Source: an uncultured bacterium (GTDB taxonomy: Bacteria; Planctomycetota; UBA1135; GCA-002686595). Taken from it: a DNA stretch of 64,000 nucleotides. This document shows positions 1 through 64,000 of the stretch, piece after piece. Within the stretch, counting starts at the first letter, position 1; every line of letters starts with the position of its first letter. The DNA is taken from contig CALSNU010000002.1 in NCBI GenBank assembly GCA_943787795.1, positions 704,001 through 768,000 on the forward strand, read 5' to 3'. The notes under the pieces were generated by a model, which saw only the letters and a program-made list of their open reading frames with translations, did not search any database and was not told the DNA's origin. The translations under genes and the position numbers were made by a program.

Positions 1-2
1 TG

Positions 3-617
3 GTCAACGAACTCGCGATCATCTTTCACAAGCTCGGAATCGACACCTCGGCGGTGCTAGAGGCGGCCGGTACGAAGTGGAACTTCCTCCCCTTCCACCC
101 CGGGTTGGTCGGCGGACATTGCATCGGCGTCGATCCCTACTATCTGACCCACAAGGCCAAGGCGGTGGGGTACCACCCGGAGATCATCCTCGCTGGCCGA
201 AGGCTGAACGACGGCATGGGGAGCTTTGTGGTCTCGAGGCTTGTTAAGGCGATGATCCGTAAGCGAATCCAGGTGGATGGTGCCCGAGTGCTGGTTCTCG
301 GCTTGGCCTTCAAGGAGAACGTCCCGGACCTTCGGAACACGCGCGTCATCGACGTGATCCGAGAGCTCGAGCAGTACAACGCGGAGGTCTCGGTGCACGA
401 CCCGCTGGTTGACCCGGTGGAGGCGAAGGCCGAGTACGCGATTGACATGACCGCCGTACCCGAGGCCGGGTCCTACGACGCGGTCATCGTCGCCGTGGCC
501 CACAGGGAATACCTCACCCTTGGCGCTGACGGGATTCGTGCCATGGGGACGGCTGAGTGTGTCCTCTTCGATCTGAAGGGTGTCCTTGGGCCGGATTCCG
601 ACCACCTTCGGCTCTGA
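3..617 (+). CDS. wbpO: UDP-N-acetylhexosamine 6-dehydrogenase (WbpO/TviB type), 5'-truncated by window edge
   Basis: Frame open from nt 3 (VNELAIIF); motifs TKWNFLPFHPGLVGGHCIGVDPYYL and GLAFKENVPDLRNTRV. Confidence 0.9.
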   Translation, partial: VNELAIIFHKLGIDTSAVLEAAGTKWNFLPFHPGLVGGHCIGVDPYYLTHKAKAVGYHPEIILAGRRLNDGMGSFVVSRLVKAMIRKRIQVDGARVLVLGLAFKENVPDLRNTRVIDVIRELEQYNAEVSVHDPLVDPVEAKAEYAIDMTAVPEAGSYDAVIVAVAHREYLTLGADGIRAMGTAECVLFDLKGVLGPDSDHLRL

Positions 618-726
618 TGAAGAAGCGCCTGTCGCGGGAGATTCTGAGGCAAATGGGGACCAGGCCCGTGGGCCGCCATCGTGCGGATATGTGGCCCTGT
701 GGCGCTCTCGGAGAGGGCGGAGCTCG

Positions 727-1854
727 ATGAGAGTTGCTTACTACTCGAACCAGTTCGTGGCAAGCCGGGGGCACGGGATCACCCGCTACTCCCGGAGCCT
801 GTTCCGCGCCCTTCGGGCGACTCAGGCGTCGCTCGAGGTCGTCCCCGTGACAAGCTGGAGCCCGGAGTCGATCGAGGGCTTCGACGCGCTCCGTGAGGAC
901 ACCGGAATCGAGGTCCTGCCCTGGGGACGGCGGCTCACGCCGCTTGCCTGGACCCTCCTTGGCGCGCCCGCAATCGAGCGCTGGCTCACGCCAGGATTCG
1001 ACCTGCTCCATGTTCTCGCGCTGGGATACCCGGTGCCCTCGCGCCTGCCCTGGGTGGTCACGATTCATGACATCGGGCCGTTGACCCATCCGCAGTACTT
1101 TCCGAAGTCAGACGCCGCGTTGATGAGGCGTGGACTCCGGCAAGCGGCCAGGTCCGCATCGGCGATGATCTGCGTTTCGCAGGCGACCGCGGACGAGGTG
1201 GAGGCTCACCTCGGTGGCACCGTTGCGGACAGGCTGCACGTTGTTGGGGAGGGGGTCACCCGTCGCGCGCGGTCGAACCCAGAGGGACCGCAGGCCGAAG
1301 TTGCGGACGGGCTTCCGGTCGGGACTCCCTTCCTCCTCGCCGCTGGCGGCGCGAGCCCCAGGAAGAACCTCGGGAGGCTGCTGTCATCGTTCGAGGGGCT
1401 GGCGGATCGGATCCCTCACCACCTGGTGCTTGTGGGGGGGAGTGGTTGGGGTCACTGCGACCTCGCCGCGAGGATCGAGGCGTCGTCATTCACAGACCGG
1501 ATCCACCGCCTCGGCTACGTCACGGACGACCAACTGGATGCCCTCTACGGTGCGGCGGCAGCCTTCGTTCACGTGTCTCTCTTTGAGGGGTTCGGCCTGC
1601 CCTTGCTTGAGGCCATGGAGGCGAGATGTCCGGTGGTGACCTCGAGCGTGTCGTCCCTGCCGGAGGTCGCAGGTGACGCCGCTGTCCTGGTGGATCCACA
1701 CGACGTGGAGGCCATCTCAGAGGGCATCCTTGCGGTCGTCTCAAGCGCCGATCTATCGGCTGAACTGGTGGAGAAGGGAGAGCTTCGGGTGAGCGAATTT
1801 ACCTGGGAAGCATGCGCTCGTCAGGTGGCCGACATCTACCGAGGAATCGCATGA
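727..1854 (+). CDS. Glycosyltransferase family 4 (WbaZ/MtfB-like)
   Basis: TIHD motif, PRKNL, SLFEGFGLPLLEAM (EX7E); likely start ATG 727. Confidence 0.9.
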   Translation: MRVAYYSNQFVASRGHGITRYSRSLFRALRATQASLEVVPVTSWSPESIEGFDALREDTGIEVLPWGRRLTPLAWTLLGAPAIERWLTPGFDLLHVLALGYPVPSRLPWVVTIHDIGPLTHPQYFPKSDAALMRRGLRQAARSASAMICVSQATADEVEAHLGGTVADRLHVVGEGVTRRARSNPEGPQAEVADGLPVGTPFLLAAGGASPRKNLGRLLSSFEGLADRIPHHLVLVGGSGWGHCDLAARIEASSFTDRIHRLGYVTDDQLDALYGAAAAFVHVSLFEGFGLPLLEAMEARCPVVTSSVSSLPEVAGDAAVLVDPHDVEAISEGILAVVSSADLSAELVEKGELRVSEFTWEACARQVADIYRGIA

Positions 1855-2837
1855 GCGCGGCGGGTCAACTGCCTGGGGCCTTCATGTTCTCGATGGACTT
1901 CGAGCTCTACTGGGGCGTGCTGCACAATCGGAGCCTTGACGACTATCGCGACAGGCTCCTGGGTGGACGCGAGGCGATCCCGAAGATCCTCGCGCTGGCT
2001 GAGAGGTACGGGGTGCACGCCACGTGGGCCACGGTGGGGTTTCTCTTCCTGGATGGTCTTGAGGACTTCGAGCGATTCCGTCCGGCTATGGAGCCTTCCT
2101 ATTCGGACCACCGATACTCGCCCTACGATTTTGTGGATCGCCTTGAGGGTCGGATCCCGCATGAGCTGCTCTTCGCGCGCGAACTTGTGAAGCAGATTGC
2201 GGCCACGCCTGGCCAAGAGGTTGCGACGCACACCTACTCGCACTTCGACTGCCAAGCTGAGGGGGTCTCGCTGGCCGAATTCGACGCTGACATCGCCGCC
2301 GCGTGCGAGGTTGGGTTGGAGCTCAGGATCGAGACCCAGAGCATTGTCTTTCCCCGGAATCAGTTCCTTCCTGCGCACCTGGAGGTGATCCGAAGTCACG
2401 GCATCAGGGCCTTCCGCGGAAACCCGGACCATTGGGCATACAACTTCTCAGGGGGCGCGCACGCAGAGTCGAGATGCCGGAGGTTCAGGATGTTGGATGC
2501 CCACATCGATCTCTCTGGGCCCCTGACCTCCGAGTGGTCAGGTCGAGGTGCGGAGCCACCCGCCGACCTGCCTGCGAGTTGGTTCCTTCGGCCGGAGCGC
2601 CCGGGCTTGGCGCCTCTACGCTGGATGCGTCTCCGACGCATCAAGCGCGCGATGGATCACGCGGCGCGCACGGGAACGGTCTTTCACCTGTGGGCCCACC
2701 CGCACAACTTCGGCGGCGATGTCGAGAGGAGCACCTGGTTCCTGGGGGAGGTCTTCAAGCACTACGAGCACCTTCGAGAGCGCGAGGGGATGAGGTCCAT
2801 GAGCATGGGCGAGGCCTCTGAGGCTGCTCGTGGGTGA
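1851..2837 (+). CDS. Polysaccharide deacetylase (CE4-like)
   Basis: SMDFELYWG, ATWATVG, EVATHTYSH, VFPRNQ, FHLWAHPHN; ATGA overlap with upstream stop. Confidence 0.85.
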   Translation: MSAAGQLPGAFMFSMDFELYWGVLHNRSLDDYRDRLLGGREAIPKILALAERYGVHATWATVGFLFLDGLEDFERFRPAMEPSYSDHRYSPYDFVDRLEGRIPHELLFARELVKQIAATPGQEVATHTYSHFDCQAEGVSLAEFDADIAAACEVGLELRIETQSIVFPRNQFLPAHLEVIRSHGIRAFRGNPDHWAYNFSGGAHAESRCRRFRMLDAHIDLSGPLTSEWSGRGAEPPADLPASWFLRPERPGLAPLRWMRLRRIKRAMDHAARTGTVFHLWAHPHNFGGDVERSTWFLGEVFKHYEHLREREGMRSMSMGEASEAARG

Positions 2838-3035
2838 GCGGTTCGATCCCCTAGGCCACTCCTCGCGTATCCTGACTTCGCCGCAATCGCTCCAGCCTCG
2901 GCGAGGTGTCGATCGATCATCACCTGCAGTGGGACGGTAAGCCCCCAACCACCACCAGCTTCGTCCGACGATACGCTCTTCGCTCATTTGCAGTCTCTCC
3001 TCTTCGCGGACTGAGCCTCCTCAACCCAAAGCACC

Positions 3036-4196
3036 GTGGAACCTGTTCGTGTACTCCGGATTCAATCGAGGATCTGCATCGGTGGGCCTTCGTTGAATAC
3101 GACCTACCTGTCTCAGTACCTCGCCCCTCTTGGATACGAGACCATCCTGGCTGGAGGTGCTCTCGACGACGGAGACCAGAGTTCGATCCCGGAGGCGAAG
3201 CGTCGCGGGGTGGAGGTCGTTGAGCTTGGTTCCATGCGACGATCCCTGGGCCCTGTCGCGGATCTCCTCGCGGTCTGGCAGATCATCCGCTTGATCCGCA
3301 AGTTCCGCCCCAGCGTCGTCCACACTCACACGGCCAAGGCCGGTGCGATCGGACGTTTCGCCGCGTGGCTATGTCGTGTCCCTGTTGTCGTCCATACCTT
3401 CCACGGACACGTCTTCGAGGGCTACTTCACGCCTCGGGTCAGTCGGATGTTCCAGCGGGTAGAGCGGGTGCTGGCGGGTATGTCAGATCGGATCATCGCG
3501 ATCAGTCCCTCTCAACTCACAGACCTGTCATCGAGATTCAAGATCGCCAGGCCTGAGAAGTTCGCGTGTATCCCCCTCGGCTTCGAGCTTGATCAATTCA
3601 AGAACTGTGGCGAGCACTTGGGGGAACTTCGAGCTGAGTTCGGCCTCGGCGCCGAGGTCGTCCTCGTTGGTCTCATCGGTCGGCTGGTGCCGATCAAGAA
3701 CCACAGGCTGCTCCTTGAGGCCATTGCCAGATTGGACGTGACGGCGGAGGTCCGCTTCTTCATCGTCGGCGACGGACACATACGCAGGGAGCTCGAGCAA
3801 AAGGCGACCGACTTGGGCATCGCAGACCGGGTGATCTTCACAGGCGCACGGTATGACACGGCGCGGATCTATGCGGACCTCGATATCGTGGCCCTGACCT
3901 CGATCAATGAGGGAACGCCGGTGACGCTCATCGAGGCGATGGCGGCGGGCAAGTCGATCGTGACCACGGATGTCGGGGGGATTCGAGACATCCTCCCCAA
4001 GGGCTACGGAGCCGTGGTTCCCAGTGGCGACGTGGCGGCATTCGCGGAGGCCCTGGCGAGGTTCATCGACGACGAGGGCGCTCGTGCGTCAGCGGTGAAC
4101 GCGTCGCAGGCTGACATCGCTCGCTTTGAGGTCGACCGTCTCGCAGGCGACGTTGATCGGCTCTATCGCTCACTCCTTAACCTGGAGCCCCGTTGA
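3036..4196 (+). CDS. Glycosyltransferase family 4
   Basis: HTHTAKAG, HTFHGHVF, GRLVPIKNH, SINEGTPVTLIEAMAAG. Confidence 0.9.
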   Translation: MEPVRVLRIQSRICIGGPSLNTTYLSQYLAPLGYETILAGGALDDGDQSSIPEAKRRGVEVVELGSMRRSLGPVADLLAVWQIIRLIRKFRPSVVHTHTAKAGAIGRFAAWLCRVPVVVHTFHGHVFEGYFTPRVSRMFQRVERVLAGMSDRIIAISPSQLTDLSSRFKIARPEKFACIPLGFELDQFKNCGEHLGELRAEFGLGAEVVLVGLIGRLVPIKNHRLLLEAIARLDVTAEVRFFIVGDGHIRRELEQKATDLGIADRVIFTGARYDTARIYADLDIVALTSINEGTPVTLIEAMAAGKSIVTTDVGGIRDILPKGYGAVVPSGDVAAFAEALARFIDDEGARASAVNASQADIARFEVDRLAGDVDRLYRSLLNLEPR

Positions 4197-4284
4197 TCCT
4201 GGACGAGGACCGTGGCGGTTCGGAGTCGCCCCGGACGGGACGCCCTCGCGCACGGCTGGTAGCCCCATCGGGGCGGTATTCCTG

Positions 4285-5406
4285 ATGAAGCAGACAGTAG
4301 TGCACCTCATCAACGACCTGGAGCGGGCGGGCGCGCAGCAGATGGTGCTCTCGATCGTCAGGGCGCATGACCGGGAGCGCTTCGAGCCGGTGGTCGTCAT
4401 GTGGGGGGGGCCTGGCGACCTGAAGCGCGCCTTCGCGGAGCTTGGAGTGGAGGTGGTCGACCTCGGCGCGCGACGCAAGCTGAGTGCCGAGGCGTCCTGG
4501 AGGCTCGTGGGGCAGTTGAGGCGCCGGAAGCTCGCCGTGATTCACACCCACTTGTTTCACATGCATGTGATGGGGCGCCTCGCTGCACTTCTCGCAGGGA
4601 GTCAGGTCGTGGTCTCAACACACCACAACCTTCGTTCGGGCAATCACCCTCTCATGCGGGTGGCGGAGCGGTGGACCCGGCCTTTGACCACCGCAACCAC
4701 CGCCGTGACCGAGGCAGCGGAGTCGACATACTTCGGCGATAGCGCGCCGTTCTCAGAGGAGCTCTTCCTCGAAGGACGTCGCCACTTCACGATCTCGAAC
4801 GGTCTTGCGACGGAAGATCTTGATGGGGTCCGGCGCGATACGGACCGGGCAGCCGTCCGCGCTGAGCTTGGCCTCGAGGGCGACTTCGTCCTGGCCTGCG
4901 TCGGACGCCTTCACCCGAGCAAGGGCCACGAGGATCTGTTGCAAGCGATGAGTGAGGTCGTACGGGTGAACGACGGTGTGAGGCTCCTCTTGGTGGGTGA
5001 GGGCGCGCTTCGCCCCGCGCTGGAGTCATTGATCCAGGAGCTCCGATTGGGTTCCGTGGTGACCCTCCTCGGGCATCGGTCCGATGCTGCGCGGATTGTC
5101 GCGGCGTCAGACGCCTTCGTTCTCCCCTCTGTGGTCGAGGGCTTCGGGCTCGCGGTGGCCGAGGCGATGATGTTGGGGGTGCCTGTCATCGCGACGAACC
5201 TAGACTCGATCCAGGAGGTCGTTGGGCCATGCGGGGTACTCGTCCCCCCCCGATCACCCCACGCGTTAGCGGATGCGATACTCAGTCTCGTGAAGGACCG
5301 ACCGCAGCGATCCGAGGAAGGCATGGATCGCGTACGAGATCGATTTGATATCCGTGCCGTGGTGCGCCAGTACGAGCAGCTCTACGCTCTTCTCATTGAC
5401 TTGTAG
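4285..5406 (+). CDS. Glycosyltransferase family 4
   Basis: AGAQ, IHTHLF, VGRLHPSKG, PSVVEGFGLAVAEAM. Confidence 0.9.
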   Translation: MKQTVVHLINDLERAGAQQMVLSIVRAHDRERFEPVVVMWGGPGDLKRAFAELGVEVVDLGARRKLSAEASWRLVGQLRRRKLAVIHTHLFHMHVMGRLAALLAGSQVVVSTHHNLRSGNHPLMRVAERWTRPLTTATTAVTEAAESTYFGDSAPFSEELFLEGRRHFTISNGLATEDLDGVRRDTDRAAVRAELGLEGDFVLACVGRLHPSKGHEDLLQAMSEVVRVNDGVRLLLVGEGALRPALESLIQELRLGSVVTLLGHRSDAARIVAASDAFVLPSVVEGFGLAVAEAMMLGVPVIATNLDSIQEVVGPCGVLVPPRSPHALADAILSLVKDRPQRSEEGMDRVRDRFDIRAVVRQYEQLYALLIDL

Positions 5407-5546
5407 GCCGGCCAGTAGGATCGGTGTACTGTTCCGATGACAACGCCGCGCGTTAGTGTGGGGCTAATGGCCCAGTCTAGACGTTACGTGGGGGTCCCGA
5501 TGCAGACCTAGCCATGCTGCAGGTACTTGGACGAGAGAAATAAACC

Positions 5547-6299
5547 TTGAAGGCGACTCATCTCTACTTTCTAAATCGCGTCGAAGCACTTCAGTCCTCT
5601 TCGTGCGCTTGGAGCACGCTCGACTTTGGTTGCGGGCACGGTGAGGTTGTTCAGGAGGGAGTGCGTCGTGGCCTCGACATGTTTGGGTGCGAGTACGCCG
5701 GGCCAGGGGGCCACCTGGATATTCCTGAGCACATCTCAGAGGCTGGCCTCGCGGACCGAGTCCGGCTCACTGACGGGAAGGTGATTCCCTTCGATGACGG
5801 CGCCTTTGACCTCGTCATCTCCAATCAGGTCTTCGAGCACATTCCTAACTTCAACGAGAACCTACGGGAGATAGGACGCGTTCTCGGCGGCGGCGGGACC
5901 TTCATCAACTTCTTCCCGCACAAGGGCACCGTCTTCGAGGTCCATTGCCGAGCCCCCATGCCGCACTGGTTCGGAAGCAACGTGGTCCGGGCTCCGCTGT
6001 TGCTTGCCGGGAAGCTCTCAGGTCTTGGTCGCCGAAAGAAGGAGCGGAACCCCATTCGTTGGGTCCGCTTCTGGTTGAGTTGGCTTGAGGGGAACACGTT
6101 CTACCGAAGCAAGCGCGATGTCCTGAGGTCGTATCGAGATGAGGGATTCCAAGATGTCGAGATCGATACCCTTGGTTACGTCCTTGCCCGCCACCGAGGG
6201 TCGACCTGGGCCCTGATCCGATTCATGCCCTTCTCTGAGCGCCTCGCGCAGCGTTTCTTCGGGCTGATGATCGTCGCACGCAAGGGGCCTCGAGATTAG
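5547..6299 (+). CDS. Class I SAM-dependent methyltransferase
   Basis: LDFGCGHG motif I; IPFDDGAFDLVISNQVFEHI; last gene of the glycan operon. Confidence 0.85.
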   Translation: MKATHLYFLNRVEALQSSSCAWSTLDFGCGHGEVVQEGVRRGLDMFGCEYAGPGGHLDIPEHISEAGLADRVRLTDGKVIPFDDGAFDLVISNQVFEHIPNFNENLREIGRVLGGGGTFINFFPHKGTVFEVHCRAPMPHWFGSNVVRAPLLLAGKLSGLGRRKKERNPIRWVRFWLSWLEGNTFYRSKRDVLRSYRDEGFQDVEIDTLGYVLARHRGSTWALIRFMPFSERLAQRFFGLMIVARKGPRD

Positions 6300-6628
6300 G
6301 GAGGCACTGGGTCGGGGCTTCCCACGCCCAGGGGAGGCGTTGACCTCGAGCCGCTCGCGGGGCGTTGCCTGAGGCGGTGTTGCGGGCGGTGGCCTCGTGT
6401 GAGAGACCATGAGTTGCCGCTGATTCTGTAGTTGGGGACCCCACCCCCTCCATCAATGGGCGCTCGACGGCGTCGGCCATCGACACCTCCGTCTTCTATG
6501 GGGTATTGTGGAAGTACCGCGGCCTCATTCGTCCTTCCTTGACGGATGGGTGAGGGGTGGGCGGTGTCGAGGCGTGGCCTCGGTGCCCCGGTCTCTGGTG
6601 CCGCCAGCCCTGCCAGGTCAGGCTTGAT

Positions 6629-7426
6629 ATGGATCAGCCTTCGAATTCGGGATCTTCCCATCCGCGCGCGGCGGCCCCCTTGGATGGGGTGGGAGAGGCT
6701 GTAGGAGAGCGGGTTTGTCGGAGTCAGGCTCCGGCTCGGGGGGGCGAGCGGTGGGCCTCCAGGAGGGCGCGGCGGAAGGTCGGATATCGGATCGGGGCCA
6801 CGGTGGGGGCGGTGTTCCTGGCGGTGTTCTCTTGGGGGGACGATGGGCAGGTGCTGGCCAAGGGGCCGGCGAATCCTGGGCATGGGGCGTTGGAGTGCGC
6901 GGACTGTCATGACTCGGCGCCGGGGACGGTGCGGCAGCAGGTCCAGGCGGCGGTGGCCTTCGGGCTGGGGCTGCGGGAGACGGCGCCGGCTATCGGGCGG
7001 CTGCCGGTGACGAATCGGATCTGCCTCGACTGCCACGAGCGGGAGGAGGACCACCACCCCACCCACGTGTTCACCCAGCCCAAGTACGCGGACGAGCGGG
7101 AGGAGATCGCGGCGCACCTGTGCATCACCTGCCACCGCGAGCACAGCGGGCGGCACGTGGAGAATACGGGGCAGTTCTGCGCGACGTGCCACTCGGGGAT
7201 GGAGGTGCGGGAGGATCGGATGACGCCGACCCACGCGGCCCTGGCCGCGGAGGAGCGGTGGGACACCTGCCTGCGCTGTCACGACTTCCATGGGAACCAC
7301 CACCACGAGTGGCCCGAGTCGTTGGAGGAGGCGTTCGGGGGCCGGGAGGTCCTTCGCCACCTGGACAGCGGGACGCCTATGTACGGAGAGAAACGGGAAC
7401 CGGCGCGGACGTCGCGCGACCGATAG
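6629..7426 (+). CDS. Membrane-anchored pentaheme c-type cytochrome
   Basis: Five CxxCH motifs (CADCH, CLDCH, CITCH, CATCH, CLRCH) after one hydrophobic segment; start uncertain. Confidence 0.8.
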   Translation: MDQPSNSGSSHPRAAAPLDGVGEAVGERVCRSQAPARGGERWASRRARRKVGYRIGATVGAVFLAVFSWGDDGQVLAKGPANPGHGALECADCHDSAPGTVRQQVQAAVAFGLGLRETAPAIGRLPVTNRICLDCHEREEDHHPTHVFTQPKYADEREEIAAHLCITCHREHSGRHVENTGQFCATCHSGMEVREDRMTPTHAALAAEERWDTCLRCHDFHGNHHHEWPESLEEAFGGREVLRHLDSGTPMYGEKREPARTSRDR

Positions 7427-7442
7427 GGTCAGGGTGCTTCTG

Positions 7443-8261
7443 ATGTTTGTCCGAGCCTCCGTCCTCCTCGGCCTCGCGGCCCTCTGCATCTACCTCTTCG
7501 TGACGGCGCCGCCGCCGCTGGAGGAGGAGGGCGCGGTGGAGGCCTCGGTGCCCATCGAGGAGGCCTTCGCGGTGCTGGCGCGGGAAAACGACGTCGCGCG
7601 GACGCTGTGGACCCGCGAGATCGTGGGCGCGGGCAAGAAGGTGGGCCTGAGCTTCGCCGAGGACTGGGAGGACGACGGGGTGGACGCGGGGCCGCTGCCG
7701 GCGCTCTTCCTCAAGGAGACCTCCCGGCAGCTCAACCGCAAGCCGGCGCCCCTGGCGCTCTACCTCGGCTCCGACGCGCCGATCGTCGAGGGGAACCGCT
7801 TCGATGGACAGCAGGCCGAGGAGTTCGCCCAGCTGCGCGCCACGGGCGACCCGCGGTTCTTCCTGGACCTCGAGTTCGGACTGCAGACGGCGATGTTCCC
7901 CGACGTCGCCGGCGCGGACGCCTGCGTGACCTGTCACAACGCCCACGTGGACTCGCCCCGGGACGACTGGGCGCGGGGCGACGTGATGGGGGCGACGACC
8001 TGGACCTACCCCGAGGCCACCGTCTCCCTCGACCGGCTCGTGGAGCTGATGGACGTCTACCGCGAGTGCACGCGCCTCGCCTACGAGCGCTACCTCGCCA
8101 AGGCCGCGACCTTCGAGGAGCCGCCCCCCGTGGGGGACCGCTGGCCCCGCGAAGGTGAGCGCGTCCTCCCGAGCGCGGACGTCTTCATGGAGGAGATCGA
8201 GCGCAGCGTCTCCCGGGACACCGTCGCGTCGCTCATCGGCCTCGTCAGGTCGCGCCGCTGA
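7443..8261 (+). CDS. Monoheme c protein, DUF3365/Tll0287-like
   Basis: N-terminal TM/signal; ACVTCHNAH...DWARGDVMGA. Confidence 0.7.
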   Translation: MFVRASVLLGLAALCIYLFVTAPPPLEEEGAVEASVPIEEAFAVLARENDVARTLWTREIVGAGKKVGLSFAEDWEDDGVDAGPLPALFLKETSRQLNRKPAPLALYLGSDAPIVEGNRFDGQQAEEFAQLRATGDPRFFLDLEFGLQTAMFPDVAGADACVTCHNAHVDSPRDDWARGDVMGATTWTYPEATVSLDRLVELMDVYRECTRLAYERYLAKAATFEEPPPVGDRWPREGERVLPSADVFMEEIERSVSRDTVASLIGLVRSRR

Positions 8262-8263
8262 CC

Positions 8264-8746
8264 GTGCGCTACCCCGCCCACACGAGGCGCCCGATCTTCT
8301 GGGGCACCCTCGCGCTGGTCCTCGCGCTGCTGCCCTTCCTGGGCGTGCCCACGCCCGAGGGCCTGCGGTCGATCTACGCGGACCCCACCTACCGCGTGGT
8401 GACCGGCTTCGCCCTCACCGTCCTCGTCGCGTTCCAGTGGGCCTACGTGGTCCTGCGGCGGCGCCCGGGGACCGACGTGAAGGCGCTGCTGGTCCAGCAC
8501 CTCTGGATCGGCGCGGCGGCGCCGATCCTGCTGATGATCCACGCCCTGTCCTCGGGCTACGGCTACCAGGCCGCGCTCGTCTGGGTCTTCCTCGCGAACT
8601 GCGTCCTCGGCCTGCTCAGCCCACGGATCCCCGGGCGTCAGCTCCGAGGGCTCGAGCGGCTCTGGCTCCCGCTCCACATCGCGGGCTCCATCAGCGTCGT
8701 CGCGCTGATCGCCATCCACGTGGTGGTCGTGACGCGCTACCACTGA
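8264..8746 (+). CDS. Multi-TM membrane protein with intramembrane His residues (cytochrome b-like)
   Basis: 4-5 hydrophobic helices; His in QHLWIG, MIHAL, LHIAG, AIHVV; 2 nt after upstream stop. Confidence 0.65.
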   Translation: MRYPAHTRRPIFWGTLALVLALLPFLGVPTPEGLRSIYADPTYRVVTGFALTVLVAFQWAYVVLRRRPGTDVKALLVQHLWIGAAAPILLMIHALSSGYGYQAALVWVFLANCVLGLLSPRIPGRQLRGLERLWLPLHIAGSISVVALIAIHVVVVTRYH

Positions 8747-8759
8747 GCGGCGCCGCCGC

Positions 8760-8978
8760 TCAGCCGCCGAGGAACAGGTCGAGGACGCTGTCCGCGGTGC
8801 TGACGGTCTTCTTGAAGAACTCCGTGTAGCCGCAGTCGCTGCAGGTGATGTGCGTGAAGCGCTGGTTCTGGATGTCGAAGAAGCGGGAGAGGCCGTCGCC
8901 TGTGGTGCGGATGACGCCGTGATCGAACTGGCGGCACTGGCACTTGGGACACTCGTACTGATGGCGCTCTTGGGGCAT
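8760..8978 (-). CDS. Small zinc-ribbon protein (DUF2082-like)
   Basis: YECPKC...SRFFDIQNQRF..ITCSDCGYTEFF...VLDLFLG. Confidence 0.8.
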   Translation of the reverse strand: MPQERHQYECPKCQCRQFDHGVIRTTGDGLSRFFDIQNQRFTHITCSDCGYTEFFKKTVSTADSVLDLFLGG

Positions 8979-9244
8979 GGGGGCTCCGTCTTGGGGTGGA
9001 TTCGGGTCGGGCCGGGGGCGGGCACGCCTCGCGGGCCAGGGGTCATTACGGGGCAGCCGTGAGGTTATTCACGGCCGGGCAAGGGGTCCCTGGGGGCCGC
9101 CGGGGCCCGCTCGGCCCATTGGGACCGATTGACGCGCATGGTCCGGGCTTCGGTGCGTAGCCTCGATCGAAGCGGGCCGATAGGTGCCGCAGGGGAGCCG
9201 CCCTCCCCGAACCACTCGCCCCCGCGGCGAAGGAGACCCCAGAC

Positions 9245-10432
9245 ATGAACATCCAACGCTCCTCAACGGGGCTCATCGCGGCGCTGGCCGTGGCTGGACT
9301 GACGTCCGCCGCGCTCACGCCCACCGGACCGAACGAGGGCTGGGCTTCATCGAGCATGAAGCACCGCGCCTCCGAGAAGTTCGACTACGTCCTCGGCCAG
9401 GAGAAGTGGCAGTCCCTGGGGGACGAGATCACCCTCTTCGGCCAGGAGTTCCCCGTCGAGATGATCGGCCCCGTGCACTTCGAGATCGACTCGAACGGTG
9501 ACGGCCGGGTCGACCGTGACATCAAGGGTTCCGACGGCTTCGTCGACCTCAAGGGCGAGGACGCCGAGGGCCAGGTCTTCCACTACGGCGTCCGCTTCCG
9601 CAACGACGGCGAGCGCAAGTGGAGCTGGACCGCCTCGGGCGCCATGACCGGCAAGGTCGAGGGGCTCACCATGGCGGTCATCGACGCCAATGCCAACGGG
9701 CGCTACGACGACCTGGGCGTCGACGGCCTCGCCATCGGCAAGGACCGCGGCGCGGGCTACGTCTCCCGCATCGTCAGCATCGACGGCGAGCTCTTCGAAT
9801 TCGAGGTCAACGCCGACGGCACCGAGGTCAAGACCCGGCCCTACACGGGCGAGACGGGCCTCCTCAAGCTCAAGACGATCAAGGGCATCAAGGCCAGCGT
9901 GGTGACGGCCATCGCCCGCCAGGGCAAGGACGTGTCCTTCCAGATCGCCGGCGCCAAGAAGGGCATGGTGGTCCCCGTCGGGGACTACGTCCTCGCGGAC
10001 GCCTTCCTGAAGGGCGGCTCCGAGACGGCGCGGATCCGCATGGGCCGCATGGAGCGGCTGGAGGTGGCCACGGACGGTGAGGTCGAGCTCCAGCTCGGCG
10101 GCCCGCTCGTGGGCGAGGTCCCCACGCCTCGTCTGCAGGACGGCAAGGCGGTGGTCAGCCCCAACGTCCAGGTCTTCGGCTCGCTCGGCGAGGAGTACTA
10201 CGACTTCCAGCCCAAGGGCAAGGTCCCGACCTTCGAGCTCTACGACGCCAACACCGGCAAGCGCCTGCAGAAGGGCAAGTTCCCCTCTGGCTGATGAGGC
10301 TCGGCCCTCCCGGTCACCGTGGGTGTACCGAACCAAACCGACCTTGACGTGATGGTCCTCAGCGAGCGGAAGATGTTCGGCAAGCTGAAGGCGAAACCCC
10401 GCCAACGGAAGGGGCCGCGCTCGCCGCGCTGA
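9245..10432 (+). CDS. Secreted protein; conventional stop at 10294, proposed read-through of TGA-TGA (10292-10297) as two selenocysteines to stop at 10430-10432
   Basis: SD AAGGAG, signal peptide, Ca-binding-like DSNGDG and DANANGRYDD; 44 open GC3-rich codons and a hairpin follow the TGA pair. Confidence refers to the extended form; the 9245-10294 part is solid. Confidence 0.6.
10298..10343 (+). promoter_or_regulatory. Candidate bacterial SECIS element
   Basis: Upper stem CGGT-CACC-(GTG)-GGTG-T-ACCG at 10311-10330, starting 13 nt after the second TGA; outer pairing GG.TCGG with CCGA.CC. Confidence 0.55.
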
Positions 10433-10799
10433 CGGCTCCACCGATCCCCGCCGGGTCGGGGACCCAGGAATCGAGAGAGGCCCCGCCCAGCGACCACTTG
10501 GCGGGGCCTCTCTCGTCGTTCCAATGGACCGGCGGACAAGAGGTCCAAGGGCGCCATTCTGTGCGGCAGCGGGTCCTTGGGTGAATAGGAGGATGGGAGT
10601 AACGGGCGGGGCGCGGCCCAGGGAAGGGCCGCCGACGCCGGGTTGACCTGGGGCTGGAGAGGAAATGCCAAGCCCGCAGAGCTCGGAGTCCCATGATTAC
10701 GCCCGGACGCCGCACAGTCCAACCACGAGGAGTAGCGGGCGCCCGGTGGGGGACATTGGCTTCGAGGTGGGCCTTGGGCCGTGGAGGGACTCGACTCAG

Positions 10800-11350
10800 G
10801 CGAATCCAGTTGTGGCTCGGGGCATGCGGGCGCCAACGCCGGGCGCCGACTCCCGGGGCTCGCCGCTCAGGCTGAGGTCGAGGAGGATCTCCCGCGTCGC
10901 GAGCGGGTCCGAGATCGTGGTGACGCGATGGCGGCCCCCGCGACCCTTGGGGTATCGCAGCACGTCCGCCGCGAAGGTCCGACGGAGGAGCTCGGCCCAG
11001 CTATGCGCCCTGCCCGAGCGCAGGGATCGCCCTCGCCGACGTCCCGGTGCCGCGGGGAACCGCGCGGCACGGCGGCATCGCGCGGTGGCGACGAGAGGGC
11101 GAGAACGCCGAGGCACGCCCACCGGTGCTGCCGCGGGTGGGGGACCAAGGCGACGAGCCGCTAGAGGAAGGCGAGAGGGGGGTCGAAGGCGAAGGCTCGC
11201 GCGCCGTCGCGGCGGACGGCGAGCTGGCCTTGCGCGAGGGCGGGGCAAGCGACATTGCGCCCGGGGCGTTTGAGCCGAAGGCCTTCCTCGGCCTCGAGGT
11301 GGATGGCCGCGTGGAGGGGGTCCCGGCCGAGCTTCCATTGAACTCCTCAG
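10800..11350 (-). mobile_element. Degraded IS91-family-like transposase remnant
   Basis: Minus-strand SWAELLRRTFAADVLRYPKGRGGRHRVTTISDPLATREILLDLSL resembles the C-terminal W..LL.R.F..DVL.CP.CGG region with the Cys lost; boundaries approximate. Confidence 0.55.
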
Positions 11351-11554
11351 GTGGCACGACGTTCGTCTCGGTGGCGCGCAAGCTCACAGCCGGATCGCTG
11401 GCCTCGAAATCCTGCACTCACGCTCGCAATCCGATCTGCTAGTCAGGGCCAGTCATCGGATCGTCGAGTATCGCCTGGGTCCGAATATCAAGCGATGATA
11501 TAGTCTTCAAGACCCTATTTCTGGAGATGCAATCGCACCACAAGAGAGTGAAAA

Positions 11555-12337
11555 GTGAACGAAGATAGACGCTCCATTTCGGACGAGATTCCGGTTAAGC
11601 GGGAGGGGCTCGGGGAGCAATCGGAGGGTGGCGAGCTAAATTCGAACATCCATTCGGCTGACGCTAAAGTATTCATAATTGGACTCAATAAGACCGGTAC
11701 GACCTTCATGGGCGACCTCTTGTCCAACGCCGGTCTTCGAGTCGAGGGCTACAGCGGCGCAATGCTCATGGAGTACCGCCAGAGTGGATTCACGGACCTT
11801 ATCAAGGATCACATACGCCGGTTCGACGCGTTTCAGGATCTCCCTTGGCCCTTCATGTACAAGCATCTGGTGAATGCTTACCCCGATGCGCTCTTCATAC
11901 TCACCACTAGGTCCAGCAAGGAAGTCTGGTACAACTCAATACGCAGGCACAGCCTGACGTTGAACCCGTTCCATAGCGGCACCAAGTGGGCGTATGGTCT
12001 GATGTATCCCAATTGGCATAGGGGGGAATTTGAGGATGCCTATGAACGTCACAACCAAGGGGTGATTGACGCAGTGCCAAGTGAGAGATTACTTCTTGTC
12101 AATATAGATCAAATTGATAAGGGCACTATTACTTCAATGGGGCGGTTTCTTCATCGAGAACTCGCGATGAGTTTAGAGAGGGTCAATGGTGGCGATGAGC
12201 GCCTGGCGCAGACGAACCTGCGCATGGTGCTGCTGAATAGACTGTTCCAGTTACTGCACGCGTTCGAACGACCGGAGTTCGGTCGATCTTCGAACGTGGT
12301 CTACAGGTTGATAAAGGCGATCTCTGGCAAGGGGTGA
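11555..12337 (+). CDS. Sulfotransferase family protein
   Basis: KVFIIGLNKTGTT P-loop, DAFQDLPW, YPDALFILTTR..WYNS, VPSERLL; lower GC; start uncertain. Confidence 0.8.
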   Translation: MNEDRRSISDEIPVKREGLGEQSEGGELNSNIHSADAKVFIIGLNKTGTTFMGDLLSNAGLRVEGYSGAMLMEYRQSGFTDLIKDHIRRFDAFQDLPWPFMYKHLVNAYPDALFILTTRSSKEVWYNSIRRHSLTLNPFHSGTKWAYGLMYPNWHRGEFEDAYERHNQGVIDAVPSERLLLVNIDQIDKGTITSMGRFLHRELAMSLERVNGGDERLAQTNLRMVLLNRLFQLLHAFERPEFGRSSNVVYRLIKAISGKG

Positions 12338-13020
12338 ATTCGATCGCGCGATGGCACTCGCTGCGAGAACTGACTCTCAAGTCTCTCCACGGGTCCGCCC
12401 CCCCCGACCACACATCGGGAGCGTGGCGCGCATGCGGCCTCCAGAGGCCGAACTCAACTGGTGTGAAGGCGGAGTTTCTTGGGCCCTGGCGCGGGCCAAC
12501 TCACTCTTCCCAGGCAACCGGCGTCAACGATCTGGCACCGCGCGCTTTGTATGAACGGTCAGAGAAGTTGTCTCATGTGATGGCCAGGCTCGGCCGAGGG
12601 CAGTCTTGGGGTCGGCCACGAGCGCGGAGCGTCCTCCGCTGGGCTCGTCGCCAGCATCATTTGACCCGCGCTGCGAGCGACAAGCGTGGATCTGGCCTCC
12701 GGTGCGGCCCTCCGCCCCCTTTTTCTAACCTTCGCTTTCTGGTCAGGAGCCCTTGGTTCGCACAGGCACGCGTTGGGGAAGGGCGACGCCCGATCCGTCT
12801 GCGACAGCCCGCCCACGAACTGTGGCGGGCTGGCCCATCGGCTATGCGGCCCGTGATGAGAGCCTGCCGACGCTGTCAAGAAACGGCTGAGGGGGACCGT
12901 CGTCGCTGGAGCTGCTGCTCGCCATGTCTCCCAGCTCAGTTGATCACCGCCCAATCGGGCGGTCTCCTGCTCTTGCTGATGGGCGGCGCAGCCTGGTCGG
13001 GCAGAAGGCGAGGCCAAACC

Positions 13021-13977
13021 TCAGGAGAACAACTCGTTTGTGAAGGCGAAGTAGTCATCCCCCAGGGCGTCGTGGAACTCAGAATACTCTCTCTCCAGGT
13101 CCAAAGAGGTTCCAGGATCAAACCTCGAGATCGCCACGGCTCTCAAGGTCTCGTCACCGGAGTGTTCCAGGGCTTGCCTCCAGAAGTACGACCCGCGATA
13201 ACTATAGGTGTCACTGGTGACATGGGGTTTAGCCACGCTTCCGATGTGGTAGACCGAAGCGGGGTCACCCCGCCCATCTTGGTGACGGGCAACGAACTCA
13301 AAGTGCAAACCGTCCCGTACGCCCAGCAAGAAGATGAGCTTGAGCGTGTCGATATAGTCCTTATGTGGCTCGAACATATTGCTCTCATTTACGCCCATCT
13401 CCGCTAGGGCAGCCTTGGCCTGATCATTGATCTTGTCCCAGCGATACAGCCTTGAGTCGACCTTGTACTTTCGCATGATTCGCTTCATGTTGTTGATCTG
13501 AAAGTAGATGAGGAAGGTCTCTGGGGTAACGATCCCAAGGGAGTCGTTACGGAACATGAAGGTGGCCGCTGCTAGCTGATTTTCCTCTGGAGAAGACATT
13601 TGATGTATCAGTGATCCATCCATGACGAAACAGTCGTAGTCCATGATTCCGAAGTCCAATCGCCAGACCCTCAGTAGCGTATTTAGAACCTGGTGGTGGT
13701 GCAGGGGGACCTGACTGATGAGGAGTGGGTAATCAGGCAGATTCTCACGGATCCACTCGTTCTCTTCATCGCTGAGTCCGTTGGAGACGAGGACGACTCG
13801 GCACTCGCGCTCGATCTTCTTCATCGCCAATTCAGCGATATGGAGGCTCGCTGGCATGAGCACGACGAAGTAGGTCCTCTCGACCTGTGTCAGGGCAGAC
13901 AGTTGCCTCTTCAAGGACCACCGCGCGGGCAAGCGCCGGATCGCGCGGCTGATGAGTTCGAGTCTTCGTGAGGGCAT
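13021..13977 (-). CDS. Hypothetical protein, possibly GT-A fold glycosyltransferase
   Basis: Long lower-GC ORF with VVLVSNG, FGIMDYDCFV (DxD) and VYHIG; start uncertain (13977 or 14010). Confidence 0.55.
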   Translation of the reverse strand: MPSRRLELISRAIRRLPARWSLKRQLSALTQVERTYFVVLMPASLHIAELAMKKIERECRVVLVSNGLSDEENEWIRENLPDYPLLISQVPLHHHQVLNTLLRVWRLDFGIMDYDCFVMDGSLIHQMSSPEENQLAAATFMFRNDSLGIVTPETFLIYFQINNMKRIMRKYKVDSRLYRWDKINDQAKAALAEMGVNESNMFEPHKDYIDTLKLIFLLGVRDGLHFEFVARHQDGRGDPASVYHIGSVAKPHVTSDTYSYRGSYFWRQALEHSGDETLRAVAISRFDPGTSLDLEREYSEFHDALGDDYFAFTNELFS

Positions 13978-14365
13978 GTCTGTTGTCGGGACGCAGGCAG
14001 AGAGTTCCAAGCGTAACTCCTGGCCGAGCCGAGAGTCTCAGGGAGAGGTTCGCTACTCGTCGGGATCATCCTGTTTGGGCTTCCCCTCGCGGCGGGCAAG
14101 AGGCCCAGGTTGCAGTCTTGTAGAGGTGACGAGCGAGCGTGCGGCGAGGGGGTAGGAAAGCGTAGCCGTCACCCCGGGGATCAGGGCACCGGGTCACGCG
14201 CTACCAAACATCACGGATGGATCTGATTCGCCTTGCGCGTGAGCGGTGAAGGAGAGGCTCCCGCTTGTCGATCGCTTCGCGGGGCTTCTATTGATTCCAG
14301 GGCGGATCGTGGCGTGCGATCTAGACTCCAGCGAGTCCCCTCAGTTCCTCCATCGGAACCCCTCC

Positions 14366-16792
14366 ATGCGCACCGCCACGTTCCTCGTCTCCGCCGCCCT
14401 CGCCGCCGCCGTTCCCGCTCCCGCACAGGAGGGCTACCGCCTCCCGCCTCAGGAGGTCGTCGACCTGGTCACGGCGGCCCCCGCGCCGTCGGTCAGCTTC
14501 AGCCCGACGGGCGCCTGGATGCTGATGACCCACCGGGAGGCCCTGCCCTCCATCGAGGACCTCACGCGGCCGATGCTGCGCCTCGCGGGCATGCGCATCG
14601 ACCCCCAGGCCGCCGCGCGCTTCACCACCAGCTTCGGGTCGCGGGTGGTCCTCTCGCCGCTCATGAATGGGGACACCGAGGGGACCCCCGACGCGGAGGT
14701 TCAACTCCCCGCGGGCGCCCGGGTGGCGGGCACCTCGTGGTCGCCGGACGGCGCGCGCTTCGTGGTGACCGTGGTCACTGACGGCGGCAGCGAGCTCTGG
14801 GCGGGCCGCAGCGACGGCGGCGGCGCCACCCGCCTCGTCACCGACCGGCTGCACACCCTGACCGGCGGGCCGAGCTGGGGACGCGAGGGGGACACGGTGC
14901 TCTGCCGCCTCGTGCCGGAGGACCGCGGCGAGGCGCCCGTGGCGTCCACGGTGCCCACCGGGCCCAACGTCCAGCAGACCGACGGGAGCAAGTCGCCCCT
15001 GCGCACCTACCAGGACCTGCTCACCAGCGCCCACGACGCGGACACCTGGGAGTATCACGCCACCAGCGAGTTGGCGCTCGTCGACCTCGACACCTCCGAG
15101 GTGAGGTCCCTGGGCACCGGGGTCTTCTCCAGCGCGAGCCTCTCGCCCGACGAGCTCTGGCTGATGACCGCGCGCGTCCAGCGGCCGTACTCGTACCTGA
15201 TGCCCTCGTACCTGTTCCCCCAGCGGATTGAGGTGGCCCCGGTCGCCGACCTCGATTCGCCCTCGGTCACCTTCGACATTCCGCTTGGCGAGGGCATCCC
15301 CATCGGCGGCGTCCGCACGGGCCCCCGGAGCTTCCAGTGGGCCGCCAGTCGCCCTGCGACGCTCTTCTGGGCGGAAGCTCTCGACGGCGGGGATCCCAAG
15401 GCCGAGGCGGCGCACCGGGACCGCTGGATGGCAATCAGCGCGCCCTTCGCCCGGACCGCCGACGGGACCCTCGCGGCGGAGGAGGTCGTGCGCGTCGAGC
15501 ACCGCGCCCGGGGGCTGATGTTCCTGGAGGACCCCGGCCGCCTGATCACCTCGGAATACGACCGGGACCGACGCTGGACGCGGACCCTGCTCCACCAGCT
15601 GGGCGGAGAGGGGGAGCCGTTGGTGCTCGAGGATCGCAGCTCCCAGGACCGATACGCCGATCCGGGCACCCTCGCCATGGTCGCGGGGCCCTACGGACGC
15701 ATGGTGGTGCGTCAGCACGGGGACGGCGCCCTCCGCACGGGCCGCGGCTCGAGCCCGGACGGGGACCTGCCGTTCCTCAGTCAGCAGGACCTCAGCACCG
15801 GGGCGACCAAGGTCCTCTGGCGCTGTGAACCAGGCGCCTACGAGACGGTGGCTGCGCTCCCATGGGAGCCCGGGATCTTCGGGCGCTTCATTACGCGCCG
15901 TGAGTCGAAGACGGCGCCCCCCAACTACGCGATCCGCACGCCGGGGCTCCCGGGGTTCGACGCCGTCACCGACTTCCCCGACCCGCAGCCGAGCCTGCGC
16001 GGGATCAAGAAGCAGCGGGTCACCTACGACCGCGCCGATGGCGTGCCCCTCTCGGCGACCCTCTACCTGCCGGCGGACCACCAGCCCGGCGAGCGCCTGC
16101 CGCTGCTCGTTTGGGGCTACCCCCGGGAGTTCAACGACGCCAGCACCGCGGGCCAGGTCAGCGGCTCCACGGACCGCTTCACCCGCCTCTCCGGCACCAG
16201 CCACCTCTTCCTGGTGACCCAGGGCTACGCGGTGATGGACGGCGCCACCATGCCGATCATCGGGGACGCGGAGACCATGAACGACACGTTCATCACGCAG
16301 CTCGTCGCGTCGGCCCAGGCCGCCATCGACGCGGCGGCGGAGCTCGGCGTGGCGGACCCCGAGCGGGTCGGGGTCGCGGGCCACAGCTACGGCGCGTTCA
16401 TGACCACCAACCTGCTGGCCCACTGCGATCTGTTCCGCGCCGGCATCGCGCGCAGCGGCGCCTACAACCGGACGCTCACGCCCTTCGGGTTCCAGTCCGA
16501 GCGCCGCACGTTCTGGGAGGCGCCGGAGACGTATTTCGCCGTCTCGCCGTTCATGCACGCCCACAAGATCAACGAGCCGCTGCTCCTCATCCACGGTGAA
16601 GCGGACAACAACTCGGGGACCTTCCCCGTGCAGTCGAAGCGGCTCTATCAGGCGGTCAAGGGGAACGGTGGCACGTCGCGGCTGGTGATGCTCCCGGGAG
16701 AGAGCCACGGGTATCGCGCGCGTGAGTCGGTCCTTCACGTGCTGGCCGAGATGGTCCAGTGGATGGACACCCACGTGAAGGGCGAGGGGTGA
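14366..16792 (+). CDS. S9 family serine peptidase (glutamyl endopeptidase/prolyl oligopeptidase-like), secreted
   Basis: Signal peptide; GHSYGAFMT, GIARSGAYNRTLTPFGFQ, LLIHGEADNNSGT, ESHGY. Confidence 0.92.
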   Translation: MRTATFLVSAALAAAVPAPAQEGYRLPPQEVVDLVTAAPAPSVSFSPTGAWMLMTHREALPSIEDLTRPMLRLAGMRIDPQAAARFTTSFGSRVVLSPLMNGDTEGTPDAEVQLPAGARVAGTSWSPDGARFVVTVVTDGGSELWAGRSDGGGATRLVTDRLHTLTGGPSWGREGDTVLCRLVPEDRGEAPVASTVPTGPNVQQTDGSKSPLRTYQDLLTSAHDADTWEYHATSELALVDLDTSEVRSLGTGVFSSASLSPDELWLMTARVQRPYSYLMPSYLFPQRIEVAPVADLDSPSVTFDIPLGEGIPIGGVRTGPRSFQWAASRPATLFWAEALDGGDPKAEAAHRDRWMAISAPFARTADGTLAAEEVVRVEHRARGLMFLEDPGRLITSEYDRDRRWTRTLLHQLGGEGEPLVLEDRSSQDRYADPGTLAMVAGPYGRMVVRQHGDGALRTGRGSSPDGDLPFLSQQDLSTGATKVLWRCEPGAYETVAALPWEPGIFGRFITRRESKTAPPNYAIRTPGLPGFDAVTDFPDPQPSLRGIKKQRVTYDRADGVPLSATLYLPADHQPGERLPLLVWGYPREFNDASTAGQVSGSTDRFTRLSGTSHLFLVTQGYAVMDGATMPIIGDAETMNDTFITQLVASAQAAIDAAAELGVADPERVGVAGHSYGAFMTTNLLAHCDLFRAGIARSGAYNRTLTPFGFQSERRTFWEAPETYFAVSPFMHAHKINEPLLLIHGEADNNSGTFPVQSKRLYQAVKGNGGTSRLVMLPGESHGYRARESVLHVLAEMVQWMDTHVKGEG

Positions 16793-17168
16793 CCGGGCGA
16801 CCCGCGACCTGGCCTACCGCCGACGCTGTGATCTGGCTCCTTCAGGGCTGACGGGCCAGAAGCTCAGACCGCGGGTCCGGGAAGGCGGGCTCCAGCAAGG
16901 TGCGGGGCGGGCGTTGCTGAGCCTGTTGGAGCGATCGGCTGGGGGTGAGGGATGGTCAGCGGGTCGGCTGTGAGGCGGGCACCGGCTCACAGCTCCCAGG
17001 GGGCAGGGGGCGCGGTTCTTGGCGGGGAGTCCTCCTGCTCCGGCCCCTTGGTTAGGGGTAACCGCTAGGTGTTGGCCTGGGGTGGCTGGCCCAGGACACC
17101 GGGGTAGCTTGAGATTGGGTGCGGGCCGTGGCTCGTTCCGCCTTTCTCTCCCTCCTTTCTCGCCCGCC

Positions 17169-18095
17169 ATGATCTCCACCGTCCTCCTGTTAGCCCTCTC
17201 CGCTAGTCCAGCTCCCCTCTCTGCGAACACCCCTGCTGAGGGCTGCACGCCCGGTTATTGGAAGACCCATCTGGAGCGATGGGATGGTGTTGGCTCGAAC
17301 GACTTCACCCAGTCCGTGGTGGCCAGCCTCTCCTTCAACGGGGTGTTCGGAGTGACCTCCACAGAGTCAGGGCTGGCCGAGACGGCGACCCTCTTCGACG
17401 CGACGTCGCTCATGGGTGGGGGCCTCGAAGCCCTCAACCGTCACGCCGCTGCGGCCGCCGCGAGCGCGGACTCGGTCGACTATTCGATCACCCTTGGCCA
17501 GGTCATCGATACCTATCGGTCGGCCGTGCTTGGCTCCGCCGGCATCGAGTCCACCAAGGCGATGCTCGAGGGCTATAACGAGCTCGGATGCCCGCTCCAT
17601 AACTCTCCGCCGCCCCCCCCGATCACCTTTTGCTTCGCGGACCAGGGCGACTGCCCCTGCGCGAACGAGTCGCTGCTCGGCGGCTGCGGTAACTCCTCTG
17701 GGCTCGGCGCGCTCATCGGCACGGCTGGCTCCTCGAGCGTGGCGGCTGACGACCTCAATCTGATCGCGACCCAGCTCCCCGCCAACGCGACCGTGCTCTT
17801 CCTTGCGGCCAACATGCTCAGCCGCTCGCCCTTCATGGACGGGCTCCTCTGCATCGGCGGGCCGGGCTCCAAGATCTACCGGCTCCCCCCCGCCACCACT
17901 TCTGGAGCGGACGGGAGCGCGACCCTCGGGTCCGGTCTTGTGGCCCTGTCCAACACCAACGCGGTGCCCATCAAGGGCGGGATCATCCCCGGTGATACGT
18001 GGTACTTCCAGACGTTCTTCCGCGACATGGGCGCGGGCGGATGTGGGACGGGCGCGAACACCAGCAACGTCGTGGGTGTGACCTTCACCCCCTGA
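17169..18095 (+). CDS. Secreted protein with conserved Cys-containing C-terminal domain
   Basis: Signal peptide; EGCTPGYWK; Pro linker; FC..CPCAN..GCGNSSG..DGLLCIGG..WYFQTFFRD..NTSN. Confidence 0.75.
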   Translation: MISTVLLLALSASPAPLSANTPAEGCTPGYWKTHLERWDGVGSNDFTQSVVASLSFNGVFGVTSTESGLAETATLFDATSLMGGGLEALNRHAAAAAASADSVDYSITLGQVIDTYRSAVLGSAGIESTKAMLEGYNELGCPLHNSPPPPPITFCFADQGDCPCANESLLGGCGNSSGLGALIGTAGSSSVAADDLNLIATQLPANATVLFLAANMLSRSPFMDGLLCIGGPGSKIYRLPPATTSGADGSATLGSGLVALSNTNAVPIKGGIIPGDTWYFQTFFRDMGAGGCGTGANTSNVVGVTFTP

Positions 18096-18197
18096 TCGGT
18101 CCTCGATCACCCAGAGATTCACGGCGTCGGGGCCGTCGCGCCGGGCGCGGCGGCCCCGACGCCCATTGGTGGGCCCCCCCGCCGCTAGACTCAGGCG

Positions 18198-18875
18198 ATG
18201 CGGAACCCGGCGCCCATTCTCTCCCTCGTCCTCCTCGGCTGCTCGTCGGCTCCCGGCGAGCTCTCCTACCCCCTCGACGCCCCGTCGCCGGAGGGGACCT
18301 TCGACTGGTCGGACCCCGAGGCCTTCGGGTGGAGCGATCGCTTCGGGGGCGGCCTCGCCCTCATGGGGCGCGCGGACTACGCGCCGCCGCACCGCTCGCC
18401 CCTGGCCATCGCGCTGCTGGACGGGGTCGAGTTTCGCAGCTTCGAGCTCGAGGCGGACCTCTTGCAGTCAGGCCGGGAGTACGGCCACCGGGACCTGTGC
18501 CTGTTCCTGGGCTTCGAGGCGCCAGACCGCTTCTACTACGTGCACATGGCCACCACCCCGGATCAGAACGCCCACAACGTGTTCCTGGTGGACGGGGCCC
18601 CGCGGCGGAATTTGATCGCGCCGAGGGAGCGCGGCGTGGAGTGGGGCCAGGAGGAGTGGCACCACGTGAAGCTGGTGCGGGACGTGGACGCGGGAACCAT
18701 CCGGGTCTGGTTCGACGACATGGAGACCCCGGTGCTCGAGGCAGAGGACCGCACCCTCGAGTGGGGCCGGGTCGGCTTCGGGTCCTTCGATGACGAGGGC
18801 ATGATCCGCAACCTCGAGATCCGCAGCGCCCAGTCGCGGCCGGTGGATCCGCAAGGGAGCCCGTTCGGGGGCTGA
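18198..18875 (+). CDS. Lipoprotein, concanavalin A-like beta-sandwich
   Basis: Lipobox LLGC; WHHVKLVRD..GTIRVWFD..GRVGFGSFDD. Confidence 0.7.
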   Translation: MRNPAPILSLVLLGCSSAPGELSYPLDAPSPEGTFDWSDPEAFGWSDRFGGGLALMGRADYAPPHRSPLAIALLDGVEFRSFELEADLLQSGREYGHRDLCLFLGFEAPDRFYYVHMATTPDQNAHNVFLVDGAPRRNLIAPRERGVEWGQEEWHHVKLVRDVDAGTIRVWFDDMETPVLEAEDRTLEWGRVGFGSFDDEGMIRNLEIRSAQSRPVDPQGSPFGG

Positions 18876-18904
18876 CTCACTCGGGGCGCCCGCCCGCGCG
18901 GCCC

Positions 18905-18969
18905 GGTCCAGGGACTCGGTCCAGGGACCCAATCCAGGGAACCAGTCCAGTGACCCTGCCCAGTGGTCA
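18905..18969. repeat. 13-bp degenerate tandem repeat, 5 copies
   Basis: ggtccagggactc/ggtccagggaccc/aatccagggaacc/agtccagtgaccc/tgcccagtggtca between convergent genes. Confidence 0.8.
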
Positions 18970-18989
18970 GGGCCGCGCACACCGGCTCG

Positions 18990-19940
18990 CTACTCGCCGC
19001 CGCGCTCGCTGCTGGGCTCCTGATTCGGCTTCATTCCGGACCACTCGCGCCAGTGCTGGTCGATGGCGGCCTTCTCGCCAGGGCCGTCGTGGAGGAAGAC
19101 CCGATAGCGCAGGCGCAGGGTCTCGCCCTTCGCGAGCGCGTGATCGCCCGTGCCCTTGGGCTTGCGCTCGAAGTGGTGGACGCCGAAGGGGTTGGCGCCC
19201 ACGAGCCCGTAGTCCCGGGCGTGCCACCAGCTGGGATGGCGCAGGTTGTCGGGGTGGTCAAGGACCGCGACGCCGAGGACGCGAGTGTCGCCTTCGTGGG
19301 GGACGGGGCCCCAGTAGTCCACCCAGCGCGCCCGCTTGCCCCAGATGTCCTCGTCGCCCTCGCTGTTCATGGCGGTGCCCGCTGCCACCTCGCCCTTGGG
19401 GCGCAGGGCGGGGTGCAGCCTGAGCGCGAAGGTGCCCTCCTTGGTGTCCCCGAAGGTCACGTCCTCCAGCGCGGTGAGCCGGAGGTCGAGGTCGATGGCG
19501 CGGCCGCCCTCGAGGTCCTGGAACGTCATCGTTCGGGCCTCCTCCAGGAGGCTGACGTCCTCGCCCGTGACCCAGCGGTGCCTCGACGTCACGCGGGCGG
19601 CGCCGTCCTCCTCGACCACCACGACCTCGCCCGCGGGCGCGATCCGCGCGCCGTCCCGGTCGTGCCAGAAGTCGTGGCCGTTCACGTCGCCGTGGGCGAA
19701 CCAGAGCGACGTGTGGTGCGGGTGGTCCGAGGACTCGCCGCTGCGCCCCTCTTCCATGGGGAAGGCGCGGGTGACCTCGACGCCGCCGGGGCCGAGGACG
19801 GGCCAGAGGAAGGGCACGCGGTCTCCCTCGCCGTGGTGGAAGGTGGCGAAGGGCCCCGCCGGGGTGGAGATCTGGACCTCGCCCTCGCCGAGCGCGAGCG
19901 GGAGGGCGAGGAGGGCGGCGAGGGCGTGGGAGGGCTTCAT
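18990..19940 (-). CDS. DUF6807 / 'PmoA family' secreted protein (not methane monooxygenase)
   Basis: DHPHHTSLWFAHGDVNG, FGDTKEG, WGKRARWVDY, WHARDYGL.GANPFG. Confidence 0.85.
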   Translation of the reverse strand: MKPSHALAALLALPLALGEGEVQISTPAGPFATFHHGEGDRVPFLWPVLGPGGVEVTRAFPMEEGRSGESSDHPHHTSLWFAHGDVNGHDFWHDRDGARIAPAGEVVVVEEDGAARVTSRHRWVTGEDVSLLEEARTMTFQDLEGGRAIDLDLRLTALEDVTFGDTKEGTFALRLHPALRPKGEVAAGTAMNSEGDEDIWGKRARWVDYWGPVPHEGDTRVLGVAVLDHPDNLRHPSWWHARDYGLVGANPFGVHHFERKPKGTGDHALAKGETLRLRYRVFLHDGPGEKAAIDQHWREWSGMKPNQEPSSERGGE

Positions 19941-20005
19941 GGGGTCGAGGCTATCGGGGTCTGGCGCGCGCGGCGATAGTAAGCCGTCTCCCCAGGAGGA
20001 CCCCC

Positions 20006-20932
20006 TTGAACCAGATCGCCGCGCTCCTCGCCCTCGCCCCGCTCCTCGCCATGTCTGCCTGCTCCACGACCGCCGCCCGCGCCGGGGACGGACCGTTGAT
20101 CCGGGTGGCGCACCTGGGGTCGGAGGGCGCCGATCCGGAGGGCTTCGCCGCCCTGCGGACCTCTTTCGCCGCGGCGAACCCGGGCTATGACGTGCAGTGG
20201 ACCGAGGACCTCGCGGCCCTGCCCGCGGAGGACAGGGATCGCGTCGCCTTCGTCCAGTCGGGCGATCCCGCCAGCGAGGCCCTCGGGGTGGGGGACGTCG
20301 TGCTGCTCCGTCCGGGCCAGTCCCACGCCGCGCCCCAGGGCTGCCGCGCCGTGGTGTTCGCGGTCCCCGAGCCGCTCCCCGCGGAGCTGCCCGCGGTGAT
20401 CCGGCCGGACTGGGACGAGAACATCACCGATACGCCTGGCGGCTGCGCTGAGGAGACGGGCGCCTATCGGCGGATCCTGCTCACCTGGCTCCCCACGGTC
20501 GGCCCCTACGTCTACCGGGCGCTCAACTGCCATCGGGTGCGCATCACCGACTCCTTCGCCCACTACCACCCGTTGGTTGGGGGCTTCGACGAGTTCTACC
20601 TGGTGCAGATGGTGCAGCCCGGCGCGGTCCTCTACACGAGCACCAAGGTGGCGCGCATGGAGGATCCGGGGTCGGTGACCGCGGACGAGGCGGCGGTGAT
20701 GATCGACCGGCATGAGCTGGCGGTCGGCGACCTGGTCTACCTGCCCAGGGGCACCATGCACCGGGGCTTCGGCGGCGTCCTCGCCCAGATCATCACCACG
20801 CCCGGCTTCAAGCCGGGGGCCGAGATCGGGCTCGACCACCACCTCAAGGCGATCAACGACCGCCTCGCCCTCGAGGGTAAGGCCGCGCTGCCCTACCGCG
20901 AGAAGTCCGCGGGTCGCGCGGTGGTCAAGTAG
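20006..20932 (+). CDS. Lipoprotein with cupin-like domain
   Basis: Lipobox AMSAC; HYHP...DEFYLV and GDLVYLPRGTMHRG cupin motifs. Confidence 0.7.
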   Translation: MNQIAALLALAPLLAMSACSTTAARAGDGPLIRVAHLGSEGADPEGFAALRTSFAAANPGYDVQWTEDLAALPAEDRDRVAFVQSGDPASEALGVGDVVLLRPGQSHAAPQGCRAVVFAVPEPLPAELPAVIRPDWDENITDTPGGCAEETGAYRRILLTWLPTVGPYVYRALNCHRVRITDSFAHYHPLVGGFDEFYLVQMVQPGAVLYTSTKVARMEDPGSVTADEAAVMIDRHELAVGDLVYLPRGTMHRGFGGVLAQIITTPGFKPGAEIGLDHHLKAINDRLALEGKAALPYREKSAGRAVVK

Positions 20933-20942
20933 CCGGGACGCC

Positions 20943-22202
20943 TCAGCGCCCGGTCGGCGCCGCGGCCCCGGCGGCCCCGGCGGCCGGGCGCTCGAGCTCG
21001 ACGAAGGCCCGCCAGACCGCGTCGTCCCCGTCCAGCGCGCGCGGCGGCAGCGGGTGGGAGGCGGTCGTGGCCGTGAGCTGGCTGCGGTCCAGGACCGTCA
21101 AAGGGCCCTCGAGGAGGAGCCCGTCGCGTCCCAGCATGGCGGCCCGGTCCAGGCCGAGCGCGTCCGCGAGGAAGGCGACCACCGCGCGGCGCTTGCTCGG
21201 GCCGTAGTCGTGCTGCTCGTCGGCGAAGTGGGCGTTGTTCACCGCCTCGGGCGCGCCCAGGGCGCGGTACACGTCGCGCAGGTAGGGATACTCCACCTGG
21301 GGCGTGTTGCGGGTCCAGTCGCCTCCCACGGACACGAGCAGCTGCGGGCGCGGCGCGGCGAGGGCCGCGAACTCGACGTTGCTGATGCGCAGACGCGGCC
21401 CCTGTGCGTCCGCGGGGACGTCATGGACGGGCAGGCCGGACTCGCAGTCGCAGCCGCCGAAGAAGTGGGCGGAGACCATGACCACCGGGGCGCACACGCC
21501 GATGCGCGGGTCGAGGGCGGTGGCGAGGAAGGTCTGGGTGCCGCCGCCGGAGGAGCCGGTCATGGCCACGCGGTCCGGGTCCACGTCGAGGTGCTCTAGG
21601 GCGGCGTCGAGGATCCGCATGGAGTTGAAGGTCTGCAGCGCCGTGGTCTCCGGCCGCCGGTGGGTGACCTGGTGGGACTCGCCCCAGCCCATCATGTCCC
21701 AGGTGATGACCACCGCGCCGCCGCGAGCGAGCAGCCCCGCCAGGCGCTGGACGTCCCCCTGGAAGCGACCCTCGGGGTCCGTGTCCGTGCCTCGAAAGTG
21801 GCCGTGGCTCCGCAGGACCAGGGGGCGGGGGCCCTCGCTGGCGGCGGGCTCGTAGACGTTGGCGTGCACGAACAGGCCCGGCAGGGTCTCGAAGCGCACG
21901 TTCGACACGGCGTAGCCGTCCAGCGCCCGCTGGCCCGTGGTCTTGACGCCCACCTCTCCCGCCGCGGGGAACGGATCGAGCCGCAGCATCTTCGCCAGGT
22001 GTCGGCGGATGCGCCCGGACCGCGCCTCCCAGGAGCCCCGGTCCGACCAGGTCCCGCGCGCCTCGGCCAGCGCCCGGGCTCCGACCTTGTCGCCCACGTC
22101 GTGGGGTCCGGGCCACGGGTCGTCCTGGGCCGCGGGGGCCGCGCTCAACAGCAGCGCGACGATCCCGGCGGCGGGCGCGAGGCGTCGTCGGCGTGCGGTC
22201 AT
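20943..22202 (-). CDS. Alpha/beta hydrolase, acetylxylan esterase-like
   Basis: VAMTGSSGGGTQTF, PVVMVSAHFFGGCDCESG, APRPQL, HDYG; start 22202 or 22226. Confidence 0.85.
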   Translation of the reverse strand: MTARRRRLAPAAGIVALLLSAAPAAQDDPWPGPHDVGDKVGARALAEARGTWSDRGSWEARSGRIRRHLAKMLRLDPFPAAGEVGVKTTGQRALDGYAVSNVRFETLPGLFVHANVYEPAASEGPRPLVLRSHGHFRGTDTDPEGRFQGDVQRLAGLLARGGAVVITWDMMGWGESHQVTHRRPETTALQTFNSMRILDAALEHLDVDPDRVAMTGSSGGGTQTFLATALDPRIGVCAPVVMVSAHFFGGCDCESGLPVHDVPADAQGPRLRISNVEFAALAAPRPQLLVSVGGDWTRNTPQVEYPYLRDVYRALGAPEAVNNAHFADEQHDYGPSKRRAVVAFLADALGLDRAAMLGRDGLLLEGPLTVLDRSQLTATTASHPLPPRALDGDDAVWRAFVELERPAAGAAGAAAPTGR

Positions 22203-22426
22203 GAGGGAGGAGGAGGAGCGGCGCATGGGGGATCGGCGACCTCCCAAGGGTAGCGGAGGTCCGTGAGACCGTCGGAGCGGTCCCTGCGGGGGCCGGTATC
22301 CTCGGGAACGGAGCGGCGCGCAGGGGCCGGCTCCCAAGACGTGCAACCCGAGCCCGAGAGCTCCACCCCATGAAGGACACACCCCGACGCGACCTCCGAT
22401 CTGGCCCCGGTCTCCTGCGAAGGGGG

Positions 22427-24301
22427 ATGCGCCTGGGACTGCTCCTGCTCTGCGCCGCGTCGGTCCCGGCCAGCGCCTCCGCGCAGATGCCGAAGGAGGA
22501 CGTGGTGGACGTCCCCGCCGTGGCGGAGGGCCTGTGCGTCAGCAACCTGTTCCAGACGAACATGGTCCTGCAGCGCGATGAGCCCATCGCCCTCTGGGGC
22601 TGGGCCGCTCCGGGGGAGCGCGTCACGGTCATGTTCGGCGGCGCGTCCGCTGCGGCGACGGCGGGCGATGATCGTCGCTGGCGGGTCACGCTCCCCGCGC
22701 AGCCGGCAAGCGCCGAGGCCGCGACCCTCGTGGTCCAGGGCAAGGGCGAGCGGCTCGAGCTCGGGAACGTCCTCGTGGGGGACGTCTGGGTGCTCGGCGG
22801 CCAGAGCAACATGGAGTTCGAGCTCGCCAAGGTGGAGAACGGCGCGCTCGAGATCGCGTCGGCCAACTACGACCAGATCCGGATCCTCACGGTGCCTTAC
22901 GGCAAGAGGGCCGAGCCGCGCATGGGCTTCCCGCGCCTCCACGAGTGGAGCGATTGGTTCGGCCGCCACTTCCGCAAGGGCGACTGGGACGTGTGCACCC
23001 CGCAGGTCGCGAAGGAGCTCTCGGCCATCGGCTACACCTTCGCGCGCCGGGTGCACATGGCCTCGGGCGTGCCCATCGGCGTGATCGACGCCTCGCGCGG
23101 GGGGACGACCGTCGAGTCGTGGACGCCCCGCGAGGTCCTCGACGGCATGTCGAGCGAGACGGTGAAGGCCAAGCTCGCGGACTGGGACCGCAAGCTCGCC
23201 GACTGGGACGCGGAGGCGGACCTCGCGACCCGGGTCCAGCGCCACCAGCAGCGCATGGCGCGCTTCGAGAAGGAGGGCCGCGCGGTGTCCGACAAGGACC
23301 GCGTCCCGCCCGCGGACCTCAAGCCGGGGCCGAAGGCCGACCAGAACCTCCCCGGCGCCTGCTTCGCCGGGATGCTCCAGCCCCTCGCTGGGCTCTCGGT
23401 CAAGGGCGCCATCTTCCACCAGGGCTACAACAACGCTCTGGACGGCATGCGCGGCGTGCGGCTCTACCGCGACGTGTTCCCCGTCATGATCGCCGAGTGG
23501 CGCCGGGCCTTCGGGGACGACCAGATGCCCTTCGGCATCCTCTCCCAGTGCACCGACGGCTACCCCCAGACCCGCGACGACTACCTGGAGAAGATGCTCA
23601 ACGCCGGGATCCATATCCGGGCGGAGCACTACCGGACCTTCCTCGATCTTCACGAGGCGGGGGACCGCAACATTGGCTTCGCGAGCACCTATGACCTGCG
23701 CCGGCGCTGGTACCACCCGCAGGTCAAGGTCCCCGCGGGCGAGCGCATCGCGCGCTGGGCGCTCTCGACCCAGTACGGCTTCGGCCGCCAGCTGCTCTGG
23801 AAGCCGCCGGCCCTCGTGGGGATGTCGGCCAAGGACGGCGCCCTGTTCCTCGAGCTGGACGCCGAGGTGATGGACCCCGAGGACGGCGTGATCGAGGGCT
23901 TCGCCATCGCCGGAGAGGACCGGCGCTTTCAGCCCGCCGAGGTCGCCTACGTGCAGAAGGGCGAAGACGACCGCGGCCGGCCGCGCCTTGACCGCAGACG
24001 TCTGGTCCTCACGAGCCCGCTGGTGGAGGCCCCGGTCCACTTCCGCTACGCCTGGGGCCGCAATCCCATGGGCAACCTCCAGGTCACCGGCAACAAGGAC
24101 CTGCCCTTCGCGACCCAGCGCAGCGACGACTGGGACATGGGCACGGTGCCGCTTGGGGTCCTGGACTCGAAGATCGACGGGGCCATGACCCGCAAGCAGA
24201 AGAACGAGGTGCGGCGCGCGCTCCAGGCGGAGGACGCGCGCCGTCGTGCGGCCGAGGCGGCCGCGCTGCTCGACGCCGCGGGCGGCGACGGGCAGCGCTG
24301 A
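22427..24301 (+). CDS. Sialate O-acetylesterase (SASA) family protein
   Basis: NMVLQRD, VLVGDVWVLGGQSNMEF, VPIGVID.SRGGT.VESW, HQG, RYAW. Confidence 0.88.
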   Translation: MRLGLLLLCAASVPASASAQMPKEDVVDVPAVAEGLCVSNLFQTNMVLQRDEPIALWGWAAPGERVTVMFGGASAAATAGDDRRWRVTLPAQPASAEAATLVVQGKGERLELGNVLVGDVWVLGGQSNMEFELAKVENGALEIASANYDQIRILTVPYGKRAEPRMGFPRLHEWSDWFGRHFRKGDWDVCTPQVAKELSAIGYTFARRVHMASGVPIGVIDASRGGTTVESWTPREVLDGMSSETVKAKLADWDRKLADWDAEADLATRVQRHQQRMARFEKEGRAVSDKDRVPPADLKPGPKADQNLPGACFAGMLQPLAGLSVKGAIFHQGYNNALDGMRGVRLYRDVFPVMIAEWRRAFGDDQMPFGILSQCTDGYPQTRDDYLEKMLNAGIHIRAEHYRTFLDLHEAGDRNIGFASTYDLRRRWYHPQVKVPAGERIARWALSTQYGFGRQLLWKPPALVGMSAKDGALFLELDAEVMDPEDGVIEGFAIAGEDRRFQPAEVAYVQKGEDDRGRPRLDRRRLVLTSPLVEAPVHFRYAWGRNPMGNLQVTGNKDLPFATQRSDDWDMGTVPLGVLDSKIDGAMTRKQKNEVRRALQAEDARRRAAEAAALLDAAGGDGQR

Positions 24302-24316
24302 CCGCAACCCTCGCCG

Positions 24317-25729
24317 TCAGTCGTCGTCCTCCAGGGACAGCTCGTCGGCCGCGCCGGAGATCCCGAGGAAGGGATCCCACTTGGCGTCCACGAAGACCCC
24401 CTCCGCCAGGGCGGCGAAGAACTCGGCCTGGGTGATGACCACGTCGTTCTCGTCCCTGTGGACGGTCATCCCGTCGCTGCGGATCCCCGTCCCGAGGATC
24501 TCGAAGTCGACGGCCCCGCCGATGGTGACGGAGGTCACCGGGCCGCGCAGCCGCGCGTCGGTCTGGGGGTCGTCGCGCTCCAGGCGGCTCGCCACCGGCG
24601 AGGTCCCGTCGAGGAAGCCGCGCACCTGGACGAGGTCGCCCACGGACAGATCCGCCAGGGTGAACGGGTCCACGTTGGCGCTGCTGTCGTCCTCCAGCTC
24701 GGTCTCGGCCCGCACCTCCCACTGGACGCCCAGGACGGTGACCGTGGCGGCCGCGAGGTCGACGGCCTCCACCTCCCACTCCGTCCGGATGGCGCCGGTG
24801 GACTGGATCTCGCAGGTCTCCGCCACGAGGAACCCGTCGGCCGCGATGGCCCCCTTCACCTGGACCTTGACGTTGTCCGCGAGGCTGGAGACGTCGCCGT
24901 TGAGGAAGGTCGTGGCGCCGTCGGTGCGTACGGGGAAGCCGAGGACGCGGAAGTCCGCCGGGCTCGTGAAGTCCGTGATGTAGCCCTCCAGCTCGAGCCG
25001 CGCGCCCGCCTGGCCGCCGAGGCCCTCCACCGGCTCGACCTTGCTGGCCGCGAGGTCCGAGGGCGCCGTGAAGCCGGCCGGGGCGGCCTTGACCTCCACC
25101 CGGTCGCCGTCGGCGACCACGCCGCCGGGCAGGTTGCTCGTGTCCGCGCCGCTGTAGTCCACGGCCAGCCCGCCCAGGTCGAAGGTCGTCCCGGTGGCGT
25201 TGGCCGCCGTCCCCACGACCTTGTACTCGGCGAGCGCGCCCTTGGCCTCGAGGTAGGTGGCGACCACCGACCCGTCCGCGGTCCGCGGCCCGCTCACCTC
25301 GAGCAGGTCGCCGGGCGCGATGAGCTCCAGGGCCGTGCCGTCGACCACCGTCTGGGCGTTCACGCGCACGGTCTGCCCGAGGACCACGAGGGTGCCGAGG
25401 CCGAGCTCGGGGTCGCTCACGATGGCGGAGGTCACCGGCCCCTTGATCTCGGAGCGGTAGGTGAGCGCCGCGGCGACGCCGGTGCTGAAGTCGCCCTGGA
25501 CCTCGACCACCTGACCGACGCGGAGGTCGGACTGCAGGGCGGTGGCGCCGTCCTTGGTGATCGTCGCCCCCGACGTGTCGAAGTGCACGCCGTTCACGAT
25601 GACGCTGCCGAACCCGTCGATGGGGCCGGACGAGAAGCCGGTGGGGACGCCGCCGCTGCCGCTGATCCCGCCGCTGCAGGCGGCGATCAGGAGCGCGAGG
25701 ACCAGGGTCGTGAGTCGTTGGATGGTCAT
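24317..25729 (-). CDS. DUF5666-repeat lipoprotein
   Basis: Lipobox IAAC; GISGSG..SSGPIDGFGSVIVNGVHFD; repeated L..GD.VEV.G units. Confidence 0.85.
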   Translation of the reverse strand: MTIQRLTTLVLALLIAACSGGISGSGGVPTGFSSGPIDGFGSVIVNGVHFDTSGATITKDGATALQSDLRVGQVVEVQGDFSTGVAAALTYRSEIKGPVTSAIVSDPELGLGTLVVLGQTVRVNAQTVVDGTALELIAPGDLLEVSGPRTADGSVVATYLEAKGALAEYKVVGTAANATGTTFDLGGLAVDYSGADTSNLPGGVVADGDRVEVKAAPAGFTAPSDLAASKVEPVEGLGGQAGARLELEGYITDFTSPADFRVLGFPVRTDGATTFLNGDVSSLADNVKVQVKGAIAADGFLVAETCEIQSTGAIRTEWEVEAVDLAAATVTVLGVQWEVRAETELEDDSSANVDPFTLADLSVGDLVQVRGFLDGTSPVASRLERDDPQTDARLRGPVTSVTIGGAVDFEILGTGIRSDGMTVHRDENDVVITQAEFFAALAEGVFVDAKWDPFLGISGAADELSLEDDD

Positions 25730-25751
25730 GGATTCGATGGTGGTTTGCCGG

Positions 25752-26615
25752 TCAGTTCTGCACCGGTCCGGGAACGGCAGGTTCCCCCGGACGGCTCTCG
25801 TCGTGCGGGCTCTCACCCACGATCTGGAACGCCCCGAGTCCGAGGCTCATCCTCCGTTCCTCGTCCGCGGGGTGCTTCCCGCGGTCGCGCTCGGAGAGCC
25901 AGCGGTCGAGGTCCTCGAGGAGCGCCTGGGTGCGCTCCGCCGAGTAGCGAAGGAAGTCGTCCGCGCACCCTGCGGGCACGTTGTCGTACTTCACCTTGCT
26001 CTGGTACCTGCGCGCGCCAGGAGCGGCCTGCAGGTTGTGGTCGATGCTCTCCAGGAGCTCCGCCGTGTCAGTGCCGAGGATCCGGATGATCTCCGCCGGA
26101 TCCTTCGCCGGGACGTAGCCTCGCGCGGTCATCCGCAACTGGCCGGACACCTCCTCGAGGGCGCCGGCGGCGAGAAGCTCCTCCGCGATGGAGCGGGGCT
26201 TCATGTCTCCGCTGTGTCGCTTGCAGAGCTCGGTGAAGCTCCGCTCACCGGAGAGTGGGAGCGGGCGCGGGGTCCCGTCAGCGGCGTGGAAGTCAGGATC
26301 GCGGAGCCATGCCCCGAGGACGCTCGCGGCTCGATTCCGCCGCTCCTCGGGCGCGGGCACGGTCACCCCTCGCTCCCTGAGCAACCTCGAGACCTCCTTG
26401 CGGTGGAGTCCGGTGAGCACCGAGACACGGGCCTGGGTCGGCGGCTTGCCGTCGAGGCCGAACTCGTCGTGGGCCACGTGCACGAAGGTTCGGCGCACTA
26501 CCTCGGTCACAGCGTCACACGCCACCCCGTTCCGCAGGAGGACGCGGACGAGCGGTCGGAGGATCCGCGCAGCGGCCCCTAGCAGGGCTCCTTGGGAGTC
26601 GGGTCGAGCGTTCAT
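25752..26615 (-). CDS. DUF6502 family protein
   Basis: ILRPLVRVLLRNGV, RVSVLTGLHRKEVSR, VLGAW..DPDF, IDHNL; usual position upstream of DUF5666. Confidence 0.85.
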   Translation of the reverse strand: MNARPDSQGALLGAAARILRPLVRVLLRNGVACDAVTEVVRRTFVHVAHDEFGLDGKPPTQARVSVLTGLHRKEVSRLLRERGVTVPAPEERRNRAASVLGAWLRDPDFHAADGTPRPLPLSGERSFTELCKRHSGDMKPRSIAEELLAAGALEEVSGQLRMTARGYVPAKDPAEIIRILGTDTAELLESIDHNLQAAPGARRYQSKVKYDNVPAGCADDFLRYSAERTQALLEDLDRWLSERDRGKHPADEERRMSLGLGAFQIVGESPHDESRPGEPAVPGPVQN

Positions 26616-26858
26616 GGGTCTGCCATCACCTTCGACCATCGTTGGGCTAGTGGGGGAAATTATTCCCCCAATAGTCGCCGGAGGTTCATAAAGGGACGCC
26701 GGGGGGCCTGTCGCGGGCCTCAAGGGGTCTTCAGGGGCTCGAATTGGAGGTGCACGGGCGCCGACCGGCGGGGAAGATCGTGGATCCGCGTCATGATCCA
26801 TGGCGCCCTCCTCAAGGACGCCCCCCTGAGCCCGTCGCCACCGCTGGCGCAGGAACCC

Positions 26859-28055
26859 GTGACAGAGCCCACCCTCGACCTCGACCGCTGGCGGCGGCGC
26901 CTCTCCAACGAGCTGTGGGGGAGTGTGGTGCCCTTCTGGATGGAGCACTCCCTGGATCGGGAGCTCGGCGGCTACTTCAACCTGCTCGATCGAGACGGCG
27001 GGCGCTTCGGCGACGACAAGCACGTCTGGCTTCAGGGCCGTCAGGTGTGGATGCTCTCGAAGCTCTTCGGGGACGGAGGGGATGAGCGACACCTGGAGGC
27101 CGCGCGGCTCGGCGCCGAGTTCCTGCGCGAGCACGCGGTGGGGCCCGACGGGCGGGCCTACTTCCAGCTCCGCCGCGACGGCGCGCCGGTGGGGATCCAG
27201 CGGAAGATCTTCTCGGAGTGCTTCCTCGTGATGGCCTACGCGGAGTACGCCCGGGCCAGCGGCGACGCCACCTATCGCGTCCTCGCCCTGGAGCTCTTTG
27301 ACCGGGTCCTGGCTCTCGTGGACGATCCCACGCCCCTGGGGCGCCCGGTCCTCGCCGGTCAGCGGCCGGCCCAGGACCTCTCGGTCCCGATGATCCTCCT
27401 GAACCTCGTGGCGGAGTTGCGCGGTGCGCCGGGCTCCGACACCTTCGCGGATCGGCCCGACTACGACGACATCGAGCGTCGCTGCGTGGCGCGGATGCTC
27501 CTGCACTTCGACCGGGGGCGCGGCCTGGTCCGGGAGCAGGTGGCGCCGGACGGGACGCCCATCGACGCGCCCGAGGGTCGGCTCCTCAACCCCGGGCACG
27601 CGGTGGAGGCGGCCTGGTTCCTGGCCGAGGTCGCGCACCGAGTCGGGGACGCGGGCCTGGAGGCGGACGCCTTCGCCATGATGGAGGGGGCCCTGGACGC
27701 GGGGTGGGACGCCGAGCACGGCGGCCTCCTCTACTTCCTCGACGCGGACGGCTTCAGCCCCACCCAGCTCGAGTGGTCCATGAAGCTGTGGTGGCCCCAC
27801 TGCGAGGCCATGATCGGCACGCTCATGGCGTGGCGGCGCACCGGGGAAGCGCGCTGGTGGGAGAGCTTCGACCGCATCGCGACCTGGACCATGGACCGCT
27901 TCCCCGACCCCGAGCACGGAGAGTGGTTCGGCTACCTCACCCGCGAGGGCGAGGTCTCGCAGCGCTTCAAGGCGGGCCCGTACAAGGGCTTCTTCCACGT
28001 GCCCCGCGCCCTGTGGATGTGCGAGCGGTTGCTTGGTGCAGCGGGCACCGAGTGA
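26859..28055 (+). CDS. N-acylglucosamine 2-epimerase (AGE) family
   Basis: VVPFW..HSLD...GGYF, DKHVWLQGRQVW, NPGHAVEAAWF, KLWWPH.EA, KGFFHVPR. Confidence 0.92.
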   Translation: MTEPTLDLDRWRRRLSNELWGSVVPFWMEHSLDRELGGYFNLLDRDGGRFGDDKHVWLQGRQVWMLSKLFGDGGDERHLEAARLGAEFLREHAVGPDGRAYFQLRRDGAPVGIQRKIFSECFLVMAYAEYARASGDATYRVLALELFDRVLALVDDPTPLGRPVLAGQRPAQDLSVPMILLNLVAELRGAPGSDTFADRPDYDDIERRCVARMLLHFDRGRGLVREQVAPDGTPIDAPEGRLLNPGHAVEAAWFLAEVAHRVGDAGLEADAFAMMEGALDAGWDAEHGGLLYFLDADGFSPTQLEWSMKLWWPHCEAMIGTLMAWRRTGEARWWESFDRIATWTMDRFPDPEHGEWFGYLTREGEVSQRFKAGPYKGFFHVPRALWMCERLLGAAGTE

Positions 28056-28064
28056 TCCTGGCGC

Positions 28065-29438
28065 CTAGCGGATCACGTGCCACTTGGTCTGGCGGCCGCC
28101 GATGTAGCGCACGGTCTTGCCGTCAAACCAGGCGTCCTGCTCGAGCTTGATCTGCACGGGCTGCCCGCCCCATGCGGAGCAGGGCACGGTGACGTTGCCC
28201 TCGATGGCGTAGCAGGTGCCCGCGCGCAGGCGCCAGTCGCCCTTGATGGGGGTGGGGCCCTGGTTGTCCCACATGCCGATGGTGGGACCGGCGGCGTGGC
28301 CGTGGAAGCCCACGGGGTGGGTGTAGACCGAGCAGGAGATCCCCTCGGCCTCGGCGAGCCGCCGGGTCTCGGCGAGCACGTCGTTGCCCGTCCGGCCCTG
28401 GGTGAACGATCCCGTCAGGAGGTCCTGCCAGCGGTTGCCCACCGCCATCGCTTCCTTGAGGGCGTCCGGTACGCCCTCCTCGCCGATCTTGAGCACGTAG
28501 GCCATCTCCTGGGTGTCGGTGCAGAGCCGCAGGTAATGGATGCCCACGTCGGTGTGGAGCACGTCCCCGCGCCGGATGACCTGGTGCTCCACGCCGTAGA
28601 AGCTGGAGCCATCCGGGGGCACGAGGCCCTCGCGCTGCACGTTGCAGTAGGGCATGAACCAGACCGGGAGGCCGAGGTCGGTGAAGCGCTGGCGGAGGAA
28701 CCAGGCCACGTCGTCGGTGGTGGTGACGCCGGGGGTGATCGCGTCGCTGGAGAAGGCGTCCCGGATGGCGCCCCGCGCCAGCAGCATGAGCTGCGGGTAG
28801 ACCTCCATCTCCATCGCGGTCCGGGTCTCCAGCCAGCGGATACAGAGCGGCTCGGCGGGGACCATGCGTGCCCGCAGCGTCTCGGGCAGCGCCACCTCAA
28901 GCCGTGCCCGCAGGCCCGAGCTGAGGCCGTCGCCCACCGCCCAGTGCTCCGACGTGTTGACGCCGATCGCCCGCGGGTTCCGCTCGGCGATCACTTCCGC
29001 GAGGCGCGCCCACTGCTCGTCGAGGGAGCCCCCGTCCCAGGCCGTCTCGTACAGGTCCCCGAGGCCGTAACGGCTCACCGTCAGCCGCTCCACGCCCTCA
29101 TCCACGCCGCGGTCGTGGAAGACCAGCATGGTGGTGCGGCGGGCGGCGAAGACGGGCGCGGGCACCAGGGTCAGGTAGACCGGGTCCTCCGCGTACTCGC
29201 GGTTGATCACGACCCACATGTCGATCCCCGACTCACGCATCAGCCGCGGGAGCAGGTTCTCCAGCCGGTCCTCGAGCATGCGATTCACGGCCTCGGCGCG
29301 AGCTCGCTCGGGCAGCACGGCGGGCGTGCCTGGAACGGTATAGCCCTGGTTCCAGAGGTCCTGGACGTCCTGGGCCTGGGGGCCCGCGGTCGGGGCGGGC
29401 GCGGAGAGCGTGGCGTGGAGCAGGAGGGCGGTGATCAT
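28065..29438 (-). CDS. M24 family metallopeptidase (Xaa-Pro aminopeptidase-like), secreted
   Basis: GDVLHTDVG, TDTQEMAY, YTHPVGFHGHAAGP, AIEGN, KLEQD. Confidence 0.88.
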   Translation of the reverse strand: MITALLLHATLSAPAPTAGPQAQDVQDLWNQGYTVPGTPAVLPERARAEAVNRMLEDRLENLLPRLMRESGIDMWVVINREYAEDPVYLTLVPAPVFAARRTTMLVFHDRGVDEGVERLTVSRYGLGDLYETAWDGGSLDEQWARLAEVIAERNPRAIGVNTSEHWAVGDGLSSGLRARLEVALPETLRARMVPAEPLCIRWLETRTAMEMEVYPQLMLLARGAIRDAFSSDAITPGVTTTDDVAWFLRQRFTDLGLPVWFMPYCNVQREGLVPPDGSSFYGVEHQVIRRGDVLHTDVGIHYLRLCTDTQEMAYVLKIGEEGVPDALKEAMAVGNRWQDLLTGSFTQGRTGNDVLAETRRLAEAEGISCSVYTHPVGFHGHAAGPTIGMWDNQGPTPIKGDWRLRAGTCYAIEGNVTVPCSAWGGQPVQIKLEQDAWFDGKTVRYIGGRQTKWHVIR

Positions 29439-29510
29439 GGCTGGGTGGGCTGGGGTCCGCCCCATCCTGCCACGATCCGCGCGACCCGCTCCCCGGCTTC
29501 TTCCCCCTCG

Positions 29511-32254
29511 TTACTGGCGCTCGAAGGCGCCGTGGTCCACCACGGGCGCGGGCCCGGCCCCGGTGTCCGGGGTCAGCGGGTCGTCCACGCGCCGGGTCTG
29601 GCCCGCGAGGTCGAAGGGGACCTCCTCGGTCCGATCTCCATCCGCGTCCAGGTCCGCGCGGTCCGGCGGCACCATCGAGACCGAGGCCGCGTCGATACAG
29701 GGAGACCCTGCGGCCAGCCGGTAGTCGTTGTCGAGGAACGTCAGCGGGTTCCCATCCGGGCCGGCGGGGTCGAGGAAGAGCGGGTCGGTGTCGATGAGGT
29801 TCGACGCTCCGAGCAGGGTGCTCCCCTCCGTCAGGGCCAGGTTGATGGCCCCACCCTGGAGATTGGTCCAGTGGACCTCGAGGGTCGACCCCGGCGAGTT
29901 CGCGGTGATCTGGTCGAAGCCGGCGCTGCTCGAGTTCTGCCAGAAGATCGAGTTGACCACGACCGCGCTCATCCCGAAGTCCAGGGACATTCCCCCTCCA
30001 ACTCGAAGCGCGTCGTTGAGGACGAAGGTGCAGTTGGAGACGCGCGTGGTCGCGAGCCCCGCGCCGGCGATCGCGCCGCCCGAGTCGTTGGCGAAGTTCC
30101 CGGCGAACACGCACTGGTCCACGAGGTTCACCTCCGGTGCGCTGCCGGGGCCCCCGGCGGCGTACAGGGCGCCGCCGAAGAGGGCGGCGTTCTGGAGGAA
30201 GGTGCACCGGCTGACCACCGCGGGGGCGCCGACCGAGCCGCCCAGGGTGACCGTCCCGGCTCCGGTGGCGGTGTTGTTCGTGAACGTGCACCCGTCGACT
30301 TCCGCGGCCCCCAGGTTGAGGGCGAGGGCGCTCGAGCTGGCGGCGGCGTTGCCCTCGAAGACGCAGTCGATGATCCGCGGACCGGCGGGGGAGAGGGCCG
30401 GGGCGGAGGCCCGGATGGCGCCGCCGCTCTGGGCCTGGTTGCCCTCGAAGACGCAGTCGACCACGGTGATGGCGCACTGCCGCGCGAAGATCGCGCCGCC
30501 GTCCCCGTTGGACGGGCCGGCGGTCGAGGGGTGCCCATCCCGGATCGTGAGGCCCTGGATGGTCGGGCGGACCGAGGCCGGCGGGAGGTAGGCATAGAAG
30601 GCCCTGCCGCTGTGCTCGAGGTCGATGGTGCAGGCGCCGGGACCGTTGGCGCTGCGGACGGTGAGGTCACGGGGGCCGAGGTCGAGGTTCTTGTTGTCGG
30701 GCCCCCGGTAGACCCCGTCCTCCATCCGCACCTCGTCCCCGGAGAGGGCGACGGCGAAGGCGGCGGCGAGGTCCTGGAAGGGGGAGGAGGCCGAACCGTC
30801 GCCGCCCGGAGGCGCGGCGGCGTCCACGTGCCAGGTGGCGTTCTGGGGCTGGCACTCGTCCGGGATCCCGTCGCCGTTCAGGTCGTCGCTGGTGCCGCTC
30901 GCGATGTCGCAGGGGTCCGCGATGCCGTTCCCGTTGCAGTCCGCCTGGCACGTGTCGGGGATGCCGTTGCCATCGCAGTCGTCGGCGCCCTCGAGGAGGT
31001 CGCAGAGGTCGCCGCGCCCGTTGCCGTCGCAGTCGGGGGTGAGGTTCGAGCACTGGATCGCCACGACCCGAAGGGGCGCGCCGAGCACAGAAGCCATGGC
31101 GCCTGAGCGGGTCACGACGAGGAATGTGAACTCGAGGGTGGTGGCCCCGGGGGGCAGGGCAGGGATGCCGATGCTCGCGTTCAGGACGCCGCTGGCGGGG
31201 ATCGTCCCGAGCACGAGCTCCTGCGTGGGCACGGGCCCTATGCCGGGCGTCGCCCCGGCAGCGCGCGTGACGTCGAAGAAGAAGGGGGCCGCGGGGACCA
31301 GGTGGAGCCGCGCGACCGCGCCGGGTGTCCCGCGGACCTCGATGGGGTGGAGGCTCTGGGCTCGAACGAAGATCGGTGTCTCGTGATCCTCCGAGGCGCC
31401 GGGCAGGGTCCGGACGAGTCCGGCGCCCGCGAAGGGCAGGCCGCTGGCGCCCGGCGGGCCCGCGAATGAGCCACCGCCTGCGCCCCCCGCGGAGGTCGTG
31501 TCCACGAGGATGAGCCGCGTGAGGGCGTCCGTGGCGGCGCCGTTTCCTCCGTCCCCACCCGGGAGCGGGATGAAGTCGCCGTTCTCGCCCCCGGCGCCTC
31601 CGGTCGCGCTGCACCCCGAGAGGAACAGCCTGGACCCCTCGGCGCGCAGCCCCAGAGGGCCGCCCGTGAGGACTCGAGCTGGAGCCCGTCGCCGCCGTCG
31701 CCGTCCGTACAGCTGAGCTCATCCACGCCGTCGCCGCCCTGGAAGACCGAAGCCCGCGCTGAGAAGCGGAGGACGCCGTCGAGGTGCGCCCCCGCGCCGC
31801 CGACGGGATCGAAGGCCTGGGTCGAGTCCGCGGCGGGTGCGCCGACGAAGACGCAGCGTGCGACGGTGAGCTCGCCAGCGAGGCCTTCGGCATCGAGCGT
31901 CGAGCGCTGGGCATCGAGGAGGGGGTCGGTGACGCCCTCGAACCTGAGCCCGTGGAGGAGGACGGGCTGAGTGGACGAGAGCGAGCGGATGACGAGCCGA
32001 CCTTCCACGGTGGCGCTCCCCTCGTGCTGCGCCACGATCGACACCGAGAGGCCGTCGATCAGGAGGTTCTCGGCGTAGGCACCGGGGCGCACCAGGATGA
32101 GGTCCCCGTCCTGGGCGAGCGCGAGCGCACTTGAGATGTCCACCGTGTCTCCGGCGCCGCTGCGGTCCACGATGATCTCCCCGGCGTGCACAGCGCTGGT
32201 GAGGGCGATCGCGAAGGGCACGGTCAGGAACCGTCTTCTCAAGAGCTCATTCAT
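29511..32254 (-). CDS. Large secreted beta-helix protein with Ca-binding DCxGNG repeats; frameshift near 31645 joins ORFs 31238-32254 and 29511-31505
   Basis: Signal peptide; Gly-rich GGxGG repeats continue across the frame change (ALWGC | AEGSRLFLSGC); four D(C/L)xG(N/D)G repeats; GGAI/FxxN repeats; DYRL...SPCID..VDHGAFE tail. Confidence 0.75.
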
Positions 32255-32616
32255 GGTGCTAATCCTCTGCTTGCCTAGACGTCTCTAGCGAGGCGAGCCG
32301 GCCGTGTTTCGGGGAACTGTTGGAAAGGCGGGTGTTGGCCTCGCAGGACGCGCAGGAGCAGCAACGGCAACCAATCAGTCTGGCAGACCAGAGCGTCCAT
32401 GGTCGCGGCATGCGCCGCGCGTTCTGGATGGGGGCGCGAAGAGAGACATTGGACGGCCTGGGGGGGGCCAGGTAGAGGTTGTGGAGCGTCGCGGGACGCG
32501 GGCCTGGCCACCTCGCCTGACGATCGAGCGCCCCGGACAAGACGGTGGCCCGCCCCGACAACATCGGGGCGGGCCACCAGAACTCGTGCGTGCTGCGGCG
32601 TGGGCCGCAGCCGCGA

Positions 32617-34494
32617 TCAGAAGGTGATCTCGAGGCCGTCGGTGAAGTTCGACGTGGCCGAGCCGCTCACCGCGTCGCGATACCAGGCCTGGAAGTTCCA
32701 GGAGTCACCCGAGCTGATGGCCACGAAGCCCGTGGGCTGGGGGACCTGGGTGTTGTCGATGGCGATCGCGATCATGCCGGTGGTGCCAGCGTTCTGGATC
32801 TGGCCGGGGCCCACGTAGCGCCCGATGGCGCCGCCGAGGCAGAGGTTGCCCTGGCTGCCGCCGGGGTTGGCCACGAAGCCCTGGGTCTGGGAGGCGAGGA
32901 AGAAGCCGAACGAGTTGTTGGGCAGACCGCCAGCCTCGAGGACCAGGTCGTTGGAGGCCAGGACGGTGGAGCCTGACGCGGCCATCGACGCCTCAGCGCC
33001 AGTGGAGTTGACGTTGGCGGTGCAGTAGTTCGTGCCGATCTGGCCCGGGGAGGCGAGCACGGTGAGGACCGTGCCGTTCATGACGGCGCCGGGGAGGTCG
33101 AAGCTCCACTCGTTGTCGTCGTATCCGCCGACATCACCGCTCTGGAAGCCGATCGTGGCGCTCGCGCCACCGTCGGCGCGGAAGGAGTCGACGCTCTCGT
33201 AGAGGTACTGGGCGACGATGGGACCCGTGCCCGAGGGCACCTGGATCTGGAAGGTGGCCGTGTCGATGCCGCCGGTGCCGCCCGGGAAGAACTCGACCGC
33301 CTCCCACTGGATCACGAGCACGCCGCCCGTCTCCTGGTAGTAGATCTCACCCTCGAGGCCACCGTCGGTGTCGACGTCGTCCCAGAAGGGCATCAGCGTC
33401 CGCTCGCTGTTGAAGGCGGCGACCGACGGGATCGGCTGGTTGCCGAACCCAAGGTCGAGGGCGGAGCCGTCGAAGCGCACGGCGCCGTTGCTGCCCACGC
33501 GGGCGATGCCGGCGGCGAGCACGGTGTTGCCGATCGTGGTCGGGATGTCAGCCTCGCCGTCATCGGAGAGGCTCAAGGGCGTCCCGGTGGTGGAGATGTC
33601 GATCCAGGTGCCCGGGAGGTTGTCCACGATGGTCACGGGGCTCGGGGGAGCGGGGGGCTGCCCCTCGGTGACCAGCACCGTGCCGAAGCCGGTGGAGCCA
33701 TTCCAACCGCCGACGCGCATGTAGTAGGTCGAGCCGGAGACGGGGGTCGCGACGGTGATCGAGCTCTGGAGCCCGCAGCTGTCGTCGTTGCACTCGAGCA
33801 GGTTGAGGGCGTTGCAGCTCCCGTCATAGACCTCGATGGCGGTGTCGTAGCTGGAGCCGCAGGTCTCGAAGGTCAGGCTGTTGCCGTTCGCGGCCGTGTA
33901 GCTGTACCAGATGTCAGGGGCGGTGGCCCCGGCGCAGGAGAAGGGGATCAGCCCCTCGTCGATGGCGAGGGTGGTGTCATACGCCACCGCAGTGCCGGCC
34001 GTCAGCGTGACTGCCGTAGCGCAGGTGTCGTTGCTGGTTCCCGGGGGCGGGGTGACCTCGGCGATGTTGAGCGTCCCGAAGCCGGTGCCGCCGTTATAGC
34101 CCGCGACCCGGATCAGGAACTGGTCGCCGACGCTGACGCCGCCGATGGTGGCGCCGCTCTGGAGCCCGCAGAAGTCGTCGTTGCAGACGATCTCGATCGG
34201 GGCCGCGCAGGTGCCGCTGTAGAGGGTCAGGGCCGTGTCGTAGCTCGAGCCGCAGAGGTCGATGGCGATGTCATTGGTCGACGCCGCCGTGTAGGAGTAC
34301 CAGATGTCCGGTCCGCCGTTCGCCGCGCAGTTGAAGGGGATGATCCCCTCGTCGATGGCGAGGGTGGTGTCGAACGCGGTGGCGCCGAGGGACGCGGCGA
34401 TGGCGGTCGTGCAGTCGTCGTTGGCCGCCTGGGCAGAGGCGACCGAGCCGAGGGCGATGCCCGTGGCGGCGGTGAAGAGGATGGAACGATTCAT
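32617..34494 (-). CDS. Secreted protein with two tandem Cys-rich domains and conserved C-terminal domain
   Basis: Two copies of ND.C...PDIWYSYTA..CGSSYDT..CNDD.CGLQS; PFWDD domain; C-terminus NYC..NSTG..GNLCLGG..WNFQAWYRD..SNFTDGLEITF. Confidence 0.85.
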   Translation of the reverse strand: MNRSILFTAATGIALGSVASAQAANDDCTTAIAASLGATAFDTTLAIDEGIIPFNCAANGGPDIWYSYTAASTNDIAIDLCGSSYDTALTLYSGTCAAPIEIVCNDDFCGLQSGATIGGVSVGDQFLIRVAGYNGGTGFGTLNIAEVTPPPGTSNDTCATAVTLTAGTAVAYDTTLAIDEGLIPFSCAGATAPDIWYSYTAANGNSLTFETCGSSYDTAIEVYDGSCNALNLLECNDDSCGLQSSITVATPVSGSTYYMRVGGWNGSTGFGTVLVTEGQPPAPPSPVTIVDNLPGTWIDISTTGTPLSLSDDGEADIPTTIGNTVLAAGIARVGSNGAVRFDGSALDLGFGNQPIPSVAAFNSERTLMPFWDDVDTDGGLEGEIYYQETGGVLVIQWEAVEFFPGGTGGIDTATFQIQVPSGTGPIVAQYLYESVDSFRADGGASATIGFQSGDVGGYDDNEWSFDLPGAVMNGTVLTVLASPGQIGTNYCTANVNSTGAEASMAASGSTVLASNDLVLEAGGLPNNSFGFFLASQTQGFVANPGGSQGNLCLGGAIGRYVGPGQIQNAGTTGMIAIAIDNTQVPQPTGFVAISSGDSWNFQAWYRDAVSGSATSNFTDGLEITF

Positions 34495-34839
34495 GGGTTC
34501 GGGAAGGCGCAGGGGAAGAGAGGGCCGAAGGAACTGCAGGCACGGCCGACCAGGTATGTGACGGAGTGCCGCGGAAGGCCTCCGGGTTCCATGTTAGGCA
34601 TGGAATTGCATTCTTGCGGGCGCGGAAGGGCTGCGGCCGTCCTTGGGACATGGGATGGCCACTCACGGGTGGCTCAGATGGAGTCAGCATGGCGCACTTG
34701 GCGCGACGGGCCGTCCCGCCCAGGTCACGGGGAGACGAACCCTCCGGGGTCCGTGCTACCTTCTCCCAAGCCCTGCCCGACGGTCCCCGGACGCCGCTGT
34801 CCCGGCGTCGGGACGGCCCCCGCCACGGAAGACCACTCG

Positions 34840-37539
34840 TTGGATACGCGACCGACTCTCTTGCCCTCCCCGGCGGTTCTCTGGACCCTCGCGCTCGGCG
34901 CCCTGACCCTGGGCGGCGGCGTGGGGATGCCCCTGGACGCTGGATCGGACCGCCCTGACTTCGGGGCCCTGCGCCTCGAGGGGGCCCGCCGGTCCCAGTA
35001 CCAGGGCGGCGCGGCTGGGCCCGAGGGTCCGGCGGAGCGCACCACGGACCTCGAGTCGTTCCGGCGCGAGATCGAGCCGCTGCTCGAGTCGGCTTGCCTC
35101 GGGTGCCACGGGCCCGACAAGGAGAAGGGGGGCTTCCGACTGGACGAGCTCGACCCCGACCTCGTCGGGGGTGAGGACGTGGACTGGTGGCTCGATGTGC
35201 TCTCGGTGCTGAGCAACGGGGAGATGCCCCCCGCGGACGGGCCGGAGCTGGCGGCCGCCGACCGCGGCCAGGTCGTGGAGTGGCTCTCCATGGAGGTCCA
35301 GAATGCCTCGCTCGCCCTCCGCGCCCAGGGCGAGCATTCCACCTTCCGGCGCCTCGCCCGCTACGAGTACCGCCACGCCCTGCAGGACCTTCTCGGCCTC
35401 CCGCTCCGCTTCGGCGAGGACCTCCCGCCGGACCCGATCTCGGAGGACGGGTTTCAGAACAGCTCGGAGGTCCTGCACCTCTCGTCCTCCCAGCTCCCCA
35501 TCTACCTGGAGGCCGGCCGCGAGGCGCTCCGCGCCGCCGCCCCCCTCGGGGATCAACCTGCGACCGTGGCCTGGAGCATCTCCATGGACGCGGCGGCGGA
35601 CCGTGAGTGGGAGCACCAAGACAGCCAGCTCGAGGGGGTGCGGAAGAAGCACGAGGCGGCCCCGGCGAAGCTTGAGGAGGAGCTGGGCAAGCTGCGCGAG
35701 CGCTTCGCGCGCCGGCCCGGCGGCGCGCACTTCCAGGACCCCGCGGGCACCCGGTTCGCGGGGATGCGCTGGAACTACAACGGGGCGCGCTTCGCGTGGG
35801 CGCCCTCGGCGGAGGCCCCGTCGCCCCCCGCGAACTCCAAGAGCGTCGCCGTCCTCCCGGCGTGGCACGGGATGACGGTGGAGCTGGGAGACCGCGTGCC
35901 GGACGAGGGGATCCTCCGCGTGCGCGTGCGGGCCTCCCGGGCCTCGGACGAGGATCCGCGCCCTGTGAGCCTGGGACTCATGTTTGGGTGGCAGGCAAGC
36001 AACGACTCCAACGCGGTGTTCCCCGTCACCCACCAGGAGGCCCTGGTGGACGCGCCGCCCGACGCCCCACAGACGTACTCCTGGGACGTGCCCATGGGCG
36101 ACGTCTACCCGCGCAACCTCGCGCGGGGGGTGAACACCATGGGCCAGCTCCCGAGCCCCTCGGAGTTCATCAAGCTGGTGAACCGCTCCCTCTCCGGGCG
36201 GACGCTCCACATCCACCACGTGGAGGTCGAGGGGCCCGTCTTCGACCAGTGGCCGCCGGCGTCCCACCGGTGCATCTTCCACGAGCGGCCGAAGGGGCAG
36301 GCGGAGCGCGCCTACGCAGCGGAGGTCATCGAGCGCTTCATGGCGCGGGCCTGGCGCAGGACGCCGACGAGGCGCGAGGTCTCCCGCAAGGTGGCGCTCT
36401 TCCGCGAGCTCCGCCGGGACACGGGCTCCGTGGAGGAGGCCGTGCTGGAGGTCCTCGCCGTGGTGCTCACCTCCCCGAACTTCCTGTACGTGGTTGTGGA
36501 GGAGCCGGAGGCCGACCCTTCCGCCCCCATCTCCGACCTGGAGCTCGCCACGCGGCTGTCGCTCTTCCTGTGGTGCAGCGCCCCGGACGAGGCGCTCCTC
36601 GAGCGGGCCCGCGCGGGGGAGCTCCGGGAGCCCGGCGTACTGGAGGCGGAGGTGGACCGCATGCTCGCGGACCCGCGGGCCGAGCGATTCGCGGACCGGT
36701 TCGTGGGGCAGTGGCTCAACCTCGCGCTGATGGACAACCTGGAGGTGAACCGCAAGGCCTACCCCGCCTTCGACGACAGGCTCCAGGACGCGATGGTCCG
36801 TGAGCCCGTGGAGTTCTTCCGCGAGCTGCTGCGCACCGATGGGAGCGCCCTGGACTTCATCCACTCCGACTTCGCCATGGTCAACGAGCGCCTCGCGGCG
36901 CACTACGGCATCGGCGACGTGACGGGGAACCACTTCCGGCGCGTGGAGCTGGACCCCGCGGGTCGCCGCGGCGGCCTCCTCGCCCAGGCGGGGCCGCTCG
37001 CCATGAACTCCGACGGCAAGGACTCCCACCCCCTCAAGCGCGGGATCTGGATGCTCGAGAACCTCCTCGACGATCCGCCGCCGCCGCCGCCGCCCGCGGT
37101 GCCGGAGATCGACCTCGCGGACCCCGAGATCGCGAAGATGACGCTCAAGGAGCGCATCGAGGACCACCGCAACGACCCGGCCTGCATGTCGTGTCACGCC
37201 AAGATCGACCCCTGGGGGATCGCCTTCGAGCACTTCGACGCCATCGGCCAGTGGCGCACCGAGGCCGGCGGCCGGCCCGTGGACGCCCGCAGCCTCCTCT
37301 TCAATCAGCAGGAACTGGACGGGCTCGACGGCTTGAAGGGCTTCCTCCTCCTGAACCGCCAGGACCAGTTCGTGCGGGCCCTCGTCCAGAAACTGGTCAC
37401 CTTCGGCCTCGGCAGGCCCCTGAGCTTCAGTGACCGCGCGGCCGTGGACCGGATCACCGCCGAAACCCGGGAGGCCGGGGACGGGCTGGCTACCATGATC
37501 AAGCAGATCGTCACCAGCGACCTGTTCCAGAGCCGCTAG
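34840..37539 (+). CDS. DUF1592/DUF1588 (PSD/PSCyt) planctomycete cytochrome c-domain protein
   Basis: CLGCH..MPP, RRLARYEY..L.DLLG, ELATRLSLFLW.S.PD, SHPLKRG, CMSCHAKIDPWG; start uncertain. Confidence 0.9.
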   Translation: MDTRPTLLPSPAVLWTLALGALTLGGGVGMPLDAGSDRPDFGALRLEGARRSQYQGGAAGPEGPAERTTDLESFRREIEPLLESACLGCHGPDKEKGGFRLDELDPDLVGGEDVDWWLDVLSVLSNGEMPPADGPELAAADRGQVVEWLSMEVQNASLALRAQGEHSTFRRLARYEYRHALQDLLGLPLRFGEDLPPDPISEDGFQNSSEVLHLSSSQLPIYLEAGREALRAAAPLGDQPATVAWSISMDAAADREWEHQDSQLEGVRKKHEAAPAKLEEELGKLRERFARRPGGAHFQDPAGTRFAGMRWNYNGARFAWAPSAEAPSPPANSKSVAVLPAWHGMTVELGDRVPDEGILRVRVRASRASDEDPRPVSLGLMFGWQASNDSNAVFPVTHQEALVDAPPDAPQTYSWDVPMGDVYPRNLARGVNTMGQLPSPSEFIKLVNRSLSGRTLHIHHVEVEGPVFDQWPPASHRCIFHERPKGQAERAYAAEVIERFMARAWRRTPTRREVSRKVALFRELRRDTGSVEEAVLEVLAVVLTSPNFLYVVVEEPEADPSAPISDLELATRLSLFLWCSAPDEALLERARAGELREPGVLEAEVDRMLADPRAERFADRFVGQWLNLALMDNLEVNRKAYPAFDDRLQDAMVREPVEFFRELLRTDGSALDFIHSDFAMVNERLAAHYGIGDVTGNHFRRVELDPAGRRGGLLAQAGPLAMNSDGKDSHPLKRGIWMLENLLDDPPPPPPPAVPEIDLADPEIAKMTLKERIEDHRNDPACMSCHAKIDPWGIAFEHFDAIGQWRTEAGGRPVDARSLLFNQQELDGLDGLKGFLLLNRQDQFVRALVQKLVTFGLGRPLSFSDRAAVDRITAETREAGDGLATMIKQIVTSDLFQSR

Positions 37540-37555
37540 GCGGCGGCACCCCCCG

Positions 37556-38965
37556 ATGACCCGATCCGAGCACACCGACCTCGCCCGCGTGGACCGCCGC
37601 CGGTTCCTGCGCGGCTCCGCCGTCGCGCTGGCGCTGCCCTGGCTCGAGTCCATGGCGGCCGCGTGGCCGGCGAGCGGCGCGCGGGACAAGCGGCGGCGGC
37701 TTGCCTGCGTGTACTTCCCTGACGGGGTCCCCATGCCCCTGGCAGAGGACCCGGCCTACGAAGACTGGTCGTGGTTCCCCCATGGGAGCGGGAAGGAGTA
37801 TCGCTTCACGAAGTGCTTCGAGCCCCTCGCCTCCCTGCGCGAGGAGTTCACGGTCTTCTCCGGCCTCTCGCACCCCGCGGTCCGCGACGTGCACGGCCAC
37901 TCCAACGCCGACCAGTTCCTCACCGGTGCCGACACCGGGGCCAAGGGCGACTACCGCAACGGCATCTCCCTCGACCAGGTCTTCGCGGCGCACGCGGGCG
38001 ACGAGACCCGCCACGCCTCGATGGTCCTCTCCACCGACGGCGGCACGGGCACGCCGCGCGGCGCCCACACCCTCTCTTTCACGCGGACCGGCCGCGCGAT
38101 CCCCGCGGAGCATCGGCCGAAGCGCGTCTTCGACACGCTCTTCCTGAAGAAGGACGACGACGCGGCGCGGCGCCTGGCCATGAGTGAGAGCGCGCTCGAC
38201 GATCTCCTGGAGGACGCCCGCGCCCTGCGGGGCTCCCTCTCTGCGGCGGATCGCGAGTCCCTGGACGAGTACCTCGAGTCGGTCCGCGAGACGGAGCTCA
38301 AGGTCGAGAAGGCCAAGCGCTGGGCGCGCGTCCCCCTGCCCAAGGTCAAGGCCGACCACCTCAACCTCGACGTGACCCTGGAGGAGCCCAGGCTCTACCT
38401 CCAGACCATGTACGAGCTCATGTATCTCGCGTTCCGGTCGGACTCCACGCGGACCGCCTCGTATCAGATCGGCCGCGAGAACGGCGTGGGCCGCAGCGAC
38501 ATCCTCTCGCGCGCGGTGGACCTGCCCCTGAGCCACCAGCTCTCCCACGACACGAAGAACCCCGGCGGCTGGGAGAACTTCAGCGTCTACTGCCGCTTCC
38601 TCAACGAGGAGTTCGGCCGCTTCGTGAAGCGCCTCAAGGACACGCCGGAGCCGGGCGGCGACGGGTCGATGCTCGACCACTCGCTCCTCCTCTTCGGCTC
38701 CGCCTCCAGCGCCTTCCACCTGTCGCGGAACTACCCCCTGATCCTCGCCGGCGGCAAGGACATGGGCTTCCGGCACGGCCAGTACGTGAACCTCATTGGC
38801 GATAACGCCTACGGCGGCTCATGGAGCGGCGGCCAGGAGCCCTGGCAGCGCGAGTTCTCCCACGAGGACCGCCCCCTCGCGGACCTCTACCTCACCATGC
38901 TCCAGCGCCTGGGCGTGGAGACCGACACCTTCGCCGGCAGCACCACGCCCCTCGAGGGCGTCTGA
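37556..38965 (+). CDS. DUF1552 protein with Tat signal
   Basis: DRRRFLRG..LALPWLESM, ISLDQ, LDEYLESVRE.E, D.TR, SHQLSH. Confidence 0.9.
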   Translation: MTRSEHTDLARVDRRRFLRGSAVALALPWLESMAAAWPASGARDKRRRLACVYFPDGVPMPLAEDPAYEDWSWFPHGSGKEYRFTKCFEPLASLREEFTVFSGLSHPAVRDVHGHSNADQFLTGADTGAKGDYRNGISLDQVFAAHAGDETRHASMVLSTDGGTGTPRGAHTLSFTRTGRAIPAEHRPKRVFDTLFLKKDDDAARRLAMSESALDDLLEDARALRGSLSAADRESLDEYLESVRETELKVEKAKRWARVPLPKVKADHLNLDVTLEEPRLYLQTMYELMYLAFRSDSTRTASYQIGRENGVGRSDILSRAVDLPLSHQLSHDTKNPGGWENFSVYCRFLNEEFGRFVKRLKDTPEPGGDGSMLDHSLLLFGSASSAFHLSRNYPLILAGGKDMGFRHGQYVNLIGDNAYGGSWSGGQEPWQREFSHEDRPLADLYLTMLQRLGVETDTFAGSTTPLEGV

Positions 38966-38972
38966 GCCCGGG

Positions 38973-39956
38973 TCAGCGGGAGATCACCCGCGCGTAGCGC
39001 CACTGGACCGCCAGGGTCATGGCGCCCAGGGCCGTGCTGCGGATCCGGTTGCCGTCGCTCTCCGGGGCCGGGAAGGAGCCGTCCTCCAGCTGGGCGGCCG
39101 CGAGCGCCGCGCCAAGGGCGGGCTGCCAGGCGCGCCAGAGCTCACCGCCGCGTTGGAACGCCGCGAGGCTGCCGAGGTACCAGTATTCCGCGGGGTCGTC
39201 TCCGTCGTCGGTGCCGGGCAGCCGGTCGAGGAGGGGCGCGCCCTCGTCCTCCAGGATGCCGGCGCCGGTGAGGGCCCCGGCGAAGAGGCTGGCGGCAGAG
39301 CGCAAGGCGGTGGCCTCGGTCTGGAAGCGAATCCGGTCGAGGGTGGCGTCTGCGAGGCGCTGGTCGATGGAGGCGCCGGCGTCCCGGGCCGATGCCAGGG
39401 CGGCGAGGCCCCAGGCCGCCTCCAAGGCGCCGCGCTCGTCGGGGAGCTCGCCCGGCGCGTTCCACCCTGCCAGGGCCCTGGCCAGCGCCTCGGCGCCGCG
39501 CCCGACGGTGTCCTCGAGGCCGTGGTCGCCGCGGCTGAGGACCTGCGCCTCGCTCACGGCGAGGAGCGCCGCCGCCTGCCCCCCGAGGTCGGGGACAGCA
39601 TCCCCGTCACGGAAGACGCCCTCCCCGTCCTGGTGCCGCGCGAGCCAGCGGACCGCGCGTCCCAGGGGCTCCCGGTGGGGACCGACGTCGAGGGTGTTGC
39701 CCTCCGCCAGCAGCGAGAGCGCGGCGAGCCCGGTGTCCTCCACCCGCCGCTCGCCCGAGCCCCACGAGCCGTCGCTTGCCTCGTGGTCCACGAGCCACCG
39801 CAGCGCGGCCCCGAGGGCGCCGGGGTCCGGGCGCGCAGGGGGGTGCTTGGTCGTGACCGCCGGGGTGGGAGCTTCCAGACGGTGGTCCTCGGGCGCGTGG
39901 CACCCAGGGGCGAGGCCGGCGAGGAGGCCGGCGAGGAGGGCGGGCGATCGACTCAT
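38973..39956 (-). CDS. Prenyltransferase/squalene-oxidase-repeat lipoprotein
   Basis: Lipobox LAPGC; ALRWL..HEASDGSW, WLARHQDGEG, YWYLGSLAAFQ.GG..W..W. Confidence 0.75.
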   Translation of the reverse strand: MSRSPALLAGLLAGLAPGCHAPEDHRLEAPTPAVTTKHPPARPDPGALGAALRWLVDHEASDGSWGSGERRVEDTGLAALSLLAEGNTLDVGPHREPLGRAVRWLARHQDGEGVFRDGDAVPDLGGQAAALLAVSEAQVLSRGDHGLEDTVGRGAEALARALAGWNAPGELPDERGALEAAWGLAALASARDAGASIDQRLADATLDRIRFQTEATALRSAASLFAGALTGAGILEDEGAPLLDRLPGTDDGDDPAEYWYLGSLAAFQRGGELWRAWQPALGAALAAAQLEDGSFPAPESDGNRIRSTALGAMTLAVQWRYARVISR

Positions 39957-40056
39957 GCACGCAAGCCTATCGCCGCTCCCCGGAAGGTCCTCCGCATCGC
40001 CTCCGCGAGGCCCCTGGAGGGGGTCCGAGCGCCGCCCCCCCCCGAGGGGCCTGGAC

Positions 40057-40740
40057 CTACGCTTCCTCCTCTGGACTCCGCCCTTGGGAGCGCAGGGGCG
40101 CGGAGGTCATGCGACGCCACCGGTCGACGAGCCGATCCAACACGTCGTGGATGGGCATGTGCTCGGCCCCTGGGGCGCCCAGCCAGAGCTCGTCGGCCAT
40201 GATGCGGACCTGCCAACCGTCCTCGAACTCGAGGAAGAGGCCGGCCTCCAACCGCTCGTCCACCGGGCCCTCTCCGCCGGAGGGCGCCGGCCCCTCGAGG
40301 TGGAAGAGCAGCTCGCGGCACCGCTCCAGGCCCTGGACCTCGAAGCGCGCGGTGACGTCCTCGCCGAACTGGTGCCAGATCATCCGGCCGGACCAGCGGT
40401 TGGGCCCGCGGTTGGGCCTCTCGGAGTAGGGAGGGATGAGCGGGACGCCCTTGCCGATGACGGTGGCCTGGTCCGGCCCCCCTCGGGTCCACCAGCCCAC
40501 CCGCTCCCGTTGGCGGATGACCTCGGCCGCGTGGATCCACCCGAACTCTCGCTCTGCGAGGATGGCCGAGGGCCACGGCTCGGATGCGCCGCCGTCGGGG
40601 CGATGGCGGAGCTCCAGCGAGGGCACCTGGTCGTCGGTGACGAAGGTCCGGAGCTCATGGGAGCTCCCGAGCCGTTCCATGCGGGGGCCTCCCCTGTCGG
40701 GGATCGGTTGCCCCGGGGCGTGGGCGGTCGGGCGGCTCAT
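40057..40740 (-). CDS. Hypothetical protein
   Basis: ATGA overlap with the stop of 40737-40946; GC3-rich codons. Confidence 0.6.
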   Translation of the reverse strand: MSRPTAHAPGQPIPDRGGPRMERLGSSHELRTFVTDDQVPSLELRHRPDGGASEPWPSAILAEREFGWIHAAEVIRQRERVGWWTRGGPDQATVIGKGVPLIPPYSERPNRGPNRWSGRMIWHQFGEDVTARFEVQGLERCRELLFHLEGPAPSGGEGPVDERLEAGLFLEFEDGWQVRIMADELWLGAPGAEHMPIHDVLDRLVDRWRRMTSAPLRSQGRSPEEEA

Positions 40741-40946
40741 GCGGACGCCTCCCCGCGGGGGCGGAGCAAGAGGTCGCGGAGTTCGCGGGCCTCCTTCACG
40801 TCCTTCGTCCCGAGGGAGACCCTCATGCGGCGCCGCGTGTGGGGCGTGGGCCGGACGGTGTAGTGGCACCACCAGGTCCCGTGGTTGTTCCACAGGTGGT
40901 GGTTCGGGTTGTCCGCGTGGACGCGGATGGCGAGTGTCGGTCGCAT
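40737..40946 (-). CDS. Small 69-aa basic protein, possible arm-type DNA-binding fold
   Basis: SD AGGGAG; NPNHHLWNNHGTWWCHYT...RMRVSLGTKDVKEARELRD. Confidence 0.7.
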   Translation of the reverse strand: MRPTLAIRVHADNPNHHLWNNHGTWWCHYTVRPTPHTRRRMRVSLGTKDVKEARELRDLLLRPRGEASA

Positions 40947-41034
40947 GATGCGCTCCCTGGTCAGAGACCCCCTGGGCGCATCAGGAAGCGAGGGGGTCCA
41001 CGGGGTGCGGACGGCTCTCGCCGGAGAACTTGTT

Positions 41035-41140
41035 CACGGGACCTCCCGTGCTCATCGACCCGCTCGAGGGTCTAACCACCTTGGCTCTCCGCGCCAGGTT
41101 GGCAGGTCCGCGAGGGGCGAACCGTTCCTGATGATGACCC
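41035..41140 (-). ncRNA. SAM-I superfamily riboswitch (SAM-I/IV-like variant)
   Basis: Minus strand: P1 UCAUC/GAUGA, J1/2 AGGAA, P3 GCCAACC...GGUGGU, P4 GACCC/GGGUC, extra 3' hairpin CACGGG/CCCGUG. Confidence 0.8.
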
Positions 41141-41239
41141 CTTCATGGCTCCGGAGAACGGATCCCTCAAGGGGCGTCCGTGTCATAAGCGCGCAGACCC
41201 ACGCGCCGGTCTCGATCTCGTCCCGGTGAGGGGCGGCGC

Positions 41240-41563
41240 TCAGTCCTTCCGGCCGCGGAGGCGCAGGAAGAGGATGAGGGGGAGGGGAGAGAGCGCGGCG
41301 ATGTAGTTCAGGGGCGCGACGCCCTCGCCCTTGATCTGGGCCAGGACCACGATGAAGGTGACCACCGGCATCATCGTCGCGTAGATCACCAGGGGGACGG
41401 GCCAGAGCGCGCTCTGGCGAGCCTTCTGGATCACGTCCAGCCAACCGGCCACCACCGTGATCACGATCATGCCCGCGAAGAGGCCCTCGGCGCTGTCGAT
41501 GAGCCCGCCCTCGTTCTGGGGGACGGCGGGGCTGGCGAGGATCGTGGCGAGCAGGGCGTACAT
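41240..41563 (-). CDS. Small membrane protein
   Basis: Signal-like N-terminus and three hydrophobic helices. Confidence 0.65.
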   Translation of the reverse strand: MYALLATILASPAVPQNEGGLIDSAEGLFAGMIVITVVAGWLDVIQKARQSALWPVPLVIYATMMPVVTFIVVLAQIKGEGVAPLNYIAALSPLPLILFLRLRGRKD

Positions 41564-41907
41564 GGGCGGCAGCGTAGCTGGGTCGGGCGGCTGGGATCGA
41601 GGGACTGGAGGGTTCCCCCCCTGAAGTCGCCTTCGCCTGGGAGGCTGCAGGGGACGCGAGCTGGGCAGGGTGGCAGAAGGCGAGACGATCTGACGCTCTC
41701 CGATCACGGGCCGCTCTGCTTGGCATGCCTTCCCTGCGACCGATGGGGGGCCCTGCGACCGATGGAGGGGCATCCGGCGACACAGGTTGAGACGGAGGCC
41801 AAGGGGACGCTGCAAGCCAAGGGGGATTCCCCTCGTGGTGGGTTCGGCCCCACCCCGAATCTGGCCGCCAAGGGCACACTGGAGCCGTGCTCCACGTCTC
41901 CACCACC

Positions 41908-43573
41908 ATGAAGTCCTCCCTTGTCGCCCTCGCCTCGGCCCTTCTCCTCCACGGGACCAGCGGCGCGCAGGTCCAGTTCGAGGACATCACCGACGCGGCC
42001 GGCCTCGCGGTGCCCCAAGGGGCAGGTCTCCAAATCGGCTTCGGTGCCGGGCTGGAGCAGCTGCAGATGACGGGTGGAGCCGCCGCAGGTGACTTCAACG
42101 GGGATGGCTGGGTGGACCTCTTCGTCACGATGCTCGATCGGCACGACGTGCTGTTCGCGAACCTCGGCGTGGACGCCAACGGCGAGCATCGCGGGTTCCG
42201 AGACGTGACGGCCCGGTGCTTCCCGGCCCCCGGGCCCGGCCCGCGCAGCAACGGCGCGGTCTTCGGGGACATCGACAATGACGGGGACGAGGATCTCTAC
42301 CTCACCTCCGTCGGCACCACGCGCTACCAGCTGTGGATCAACGATGGTGAGGGACACTTCCGCGAGCGGGCGCGCCAGCGCGGCGCCGCCGTGGAGACCA
42401 CGCGCTTTCACTCGGGCCAGAGCCCGGTGTTCGCCGACTTCGACCGGGACGGGTGGCTCGACCTGTACGTGACCGAGTGGGTCCTCATGCACCCCGCCTT
42501 CCCCGTCGCGCCGCACACGCGCCTCCTGCGCAACCTTGGCGCCGCGGCCCCGGGCCACTTCGAGGACGTCACCGCCGCGGCCGGGCTCGACCTCGGGATG
42601 GAGACGGGCTCTAGCGCCCTCGGGAACCCCACCGGCGCGTTCCAGTTCACGCCCCGCTTCTCTGACCTGGACGGGGACGGCTGGCCAGACCTGGCCATCG
42701 CAGGCGACTTTCTGACGAGCCACCTCTTCTGGAACAACGGCGACGGGACCTTCACGGAGGGGACCGCAGCGGCCGGGGTCGGGTGGCGACCAGAACGGCA
42801 TGGGCGCGACCATCGCGGACTACAACGGCGACGGGCTCCTGGACTGGTTCGTGACCTCGATCTACGACCGGGTGAACGATTGCACCCAGGGCGGCTGCGG
42901 GTGGGGTTCAACGGGGAACCGGCTCTACCTGAACACGGGCGCGCGCACGTTCGTGGACTGGACCGATCAGGCGGGGGTCCGAGATGGCGGATGGGGCTGG
43001 GGCGCCACGAGCCTGGACTACGACAACGACGGGGACGTGGACCTGACGATGACCAACGGCATCGACTGGGAGGCCCTCTCCAACGACGACCACTTCATCG
43101 ACGACCCCATGCGCCTGTGGCGGAACGAGCACGGGATCTTCACCGACGTCGCCCAGTCCGTGGGCCTGACCGCGACGGCCAAGGGCAAGGGCTACCTGAC
43201 CCTGGACTTCGACCGCGACGGCGACCAGGACCTCTACGTGGTCCACCACGGCGAGCTCCCCGTCCTCTACGAGAACGTGGGGGGCAACCAGAACGACTGG
43301 CTCCAGCTCGACCTGGTGGGCAGCGCCTCCAACCGTGACGCCGTGGGCGCCTTCGTGATCCTTCGTGCCGCGCCGGGTGCGCCCCAGCAGGTCCGCGAGA
43401 CCAGCCGCGGCAGCAACTTCCTCTCCTCGGATGAGGACCTCGTGCACTTCGGCCTCGGCCCGCCCACCTCCATGGGCACCGTCGTCCGCATCGAGATCCG
43501 CTGGCCCAGCGGTCAGACCACCGTGCTCACGGACGTGCCGCGGAATCAGCGGCTGACCGTCGTGGAGCCCTGA
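41908..43573 (+). CDS. CRTAC1-like FG-GAP/ASPIC-UnbV protein; +1 frameshift at 42781-42783
   Basis: Multiple GDFNGDGWVDL-type repeats; [13 protein letters not shown]...VHFGLG..IRWPSG; removing one G restores AGVGGDQNGMG. Confidence 0.88.
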
Positions 43574-43823
43574 GGGGGCGGGCCCGGGAAGGGGCAGCGC
43601 GGGGTGATGTGGATCGAGCCGGCGCCCTTCACCTGGGGCTCGGTGCCCGGGTGGAGCGGCCGGGGCGGGGTCGAAGGCGGAGCGTTCAGGTCGGGGAGGG
43701 CCTGCCCCTCGGCCGGGCGGGGTGGGCCCCCTGCGGGCGGGGCTCACGGCGCGAGCGGTGCCCAGGGGCCCCAGAGGGCGCTGACCTGGCGTGATCCGGG
43801 GGGAGGGGGCTAGGGTGGAGGGG

Positions 43824-45077
43824 ATGTTGGCACTCTCGGTCCTCGCGGCGCTCCTCCAAGCGCCATTGTCCGCGCCTCCCAACGTGGTGATCGTCCTGAT
43901 GGACGACATCGGTCGGGACAAGGTGGGCGCGTATGGGGATCACGCGGACGCGCCGCCGACGCCGCACCTCGACGCCCTCGCCGCACGAGGCGTGCTCTTT
44001 CGGAACGCCTGGGCCTATCCCGTATGCAGCCCGACGCGGGCCGCGCTGCTCACCGGGCGTCACTCGGACCGCACCGGGATCGGCACCATCATCGGGATCG
44101 CCGATGGCGTGCTGACGCCGCTCCCCTTCTCGGAGACGATCCTGCCCGAGGCCCTCCCCGACCACACGTCGGTCACCCTCGGCAAGTGGCACCTGCGCGA
44201 TGTCGGGGACAGCCTCACCCACCCGATCCAGTCTGGCTTCGACGCCGCGGCGGGCTACGTGGGATCGCCGACCTACTTCCACTGGACGACCCACGTCAAC
44301 GGCGTGCGCCGCAACGAGTCGGGCTACTTCCCCTCTGCCCTCGCGCGACGCGGCACGGAGGTGCTGGAGAGGCTCGATGAGCCGTTCTTTCTGTACCACT
44401 GCCCGATCCTCGCCCACTCGCCCTGGCACCTCCCGCCGAGCTACCTGCACACCCAGGAGCCCTCGACCTTCCCGCCCATCCTGCACAAGGCCATGGTGGA
44501 GGCCTTCGATCACCACCTCGGCCTCCTCCTCGCGTCGATCGACCTCGAGACCACCTACGTCTTCGTGGTCGGTGACAACGGATCCCCGAACGTCACGGTG
44601 AGTCCTCCGTGGCCTCCGAGCCACGGCAAGCGAACCCCCTATGAGGGCGGCGTCCGCGTGCCCTTCATCGTCGCCGGTCCCCGAGTGGCCCGCGGCGCCG
44701 AGTGCGATGAACTGATCCATGTCACCGACGTCTTCGCCACCGTCATGGACCTCGTGGGCCGCCCCGCTCCGCCGACCGGCGCGGAGGACTCCACCAGCTT
44801 CGCCCCGCTCCTGATCGACCCTGCCGCTGACGGAGCCCGGGACCACCTCTACTTCCATCAGTTCCCCTTCCCGGGCGCCACGTCCCAGGTCCCCGAGCTG
44901 CGCGCCGTCCGCACCAAGCGCTGGAAGCTGATCGAGCGCCCCGATGTCCCCGCCGAGGAGCTCTACGACCTCCAGGCCGATCCCCACGAGCTGGACAACC
45001 TGCTCCTCTCCAACCCGGGCCCGACGACCGACGCGCTCCGGGACCGCCTCCTCGCGCTCATGCCGCAGTTCCCCTGA
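43824..45077 (+). CDS. Cys-type sulfatase
   Basis: PNVVIVLMDDIG, CSPTRAALLTGR, GKWHL, GDNG, YEGGVRVP, ELYDL..DP.E..NL. Confidence 0.93.
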   Translation: MLALSVLAALLQAPLSAPPNVVIVLMDDIGRDKVGAYGDHADAPPTPHLDALAARGVLFRNAWAYPVCSPTRAALLTGRHSDRTGIGTIIGIADGVLTPLPFSETILPEALPDHTSVTLGKWHLRDVGDSLTHPIQSGFDAAAGYVGSPTYFHWTTHVNGVRRNESGYFPSALARRGTEVLERLDEPFFLYHCPILAHSPWHLPPSYLHTQEPSTFPPILHKAMVEAFDHHLGLLLASIDLETTYVFVVGDNGSPNVTVSPPWPPSHGKRTPYEGGVRVPFIVAGPRVARGAECDELIHVTDVFATVMDLVGRPAPPTGAEDSTSFAPLLIDPAADGARDHLYFHQFPFPGATSQVPELRAVRTKRWKLIERPDVPAEELYDLQADPHELDNLLLSNPGPTTDALRDRLLALMPQFP

Positions 45078-45805
45078 CGCGCCGGCAGGTCGGCGCGATG
45101 AACCCGCGCTGAACCCACGCGCGGCATGCGGACTCCGACACCCGGACACGACCATCGCTGGCCCCCCCCGCCCAGAGTCTTGTTTGCCATCGGTGACGGT
45201 GGGCTGACATTGTCCGCGTCTCGGGCCCCGCGAGAATGAGGGTCCCCCACAGCGGTCGCCCCTCACGGGGCGAGAGGCTTGCCCCTCGGGCGGCTCGGGC
45301 GCACCGCAGGGGGGCCGAGAGTAGACCCGGCGGCCTCACTGCCACCTCGGAGGTGGCGCCGGCGCGGTTCTGGTGTCGTGCGCTGGTGATCGGTGGCCGG
45401 GACGGGGGCAGCGGCGTCCCATGGCCCTGGCCCGGCGTCACCCGGGGGATGCAAGCGCTGTTCGGGGGCGCAACTGCCCTCTTTCGTCTGGCCCTTCACC
45501 TGCCGTGGGGTGGGGTGGAAGGCCCCGTCGCGGGCAATCTCAGGATGAGACGGCGGGTCTATGGGACATTCAGGTGAACTTAAGTCCTTTTGTACCGGAG
45601 GTTAACGGGCATATATAAGCATATGTACTTATCCCTGGAAGATAAACCCGCATGGGGATGTGGCGAACTCGCGTCCGTTCGGCAGACTCGGTAACGTCCT
45701 CGACCGCGAGGCCCACACTTCGACCGCGAAGACCTCGATCGAAGTCGCATCGCCCTCGCGCTCTCCCCACCCTCCCAACCCTGCCTCACACAAGCCCCCA
45801 ACGAT

Positions 45806-46174
45806 ATGAAACTCTTCTCTCTCCCCACTGCCCTAGTCACTGCCGGACTCGCCTCGATCGCCCTCGCCGCCGCGCCGGTCGGTACCCCGGTCGAAGCGAC
45901 CACGCTCGACGTCACCGGCGCCTCGATGTTCCACGGTCAGCAGGTCCTGTTTGACGCGAACAACGCGAGCTTTGGCAGCCAGATGTACTACGGCGGCAAC
46001 GTCGTCCAGTACGGCGGCAGCCACATGATGTTCTTCAAGGACCCTGTGACCAACGTTGACACGCGCATTTGGCTTAGGGCTGAGGATTGCGCCCTTAGAG
46101 TCCACATGACCAACTTCAGTACCTGCGGCGATATCCAGTACCTGCGACCTGGTACCAACGGGTTCCAGCAGTGA
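45806..46174 (+). CDS. Small secreted hypothetical protein
   Basis: Signal peptide MKLFSLPTALVTAGLASIALA; C-ending codon bias; AT-rich upstream region. Confidence 0.7.
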   Translation: MKLFSLPTALVTAGLASIALAAAPVGTPVEATTLDVTGASMFHGQQVLFDANNASFGSQMYYGGNVVQYGGSHMMFFKDPVTNVDTRIWLRAEDCALRVHMTNFSTCGDIQYLRPGTNGFQQ

Positions 46175-46977
46175 GCCGATCTGCTCAGGGGGATCCCGTT
46201 CAGTAATCTGAACGGCAGGTCTCTGTGCAGCCCCGCGGGGCCCACTCCTCGAAAGGGAGTGGGCCCCGCGATCATTGGTTGAGGTCGCGGTCGGTGCCCT
46301 CGGCGGCGCCCGCCGAGGCCAGGGTGGAAGGGTTGGATGGCTCAGGTCATCTGAGCCGGCGTTCGGATTGCTCCGAGCCGGTCTCTGGTTGGTCCAAGAG
46401 CGCTGTTGGGTCTCGACGGACCACGCCTTGGGATCGTGGGGGGGGAGGACCATGCCACGGGCCCTGCAGAACATGGCCAACTGGATGCCGGCGCGCTAGC
46501 AGAGCCCTGGTGGCCTCTCACTCGCCGTCCGAAATGGCTGGGGGAAGCGGCTCGTGGTCCGTTGCCCTGAAGGCTGACCGGCGTCTTGGCCGGCATTGGA
46601 ACCACCCCCCAGCCGCGACCGATGGCCCGCCTCCACTCAGGCTGCGCATCGCTCGTTGTCAGGCGAGAGATCTAGATTCTCCCAAAGACCTCGCCCGTGA
46701 GGTGCCGATGGCCCTTACGGACAAAGCCGAGCAAGCGGCTCTTGTCTTCGGTTCCTAGCGCTCAGCGATGCCGCTGCCCGTAGAGCGTCTGAAGCTCGAG
46801 GCCCGGCAACGGCCTCCGGAGAAGTCGAGACGTCGGTCCATTTCTCAGCCCGATCCGTCCCATCAATCAACTCTCGAGGATGCCTCTGGATTCAGCGCGC
46901 GCTAGGCTGAAATCACGGTTGTCCTTGCCTCCATCTCGCTCCTGCGCAGCTAGGAGCCTCCTCCGCTTTCGAGATTG

Positions 46978-48825
46978 ATGTACCGTTCTCTTCGCGATCT
47001 GCTCTCTATGGTCCCACCGAGGACTCGCTGGATGACCCTGTGGGTCGCCCTTCTGGGCATCCTCGCGGCCGGGTCTGAGCTCTTGCTCCTGCTCGGGCTC
47101 GAGGGCTTTATCGGCGCTCTCAACGGGAGCGCTTCCAGGACGGAGGGGATAGCTGGCCGCTTGGTTGGCACTCTGGAAGACACCTTCGGTTCGGGGATTC
47201 CCGCCATGGGGGCTCTTCTCGTCTTCGCAGCCATCGTCACGAACGCTCTGCGGATCGGGGCGCTCTGGGTCTCGATGAGTGTCTCCAACAGGATTGGCGC
47301 CGAGTTGTCCGCGGGGCTCTTTGGGCGGATCATCCGAAAACCGTACCTCTACTTCGCCGGGGTGCCCTCGGCGGAGATTCTCGCTGCTTCCAATAAGGTC
47401 GCCGGGCTTTCGAACGGCGTCCTGCTCCCGATCTGCAACCTCGCCACGGCGTTCTTCAGTATCGCCCTACTCGGGGCAGCGATCTTCAGCGCGTCCTGGG
47501 AGTTCGCGCTGGTGGCGCTGCTCACCGTGGGGGTCGCGTACGTCCTCGTTGGACTACGGGCTCGTAGGAGTGTCGAACGTAATTCGAGGCTCATCGCGAG
47601 GATTCTGACCGAGAAGAACAGCCTTGTGATCGAGTCTATTGGTGGCATTCGCGACGTGATCCTTGGCAACCGACAGGAACTGATGGTCTCCGGGTTCCTC
47701 TCGCTAGACCTTCGCCAGCGGATACGCATCGTGCGGAATCAACTTTGGGTCAACCTACCGCGGTTCGTCCTTGAGGCCCTTGCGATCATCTCCATCGTCG
47801 CCGCTGCATTCTTGTCCCTTCGAGAAGGGTCCTCGGGTGCCTTGACTCTGGAGGCGCTGGCGTTCCTTGGCGTCGCAGCGTTGAGGCTCTTACCGAACGT
47901 GCAGCGCTTCTACCAGTCTTGGGGACAGATCGTGTCCCAGACGGGCAACGTCGAGGACTCGATCGCGGTCCTCCGCTCGAATTCAGGGCTGGATGGAGTC
48001 GAGCAGCCGGACAACCTGAATCCAGAGAGGGCGCTGGAGGTGTTTGACTGCATGCGTTTGGCCGATGTCGCCTTCCGCTATCCGAGTGCTAGCGCGGAGG
48101 TCTTCAGCGGAGTCAATCTGGCCATCGAGCGCGGGGCGTGCGTGGGCATCTTAGGCCCGACGGGAGGAGGGAAGAGTACGCTCGTTGACCTTCTCCTCGG
48201 CCTCATTCAACCGACGAGCGGAGAGGTTCTGCTCGGCGATGAACCGTTGGGGGGTGACCTCCGGTTTGACTGGCGAGCCTGCCTGGCTCATGTTCCCCAG
48301 AGTATCTTCCTCGTGGATGGGTCCTTCACGGAGAACATCGCGCTGGGCCAGCCGGCCCGCGAGGTCGACCTCGAGCGGGTGAAGGAGGCGGCGAGGATGG
48401 CCTGCGCGATCGACTTCATCAATGCGACCCCCGACGGCTTTGACTCTCCCGTTGGAGAGCGTGGGAGCCAACTCTCGGGCGGAGAGAGGCAGCGGGTCGG
48501 CATCGCCCGCGCTCTCTACTCAGGTGCTCCGGTCCTGGTCCTCGACGAGGCAACCAGCGCGCTGGATGACGATACGGAGCGACGCTTGATGGCGAATATT
48601 CGGGAGAAGACGACCGACCTGACGCTCATCATGATCGCCCATCGCCTGAACACCCTGCAGAACTGCGACCAGCTGATTCGGGTGCACTCCGGCTCGGTCG
48701 AGGTACTCTCTAGCCTCGAAGATCTCGAACGCCAAGAGCTGGGAGAGGGCCAGGATATTGAAGTGAGCCTCACGCCCTCGGCAGTCCCGAGGCCGGACGG
48801 GCACCCGGGTGGAGGGGCAGAATGA
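46978..48825 (+). CDS. ABC exporter (TMD+NBD), PglK/HetA-like glycan-cluster type
   Basis: About 6 TM; GPTGGGKST, LSGGERQR, VLVLDEATSALD, IAHR; LPRFVLE and LRLLP motifs. Confidence 0.9.
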   Translation: MYRSLRDLLSMVPPRTRWMTLWVALLGILAAGSELLLLLGLEGFIGALNGSASRTEGIAGRLVGTLEDTFGSGIPAMGALLVFAAIVTNALRIGALWVSMSVSNRIGAELSAGLFGRIIRKPYLYFAGVPSAEILAASNKVAGLSNGVLLPICNLATAFFSIALLGAAIFSASWEFALVALLTVGVAYVLVGLRARRSVERNSRLIARILTEKNSLVIESIGGIRDVILGNRQELMVSGFLSLDLRQRIRIVRNQLWVNLPRFVLEALAIISIVAAAFLSLREGSSGALTLEALAFLGVAALRLLPNVQRFYQSWGQIVSQTGNVEDSIAVLRSNSGLDGVEQPDNLNPERALEVFDCMRLADVAFRYPSASAEVFSGVNLAIERGACVGILGPTGGGKSTLVDLLLGLIQPTSGEVLLGDEPLGGDLRFDWRACLAHVPQSIFLVDGSFTENIALGQPAREVDLERVKEAARMACAIDFINATPDGFDSPVGERGSQLSGGERQRVGIARALYSGAPVLVLDEATSALDDDTERRLMANIREKTTDLTLIMIAHRLNTLQNCDQLIRVHSGSVEVLSSLEDLERQELGEGQDIEVSLTPSAVPRPDGHPGGGAE

Positions 48826-49002
48826 TGTCGGCCAAGATTGATCACCTCAGCTCGCTGACCGAAGTCGGGACCCTGACGAGTCTGGGGCGCGAAATCACGA
48901 GCCCCCCGGCCATGACCCTACCATGCGGGCGATCGGGAGCGCCCCGCCGCGGTGGAGGACTCGCCCTGCGGGTTCTTCGGAGAGGGGGCTCCTTGAAGAG
49001 CC

Positions 49003-50481
49003 ATGCTTGATCCCCTCCACGCATTTCTTGAGGTCGCCTCCCGGCACGGAGAGATCCCAGCGATCGTCGAGCAGGGCCTGGTGACCACCTATGCGGATCT
49101 TGAGTTCCTCGCCCGCCGCTTCGCTGGGGAGTTCATACGCGAAGCCAGCGCTCATCCGAAGGTGGCCATCTGTCTGCCGCAGACCGCTGCTGCGTACGCC
49201 TCGATGTTCGGCGCCATGCTCGCCGGCGGGTTCTATGCGCCCGTCAACATCGGCGCGCCGCTCGATCGCCAAAGACAGATCCTCAGTCAATTCGATCCAG
49301 AGGTGATCGTCGCCGAAGAAGGAAGTGTCGGCGCCTACTCCAGCATCGCGGGCCGCGCGCGGGTCGTCACCTCGGACATCAGCGCTGAGCCGCTCTGTGA
49401 TCCAAGACCAGGACACGACCTCGTCTACGTCATCTTCACATCAGGGACGACCGGCAAGCCCAAGGGCGTCCGAATCCGTCGGGCCTCTCTTGGGCATTAT
49501 GCCTCTTGGGCGCGTCGAGCTATGCGGGTCCAGCCCGGTGAGCGGTGGTCTCAACATCCGAACATCGGCTTCGATCTCAGTGTCCTCGACATCTTTGGCG
49601 CATTGACCGCCGGCGCTTCCCTGTACCCGCTTCAGACGAAGATGGACCGTTTGCTCCCCGGTGCGTTCGCCGGGAAGAACCGGCTCGAGATATGGAACTC
49701 TGTCCCCAGCCTCATCGACCTCATGATTCGAGGACGATGCCTCACCACAGCCAACTTCAAGAGCGTTCGCCTGATGACATTCTGCGGTGAGCCGCTCCTG
49801 AAGAGGCACCTCGACGCAATCTTCGAGGCGGCGCCCCACGTGGTGGTGCACAACACCTACGGCCCCACCGAGGCCACGGTCTCCTGCACCCTCGAGGTCC
49901 TGGACCGTGAGTCCTACCGAGGGAAGTCGAAATCGAGCGTCGTGCTTGGACAGCCGATCGACGGAATGCACCTTCGAATCGGTGAAGAAGAGAGCGTGGG
50001 TGAGATCCTGATTGCCGGCCCGCAAGTAGCAGACGGGTACTGGGACAACCCAGAGGAGACGTCCGCGAGGTTCTTCGAGATGGAGTGCGGTGGAGAGATG
50101 CTCCCGGCCTATCGCTCGGGAGACTGGGCCGAGTTGATTGGCGAGGACATGTACTTCTCAAACAGGATCGACGATCAGGTCAAGATCCGCGGCAACCGTG
50201 TCGAGTTAGGGGAGATCGAGGCGACCATCAGCCACCTGTTCATGTGTGAGGCGTACGTCGTTGTCGTCGACGAAGAGCTTCATTGCGCTGTTACGCAGGA
50301 TTCCAAGCTCGACCTCATTGAGCTCCGCGCGAGACTCTCGGATGTCCTTCCTGAGTACGAGCTCCCTAGTTCCTTGAAGTCGCTCGATAGGATTCCGGTC
50401 AACGTCAACGGCAAGGTGGACCGTCGGCAACTGCGGGAGACGATCAGTGCGAAGCTGAAGGAGGACGCACGAGATGAGTGA
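49003..50481 (+). CDS. Stand-alone adenylation enzyme, DltA-like D-alanine--carrier protein ligase
   Basis: YVIFTSGTTGKPKGV, FDLSV, WNSVPS, FCGEPL, NTYGPTEATV, YRSGD, NGKVDR. Confidence 0.85.
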   Translation: MLDPLHAFLEVASRHGEIPAIVEQGLVTTYADLEFLARRFAGEFIREASAHPKVAICLPQTAAAYASMFGAMLAGGFYAPVNIGAPLDRQRQILSQFDPEVIVAEEGSVGAYSSIAGRARVVTSDISAEPLCDPRPGHDLVYVIFTSGTTGKPKGVRIRRASLGHYASWARRAMRVQPGERWSQHPNIGFDLSVLDIFGALTAGASLYPLQTKMDRLLPGAFAGKNRLEIWNSVPSLIDLMIRGRCLTTANFKSVRLMTFCGEPLLKRHLDAIFEAAPHVVVHNTYGPTEATVSCTLEVLDRESYRGKSKSSVVLGQPIDGMHLRIGEEESVGEILIAGPQVADGYWDNPEETSARFFEMECGGEMLPAYRSGDWAELIGEDMYFSNRIDDQVKIRGNRVELGEIEATISHLFMCEAYVVVVDEELHCAVTQDSKLDLIELRARLSDVLPEYELPSSLKSLDRIPVNVNGKVDRRQLRETISAKLKEDARDE

Positions 50482-50725
50482 TTCAGAGCGAGACCTTCTT
50501 GGTGTGGTCGTTGAGGTCATCGCGGAGCTTGTGCTTGATCGTGGAGCGTCGATCGACTCGTCCACCGTGCTGACCTCTGTGATGGACTCCTTCGGTCTGC
50601 TTGATGCAATTCTCATGATCGAGGAGCGTTCGGGAATGTCGGTGGATCTTGCGGAAATCCAGGTAGAGGGTGACCTCACGATCGGATTGCTGGTGCGAGA
50701 GGTCTTGCGGTTGAATGGTCGTTGA
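50474..50725 (+). CDS. Acyl/aminoacyl carrier protein (DltC-like)
   Basis: 83 aa, acidic, MDSFGLLDAILMIEE phosphopantetheine-site motif; overlaps upstream gene. Confidence 0.8.
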   Translation: MSDSERDLLGVVVEVIAELVLDRGASIDSSTVLTSVMDSFGLLDAILMIEERSGMSVDLAEIQVEGDLTIGLLVREVLRLNGR

Positions 50726-50728
50726 AGA

Positions 50729-51334
50729 ATGGGCGATTCCGAGAGCAGCGCCCTGATTGACATCGCCTCGATCCCTGCGGCGGATCGTGAAGGCGCGGCC
50801 GAGCTGATCATCGAGGCGTTACCCGGCTTCTACGGGCAGGAACGACTGAGGCCGGTGATGGTCTCGGCCGTGGCCAGGACCCTCGGCCTAGTTGGCACCG
50901 ACACGGCGACGGGTTTCGCCGCCGGGAGCGAGCAAGGTGTCAGGGGGGTGCTGACCTATACCAGTGCGGACAAGCTGGATCTGGCGAGGCTGGGGGGCGT
51001 CCAGCAGCTGTTGAGGGCCCTCGACCCGGACTCCCGGCGCCTCTTCAGAGAACACCTTCGGGACTATGACGCGGACTTCGCCGTGGCGCCCTCTGGTACC
51101 TGTTACCTGAGCCGTGTTGCGGTGCGGACCGAGGCCCGAGGCGGCGGCCTCGCCGAGCGCATGATGCGCCACTGGATGCAGGAGGTTGAGTCGGACCACG
51201 CTAACGGCTTCTCGCTTCACGTAGATCGGTCGAACGCCCGTGCCATTCGGTTCTACGAGCGCCTTGGGTTTGTGGATACCCTCGCGGAAGGCAAGTTCCT
51301 GCTTCTCACGCGGGAGAGGGGGGACTCTCGATGA
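50729..51334 (+). CDS. GNAT family acyltransferase
   Basis: YLSRVAVRTEARGGGLA, LHVDRSNARAIRFYERLGF. Confidence 0.88.
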   Translation: MGDSESSALIDIASIPAADREGAAELIIEALPGFYGQERLRPVMVSAVARTLGLVGTDTATGFAAGSEQGVRGVLTYTSADKLDLARLGGVQQLLRALDPDSRRLFREHLRDYDADFAVAPSGTCYLSRVAVRTEARGGGLAERMMRHWMQEVESDHANGFSLHVDRSNARAIRFYERLGFVDTLAEGKFLLLTRERGDSR

Positions 51335-51906
51335 CCACCGCAGCTGATCGAGCGCGAAGCGGCTATCGGCGGATCGAGTCGAGGGCCGACTTCCTCGAAT
51401 TCCTCCGGCTCGACCTGGGCGCCCGCGGCTTGACGGCGGTTCCCTGGCTCTGCTCCTTCAGGCGTCCTCTGGTGGCCTACACCGTGATGATGCGGAGGGT
51501 CGAGTACTTGCAGTCCAAGCGCCTCGGCTTCTTCGGGCGGTCTTGGCTAAAGTGGCGCCTCTGGAGGTTGAAGATGTACGGAGCGCGGCTCGGGCTCTCG
51601 ATGGTCCCGGGGACTTTTGGTCCCGGGCTCTTCATCGTCCACCATGGGAGCATCGTGATCAGTAGCGAGGCTCGGTTCGGTTCGCGGACGAGGATCCACT
51701 CGTGCGTGAATGTCTCCGGGGCGCCAGTATTCGGGGATGACGTCTACCTGGGCCCTGGTGCCGTCGTCGTGGGTGACGTTGACGTTGGCGACCGAGTTCG
51801 TGTCGGCGCGAACAGTGTCGTATCTCGACCGGTCAAGACTGGATCCACCGTGTTGGGTGTGCCTGCTCGGGTGATCAAGGTCGACTCGAACGCCGAGGAC
51901 GGCTAA
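51331..51906 (+). CDS. Hexapeptide-repeat O-acetyltransferase (CysE/WcaB-like)
   Basis: FGPGLFIVHHGSIVI, APVFGDDVYLGPGA, VGANSVV, VLGVPARVIK. Confidence 0.88.
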   Translation: MTTAADRARSGYRRIESRADFLEFLRLDLGARGLTAVPWLCSFRRPLVAYTVMMRRVEYLQSKRLGFFGRSWLKWRLWRLKMYGARLGLSMVPGTFGPGLFIVHHGSIVISSEARFGSRTRIHSCVNVSGAPVFGDDVYLGPGAVVVGDVDVGDRVRVGANSVVSRPVKTGSTVLGVPARVIKVDSNAEDG

Positions 51907-51919
51907 GGGAGCAGTACCC

Positions 51920-52990
51920 TTGGAATCTGCCGTCCTAGAGGTGAGCAGGGCTGCCATTGCCCATAACTACGACGCCATCTCCCGCGCTGTACCTGGGTCG
52001 GAGGTCATGGGGGTCGTGAAGGCCGATGGCTACGGGCACGGTGCCGTTGAGGTTGCGCGGGTGCTAAGCGAAGCGGGCGCGAGGACAGTCGGTGTGGCGT
52101 CGTGCGACGAGGCAGTCGAGCTGCGTCAGCACTTAGGCTTCCCGCTGGAGCGCCTGCAGGTCGTCGTGTTGGGCGGCGTCGCGGACCCCGAAGAGGCCGC
52201 GGCGTGTGAGATCTGGGGACTGACTCCGGTCATCCATGATCTGGAGCAGTTTTGTTGGCTCGAGACGGCTGGTTTCACCGGGCGATTCTGGGCCAAGATT
52301 GACACGGGCATGAGTCGGCTGGGCCTTCGCGATCTGAATGCCTTTCGGCAGTGCGTTACCGATGCTCGCAGGTTGCCTGAGTATCTGATGAGCCACCTGG
52401 CATGTGCCGATGACCGGGACCACCCGCTGAACACAGAGCAATGGTCGCGATTCGTAGGCGAGTTGGAGCGTTGGCCGGAGGGCGTCAGCGGCTCGCTCTT
52501 GAACAGCGCAGGCGTGGCGAACTTCTCCGACTGGGGACTCGGGGTCGTTCGACCTGGCATCGGCATCTACGGTGGGAGTGGGGAGCTCAACGAGACGCTC
52601 GGCCTTCGGCGAGCTTCCGTGCTACGGGCGAGGGTCAAGCAGGTGAGGTTGGTCCGAGCAGGCCGCACCGTCTCGTATGGCGCTACCCATCAGTTCCTCA
52701 GAGATTCGAGGATTGCAGTCCTTGGCATCGGGTACGCAGACGGAATGCCCTGGCACCTCTCCGGAGTAGGGCGGGTCTCCTTCGGCGGAGAGCTGTGCCC
52801 GATCGTCGGCCGAGTGTGCATGGACTACACGATGGTGGACGTCTCGGGGACCGAGGTGGAGCCGGGCGACATGGTCGAGGTCTGGGGAGGGATCGACGGC
52901 CTCGATGAGGTTGCCGAGATGGCAGGGACCATCGGTTACGAGCTGCTCACGCGGCTCGGCTCCAGGGTGCGGCGCGTGTACGTGGACTGA
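51920..52990 (+). CDS. alr: Alanine racemase
   Basis: VVKADGYGHG (PLP Lys), KIDTGMSRLG, SHLACAD, VRPGIGIYG, VSYG, GYADG, GRVCMD, GTIGYELLT. Confidence 0.95.
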   Translation: MESAVLEVSRAAIAHNYDAISRAVPGSEVMGVVKADGYGHGAVEVARVLSEAGARTVGVASCDEAVELRQHLGFPLERLQVVVLGGVADPEEAAACEIWGLTPVIHDLEQFCWLETAGFTGRFWAKIDTGMSRLGLRDLNAFRQCVTDARRLPEYLMSHLACADDRDHPLNTEQWSRFVGELERWPEGVSGSLLNSAGVANFSDWGLGVVRPGIGIYGGSGELNETLGLRRASVLRARVKQVRLVRAGRTVSYGATHQFLRDSRIAVLGIGYADGMPWHLSGVGRVSFGGELCPIVGRVCMDYTMVDVSGTEVEPGDMVEVWGGIDGLDEVAEMAGTIGYELLTRLGSRVRRVYVD

Positions 52991-53106
52991 GCGGAGAATG
53001 CCGTCTAGGTGGCCCCCACCCGATGACGGGCTCTGGCCTCGATGCCCTGAGCCGGGGCTCGGGCGCTGGTCGTGGAGTGAACCGGTCTCTGGTGGGTCGG
53101 AGCGTC

Positions 53107-53386
53107 TCAGTGAAAGTCCCTCGACCCCGCGCTGATGCCGGCGGCGAGGTCGTCGAGGCTCTCGGAGCGGTCGACGATCAGGTGGACCACCCCGCCTGAG
53201 CGGTCGATGCGGCCGTGGACGAGGAGGAGGACGCCGTCGCGGGCGGTGGCGCTCTTAGGTGTTGGGGTGGACGACGAGGTTGGAGGTGCCGGTCTCGTCC
53301 TCGAGGGTGATGAAGATGATCCCCTGGGCGGTGGCGGGGCGCTGGCGGACGAGGACCATGCCGGCGACGGCGACGCGGGCGTCCTG
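53107..53386 (-). pseudogene. Duplicated 3' fragment of dnaE2
   Basis: Near-identical to 58175-58462, with substitutions, an 8-nt deletion and a TAC>TAA change. Confidence 0.9.
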
Positions 53387-53788
53387 GACGGCGGATGGGG
53401 CTGGGGCGCGACGAGACTCGACGACGACAACGACGGGGACCAGGACCTCTACGTGGTCCACCAAGGCGAGCTCCCCGTCCTCTACGAGAACGTGGGCGGG
53501 AACCAGAACGACTGGGTCCAGCTGGACCTGGTGGGCAGCGCCTCCAACCGCGACGCCGTGGGCGCCTTCGTGCGCCTCACCGCCGCGCCGGGGGCGCCCG
53601 AGCAGGTGCGCGAGACCAGCCGCGGCAGCAACTACCTCTCCTCGGACGAGGACCTGGTGCACTTCGGTCTCGGCCCGCCCACCTCCATGGGCACCGTCGT
53701 CCGCATCGAGATCCGCTGGCCCAGCGGCCAGACCACCGTGCTCACGGATGTGCCGCGCAACCAGCGCCACACCATCATCGAGCCCTGA
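53387..53788 (+). pseudogene. Duplicated 3' fragment of the ASPIC-UnbV gene
   Basis: Near-identical to ~42984-43573 but missing the segment between two DxDxDGD repeats. Confidence 0.9.
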
Positions 53789-53904
53789 AGTCGGCGGGAC
53801 CGGGGTAAGGCGCCCTGGAACTTCCATTTGCCGCGTAACTTCCGCGGCGCCGCGCGGTTCGACGCCGAGGACCCGCTCGCACCGGCTGCACCCTTCCCAC
53901 GCCC

Positions 53905-56900
53905 ATGCTCCAACTCTCCGTCGCCTGCCTGCTCGCCCCGTTCGCCGCCGCGCCCCAGTCGGACTTTGTGCAATGGGAGACCCCGCACGTCTCGCCCATC
54001 GCCCTCGATGCTGCCGGGCAGCGGCTCCTGGTCTGCAACACCCCGGACGCCCGCCTCGAGGTCCTCGACCTCTCCAGCGGGCTGCCCGTCCCGTCGCTCG
54101 CGATCCCCGTGGGCCTGGACCCGGTGACCGTGCGGCTGCGCGGCGGGGACGAGGCCTGGGTGGTGAACTCGATCTCCGACTCCATCAGCGTGGTGGACCT
54201 CGCGTCGGGGTCCGTGGTCCGCACGATCCGGACCGCGGACGAGCCGGCGGACGTGGTGTTCGCGGGCAGCCCCGTGCGGGCCTTCGTCTCCTGCTCCCAG
54301 CCGAACCTGGTGCAGGTCTTCGACCCGGACGCGCCCGGCGCGCCCCCTCGCGGAAATCCCGCTGCGCGCGGAGGAGCCCCGCGCCATGGCCGTGAGCCCC
54401 GACGGCTCCACGGTCCACGTGGCCATCTTCGAGTCGGGCAACGGCTCCACGACCCTCGCCGGCGGCGCGGACCCGAACAACGGGACGCCCGAGATCCCCA
54501 ACGTGGTCTCCGATCCTGCGGGGCCCTACGGGGGGCAGAACCCGCCGCCCAACGACGGCACGTCCTTCTCTCCGGCCTTGCGCCCGGGCAACCCGGCGCC
54601 GCCGGCGGTCGGGCTGATTGTCAAGCAGGACGCCCAGGGGCGCTGGATGGACGACAACGGCGGGAACTGGACCGACCTCGTCAGCGGCCCTGACGCGGCG
54701 CGCTCCGGCCGTCCCGTGGGCTGGCGTCTCGCCGACCGTGACGTGGCGAACATCGACGCCCAGTCCCTGGCGGTCACCTACAGCGGCGGGCTCATGAACA
54801 TCAACATGGCCCTCGCGGTGCACCCGGTGAGCGAGTCGGTGACCGTCGTCGGGACAGACGGGACGAACGAGGTCCGCTTCGAGCCGAACCTCGACGGGGT
54901 CTTCCTGCGGGTGCGCCTCGCGGCGGTTCCCACTTCGGGCTCGACGACGCTGGTGGACCTCAACCCGCACCTGGACTACTCCACCAGCAGCGTCCCCCAG
55001 GCGGAGCGGGACCTCGCCGTCGGGGACCCCCGCGGCATCGCCTGGCGCGCCGACGGCGGGCGGGCGTACATCACCGGGATGGGCTCGAACAACGTCGTGG
55101 CGGTCGACGCCACGGGAGCGCGCGTGGGCGCGCCCATGGAGGTGGGGGAGGGGCCGACGGGCATCGTCCTCGACGCCGCCGGTCAGCGGGCGTTCGTGGT
55201 CAACAAGTTCGACGCGAGCGTCTCGGTGCTCGACCTAGTCCAGGGCCAAGAGACCGCGCGGGTCCCGTTCCACGATCCCTCGCCCGAGGCGATCAAGGTC
55301 GGCCGGCGCCACCTCTACGACACCCACGCCACCTCCGGGCTCGGCCACGTCTCGTGCGCGTCGTGCCACGTGGACTCGCGCACCGACCGCCTCGCCTGGG
55401 ACCTGGGCGACCCCACCCTGCCCATGGACCCCGACAACGGGCTGAACCTCGGCATGGGGATCCCCGGGCTCAACGTCGGCTTCGAGGACTTCCACCCCAT
55501 GAAGGGGCCGATGACCACGCAGACCCTGCAGGACATCATCGGCAAGGAGCCCCTGCACTGGCGCGGGGACAAGGACAGCCTGCACGACTTCGCCCTGGCC
55601 TTCGTGCTCCTCCAGGGGGACGACGCGCCGCCGACCCCGACGGACATCGACGAGTTCGAGGCCTTCCTCGCCACGGTGGCGTTCCCCCCGAACCCATTCC
55701 GCGGCCCCGACAACAGCCTGCCCACGGACCTCCCGCTCCCCGAGCACTTCAGCCCCGGCCGCTTCTCTCCGGCCGGGACGCCCCTGCCGAACGGGGACGC
55801 CCAGGCCGCCCTCGGGCTCTACCTGCCGCCGACGCTCCTGGATGCGGGGGCCTTGGCCTGCGTCACCTGCCACACGCTGCCCACGGGCCTCGGCCCCGAC
55901 ATGCGGCTGCAGGGCTTCACCTACGTCCCGTTCCCGGAGGGCCCCGAGGGGGAGGCGCACCACGGCCTCGTCTCCGCGGACGGCTCCACGAACGTGAACA
56001 TGAAGATCTCGCAGCTGCGGAACATGCACGAGAAGGTGGGGCTCGACTTCACGCAGCCGGAGGCCCTCTCGGGCTTCGGGTTCCTGCACGACGGCAGCAT
56101 CCCCTCCATCGCCGCCTTCCTCGCCTCCGACACCTTCGACTTCCAGAACGACCAGCAGCTGGCGGACATGGTCGCGCTGATGATGGCCTTCGCCGGGTCG
56201 GACCTGCCGAACGGGTCGGTGAACACCGTCCTGTTCCCTCCGGGCACCGAGAGCCTCGACACCCACGCCGGGGTCGGGATCCAGCTGACCCTCGAGGACG
56301 TCACCAGCGCCTCCCAGGAAGACCTCGACCTCCTGTCGTTGCTGGCCGATGAAGCCGAGCTGGGTCGGATCGGCCTCGTGGCCCACGGTCTCCTGGGCGG
56401 CGTCCGAAGGGGGGCGGCCTACCTGCCGGGCGGCACTGTCCAGACCGACCGCGCCTCCGAGACGATGACGACCGCGGACCTCCTCGCGCTCGCCACCCCC
56501 GCCGCGCCGCTCACCTTCACCGCGGTGCCCGCCGGCACCCAGCGGCGCATCGGCGTGGACCGGGACGCTGACGGCTTCCTGGACCAGGACGAGCGCGACG
56601 CGGGCAGCGATCCCGCGAACCCGAACAGCGTCCCGTCCATCGGCTCGGGCTACTGCGGCCCCGCTGCGCCGAACGCCTCGGGCGCCCCGGGCCGCATCGC
56701 CGCCGTCGGCAGCCCCGTGGCCGCCGACAACGACCTGCGCCTCTCGGCCACGTCGCTGCCGGCCCAGAGCGCGGGCTATTTCGTCGGCTCCATGACCCAG
56801 GCCTTCGTCCCGAACCCCGGCGGCAGCGTGGGCAACCTGTGCATCGCCGGCGACGTCGCTCGGTTCGCGGCCCAGCTCCGCACCACGGGGACCACGGGCT

Positions 56901-57058
56901 CGTTCTCCATCGAGGTCGACCTCACCGCCATTCCCACCAATCCCAACCAGCCCGTCCTCGCCGGTCAGACCTGGAACTTCCAGGCCTGGTTCCGCGACTC
57001 CGCCGGCGGCCAGGCCACCTCGAACTTCACCGACGGGATCTCGATCCCGTTCCAGTGA
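53905..57058 (+). CDS. Secreted YncE-like beta-propeller plus di-heme cytochrome c protein with conserved C-terminal domain; +1 frameshift in C-run 54343-54347
   Basis: [27 protein letters not shown] repeats; SCASCH, LHWRGD, ACVTCH; C-terminus [25 protein letters not shown]; removing one C restores [17 protein letters not shown]. Confidence 0.85.
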
Positions 57059-57265
57059 GCCCCCGTGGGAGGCGCTCGGCCGCGGCGGGTGGCCGGACGC
57101 CCTTGGCCCCTGTGGTGACGATCCCGACCACCGGAAGGGTCCCTGGGACGCCCAAGGGGGCGCCTGCGTCATCGAGCCCGGCCGTGTTCGGCGGGCGTCG
57201 AATCCAGCGGCGCCGCGCCGCGATTCGCTGAACGAGGAGCGCGGGCAGGCCCCGCGACCCGTTCC

Positions 57266-58147
57266 ATGCCGAGGTTGCACGAGAGGATCTTCGAGGCGCT
57301 GCGCGCCCGATGGGAGTCGCCGAGGACCCGCCGCGCCATCAGCTGGGCCCTGACGGGGTCGTTCTTCGTGTCGATCGTCTGCATCGAGCTCGCCCGGCAG
57401 GGGTGGATGCCAACCGCCCTCGGCCAGCCTCTCCCGACCAACCACCTGGCGGCGATCTCCTGGGTCTTCACCCTGCTGCTGATCGTGGAGGTGCTGGACC
57501 TGATCTTCTCCCTGGCGGAGTCCATCGCGAACGCCCTGGGCAAGCAGCTGGAGATCTTCTCCCTGATCCTGGTCCGCAAGACCTTCGACGAGCTCGCGCG
57601 CCTGCCCGAGCCCATCGATATCGGCGGCGCCACCGAGGTCCTGCTCGAGATGGGCGCCCTCGCGGTCAGCGCCTTGATCGTCTTCGTCGCGCTGACCCTC
57701 TACTACCGTCTCCAGCGCCACCGCCCCATCTCCACGGACGCGGCCGACGTGGCCCACTTCGTCTCCCTGAAGAAGGCCGTCTGCCTCGGACTCCTCCTGG
57801 CCTTCGTGGTCACCGGCGCCCTCTTCGGCCTCAGCTCCCTCACCGTCGACGCCCCCGACCAGGCCCTGTCCCTGGACTTCTTCGTCGTCTTCTTCACCGT
57901 CCTGGTCTTCTCGGACGTCCTCCTGGTCCTCGCCTCCCTCACCGTCACCCGCGCGTACCGCGTCGTCTTCCGCAACTTCACCTTCGCGGTCGTCACGGTC
58001 TTCCTCCGTATCGCCCTCGTCGCTGACCCCTACCCCAAGTCGATTCTCGGCGCCGCCACCGCCCTCTTCGCCCTCGCCGCCGCCTGGGCCTTCGACTTCA
58101 GCCGGCCGGATCCAGCCCAGTCCGAAGACGAGCGGCGGTCGGGGTAG
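57266..58147 (+). CDS. Multi-pass membrane protein of unknown function
   Basis: About 7-8 TM; KQLEIFSLILVRKTF, FFTVLVFSDVL, VFRN. Confidence 0.8.
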   Translation: MPRLHERIFEALRARWESPRTRRAISWALTGSFFVSIVCIELARQGWMPTALGQPLPTNHLAAISWVFTLLLIVEVLDLIFSLAESIANALGKQLEIFSLILVRKTFDELARLPEPIDIGGATEVLLEMGALAVSALIVFVALTLYYRLQRHRPISTDAADVAHFVSLKKAVCLGLLLAFVVTGALFGLSSLTVDAPDQALSLDFFVVFFTVLVFSDVLLVLASLTVTRAYRVVFRNFTFAVVTVFLRIALVADPYPKSILGAATALFALAAAWAFDFSRPDPAQSEDERRSG

Positions 58148-58174
58148 CTGCAGCTGGACGGAGCCCCTGCGCGC

Positions 58175-61100
58175 TCAGTGGAAGTCCCTCGACCCGCCCT
58201 GCATTCCGGCGGCGAGGTCGTCGAGGCTCTCGAAGCGGTCGACGATGAGGTGGACGACCTCGCCCGCGCGGTCGATGCGGCCCTCGACGAGGAGGAGGAC
58301 GCCGTGGCGGGCGGTGGCGCGGTGGCGCTCGTAGGTCCTGGGGTGGACGACGAGGTTGGAGGTGCCGGTCTCGTCCTCGAGGGTGATGAAGATGATCCCC
58401 TGGGCGGTGGCGGGGCGCTGGCGGACGAGGACCATGCCGGCGACGGCGACGCAGGCGTCCTGGGGGCAGCGGGTGGGGTCGAGGAGGGCGGCGGCGGTGA
58501 GGGCGCCGCGGCGGTCGAGGGCGGGGCGCAGGAAGGAGACGGGGTGGGCCTTGAGGGACAGGCCCTGGGTGGCGTAGTCGCGGACCACCTCGGTGAGGGG
58601 GGCGATGGGGGGCAGGGCCTCGGCGCCGGCGCCGCCGTCGGTGTCCACGTGGGCGAAGAGGCCGGGCTCGGAGAGGTCCTCGTCCCGTAGGGCGCGCACG
58701 GCCCAGAGGGCGGCCTTGCGATCGAGCTCGAGGGAGCCGAAGGCGTCGGCGGAGGCCAGGGGACGCAGGCGGGAGGCGCGCAGGCCGGAGCGGCGCTGGA
58801 GCTCGTCCACCGAGCGGAAGGGGCGGCCCAGGCGCTCGCGGGCTGTGGCGATGGCGTCGGCGGCGGGCCGGCGCAGGCCCTTCACGAGGCGCATGCCCAG
58901 GCGCAGGGCCGCGCCCTCCATGGAGCAGTCCCACTGGCTGTGGTTCACGTCGACCGGGCGCACCTCGACCCCGTGGCGCTCGGCGTCCTGGACGAGCTGG
59001 GCGGGGGCGTAGAAGCCCATGGGCTGGCTGTTGATCAGCGCGCCGCAGAAGGCGCCGGGGTGGTAGAGCTTGAGCCACGAGGACACGTAGACCAGCAGCG
59101 CGAAGCTCGCGGCGTGGGACTCGGGGAAGCCGTACTCGCTGAAGCCCTCCAGCTGGCGGAAGATGCGCTGGGCGAAGGCCTCGTCGTAGCCGTTGTCGAG
59201 CATGCCCTCCACCAGCTGCTCGCCGTAGCGCTGCATCAGGTCGCTCTTGCGCTTCCACGCGGCCATGGCCCGCCGCAGCTTGTCTGCCTCGCCGGGCGTG
59301 AAGCCGGCGGCCACCACCGCCAGCGCCATGGCTTGCTCCTGGAAGAGCGGCACGCCGAGGGTCTTCTCGAGCACCCGCCGCACCTCCGGGCTCGGGTAGG
59401 TGACCGCCTCGGTCCCGTCCCGCCGCCGCAAGTAGGGGTGCACCATGTCCCCCTGGATCGGCCCCGGCCGCACGATCGCCACCTCGACCACCAGGTCGTA
59501 GAACTCCACCGGCTTCAGCCGCGGCAGCATCGACATCTGCGCCCGCGACTCGATCTGGAAGACGCCCATGGTGTCGGCGCGGCAGATCATCTCGTACACC
59601 GCCGGGTCCTCGGGCGGGATGGTGTGCATGGTGAAGCCGCCGGCCTCGGGCACCTCGAAGCCGCGCTCCTCCCCGCTCTCGTCCACCAGCTCGAAGGTCT
59701 TGCGGATGGCAGTGAGCATCCCGAGGCCCAGGAGGTCCACCTTGAGGATCCCCAGCGCGTCGATGTCGTCCTTGTCCCACTCGATCACCGTGCGGTCCGC
59801 CATGGACGCGTTCTCGATGGGGACCATCTCGGTCAGGAGGTCCTCGGTGATCACGAAGCCGCCCACGTGCTGGGAGAGGTGGCGGGGGAAGCCGAGGATC
59901 TCCTTGGTCAGCGCCACGAAGCGGCGGGTGGCGGGCGCCTGGGGGTCGAGGCCGTGGGCGGCGAGGCCCACGCTGCCGTTCTCCTCGGCGGCGGCGCCGA
60001 CGCCGTCGGTCCACCAGTCGATGTCCTTGGCGAGGGCGTCCACCAGCTCCGGCGAGAAGCCGAGCGCCTTGCCAACGTCCCGCACGGCGCTGCGGCCGCG
60101 GTAGCTGATGACCTCGGCGGTCAGCGCGGCGCGGTCCCGGCCGTAGCGCCGGTACACGTACTGCAGCACCTCCTCGCGCCGCTCGTGCTCGAAGTCGATG
60201 TCGATGTCGGGCGGTTCGCCGCGCTCCTTGGAGAGGAAGCGCTCGAACAGCAGGTCGATACGGTCGGGGTCCACCGCCGTCACCCCGAGGCAGTAGCACA
60301 CCGCCGAGTTCGCCGCCGCGCCGCGCCCCTGGCACATGATCTCCCGCGACCGGGCGAAGCGCACGATGTCGTGCACCGTGAGGAAGTACGGCGCGTAGTC
60401 GAGCTCCTCGATCAGCTGGAACTCGTGCTCGATGCGCGCCCGGGTCTCGGGCGGCACGCCGTGCGGGTAGCGCTCCGCCGCCCCGAGCCAGGTCTCGTCC
60501 ACCAGGGTCTCCAGGGCCGTCCGCCCGTCCGTGCGCACCTCCGAGGGGTAGTGGTAGCGCAGCTCCGAGAGGGAGAAGCGCGCCGCCTCCTGGGCCAGCT
60601 CCGCCGCGCGCGCCGTGAGGTCGTCGTGGCCGCGGAACAGGGCCGTCATCTCGGCCGGCGTCTTCAGGCGCCGCTCGGCGTTGGGGAACAGGTCGGCGCC
60701 CACGGTGTCCACGGGCCGGCCCACGCGGATGGCGGTGAGCACGTCCTGCAGCGCCCGCCGCCGCCGCTCGTGGTAGTGCACGTCGTTGAGGGCGACCAGC
60801 GGCGCGTCCACCCGCGCCCCGAGGCGCGCGGTGCGCTCACGCTCGGCCCGGTCGTCGGGCCCGTACAGGGCGCAGGCCCCGAGGAACAGGCGGTCCGGGT
60901 TCATGGCGCCGCGCAGCCGGGACACGGCGCGCTCGTGCTGCGTCCAGGTCGGCTGCGCCACCGCGAGCTCCGGCGGGAGCACCACGGCGAGCAGGCCCTC
61001 CTGGTGCTCGAGCAGGTCGTCGAGCTCCAGGTGGCACGACCCCTTCTCCGCCCGCCGCTTGCCGCGGGTGAGCAGCCGCGAGAGCCGCCCGTAGCCCGCG

Positions 61101-61471
61101 CGGTCCCGGGGGAACGCGAGCACCTCGGGGGCGCCCCCCTCCTCGAGGTCGAAGCTGAGCCGCGCGCCCACCGCGAGCCCGATGCCGCACTCCTCCGCCG
61201 CCACGTGGGCGCGCACCACGCCGGCGAGGGAGTTGCGGTCCGCGATGGCGGCGGCCCGGTGGCCGAGGGCGGCGGCGGTGTGCACCAGCTCCTCGGGGTG
61301 GCTCGCGCCCCGCAGGAAGCTGAAGTTCGACGCCACCGCGAGCTCGGCGTACGGCGTCCCGTCCGCGGTGTCCGCCGCGTCCCCCGGGCACGCCTCCCCG
61401 CCGGGCCCGGCGAGGGCGCCGGGCGCCTTGGCCGGGTGGGGGACGAGCTTGGTGGAGGGGATCTCGGGCAC
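58175..61471 (-). CDS. dnaE2: Error-prone DNA polymerase DnaE2
   Basis: YAEL..SNFSFLRGASHPEELV, GRGAAANS, PPDIDIDFEH, PRHLSQHVGG, FQIESRAQM, C-terminal SRDFH. Confidence 0.97.
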   Translation of the reverse strand: MPEIPSTKLVPHPAKAPGALAGPGGEACPGDAADTADGTPYAELAVASNFSFLRGASHPEELVHTAAALGHRAAAIADRNSLAGVVRAHVAAEECGIGLAVGARLSFDLEEGGAPEVLAFPRDRAGYGRLSRLLTRGKRRAEKGSCHLELDDLLEHQEGLLAVVLPPELAVAQPTWTQHERAVSRLRGAMNPDRLFLGACALYGPDDRAERERTARLGARVDAPLVALNDVHYHERRRRALQDVLTAIRVGRPVDTVGADLFPNAERRLKTPAEMTALFRGHDDLTARAAELAQEAARFSLSELRYHYPSEVRTDGRTALETLVDETWLGAAERYPHGVPPETRARIEHEFQLIEELDYAPYFLTVHDIVRFARSREIMCQGRGAAANSAVCYCLGVTAVDPDRIDLLFERFLSKERGEPPDIDIDFEHERREEVLQYVYRRYGRDRAALTAEVISYRGRSAVRDVGKALGFSPELVDALAKDIDWWTDGVGAAAEENGSVGLAAHGLDPQAPATRRFVALTKEILGFPRHLSQHVGGFVITEDLLTEMVPIENASMADRTVIEWDKDDIDALGILKVDLLGLGMLTAIRKTFELVDESGEERGFEVPEAGGFTMHTIPPEDPAVYEMICRADTMGVFQIESRAQMSMLPRLKPVEFYDLVVEVAIVRPGPIQGDMVHPYLRRRDGTEAVTYPSPEVRRVLEKTLGVPLFQEQAMALAVVAAGFTPGEADKLRRAMAAWKRKSDLMQRYGEQLVEGMLDNGYDEAFAQRIFRQLEGFSEYGFPESHAASFALLVYVSSWLKLYHPGAFCGALINSQPMGFYAPAQLVQDAERHGVEVRPVDVNHSQWDCSMEGAALRLGMRLVKGLRRPAADAIATARERLGRPFRSVDELQRRSGLRASRLRPLASADAFGSLELDRKAALWAVRALRDEDLSEPGLFAHVDTDGGAGAEALPPIAPLTEVVRDYATQGLSLKAHPVSFLRPALDRRGALTAAALLDPTRCPQDACVAVAGMVLVRQRPATAQGIIFITLEDETGTSNLVVHPRTYERHRATARHGVLLLVEGRIDRAGEVVHLIVDRFESLDDLAAGMQGGSRDFH

Positions 61472-61608
61472 GCTTAGATGGTAGGTTTTTGTTAGGATTC
61501 ATGGTGAGGGCGAGCGGCCTTGTCGCGGTTACCGGGGGTCGAAGGGCCTGTAGTCTTGGCACCGAGACCGTAGATCCACCCCCGCCCGACGCGGCGGCCT
61601 GCCGAACC

Positions 61609-62811
61609 ATGCGCCTGCCCCAAGCTCTCGCCACCCTCCTCGTCCTCGCCCTCCCGGCTGCAGCCCAGGTCACCTGGACCGTCGGCGGCCCGAACGGTCA
61701 GTTCGCCACGATCCAGGAGGCGCTCGCGGTGGCGGGTCCGGACGACCTGGTGGACGTGCAGCCCGGCACCTACCCGGGGTTCACCATGTCGAGCCCGGCC
61801 CGGGTGATGGGTCGGAACGGAGTCCAGGTGAACGGCCTGAGCCGGATCGTCGGCCTCCCGCCCGGGAGCACCGCGCTGATCGCGGACCTCACCGTGGACG
61901 CGTTTCAGGCGATCGACTGTGAGGGTTCAACGTTGGTCGACGGGATCGTCACCCGATCCTTCGAGGCCCGCGGTTGCAGCGACCTTCGAGTTCGGAAGCT
62001 TGAGGCCACGGCGAACTGGATCACCTCCACCCCGGCGGCCGTGGTGATCGACGACTCGCGGGTCCAGCTCGAGGCCTCGACGATCCTGGGTGAGTCGAGC
62101 TCCTCCGCCGACGGTGGCCCCGGGCTCATCGCCACCGGCGGGTCGTTCCTGCACCTCATGGGCAGCCGAGTGGAAGGGGGCATGGGCGGGGCCGAGTTCG
62201 ACCTCTTCACCATGTACGCCCCTGACGGCGGGGACGGCATGACGCTGGAGGGAGCCTCTGCGGTCCGCATCGTCCGCTCCGAGGTGATCGGAGGCGGCGG
62301 TGGATGGCACAACTACGCCGGCGGAGGTTTCAACTGCTACGACGGCTTCCACGGTCCCGGGCTCCGCCAGTGCGGCGGGCACTCGCAGACGTGGGAAAGC
62401 GAGATCCGCGACGGCTACTGGAATGGGAGCTTCACGTCCCCGGGGCCGCCCTTCGTCATGAGCTGCGGTGCCACCCTCACGAGCGCGACGGACCTCCCGG
62501 GGCTGACGCTCACCGGCCCGCTCACCGCGGGCTCCAACTTCGACCTCGCCGCGTCCGCCGGGGTCGGCACCAGCCTGCGCCTGGTCTTCGGACGCAGGAC
62601 CGACCTCGACGTGACCCTCGGCACCCAGATCCCTCGCCTCGTGGAGCCCCTGAGGATCGCGTCCCTGGGGTCGGTCCCGGCCACCGGCGAGGCCCACGTC
62701 CAGGGCACAGTCCCGACCTGGCCCCGAGGCACCCAGTTCTTCCTGCAGGTCTCGCGCACCGGCGCCACGGGGACCGACTTCTCGAACTCCACGCTCTTCC
62801 TGGTGAGGTAG
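61609..62811 (+). CDS. Secreted Gly-rich beta-helix-like protein, paralogous to the N-terminal half of 29511-32254
   Basis: Signal peptide; FATIQEAL..D.V.V.PGTY; GGxGG repeats; SLGSVPATG..FFLQ..FSN tail. Confidence 0.75.
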   Translation: MRLPQALATLLVLALPAAAQVTWTVGGPNGQFATIQEALAVAGPDDLVDVQPGTYPGFTMSSPARVMGRNGVQVNGLSRIVGLPPGSTALIADLTVDAFQAIDCEGSTLVDGIVTRSFEARGCSDLRVRKLEATANWITSTPAAVVIDDSRVQLEASTILGESSSSADGGPGLIATGGSFLHLMGSRVEGGMGGAEFDLFTMYAPDGGDGMTLEGASAVRIVRSEVIGGGGGWHNYAGGGFNCYDGFHGPGLRQCGGHSQTWESEIRDGYWNGSFTSPGPPFVMSCGATLTSATDLPGLTLTGPLTAGSNFDLAASAGVGTSLRLVFGRRTDLDVTLGTQIPRLVEPLRIASLGSVPATGEAHVQGTVPTWPRGTQFFLQVSRTGATGTDFSNSTLFLVR

Positions 62812-63048
62812 AGGAGCACGGGGCCGCCGGTTGGGCTCGGCCACCGCAGCCGCGGTGTGTGGGCCCGGGAACCGTTTGGAGGGGGAGAGAGTGCGTTCGA
62901 GGGCGCGCCGCGAGGATTCCTCGGGCGAATTGGTGGATTCGTGTCCGCTGGGAGGGACGGGGGTCAGTTCGGGGGTGGAGAGGCCACGAGGCCCCAACCA
63001 CCAACCCAACCCACAACAACGAACCCCCCTCAATCAGACCCCAGTCCC

Positions 63049-63774
63049 ATGCAACTCCACACCTTCTCCGCCCTCGCCCTGTCCGCCATCGCCGCCGTCT
63101 CCGCCACCACCGAGCCCAGCTCGGCCCCGGTCGTGGACGACCTCTTCCCCGCCGCCTCCGGCGCCATGGAGATCGCCCTCGACTCCGAGGGGAACGGCCC
63201 CTCCTACCTCGAGCTGATCTCCGACTACGCCGCGCTCACGGGCCAGTACGTCACCTTCTCGAAGGCGACCCGCGAGCTCCTCGCCGGCACCGACGTGCAG
63301 CTCGACCGCTCCATGACGATCGCCGCCGAGGGTGTCCAGCACACCACCGAGGTGTTCCTCGCCCAGGCTGGCCTCAACCTCGCCATCGAGAGCGTGGACG
63401 GCCCCCAGATCCTCCGGGTCCGCAACGTCGAGACCGAGGGCCGCGAGCTCCGGTCCGCGACCAGGAACCTGAACGTCGACGGGGCCGAGATGGCCCGGAA
63501 GCACCCGGCGATGCTCTTCAGCATGGTCATCCCGATGCCCACCACCGACGCTCGCCTGCTGTCCAACAGCGTCCGCTCCATGATCACGGACCCGAACACG
63601 ACGCAGCTCCTCCCCGCGGGGAACAGCTCGGGGATGATCATCGTCGGCCACGGCGACTGGGTCTACGAGACCTCCCAGTGGCTCCTCAACGTCGAGGAGC
63701 AGAGCAAGCTCAAGGCCGCCCGGGAGCAGGAAGCCGCCAAGCAGCAGGAGGCCGGTGAAGCCGCCGCCAAGTGA
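63049..63774 (+). CDS. Secreted hypothetical protein resembling stand-alone secretin (GspD) N-domains
   Basis: Signal peptide; ELISDYAALTG; DARLLSNSVRSM..GNSSGMIIVG; no barrel domain. Confidence 0.5.
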   Translation: MQLHTFSALALSAIAAVSATTEPSSAPVVDDLFPAASGAMEIALDSEGNGPSYLELISDYAALTGQYVTFSKATRELLAGTDVQLDRSMTIAAEGVQHTTEVFLAQAGLNLAIESVDGPQILRVRNVETEGRELRSATRNLNVDGAEMARKHPAMLFSMVIPMPTTDARLLSNSVRSMITDPNTTQLLPAGNSSGMIIVGHGDWVYETSQWLLNVEEQSKLKAAREQEAAKQQEAGEAAAK

Positions 63775-64000
63775 TCGGCGCCACCTTCACGAACCTCCGA
63801 CCCACCCCGCCAGGCGCGCCGTCCTCCGTGATGGCGCGCCTGGACCTGTTGGGGGGGGGTGGGCCACGGCGGACCAGCCTCCGTGATTCCAGGGCGAGGC
63901 GCGGCGTGTTGTGCGATAGTCCGACGGGGAGCCGCCTCCTCCACTGAGGCGCTGTTCATGACCAGAAGCCGTCCCACAATCACGACCGAGGCCGCCGCCG

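Follow-up and report, generated by a model that had tools for sequence, protein, structure and literature searches.

The window analysed here, a stretch of 64,000 nucleotides from an uncultured member of the Planctomycetota, carries a gene that probably encodes an exported, all-beta selenoprotein of 395 residues, as judged from its sequence and that of its relatives. Selenocysteine (Sec, U) would be inserted by SelB at both of two consecutive TGA codons through a single hairpin, giving a predicted vicinal Sec-Sec redox centre. By comparison of sequences, the family to which this gene (hereafter the query) belongs is a real, uncatalogued selenoprotein family.

Gene structure and coding evidence

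The open reading frame consists of 349 codons followed by TGA at 10292-10294 and TGA at 10295-10297 (codons 350 and 351), and then by 44 further open codons. The features of the region are listed below.

9230..9235, plus strand: ribosome-binding site, AAGGAG
9245..10432, plus strand: full gene, 395 amino acids if both TGA codons are Sec (ATG at 9245, final TGA at 10430-10432)
9245..9319, plus strand: likely cleavable signal peptide, residues 1 to about 25, no lipobox Cys (by eye in the query and 30 aligned homologues)
9335..9853, plus strand: N-terminal all-beta domain, residues 31-203 (pLDDT 94)
9854..10099, plus strand: middle beta-sandwich, residues about 204-285 (middling match to 4ecn, Z 6.6, rmsd 3.4, 82 residues aligned)
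10103..10402, plus strand: C-terminal Ig/FnIII-like beta-sandwich, residues 287-386, with the site in a loop (best match Z 7.7, rmsd 2.9, 86 residues aligned)
10292..10297, plus strand: TGA-TGA, predicted Sec350-Sec351 within P-S-G-U-U-G (sequence and homologue alignment)
10298..10429, plus strand: 44-codon extension, GSALPVTVG...GPRSPR, conserved at the protein level, with a basic low-confidence tail (homologues and AlphaFold)
10311..10330, plus strand: SECIS-type hairpin starting 13 nt after the second TGA, apical G at 10319
10473..10514, plus strand: strong G+C hairpin 3' of the true stop, a possible terminator, without a U-run and not called by the scan

The G+C content at codon positions 1/2/3 is 0.65/0.43/0.95 in the gene body and 0.68/0.48/0.86 in the extension, which is of the coding type; the DNA past the true stop has 0.64/0.75/0.70, which is not. 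A preliminary description of this DNA had reported the tandem TGA with 44 open codons behind it, had noted that the third-position bias persists in the extension, and had expected standard gene calling to truncate the gene. All of this is borne out, and the public databases carry the query as a protein of 349 amino acids. The 395 predicted residues include no cysteine. The same description had cautioned that a wbpO-like gene in the window ends in TGATGA as an ordinary stop, as it does (615-620; its frame closes eight codons later), and this ending recurs in 16 of the genome's 2075 coding-like ORFs that terminate in TGA. Since, in addition, the energy of the hairpin is no better than that of shuffled sequences (see below), the sequence of this gene alone is suggestive only. 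The site is bridged by contigs from three public runs, with the TGAs unchanged among the differences listed, which makes an assembly error unlikely. Runs containing the query DNA are mostly marine or estuarine metagenomes; contigs from RNA libraries over the query are shallow and cover intergenic DNA as well, and so do not attest transcription.

Homologues and variation at the site

We examined 135 loci, taken as best matches and enriched for cases with two TGAs or with none, so that the motif counts are not frequencies. Removal of 11 duplicates and of 15 loci by a motif rule (two cut by contig ends, four Cys-stop-Ser, one Cys-Cys-Ser and eight distant loci without the motif) left 109 distinct loci, in which the site reads CU in 67, UU in 19, SU in nine, TU in four, UC, CC and GU in three each, and SC in one; the SU, TU and GU cases are mostly CxxU. 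TGA is found at the site in 105 of the 109, TAA or TAG in none, and Trp at neither position, while the true stops vary (TGA 56, TAG 32, TAA 18 and two off the contig, in 108 loci). The alignment past the stop that the preliminary description had called for is obtained: homologues continue through C-TGA, TGA-TGA, TGA-C or C-C, the downstream sequence is conserved, and in the UU clade the extension is conserved as protein. Among 85 single-Sec genes (L132 was left out as distant), 83 have a Cys next to the Sec or two or three residues before it, the exceptions being L114 and L133. As the query has no Cys, its first TGA stands at the place of the partner Cys.

Full-length Cys-Cys homologues exist (GGCCGGG and alike). 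A protein library yielded 212 representatives at E ≤ 1e-30. Of the 150 best, the majority stop at the site; close representatives that are full-length are mostly Cys-Cys. Profile matches occur in 111 of 401 genomes of the phylum at E ≤ 1e-20, and in 93 of 151 genomes of the order at E ≤ 0.001, many of the latter weakly and through a longer paralogue. Ten metagenome loci, largely overlapping known clades, comprise seven UU, one UC, one CU and one in which the site is not covered. The query genome itself has a Cys-Sec paralogue (C1:989293-990453, L051:4303-5457), with Cys-TGA and a homologous extension and likewise truncated by standard calling, and a distant paralogue of 730 amino acids (C3:432286-434478, L160:2287-4479), whose site has neither Cys nor Sec and whose N-terminus is extended by a part that looks helical; long forms of this kind are frequent across the order. 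The distant homologues, together with L114 and L133, lack the pair, indicating that the fold does not need it. NCBIfam 20.0 has no family for the query or 29 homologues (best E 0.031 over the 30 members), Pfam gave nothing above cut-off (only EF-hand_5, E 0.21), and all that the ESM Atlas returned were hypothetical clusters from Planctomycetota, in one of which 38% of the members carry GEVED.

The SECIS-type hairpin

The hairpin has a G-U-G apical loop and a bulged U; counted from the starts of the first and the second TGA, its loop G is at 27 and 24 nt, respectively. With a minimum free energy of -10.2 kcal/mol, it agrees for both codons with the bacterial consensus model in the legend to Fig. 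2 of PMC13188914 (loop of 3-9 nt, G[G/U] at the loop start, spacing of 16-37 nt, MFE ≤ -7.5 kcal/mol). Of the structure first described, the inner hairpin with its G-U loop and bulged U stands, whereas the longer outer stem was rejected, as it folds differently among homologues. Folding energy was also rejected as proof of a SECIS: in four windows it is not above chance relative to shuffles (z -0.12 to -0.88). A similar hairpin is found in 11 of 399 ORFs ending in TAA or TAG.

It is through conservation and covariation, not energy, that the hairpin stands above chance. When rows are anchored on the loop G, 103 of the 104 Sec genes have a Watson-Crick combination at the stem pair -3:+5 (GC 43, AU 38, UA 15, CG 7), against a mean of 34.6 and a maximum of 49 in a shuffle control (n=2000) that ignores relatedness; the 3' base of this pair is mostly at a synonymous position. 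In three relatives with about 60% protein identity, the hairpin differs at 1-2 of 24 nt and the next 19 codons at 13-18, with the protein pattern kept. The three Cys-Cys genes have no G-U or G-G loop. The Cys-only member L094 retains a perfect hairpin, showing that the protein sequence itself favours part of it.

Hairpin register and the repeated origin of Sec-Sec

The register of the hairpin follows which codon is TGA, across independent lineages. Genes with Sec at the second position have an offset of 10 (loop G 27 nt after the start of the TGA) in 81 of 82 cases, 79 called by script and two by eye, the remaining gene having an offset of 11. All three UC genes have an offset of 9, that is, a hairpin one codon closer; UU genes are divided between offset 9 (12 genes, 11 by script and one by eye) and offset 10 (seven genes). 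Overall, of the 22 genes with TGA as the first codon, 15, including the query, have the hairpin shifted one codon closer, as against none of the 82 without a first-position TGA. The shifted register appears in separate branches, namely the clade of the query, L071, L083 and L124.

Trees built with the two motif residues masked place Sec-Sec in several lineages, where it arose repeatedly, about seven to eight times. UU needs eight changes on a FastTree of 108 rows; first-position TGA also needs eight, of which seven are forced by strong branches (34 chosen rows, mixture model), and a test on 32 rows rejects one common origin for first-position TGA (p-AU 7e-14). The wider clade of the query (15 rows) contains 13 UU, two UC and no CU members; TGA-TGA has therefore persisted along long branches, even though a single base change would restore Cys.

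Selenocysteine machinery and other candidates of the genome

The genome (4.7 Mb, 85% complete) has all four genes that the preliminary description had proposed to look for: selA, selB and selD score above cut-offs, and tRNA-Sec (selC) was found at 69 bits in the genome search. Its selD itself contains an in-frame TGA. All 80 of 80 carriers of the gene have selA, but so do 62 of 64 genomes from a set mostly without the gene; co-occurrence with selA therefore does not discriminate and was dropped as evidence. In other, unverified Sec candidates of the genome the loop G lies 23-24 or 26-28 nt from the TGA; the best-scoring SelD hairpin lies at 36 nt, outside 24-27.

Overall, the genome seems rich in candidate exported selenoproteins. 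A second candidate TGA-TGA gene is found on the minus strand of contig C5 at 150650, with a signal-like leader, UU-GGG and 688 open codons, and its hairpin G is at 28 and 25 nt. Several contigs carry additional hairpin-bearing Sec candidates, among them WUAGC, RUGPC, TUVVC, CHYU, PWUGWC, YIUICM, EYGUGGG and VWUPG.

Protein architecture

AlphaFold2, run with 30 sequences and with Sec modelled as Cys, gave an all-beta model (mean pLDDT 88), in agreement with the earlier view of a non-thioredoxin protein; a thioredoxin alpha/beta fold with the motif at a helix N-terminus is not found. Residues 1-29 have pLDDT below 50, and from the predicted signal peptide the protein is likely exported. The N-terminal domain has two conserved Dx[DN]xDG-type loops (82-90 and 147-155), which are likely Ca2+-binding sites. 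Searched alone, this domain has a best structural match of Z 4.9 and no clear relative, which does not show a new fold. The C-terminal domain resembles Ig/FnIII domains at a middling level, with many tied matches and none at Z of 8 or more. The strands predicted after the site (357-360, 367-375 and 379-385, pLDDT 78-92) correspond to the further beta-strands anticipated for the extension, and in the model all three belong to domain 287-386, so that a stop at either codon would leave this domain incomplete. Foldseek with the whole model returned nothing at E ≤ 0.001; when solved structures were searched by sequence, antibody light chains were the only matches (best E 0.0022). The fold matches are middling and reveal no function.

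Proposed mechanism and alternative explanations

We consider it very likely that one hairpin recruits SelB twice and that translation runs on to 10432: the hairpin would serve the first UGA from 27 nt and, once the second has entered the A site, the latter from 24 nt. That a single SECIS-type element could serve two UGAs had been put forward in the preliminary description, and is supported by the machinery, the TGA/Cys exchange, the covariation, the register and the repeated origin of TGA-TGA. The first Sec would replace the resolving Cys, which is retained in almost all single-Sec relatives. The pair would then sit in the C-terminal Ig-like domain, on a loop flanked by Gly, and cycle between a diselenol and a diselenide in an eight-membered ring, exchanging electrons with other exported proteins, as in the G-C-U-G centre of thioredoxin reductase. 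This chemical part of the proposal, drawn from analogy, we somewhat favour; that CU, UC, UU, CC and CxxU interchange at the site speaks for a redox pair of the two-electron type. It is fairly probable, on a wider scale, that uncultured Planctomycetota routinely make exported vicinal-diselenide proteins, with one SECIS for two successive codons, Sec-Sec selected at least seven times in the family, the hairpin moved by one codon to suit, and an N-terminal domain that perhaps has a fold without a solved relative.

Both UGAs could be read as Sec and the pair nevertheless form a soft-metal site (Hg, Cu, Ag or a cofactor metal) in place of a cycling diselenide. CU motifs are indeed present in the MerB-like SaoL and in HgcA (PMC13188914, Table 1; 10.1101/2022.07.06.499078), and the middling fold matches include superoxide reductases (Z 6.5-6.7), which are metal-binding domains of Ig-like fold. 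We regard this reading as unlikely, because the motif interchanges as described, CxxU being a usual oxidoreductase spacing, because the invariant columns hold no further conserved His or Cys ligand, and because the recurring neighbours include no metal-resistance genes. The possibility that only the first UGA is efficiently decoded, so that the main product ends in ...G-U and the full-length protein is a minor, selenium-dependent species, appears improbable. The extension is conserved in the UU clade and supplies three strands of the domain; TAA or TAG at the second position would serve equally and is never seen; seven UU genes have the other register, and other Sec candidates of the genome have their hairpins at a distance of 24 nt. 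These points have to be set against the position of the query hairpin, which is at the usual family distance from the first TGA and not from the second, and against a 1993 result of Chen, Fang and Inouye, in which tandem UGAs before the E. coli fdhF hairpin were reportedly decoded at a much reduced level. Partial termination at the second UGA is likely, and it is compatible with insertion of Sec at both codons.

Two further explanations dispense with one or both Sec residues. Reading of one UGA by a near-cognate tRNA (Cys or Trp), giving in effect a Cys-Sec product, would take a change of one base from TGC or TGT to TGA, and two tRNA-Trp(CCA) genes are called in the genome; yet TGA is a common true stop here, Trp is absent from both positions in the homologues, and the UC genes have Sec at the first position with the hairpin moved by one codon, all of which makes this very improbable. 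Least credible of all is that TGATGA is an ordinary double stop, or the gene a decayed one, with the extension as a remnant: the frequency of TGATGA among ORFs of the genome and the 349-residue database entry would fit, but the motifs of the homologues, the register, the covariation, the modelled strands and the repeated origin of TGA-TGA all stand against it.

Relation to known systems

The proposed decoding shares with the fdhF-type SelB/SECIS system of E. coli a UGA followed by a hairpin within the ORF, G-U at the start of a small loop, a spacing within 16-37 nt for both codons and the selA, selB, selC and selD genes; the query differs in having one hairpin for two consecutive UGAs. Mammalian thioredoxin reductase has a vicinal C-terminal G-C-U-G centre, and the insect enzymes have S-C-C-S. 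Similarly, the pair here is vicinal and flanked by Gly, and the commonest site in the present family is G-C-U-G or S-C-U-G, with natural Cys-Cys counterparts. The query, however, is not homologous, lacks the flavin domain, places the pair in an internal loop of an Ig-like domain of a probably exported bacterial protein, and belongs to a family with Sec-Sec and Sec-Cys variants, so the likeness would be one of chemistry only, a resemblance of motifs. The N-terminal domain of DsbD is an Ig-like periplasmic domain with a redox Cys pair; as an exported Ig-like domain with a two-chalcogen loop it offers a model for how the protein may work, although it is not among the 50 fold matches listed, which does not exclude it, the query has no Pfam hit, and the spacing is different. 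SELENOL is a diselenide protein of the UxxU type. Among the proteins with this motif in the table of PMC13188914 (Prx-like UxxU, NF041115, FmdB family), two Sec likewise replace a two-Cys redox motif, but with two intervening codons and mostly in thioredoxin folds, whereas the query has none and is all-beta. The bacterial CU selenoproteins (SaoL NF040728, SaoC NF040734, HgcA NF040863, KCU-star NF033934 and MbdU NF045648) have the Cys-Sec dipeptide and the database truncation at TGA in common with the family, which has no NCBIfam match, a different fold and the UU variant.

The motifs given in Table 1 of PMC13188914 (2026, 119 families, some rows without a motif) are CU, CxU, UxC, CxxU, UxxC, UxxU and UxxxxU, and UU is not among them; term searches of the same article found neither the query family by name nor a mention of Planctomycetota. 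In the openly accessible literature that was searched, there was nothing relevant on consecutive, tandem or adjacent Sec, which does not establish absence from print.

Because Sec insertion in bacteria is sensitive to how far the hairpin lies from the UGA, consecutive Sec would not be expected. The spacing adaptation seen in this family makes the spacing tolerance of SelB and its re-use directly testable, and could guide the production of proteins with several Sec residues. Natural Cys-Cys, Cys-Sec, Sec-Cys, Sec-Sec and CxxU forms on one scaffold also provide a ready series for the question of selenium versus sulfur. A vicinal diselenide has a low potential, and for a natural one, if true, it has to be asked by what it would be reduced outside the cytoplasm. 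The family is widespread in Planctomycetota and is mis-annotated, as seen in the truncated database representatives.

Genomic neighbourhood

In 22 of 46 neighbourhoods (the paralogue clade, with one UU gene, L197, included) the gene precedes that of a 770-aa TPR protein, and downstream are found a 490-aa gene (18), MoxR (16), DUF58 (13) and BatA/vWA-type genes (17). The CU paralogue of the query genome heads such an operon, with the 770-aa TPR protein, MoxR, DUF58 and vWA genes and a 2237-aa protein. Unlike this clade, which heads MoxR-DUF58-vWA (Bat-like) operons, the clade of the query stands alone: the operon is absent around the query, and nothing in the neighbourhood is conserved beyond close kin. 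Upstream (6557-8746) are genes for a multihaem cytochrome c with paired CXXCH, a haem protein like Tll0287 and a small membrane protein like cytochrome b; these genes are common only to near relatives. The protein may have a role in maturing exported proteins or keeping them reduced; an oxidative-stress role of Bat proteins is, as stated in PMC3557215, not supported in Leptospira biflexa. The exported 770-aa neighbour (L051:5728-8028 and 21 homologues) has an invariant N-terminal Cys and a TPR segment, AWxHLLSAAFG, that is highly conserved; it also has a weak thioredoxin region of the Omp28-like type, without CxxC.

Shorter homologues directly precede selD-selA or selA in all four such regions examined, with selD-selA in three genomes of one family and selA-selB in another. 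In the former (L156-L158) the short homologues (CU, CVGU) are situated between a MutL/GlmL-like gene and selD-selA, and two of these regions have a second selD-like gene after selA. In the latter (genome G526, L159:1482-2558 and 6462-7529), two EYG-TGA-G genes flank selA-selB. Downstream of the query, repeats precede a stretch on the minus strand at 10796-11000 that we take to resemble the end of an IS91-type transposase.

What the first reader, a model, noticed from the sequence alone, without database searches (positions are those of the whole stretch)
46978..52990. Self-contained D-alanylation-like system without DltB/DltD: ABC exporter, DltA-like ligase, carrier protein, GNAT, O-acetyltransferase and dedicated Alr
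Seen: five genes are overlapping or within 13 nt of each other, downstream of a glycan-type ABC exporter, in DNA of lower GC than the flanks. The A-domain has FDLSV and FCGE; the Cys of FCGE is the residue linked to D-Ala preference in Bacillus DltA. The co-encoded racemase independently points to D-Ala. Known: Gram-positive Dlt uses the MBOAT DltB and DltD, and Vibrio AlmEFG uses a lipid A acyltransferase; neither type is here. Inference: the GNAT (or the hexapeptide transferase) moves D-alanyl from the carrier to an amino-sugar or lipid-linked glycan in the cytoplasm before export, or N-acetylates the carrier-bound D-Ala. This would be a new route to D-alanylated surface glycan in a diderm.
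Basis: partly seen in the sequence, partly recalled or inferred. Interest (0 to 1): 0.8.

Follow-up and report, generated by a model that had tools for sequence, protein, structure and literature searches.

The report
Dlt-like glycan aminoacylation island with racemase
A marine planctomycete carries an acquired 8-kb island that probably activates D-alanine on a carrier protein, caps it with acetate and attaches it to a surface sugar polymer using only soluble enzymes, a variant of a widespread but apparently uncharacterised route that lacks the membrane transferase of the classical Gram-positive system.

Summary
The six genes are real, intact and on an 8-kb low-GC island that one strain contig skips. 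The ligase and carrier resemble DltA/DltC, but the ligase fails DltA cut-offs and belongs to a separate family. Of 31 close loci, 17 carry an AAC(3)-like acyltransferase, 1 an MBOAT and 0 an alr; most annotated ones lie in glycan clusters. This island lacks AAC(3). Its ligase-carrier-GNAT-LbH order recurs in a distant contig (L052). The alr is foreign (AU p=0.014) and missing from 17 of 17 congeners, so it is not the lineage's housekeeping gene, but its linkage was seen only in close relatives. The GNAT keeps acetyl-CoA motifs, and formyl- and methyltransferases fill the same gene slot elsewhere, so N-capping is likelier than transfer. Best model: D-Ala is loaded on the carrier, N-acetylated, then moved to a sugar by the LbH protein. 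D-Ala versus glycine, the transferase and the acceptor are inferred, not shown. D-alanylated glycans in diderms are already known; this enzymatic route was not found in 10 literature searches.

The parts
45079..53104 (.). Low-GC island of about 8.0 kb, variably present among strains
   Evidence: GC 0.634 vs 0.71-0.72; a contig of run X5 joins 45078 to 53105, skipping 8026 nt, depth 10.4, while island depth is 1.3-5.3
45806..46174 (+). 122-aa ORF with a signal-peptide-like start, no family; inside the island, role unknown
   Evidence: cluster of 7 members
46975..48825 (+). MsbA/HepA/PglK-like ABC exporter (membrane domain plus ATPase); candidate flippase, substrate not shown
   Evidence: PF00664 + PF00005; NCBIfam all under cut-off; 28-31% homologs head three related clusters
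49003..50481 (+). Stand-alone amino acid adenylation enzyme, DltA/AlmE-related, pocket code DLLNTCTVSK
   Evidence: PF00501 only; TIGR01734 243 bits vs cut-off 560; same code in 82 of 120 listed homologs
50474..50725 (+). DltC-like carrier protein, phosphopantetheine serine in DSFG (Ser39)
   Evidence: no Pfam hit alone; DSFG invariant in 6 of 6 aligned; profile's best PDB match is B. subtilis DltC, E 1.2e-10
50729..51334 (+). GNAT of a ligase-coupled subfamily; probable N-acetyltransferase of the carrier-bound amino acid
   Evidence: PF00583; 116 clusters at E<=1e-30; motif conservation; fold; always beside the ligase where context was seen
51331..51906 (+). CysE/EpsC-like hexapeptide (LbH) acyltransferase with the CysE-type His104; candidate carrier-to-sugar transferase
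   Evidence: PF00132; EpsC 68 bits vs 150; His invariant in 4 of 4 and aligned to serine acetyltransferase His
51920..52990 (+). Alanine racemase, only copy in the genome, of foreign origin
   Evidence: TIGR00492 264.5 bits vs cut-off 168; 1 of 18 genus genomes; trees and AU test
53106..53400 (-). 3' fragment of dnaE2, 90% identical to 58174-58478; right-border scar
   Evidence: blastn; Pfam of the intact gene
53417..53804 (+). 3' fragment of an ASPIC/UnbV gene, 90% identical to 43202-43588; right-border scar

Best explanation
A horizontally acquired module that adds N-acetyl-D-alanyl to a surface glycan. (1) Alr makes D-Ala: family shown, purpose inferred. (2) The resident PPTase primes Ser39 of the carrier: inferred. 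(3) The ligase adenylates D-Ala and loads the carrier: chemistry follows from the DltA/AlmE families; D-Ala about 65%, glycine the main alternative. (4) The GNAT acetylates the alpha-amino group with acetyl-CoA: inferred from motifs and gene-slot swaps, about 55%. (5) The LbH protein, sitting where most relatives have an AAC(3)-like transferase, moves the capped alanyl onto a hydroxyl or amine of a nucleotide-sugar or lipid-linked glycan in the cytoplasm: inferred, about 40%. (6) The ABC exporter flips the decorated lipid-linked glycan, whose sugars are made by genes outside the island: inferred. That it is a carrier-based small-amino-acid decoration module for a glycan is about 85% likely; the confidence below is for the whole chain.
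For: Carrier profile matches DltC best. The pocket shares 5 of 9 readable positions with B. cereus DltA, 3 of 9 with AlmE (read), and keeps the Cys that excludes L-Ala in DltA (passage of PMC8972799). Alr is found in 1 of 18 genus genomes although all 18 have Mur ligases; it groups outside the order's own alr clade (p-AU 0.0136) and is consecutive with LbH and GNAT in a second planctomycete record (MDB2576153-155). In the 17 AAC(3) loci the gene after or fused to the carrier is this GNAT in 4, a formyltransferase in 2, a methyltransferase in 5 scanned plus near-duplicate L048, other in 5; L035 and L037 share gene order and swap GNAT for formyltransferase. The GNAT family keeps R137 77%, G138 81%, G140 92%, N169 98%, Y176 92% over 150 sequences, the acetyl-CoA motifs as recalled. 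LbH orthologs (2 of 31 loci) never occur with AAC(3); L052 has GT4-ligase-carrier-GNAT-LbH.
Against: No alr in 31 of 31 close loci (9 are under 8 kb; L052 ends just after LbH), and 4 of 5 of those genomes tested hold alr elsewhere. AlmE also has FDLSV and the Cys. The LbH-for-AAC(3) swap rests on three lineages, found through the ligase, and CysE-like LbH proteins are common plain O-acetyltransferases. L057, L058 and Mesorhizobium plasmids have ligase, carrier and GNAT with neither AAC(3) nor LbH, which fits the GNAT being a transferase. No glycosyltransferase or amino-sugar gene lies in the island. Expression was not shown.
Confidence: 0.42

Rival explanations
1. One reading: the GNAT is the carrier-to-amino-sugar D-alanyl transferase, and the LbH protein is an ordinary acetyl-CoA O- or N-acetyltransferase.
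For: This GNAT subfamily was beside the ligase wherever context was seen: 2 of 401 alphaproteobacterial genomes (one was in the query alignment), 4 plasmid records, 7 of 31 loci. Ligase-carrier-GNAT stands without AAC(3) or LbH in L057, L058 and Mesorhizobium capsule clusters. GNAT-fold enzymes that use acyl carriers exist (recalled: LuxI, FeeM).
Against: In 4 of its 7 loci the GNAT coexists with AAC(3); 24 of 31 loci lack it; its slot is also filled by formyl- and methyltransferases; CoA-binding motifs are kept. The triad-only loci have other pocket codes, and L057 and Mesorhizobium share an unknown 280-aa domain that could be the transferase.
Confidence: 0.25
2. The amino acid is glycine (or another small residue) and alr is a hitchhiker, captured from the donor chromosome or kept because it supplements cell-wall D-Ala.
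For: Best local PDB match of the pocket region is AlmE, E 2.4e-18, a glycyl-AMP ligase. The DltA Met at pocket position 239 is Leu here. No alr beside 31 close homologs. The alr's nearest named homologs are zetaproteobacterial, the ligase's mostly alphaproteobacterial. Glycine and N-acetylglycine occur on E. coli O antigens.
Against: More pocket positions match DltA than AlmE; alr follows LbH by 13 nt with a purine-rich leader and stays intact and adjacent in a second record at 89% identity; hosts of other loci already own an alr and need no extra copy.
Confidence: 0.17
3. An orphan remnant of a larger polysaccharide cluster, without its true transferase or acceptor, not working as a unit here.
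For: No glycosyltransferase in the island, while L052 has GT4 directly upstream of the ligase; no AAC(3) in the genome; broken gene fragments at the right border; about 800 nt without a clear gene before the ABC gene.
Against: All six frames are intact; variants at 73-90% identity keep full length; the island occurs in runs of several studies; a GT cluster lies 33 kb upstream on the same contig.
Confidence: 0.11
4. A split Dlt-like system: a resident MBOAT carries the aminoacyl group across the membrane.
For: Three MBOATs in the genome; one close locus (L053) has an MBOAT in its cluster.
Against: The two scored reach 127 and 143 bits against DltB's 375 cut-off; MBOATs occur in 18 of 18 genus genomes, so they are background; 1 of 31 close loci against 44 of 66 distant DltA-like loci has one; no DltD.
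Confidence: 0.05

Closest known systems
DltA/DltC of the Dlt(X)ABCD pathway (Gram-positives; also Dickeya and Pectobacterium, passage of PMC5541007)
   Same: Stand-alone adenylation enzyme with the stereo-gate Cys; carrier with DSFG whose profile matches DltC best
   Different: Under DltA cut-offs; other pocket code; no DltB, DltD or DltX beside it; soluble GNAT and LbH partners; no teichoic-acid context
AlmE-AlmF-AlmG of Vibrio cholerae (glycylation of lipid A; AlmE per PMC10510592 table, rest recalled)
   Same: Ligase plus carrier feeding a cytoplasm-side transferase in a diderm; best local pocket match
   Different: No lipid A acyltransferase-type gene in the island; 3 of 9 pocket positions shared; racemase present
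Uncharacterised AAC(3)-like / ligase / carrier modules in nonulosonate and Maf clusters (found here)
   Same: Same ligase family (41-49% identity) and mostly the same pocket code; same GNAT subfamily and DSFG carrier in some
   Different: This island has LbH and alr, no AAC(3), DUF4910, NeuB or Maf
Amino-acylated O antigens and capsules: E. coli O123 and O161 (Lea3 alanyltransferase), O121, O114; A. baumannii alt (passages of PMC7685785, PMC9676051); C. difficile type B flagellin (FemAB-like, ATP-grasp; PMC5207246)
   Same: Product class: amino acids, often N-acetylated, on diderm surface glycans
   Different: Passages seen name no adenylation enzyme or carrier; homology to those transferases was not tested

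Membership tests
Dlt pathway | DltA equivalog score | tested here: not met
   TIGR01734 242.9 vs 559.85; PRK04813 250.3 vs 476
Dlt pathway | Stereo-gate Cys in the pocket | tested here: met
   Cys261, invariant in 120 of 120; shared with AlmE, so not diagnostic
Dlt pathway | DltC-type carrier | tested here: met
   Profile of 6 carriers: best PDB hit DltC, E 1.2e-10, DSFG aligned; a peptidyl carrier is second
Dlt pathway | Linked DltB MBOAT | tested here: not met
   None in island; 2 of 3 resident MBOATs scored, 127 and 143 vs 375
Dlt pathway | DltD | tested here: not met
   PF04914 0 of 1 genome, 84.9% complete
Dlt pathway | D-Ala preference | not testable with these tools
   needs an adenylation assay
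AlmEFG | Linked lipid A acyltransferase-type AlmG | tested here: not met
   No such family among island genes; rest of genome not searched
AlmEFG | AlmE pocket | tested here: inconclusive
   3 of 9 positions shared, yet best local score
AAC(3)-type ligase module | AAC(3)-like gene beside the ligase | tested here: not met
   PF02522 not found in the genome
AAC(3)-type ligase module | Same ligase family and pocket code | tested here: met
Alanine racemase | TIGR00492 cut-off, both Pfam domains | tested here: met
   264.5 vs 168; VanT models under cut-off
Lineage housekeeping alr | Groups with the order's alr; present in congeners | tested here: not met
   0 of 17 congeners; p-AU 0.0136; long stem branch noted
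CysE / EpsC O-acetyltransferase | Equivalog cut-off | tested here: not met
   cysE 47.6 vs 210.65; EpsC 67.6 vs 150; His aligned
PglK / HepA glycan exporter | Equivalog cut-off | tested here: not met
   PglK 199.9 vs 1000; HepA 219.3 vs 725; MsbA 245 vs 602
Modular NRPS | Condensation or thioesterase domain | tested here: not met
   PF00501 only; none among island genes

The most novel reading that the evidence does not exclude
A widespread third branch of Dlt/Alm-type chemistry, fully cytoplasmic and modular: one ligase family loads D-Ala on a DltC-like carrier; a swappable capping enzyme (GNAT, formyltransferase, methyltransferase) edits the amino group on the carrier; a swappable transferase delivers it to a sugar. 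The usual transferase would be an AAC(3)-family protein using an aminoacyl carrier instead of acetyl-CoA, a native role for relatives of aminoglycoside resistance enzymes; here it would be a CysE-like LbH protein, an aminoacyl-carrier-dependent hexapeptide enzyme. The island brings its own racemase into a genus that lacks alr.
Probability: 0.33. Interest if true: 0.75.

Novelty: new variant of a known kind. Interest (0 to 1): 0.52.

Why it matters
Amino acids on O antigens, capsules and flagellin sugars are known from structures, but how they are activated is mostly unassigned in the papers seen. This small soluble set makes the question testable in vitro with four proteins. It also warns that these ligases, often labelled D-alanine--poly(phosphoribitol) ligase, are not DltA, and suggests a biosynthetic role for AAC(3)-like genes in glycan clusters. 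For the host it is a strain-variable surface decoration that could change charge or phage recognition (inference).

Tried and rejected
Assembly artefact: rejected (X3 contigs). Housekeeping alr: rejected. Cognate MBOAT or DltD: not found. Island in other genomes of the order: DNA search of 301 genomes found only the own copy and a 288-nt ABC match; ligase search of 41 found only 28-36% paralogs. Expression: both RNA runs are contigs that cover island, flanks and intergenic DNA alike, so no claim. Promoter, terminator and repeat scans gave nothing above chance and no convincing att repeat. LbH model was poor (pLDDT 59) and was not used. Complex prediction of LbH trimer with carrier was not available. 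LbH profile over 381 genomes found only a member of its own alignment; no plasmid match for LbH or an AAC(3)-like query. My recall that C. difficile type B glycosylation uses an NRPS-like enzyme was not borne out. A papain-like identity for the unknown L057 domain was not supported. A genome-wide GC3 baseline was spoiled by false ORFs and replaced by flanking genes. Ten literature searches listed no paper on this module; the AlmE primary paper is not held; the library lacks most subscription journals, and no supplements were read.
Full report
OBSERVATION. The window is C2:704001-768000 of a 4.7-Mb, 84.9%-complete genome. Gene content and a named relative record point to Planctomycetota; runs that hold the stretch are marine. 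The six genes lie as described: ABC exporter, then after 177 nt ligase, carrier, GNAT, LbH protein and alr with an 8-nt overlap, 3-nt gap, 4-nt overlap and 13-nt gap. GC over 45079-53104 is 0.634 against 0.714 and 0.718. I laid 4 of 24 listed runs. Run X3 covers 44538-48417, 48541-50747 and 51058-53155 with few differences. In run X5 one contig joins 45078 to 53105 (depth 10.4, 55 letters on the short side) and island depth is 1.3-5.3 against about 9-21 beside it. The join was called at 90% likeness and its right side is a 90% copy of the dnaE2 end, so the exact right border is uncertain, but a strain-variable island is the simplest reading.

LIGASE AND CARRIER. The ligase has only PF00501 and scores 243 bits against DltA's cut-off of 560. 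It belongs to a family of at least 672 proteins at E<=1e-60; the 119 best others are 43-50% identical. Its pocket code (GrsA numbering recalled) is DLLNTCTVSK in 82 of 120, with Cys invariant. Read from the alignments, nine positions share 5 with B. cereus DltA, 4 with PltF and 3 with AlmE; AlmE is the top local hit, has FDLSV and the Cys, and was solved with glycyl-AMP (PMC10510592, two passages). The Cys excludes L-Ala in DltA (PMC8972799, four passages). So the pocket says D-Ala or Gly, leaning D-Ala. The carrier has no Pfam hit, but a six-sequence profile matches DltC best with DSFG aligned. One Sfp/HetI-like PPTase is in the genome.

HOMOLOGOUS LOCI. I examined 101 loci. 31 score at least 450 bits with the family profile, 66 under 330 (mostly DltA-like codes), and 4 in between were left out of counts (L050, L063, L065, L067; three have AAC(3)). 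Of the 31: AAC(3)-like PF02522 17, this GNAT 7, LbH ortholog 2, MBOAT 1, alr 0. Of the 66: MBOAT 44, AAC(3) 0, alr 0. Caveats: L047 and L048 are near-duplicates, 9 of the 31 are under 8 kb, and partner profiles were partly built from these loci, though Pfam confirmed AAC(3) in the 9 ORFs scanned. AAC(3) loci often carry NeuB, cytidylyltransferase, DUF4910 or Maf genes. Thus the family is not Dlt: its usual partner is a soluble acyltransferase in glycan clusters. This genome has no AAC(3), DUF4910 or Maf. L052 (41% GC) has pyruvyltransferase, methyltransferase, GT4, then ligase 48%, carrier, GNAT 39%, LbH 55%, and ends there. L038 has GT2, ligase, carrier, two LbH genes. Four Mesorhizobium plasmids carry the ligase; the two opened show ligase-carrier-GNAT inside a capsule-type cluster with no AAC(3), LbH, MBOAT or alr within 9 kb.

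GNAT. It defines a subfamily of 116 clusters at E<=1e-30, found beside the ligase whenever context was visible. The model (pLDDT 90) is closest to uncharacterised acetyltransferases 4M85 (Z 18.3) and 1U6M (17.2); puromycin N-acetyltransferase (14.1) is among many ties and shows no function. The R-G-x-G loop and N-x-x-A-x-x-F-Y motif are conserved; their role in acetyl-CoA binding is recalled. In the 17 AAC(3) loci the gene after or fused to the carrier is this GNAT in 4, a formyltransferase in 2, a methyltransferase in 5 scanned plus L048, and something else in 5. Acetyl, formyl and methyl donors in one slot suggest capping of the amino group. Against this, L057, L058 and Mesorhizobium have the triad alone; their pocket codes differ, and two share an unknown domain.

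LbH. It is under CysE and EpsC cut-offs but keeps the His that aligns with serine acetyltransferase. Orthologs were seen only beside the ligase and carrier, never with AAC(3), in three lineages. LpxA and LpxD show that this fold can use acyl carriers (recalled). This is the weakest step: the sample is small and similar proteins are common acetyltransferases.

ALR. It is the only protein with both Alr domains in the genome. None of 17 congeners has PF00842 (70-90% complete), though 18 of 18 have Mur ligases and 15 of 18 a Ddl-like match. It groups with zetaproteobacterial-type sequences (96/94) outside the order's clade (100/99), on a long stem; forcing it into that clade is rejected (p-AU 0.0136; group named after the first tree was seen). 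A second planctomycete record has GNAT, LbH and alr with consecutive accessions at 84-90% identity. So alr came with the island, but the linkage is not general, and capture from a donor chromosome remains possible.

ACCEPTOR. The island has no glycosyltransferase. A low-GC cluster with GT2, GT4, a Wzy_C-domain protein and sulfotransferases lies about 33 kb upstream; two DegT aminotransferases and a PseB/NeuB set lie elsewhere. Which one supplies the acceptor is unknown. The ABC exporter's class is unresolved; 28-31% homologs head three related clusters, but a resident exporter is as similar.

KNOWN AND NEW. Diderm dlt operons exist (PMC5541007, passages), and D-Ala, Gly and N-acetylated amino acids occur on E. 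coli and Acinetobacter glycans with proposed transferases (PMC7685785, PMC9676051, passages). C. difficile type B uses FemAB-like and ATP-grasp genes (PMC5207246, one passage); PMC13317340 held none of my terms. Ten searches listed no paper on a ligase-carrier module with AAC(3), GNAT or LbH; coverage is partial and supplements were not read. Two earlier AI notes describe similar modules in other genomes; they are leads only. Verdict: works like DltA/DltC and AlmE/AlmF in its first half, is a member of neither, and is a new variant of carrier-mediated glycan aminoacylation. Interest 0.52.

Noticed in passing
genus genomes G001-G017: All 17 congeners have Mur ligases and 14 a Ddl-like match, yet none has an alanine racemase C-terminal domain; their D-Ala source is unexplained.
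   Followed up: partly
L035, L036, L037, L039, L040, L042, L047, L053 and others: AAC(3)-family genes directly upstream of the ligase in nonulosonate and Maf clusters, under resistance-gene cut-offs in the 2 scored; probable aminoacyl-carrier transferases.
   Followed up: partly
L189, L190 (Mesorhizobium plasmids) 9001-11394: Ligase-carrier-GNAT triad in a capsule-type cluster of culturable rhizobia; a tractable test system.
   Followed up: partly
L057:6175-6999 and L189:11534-12376: Shared 280-aa domain without Pfam or PDB match beside the triad; possible further transferase.
   Followed up: partly
window 53106-53804: Fragments of dnaE2 and of an ASPIC/UnbV gene, each 90% identical to copies nearby, fused at the island's right border.
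   Followed up: partly
window 1-13400 and L153: Low-GC polysaccharide cluster: UDP-sugar dehydrogenase, GT4 and GT2 genes, deacetylase-like gene, methyltransferase, sulfotransferases, Wzy_C domain.
   Followed up: partly
L145 (G030:C22:7249-8310): A second planctomycete of the order has an alr that also groups with the zetaproteobacterial-type clade, beside a GT9 heptosyltransferase gene.
   Followed up: partly
window 41887-43573: FG-GAP/ASPIC gene appears split over two frames near 42780-42800; some contigs show a 1-nt deletion there.
   Followed up: no
window 57164-58107: 293-aa membrane protein gene with an 86%-identical second copy on contig C3.
   Followed up: no
window 56640-57090: The C-terminal stretch of the 890-aa MauG-like protein matches many other places in the genome at 65-85%; possibly a shared sorting domain.
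   Followed up: no
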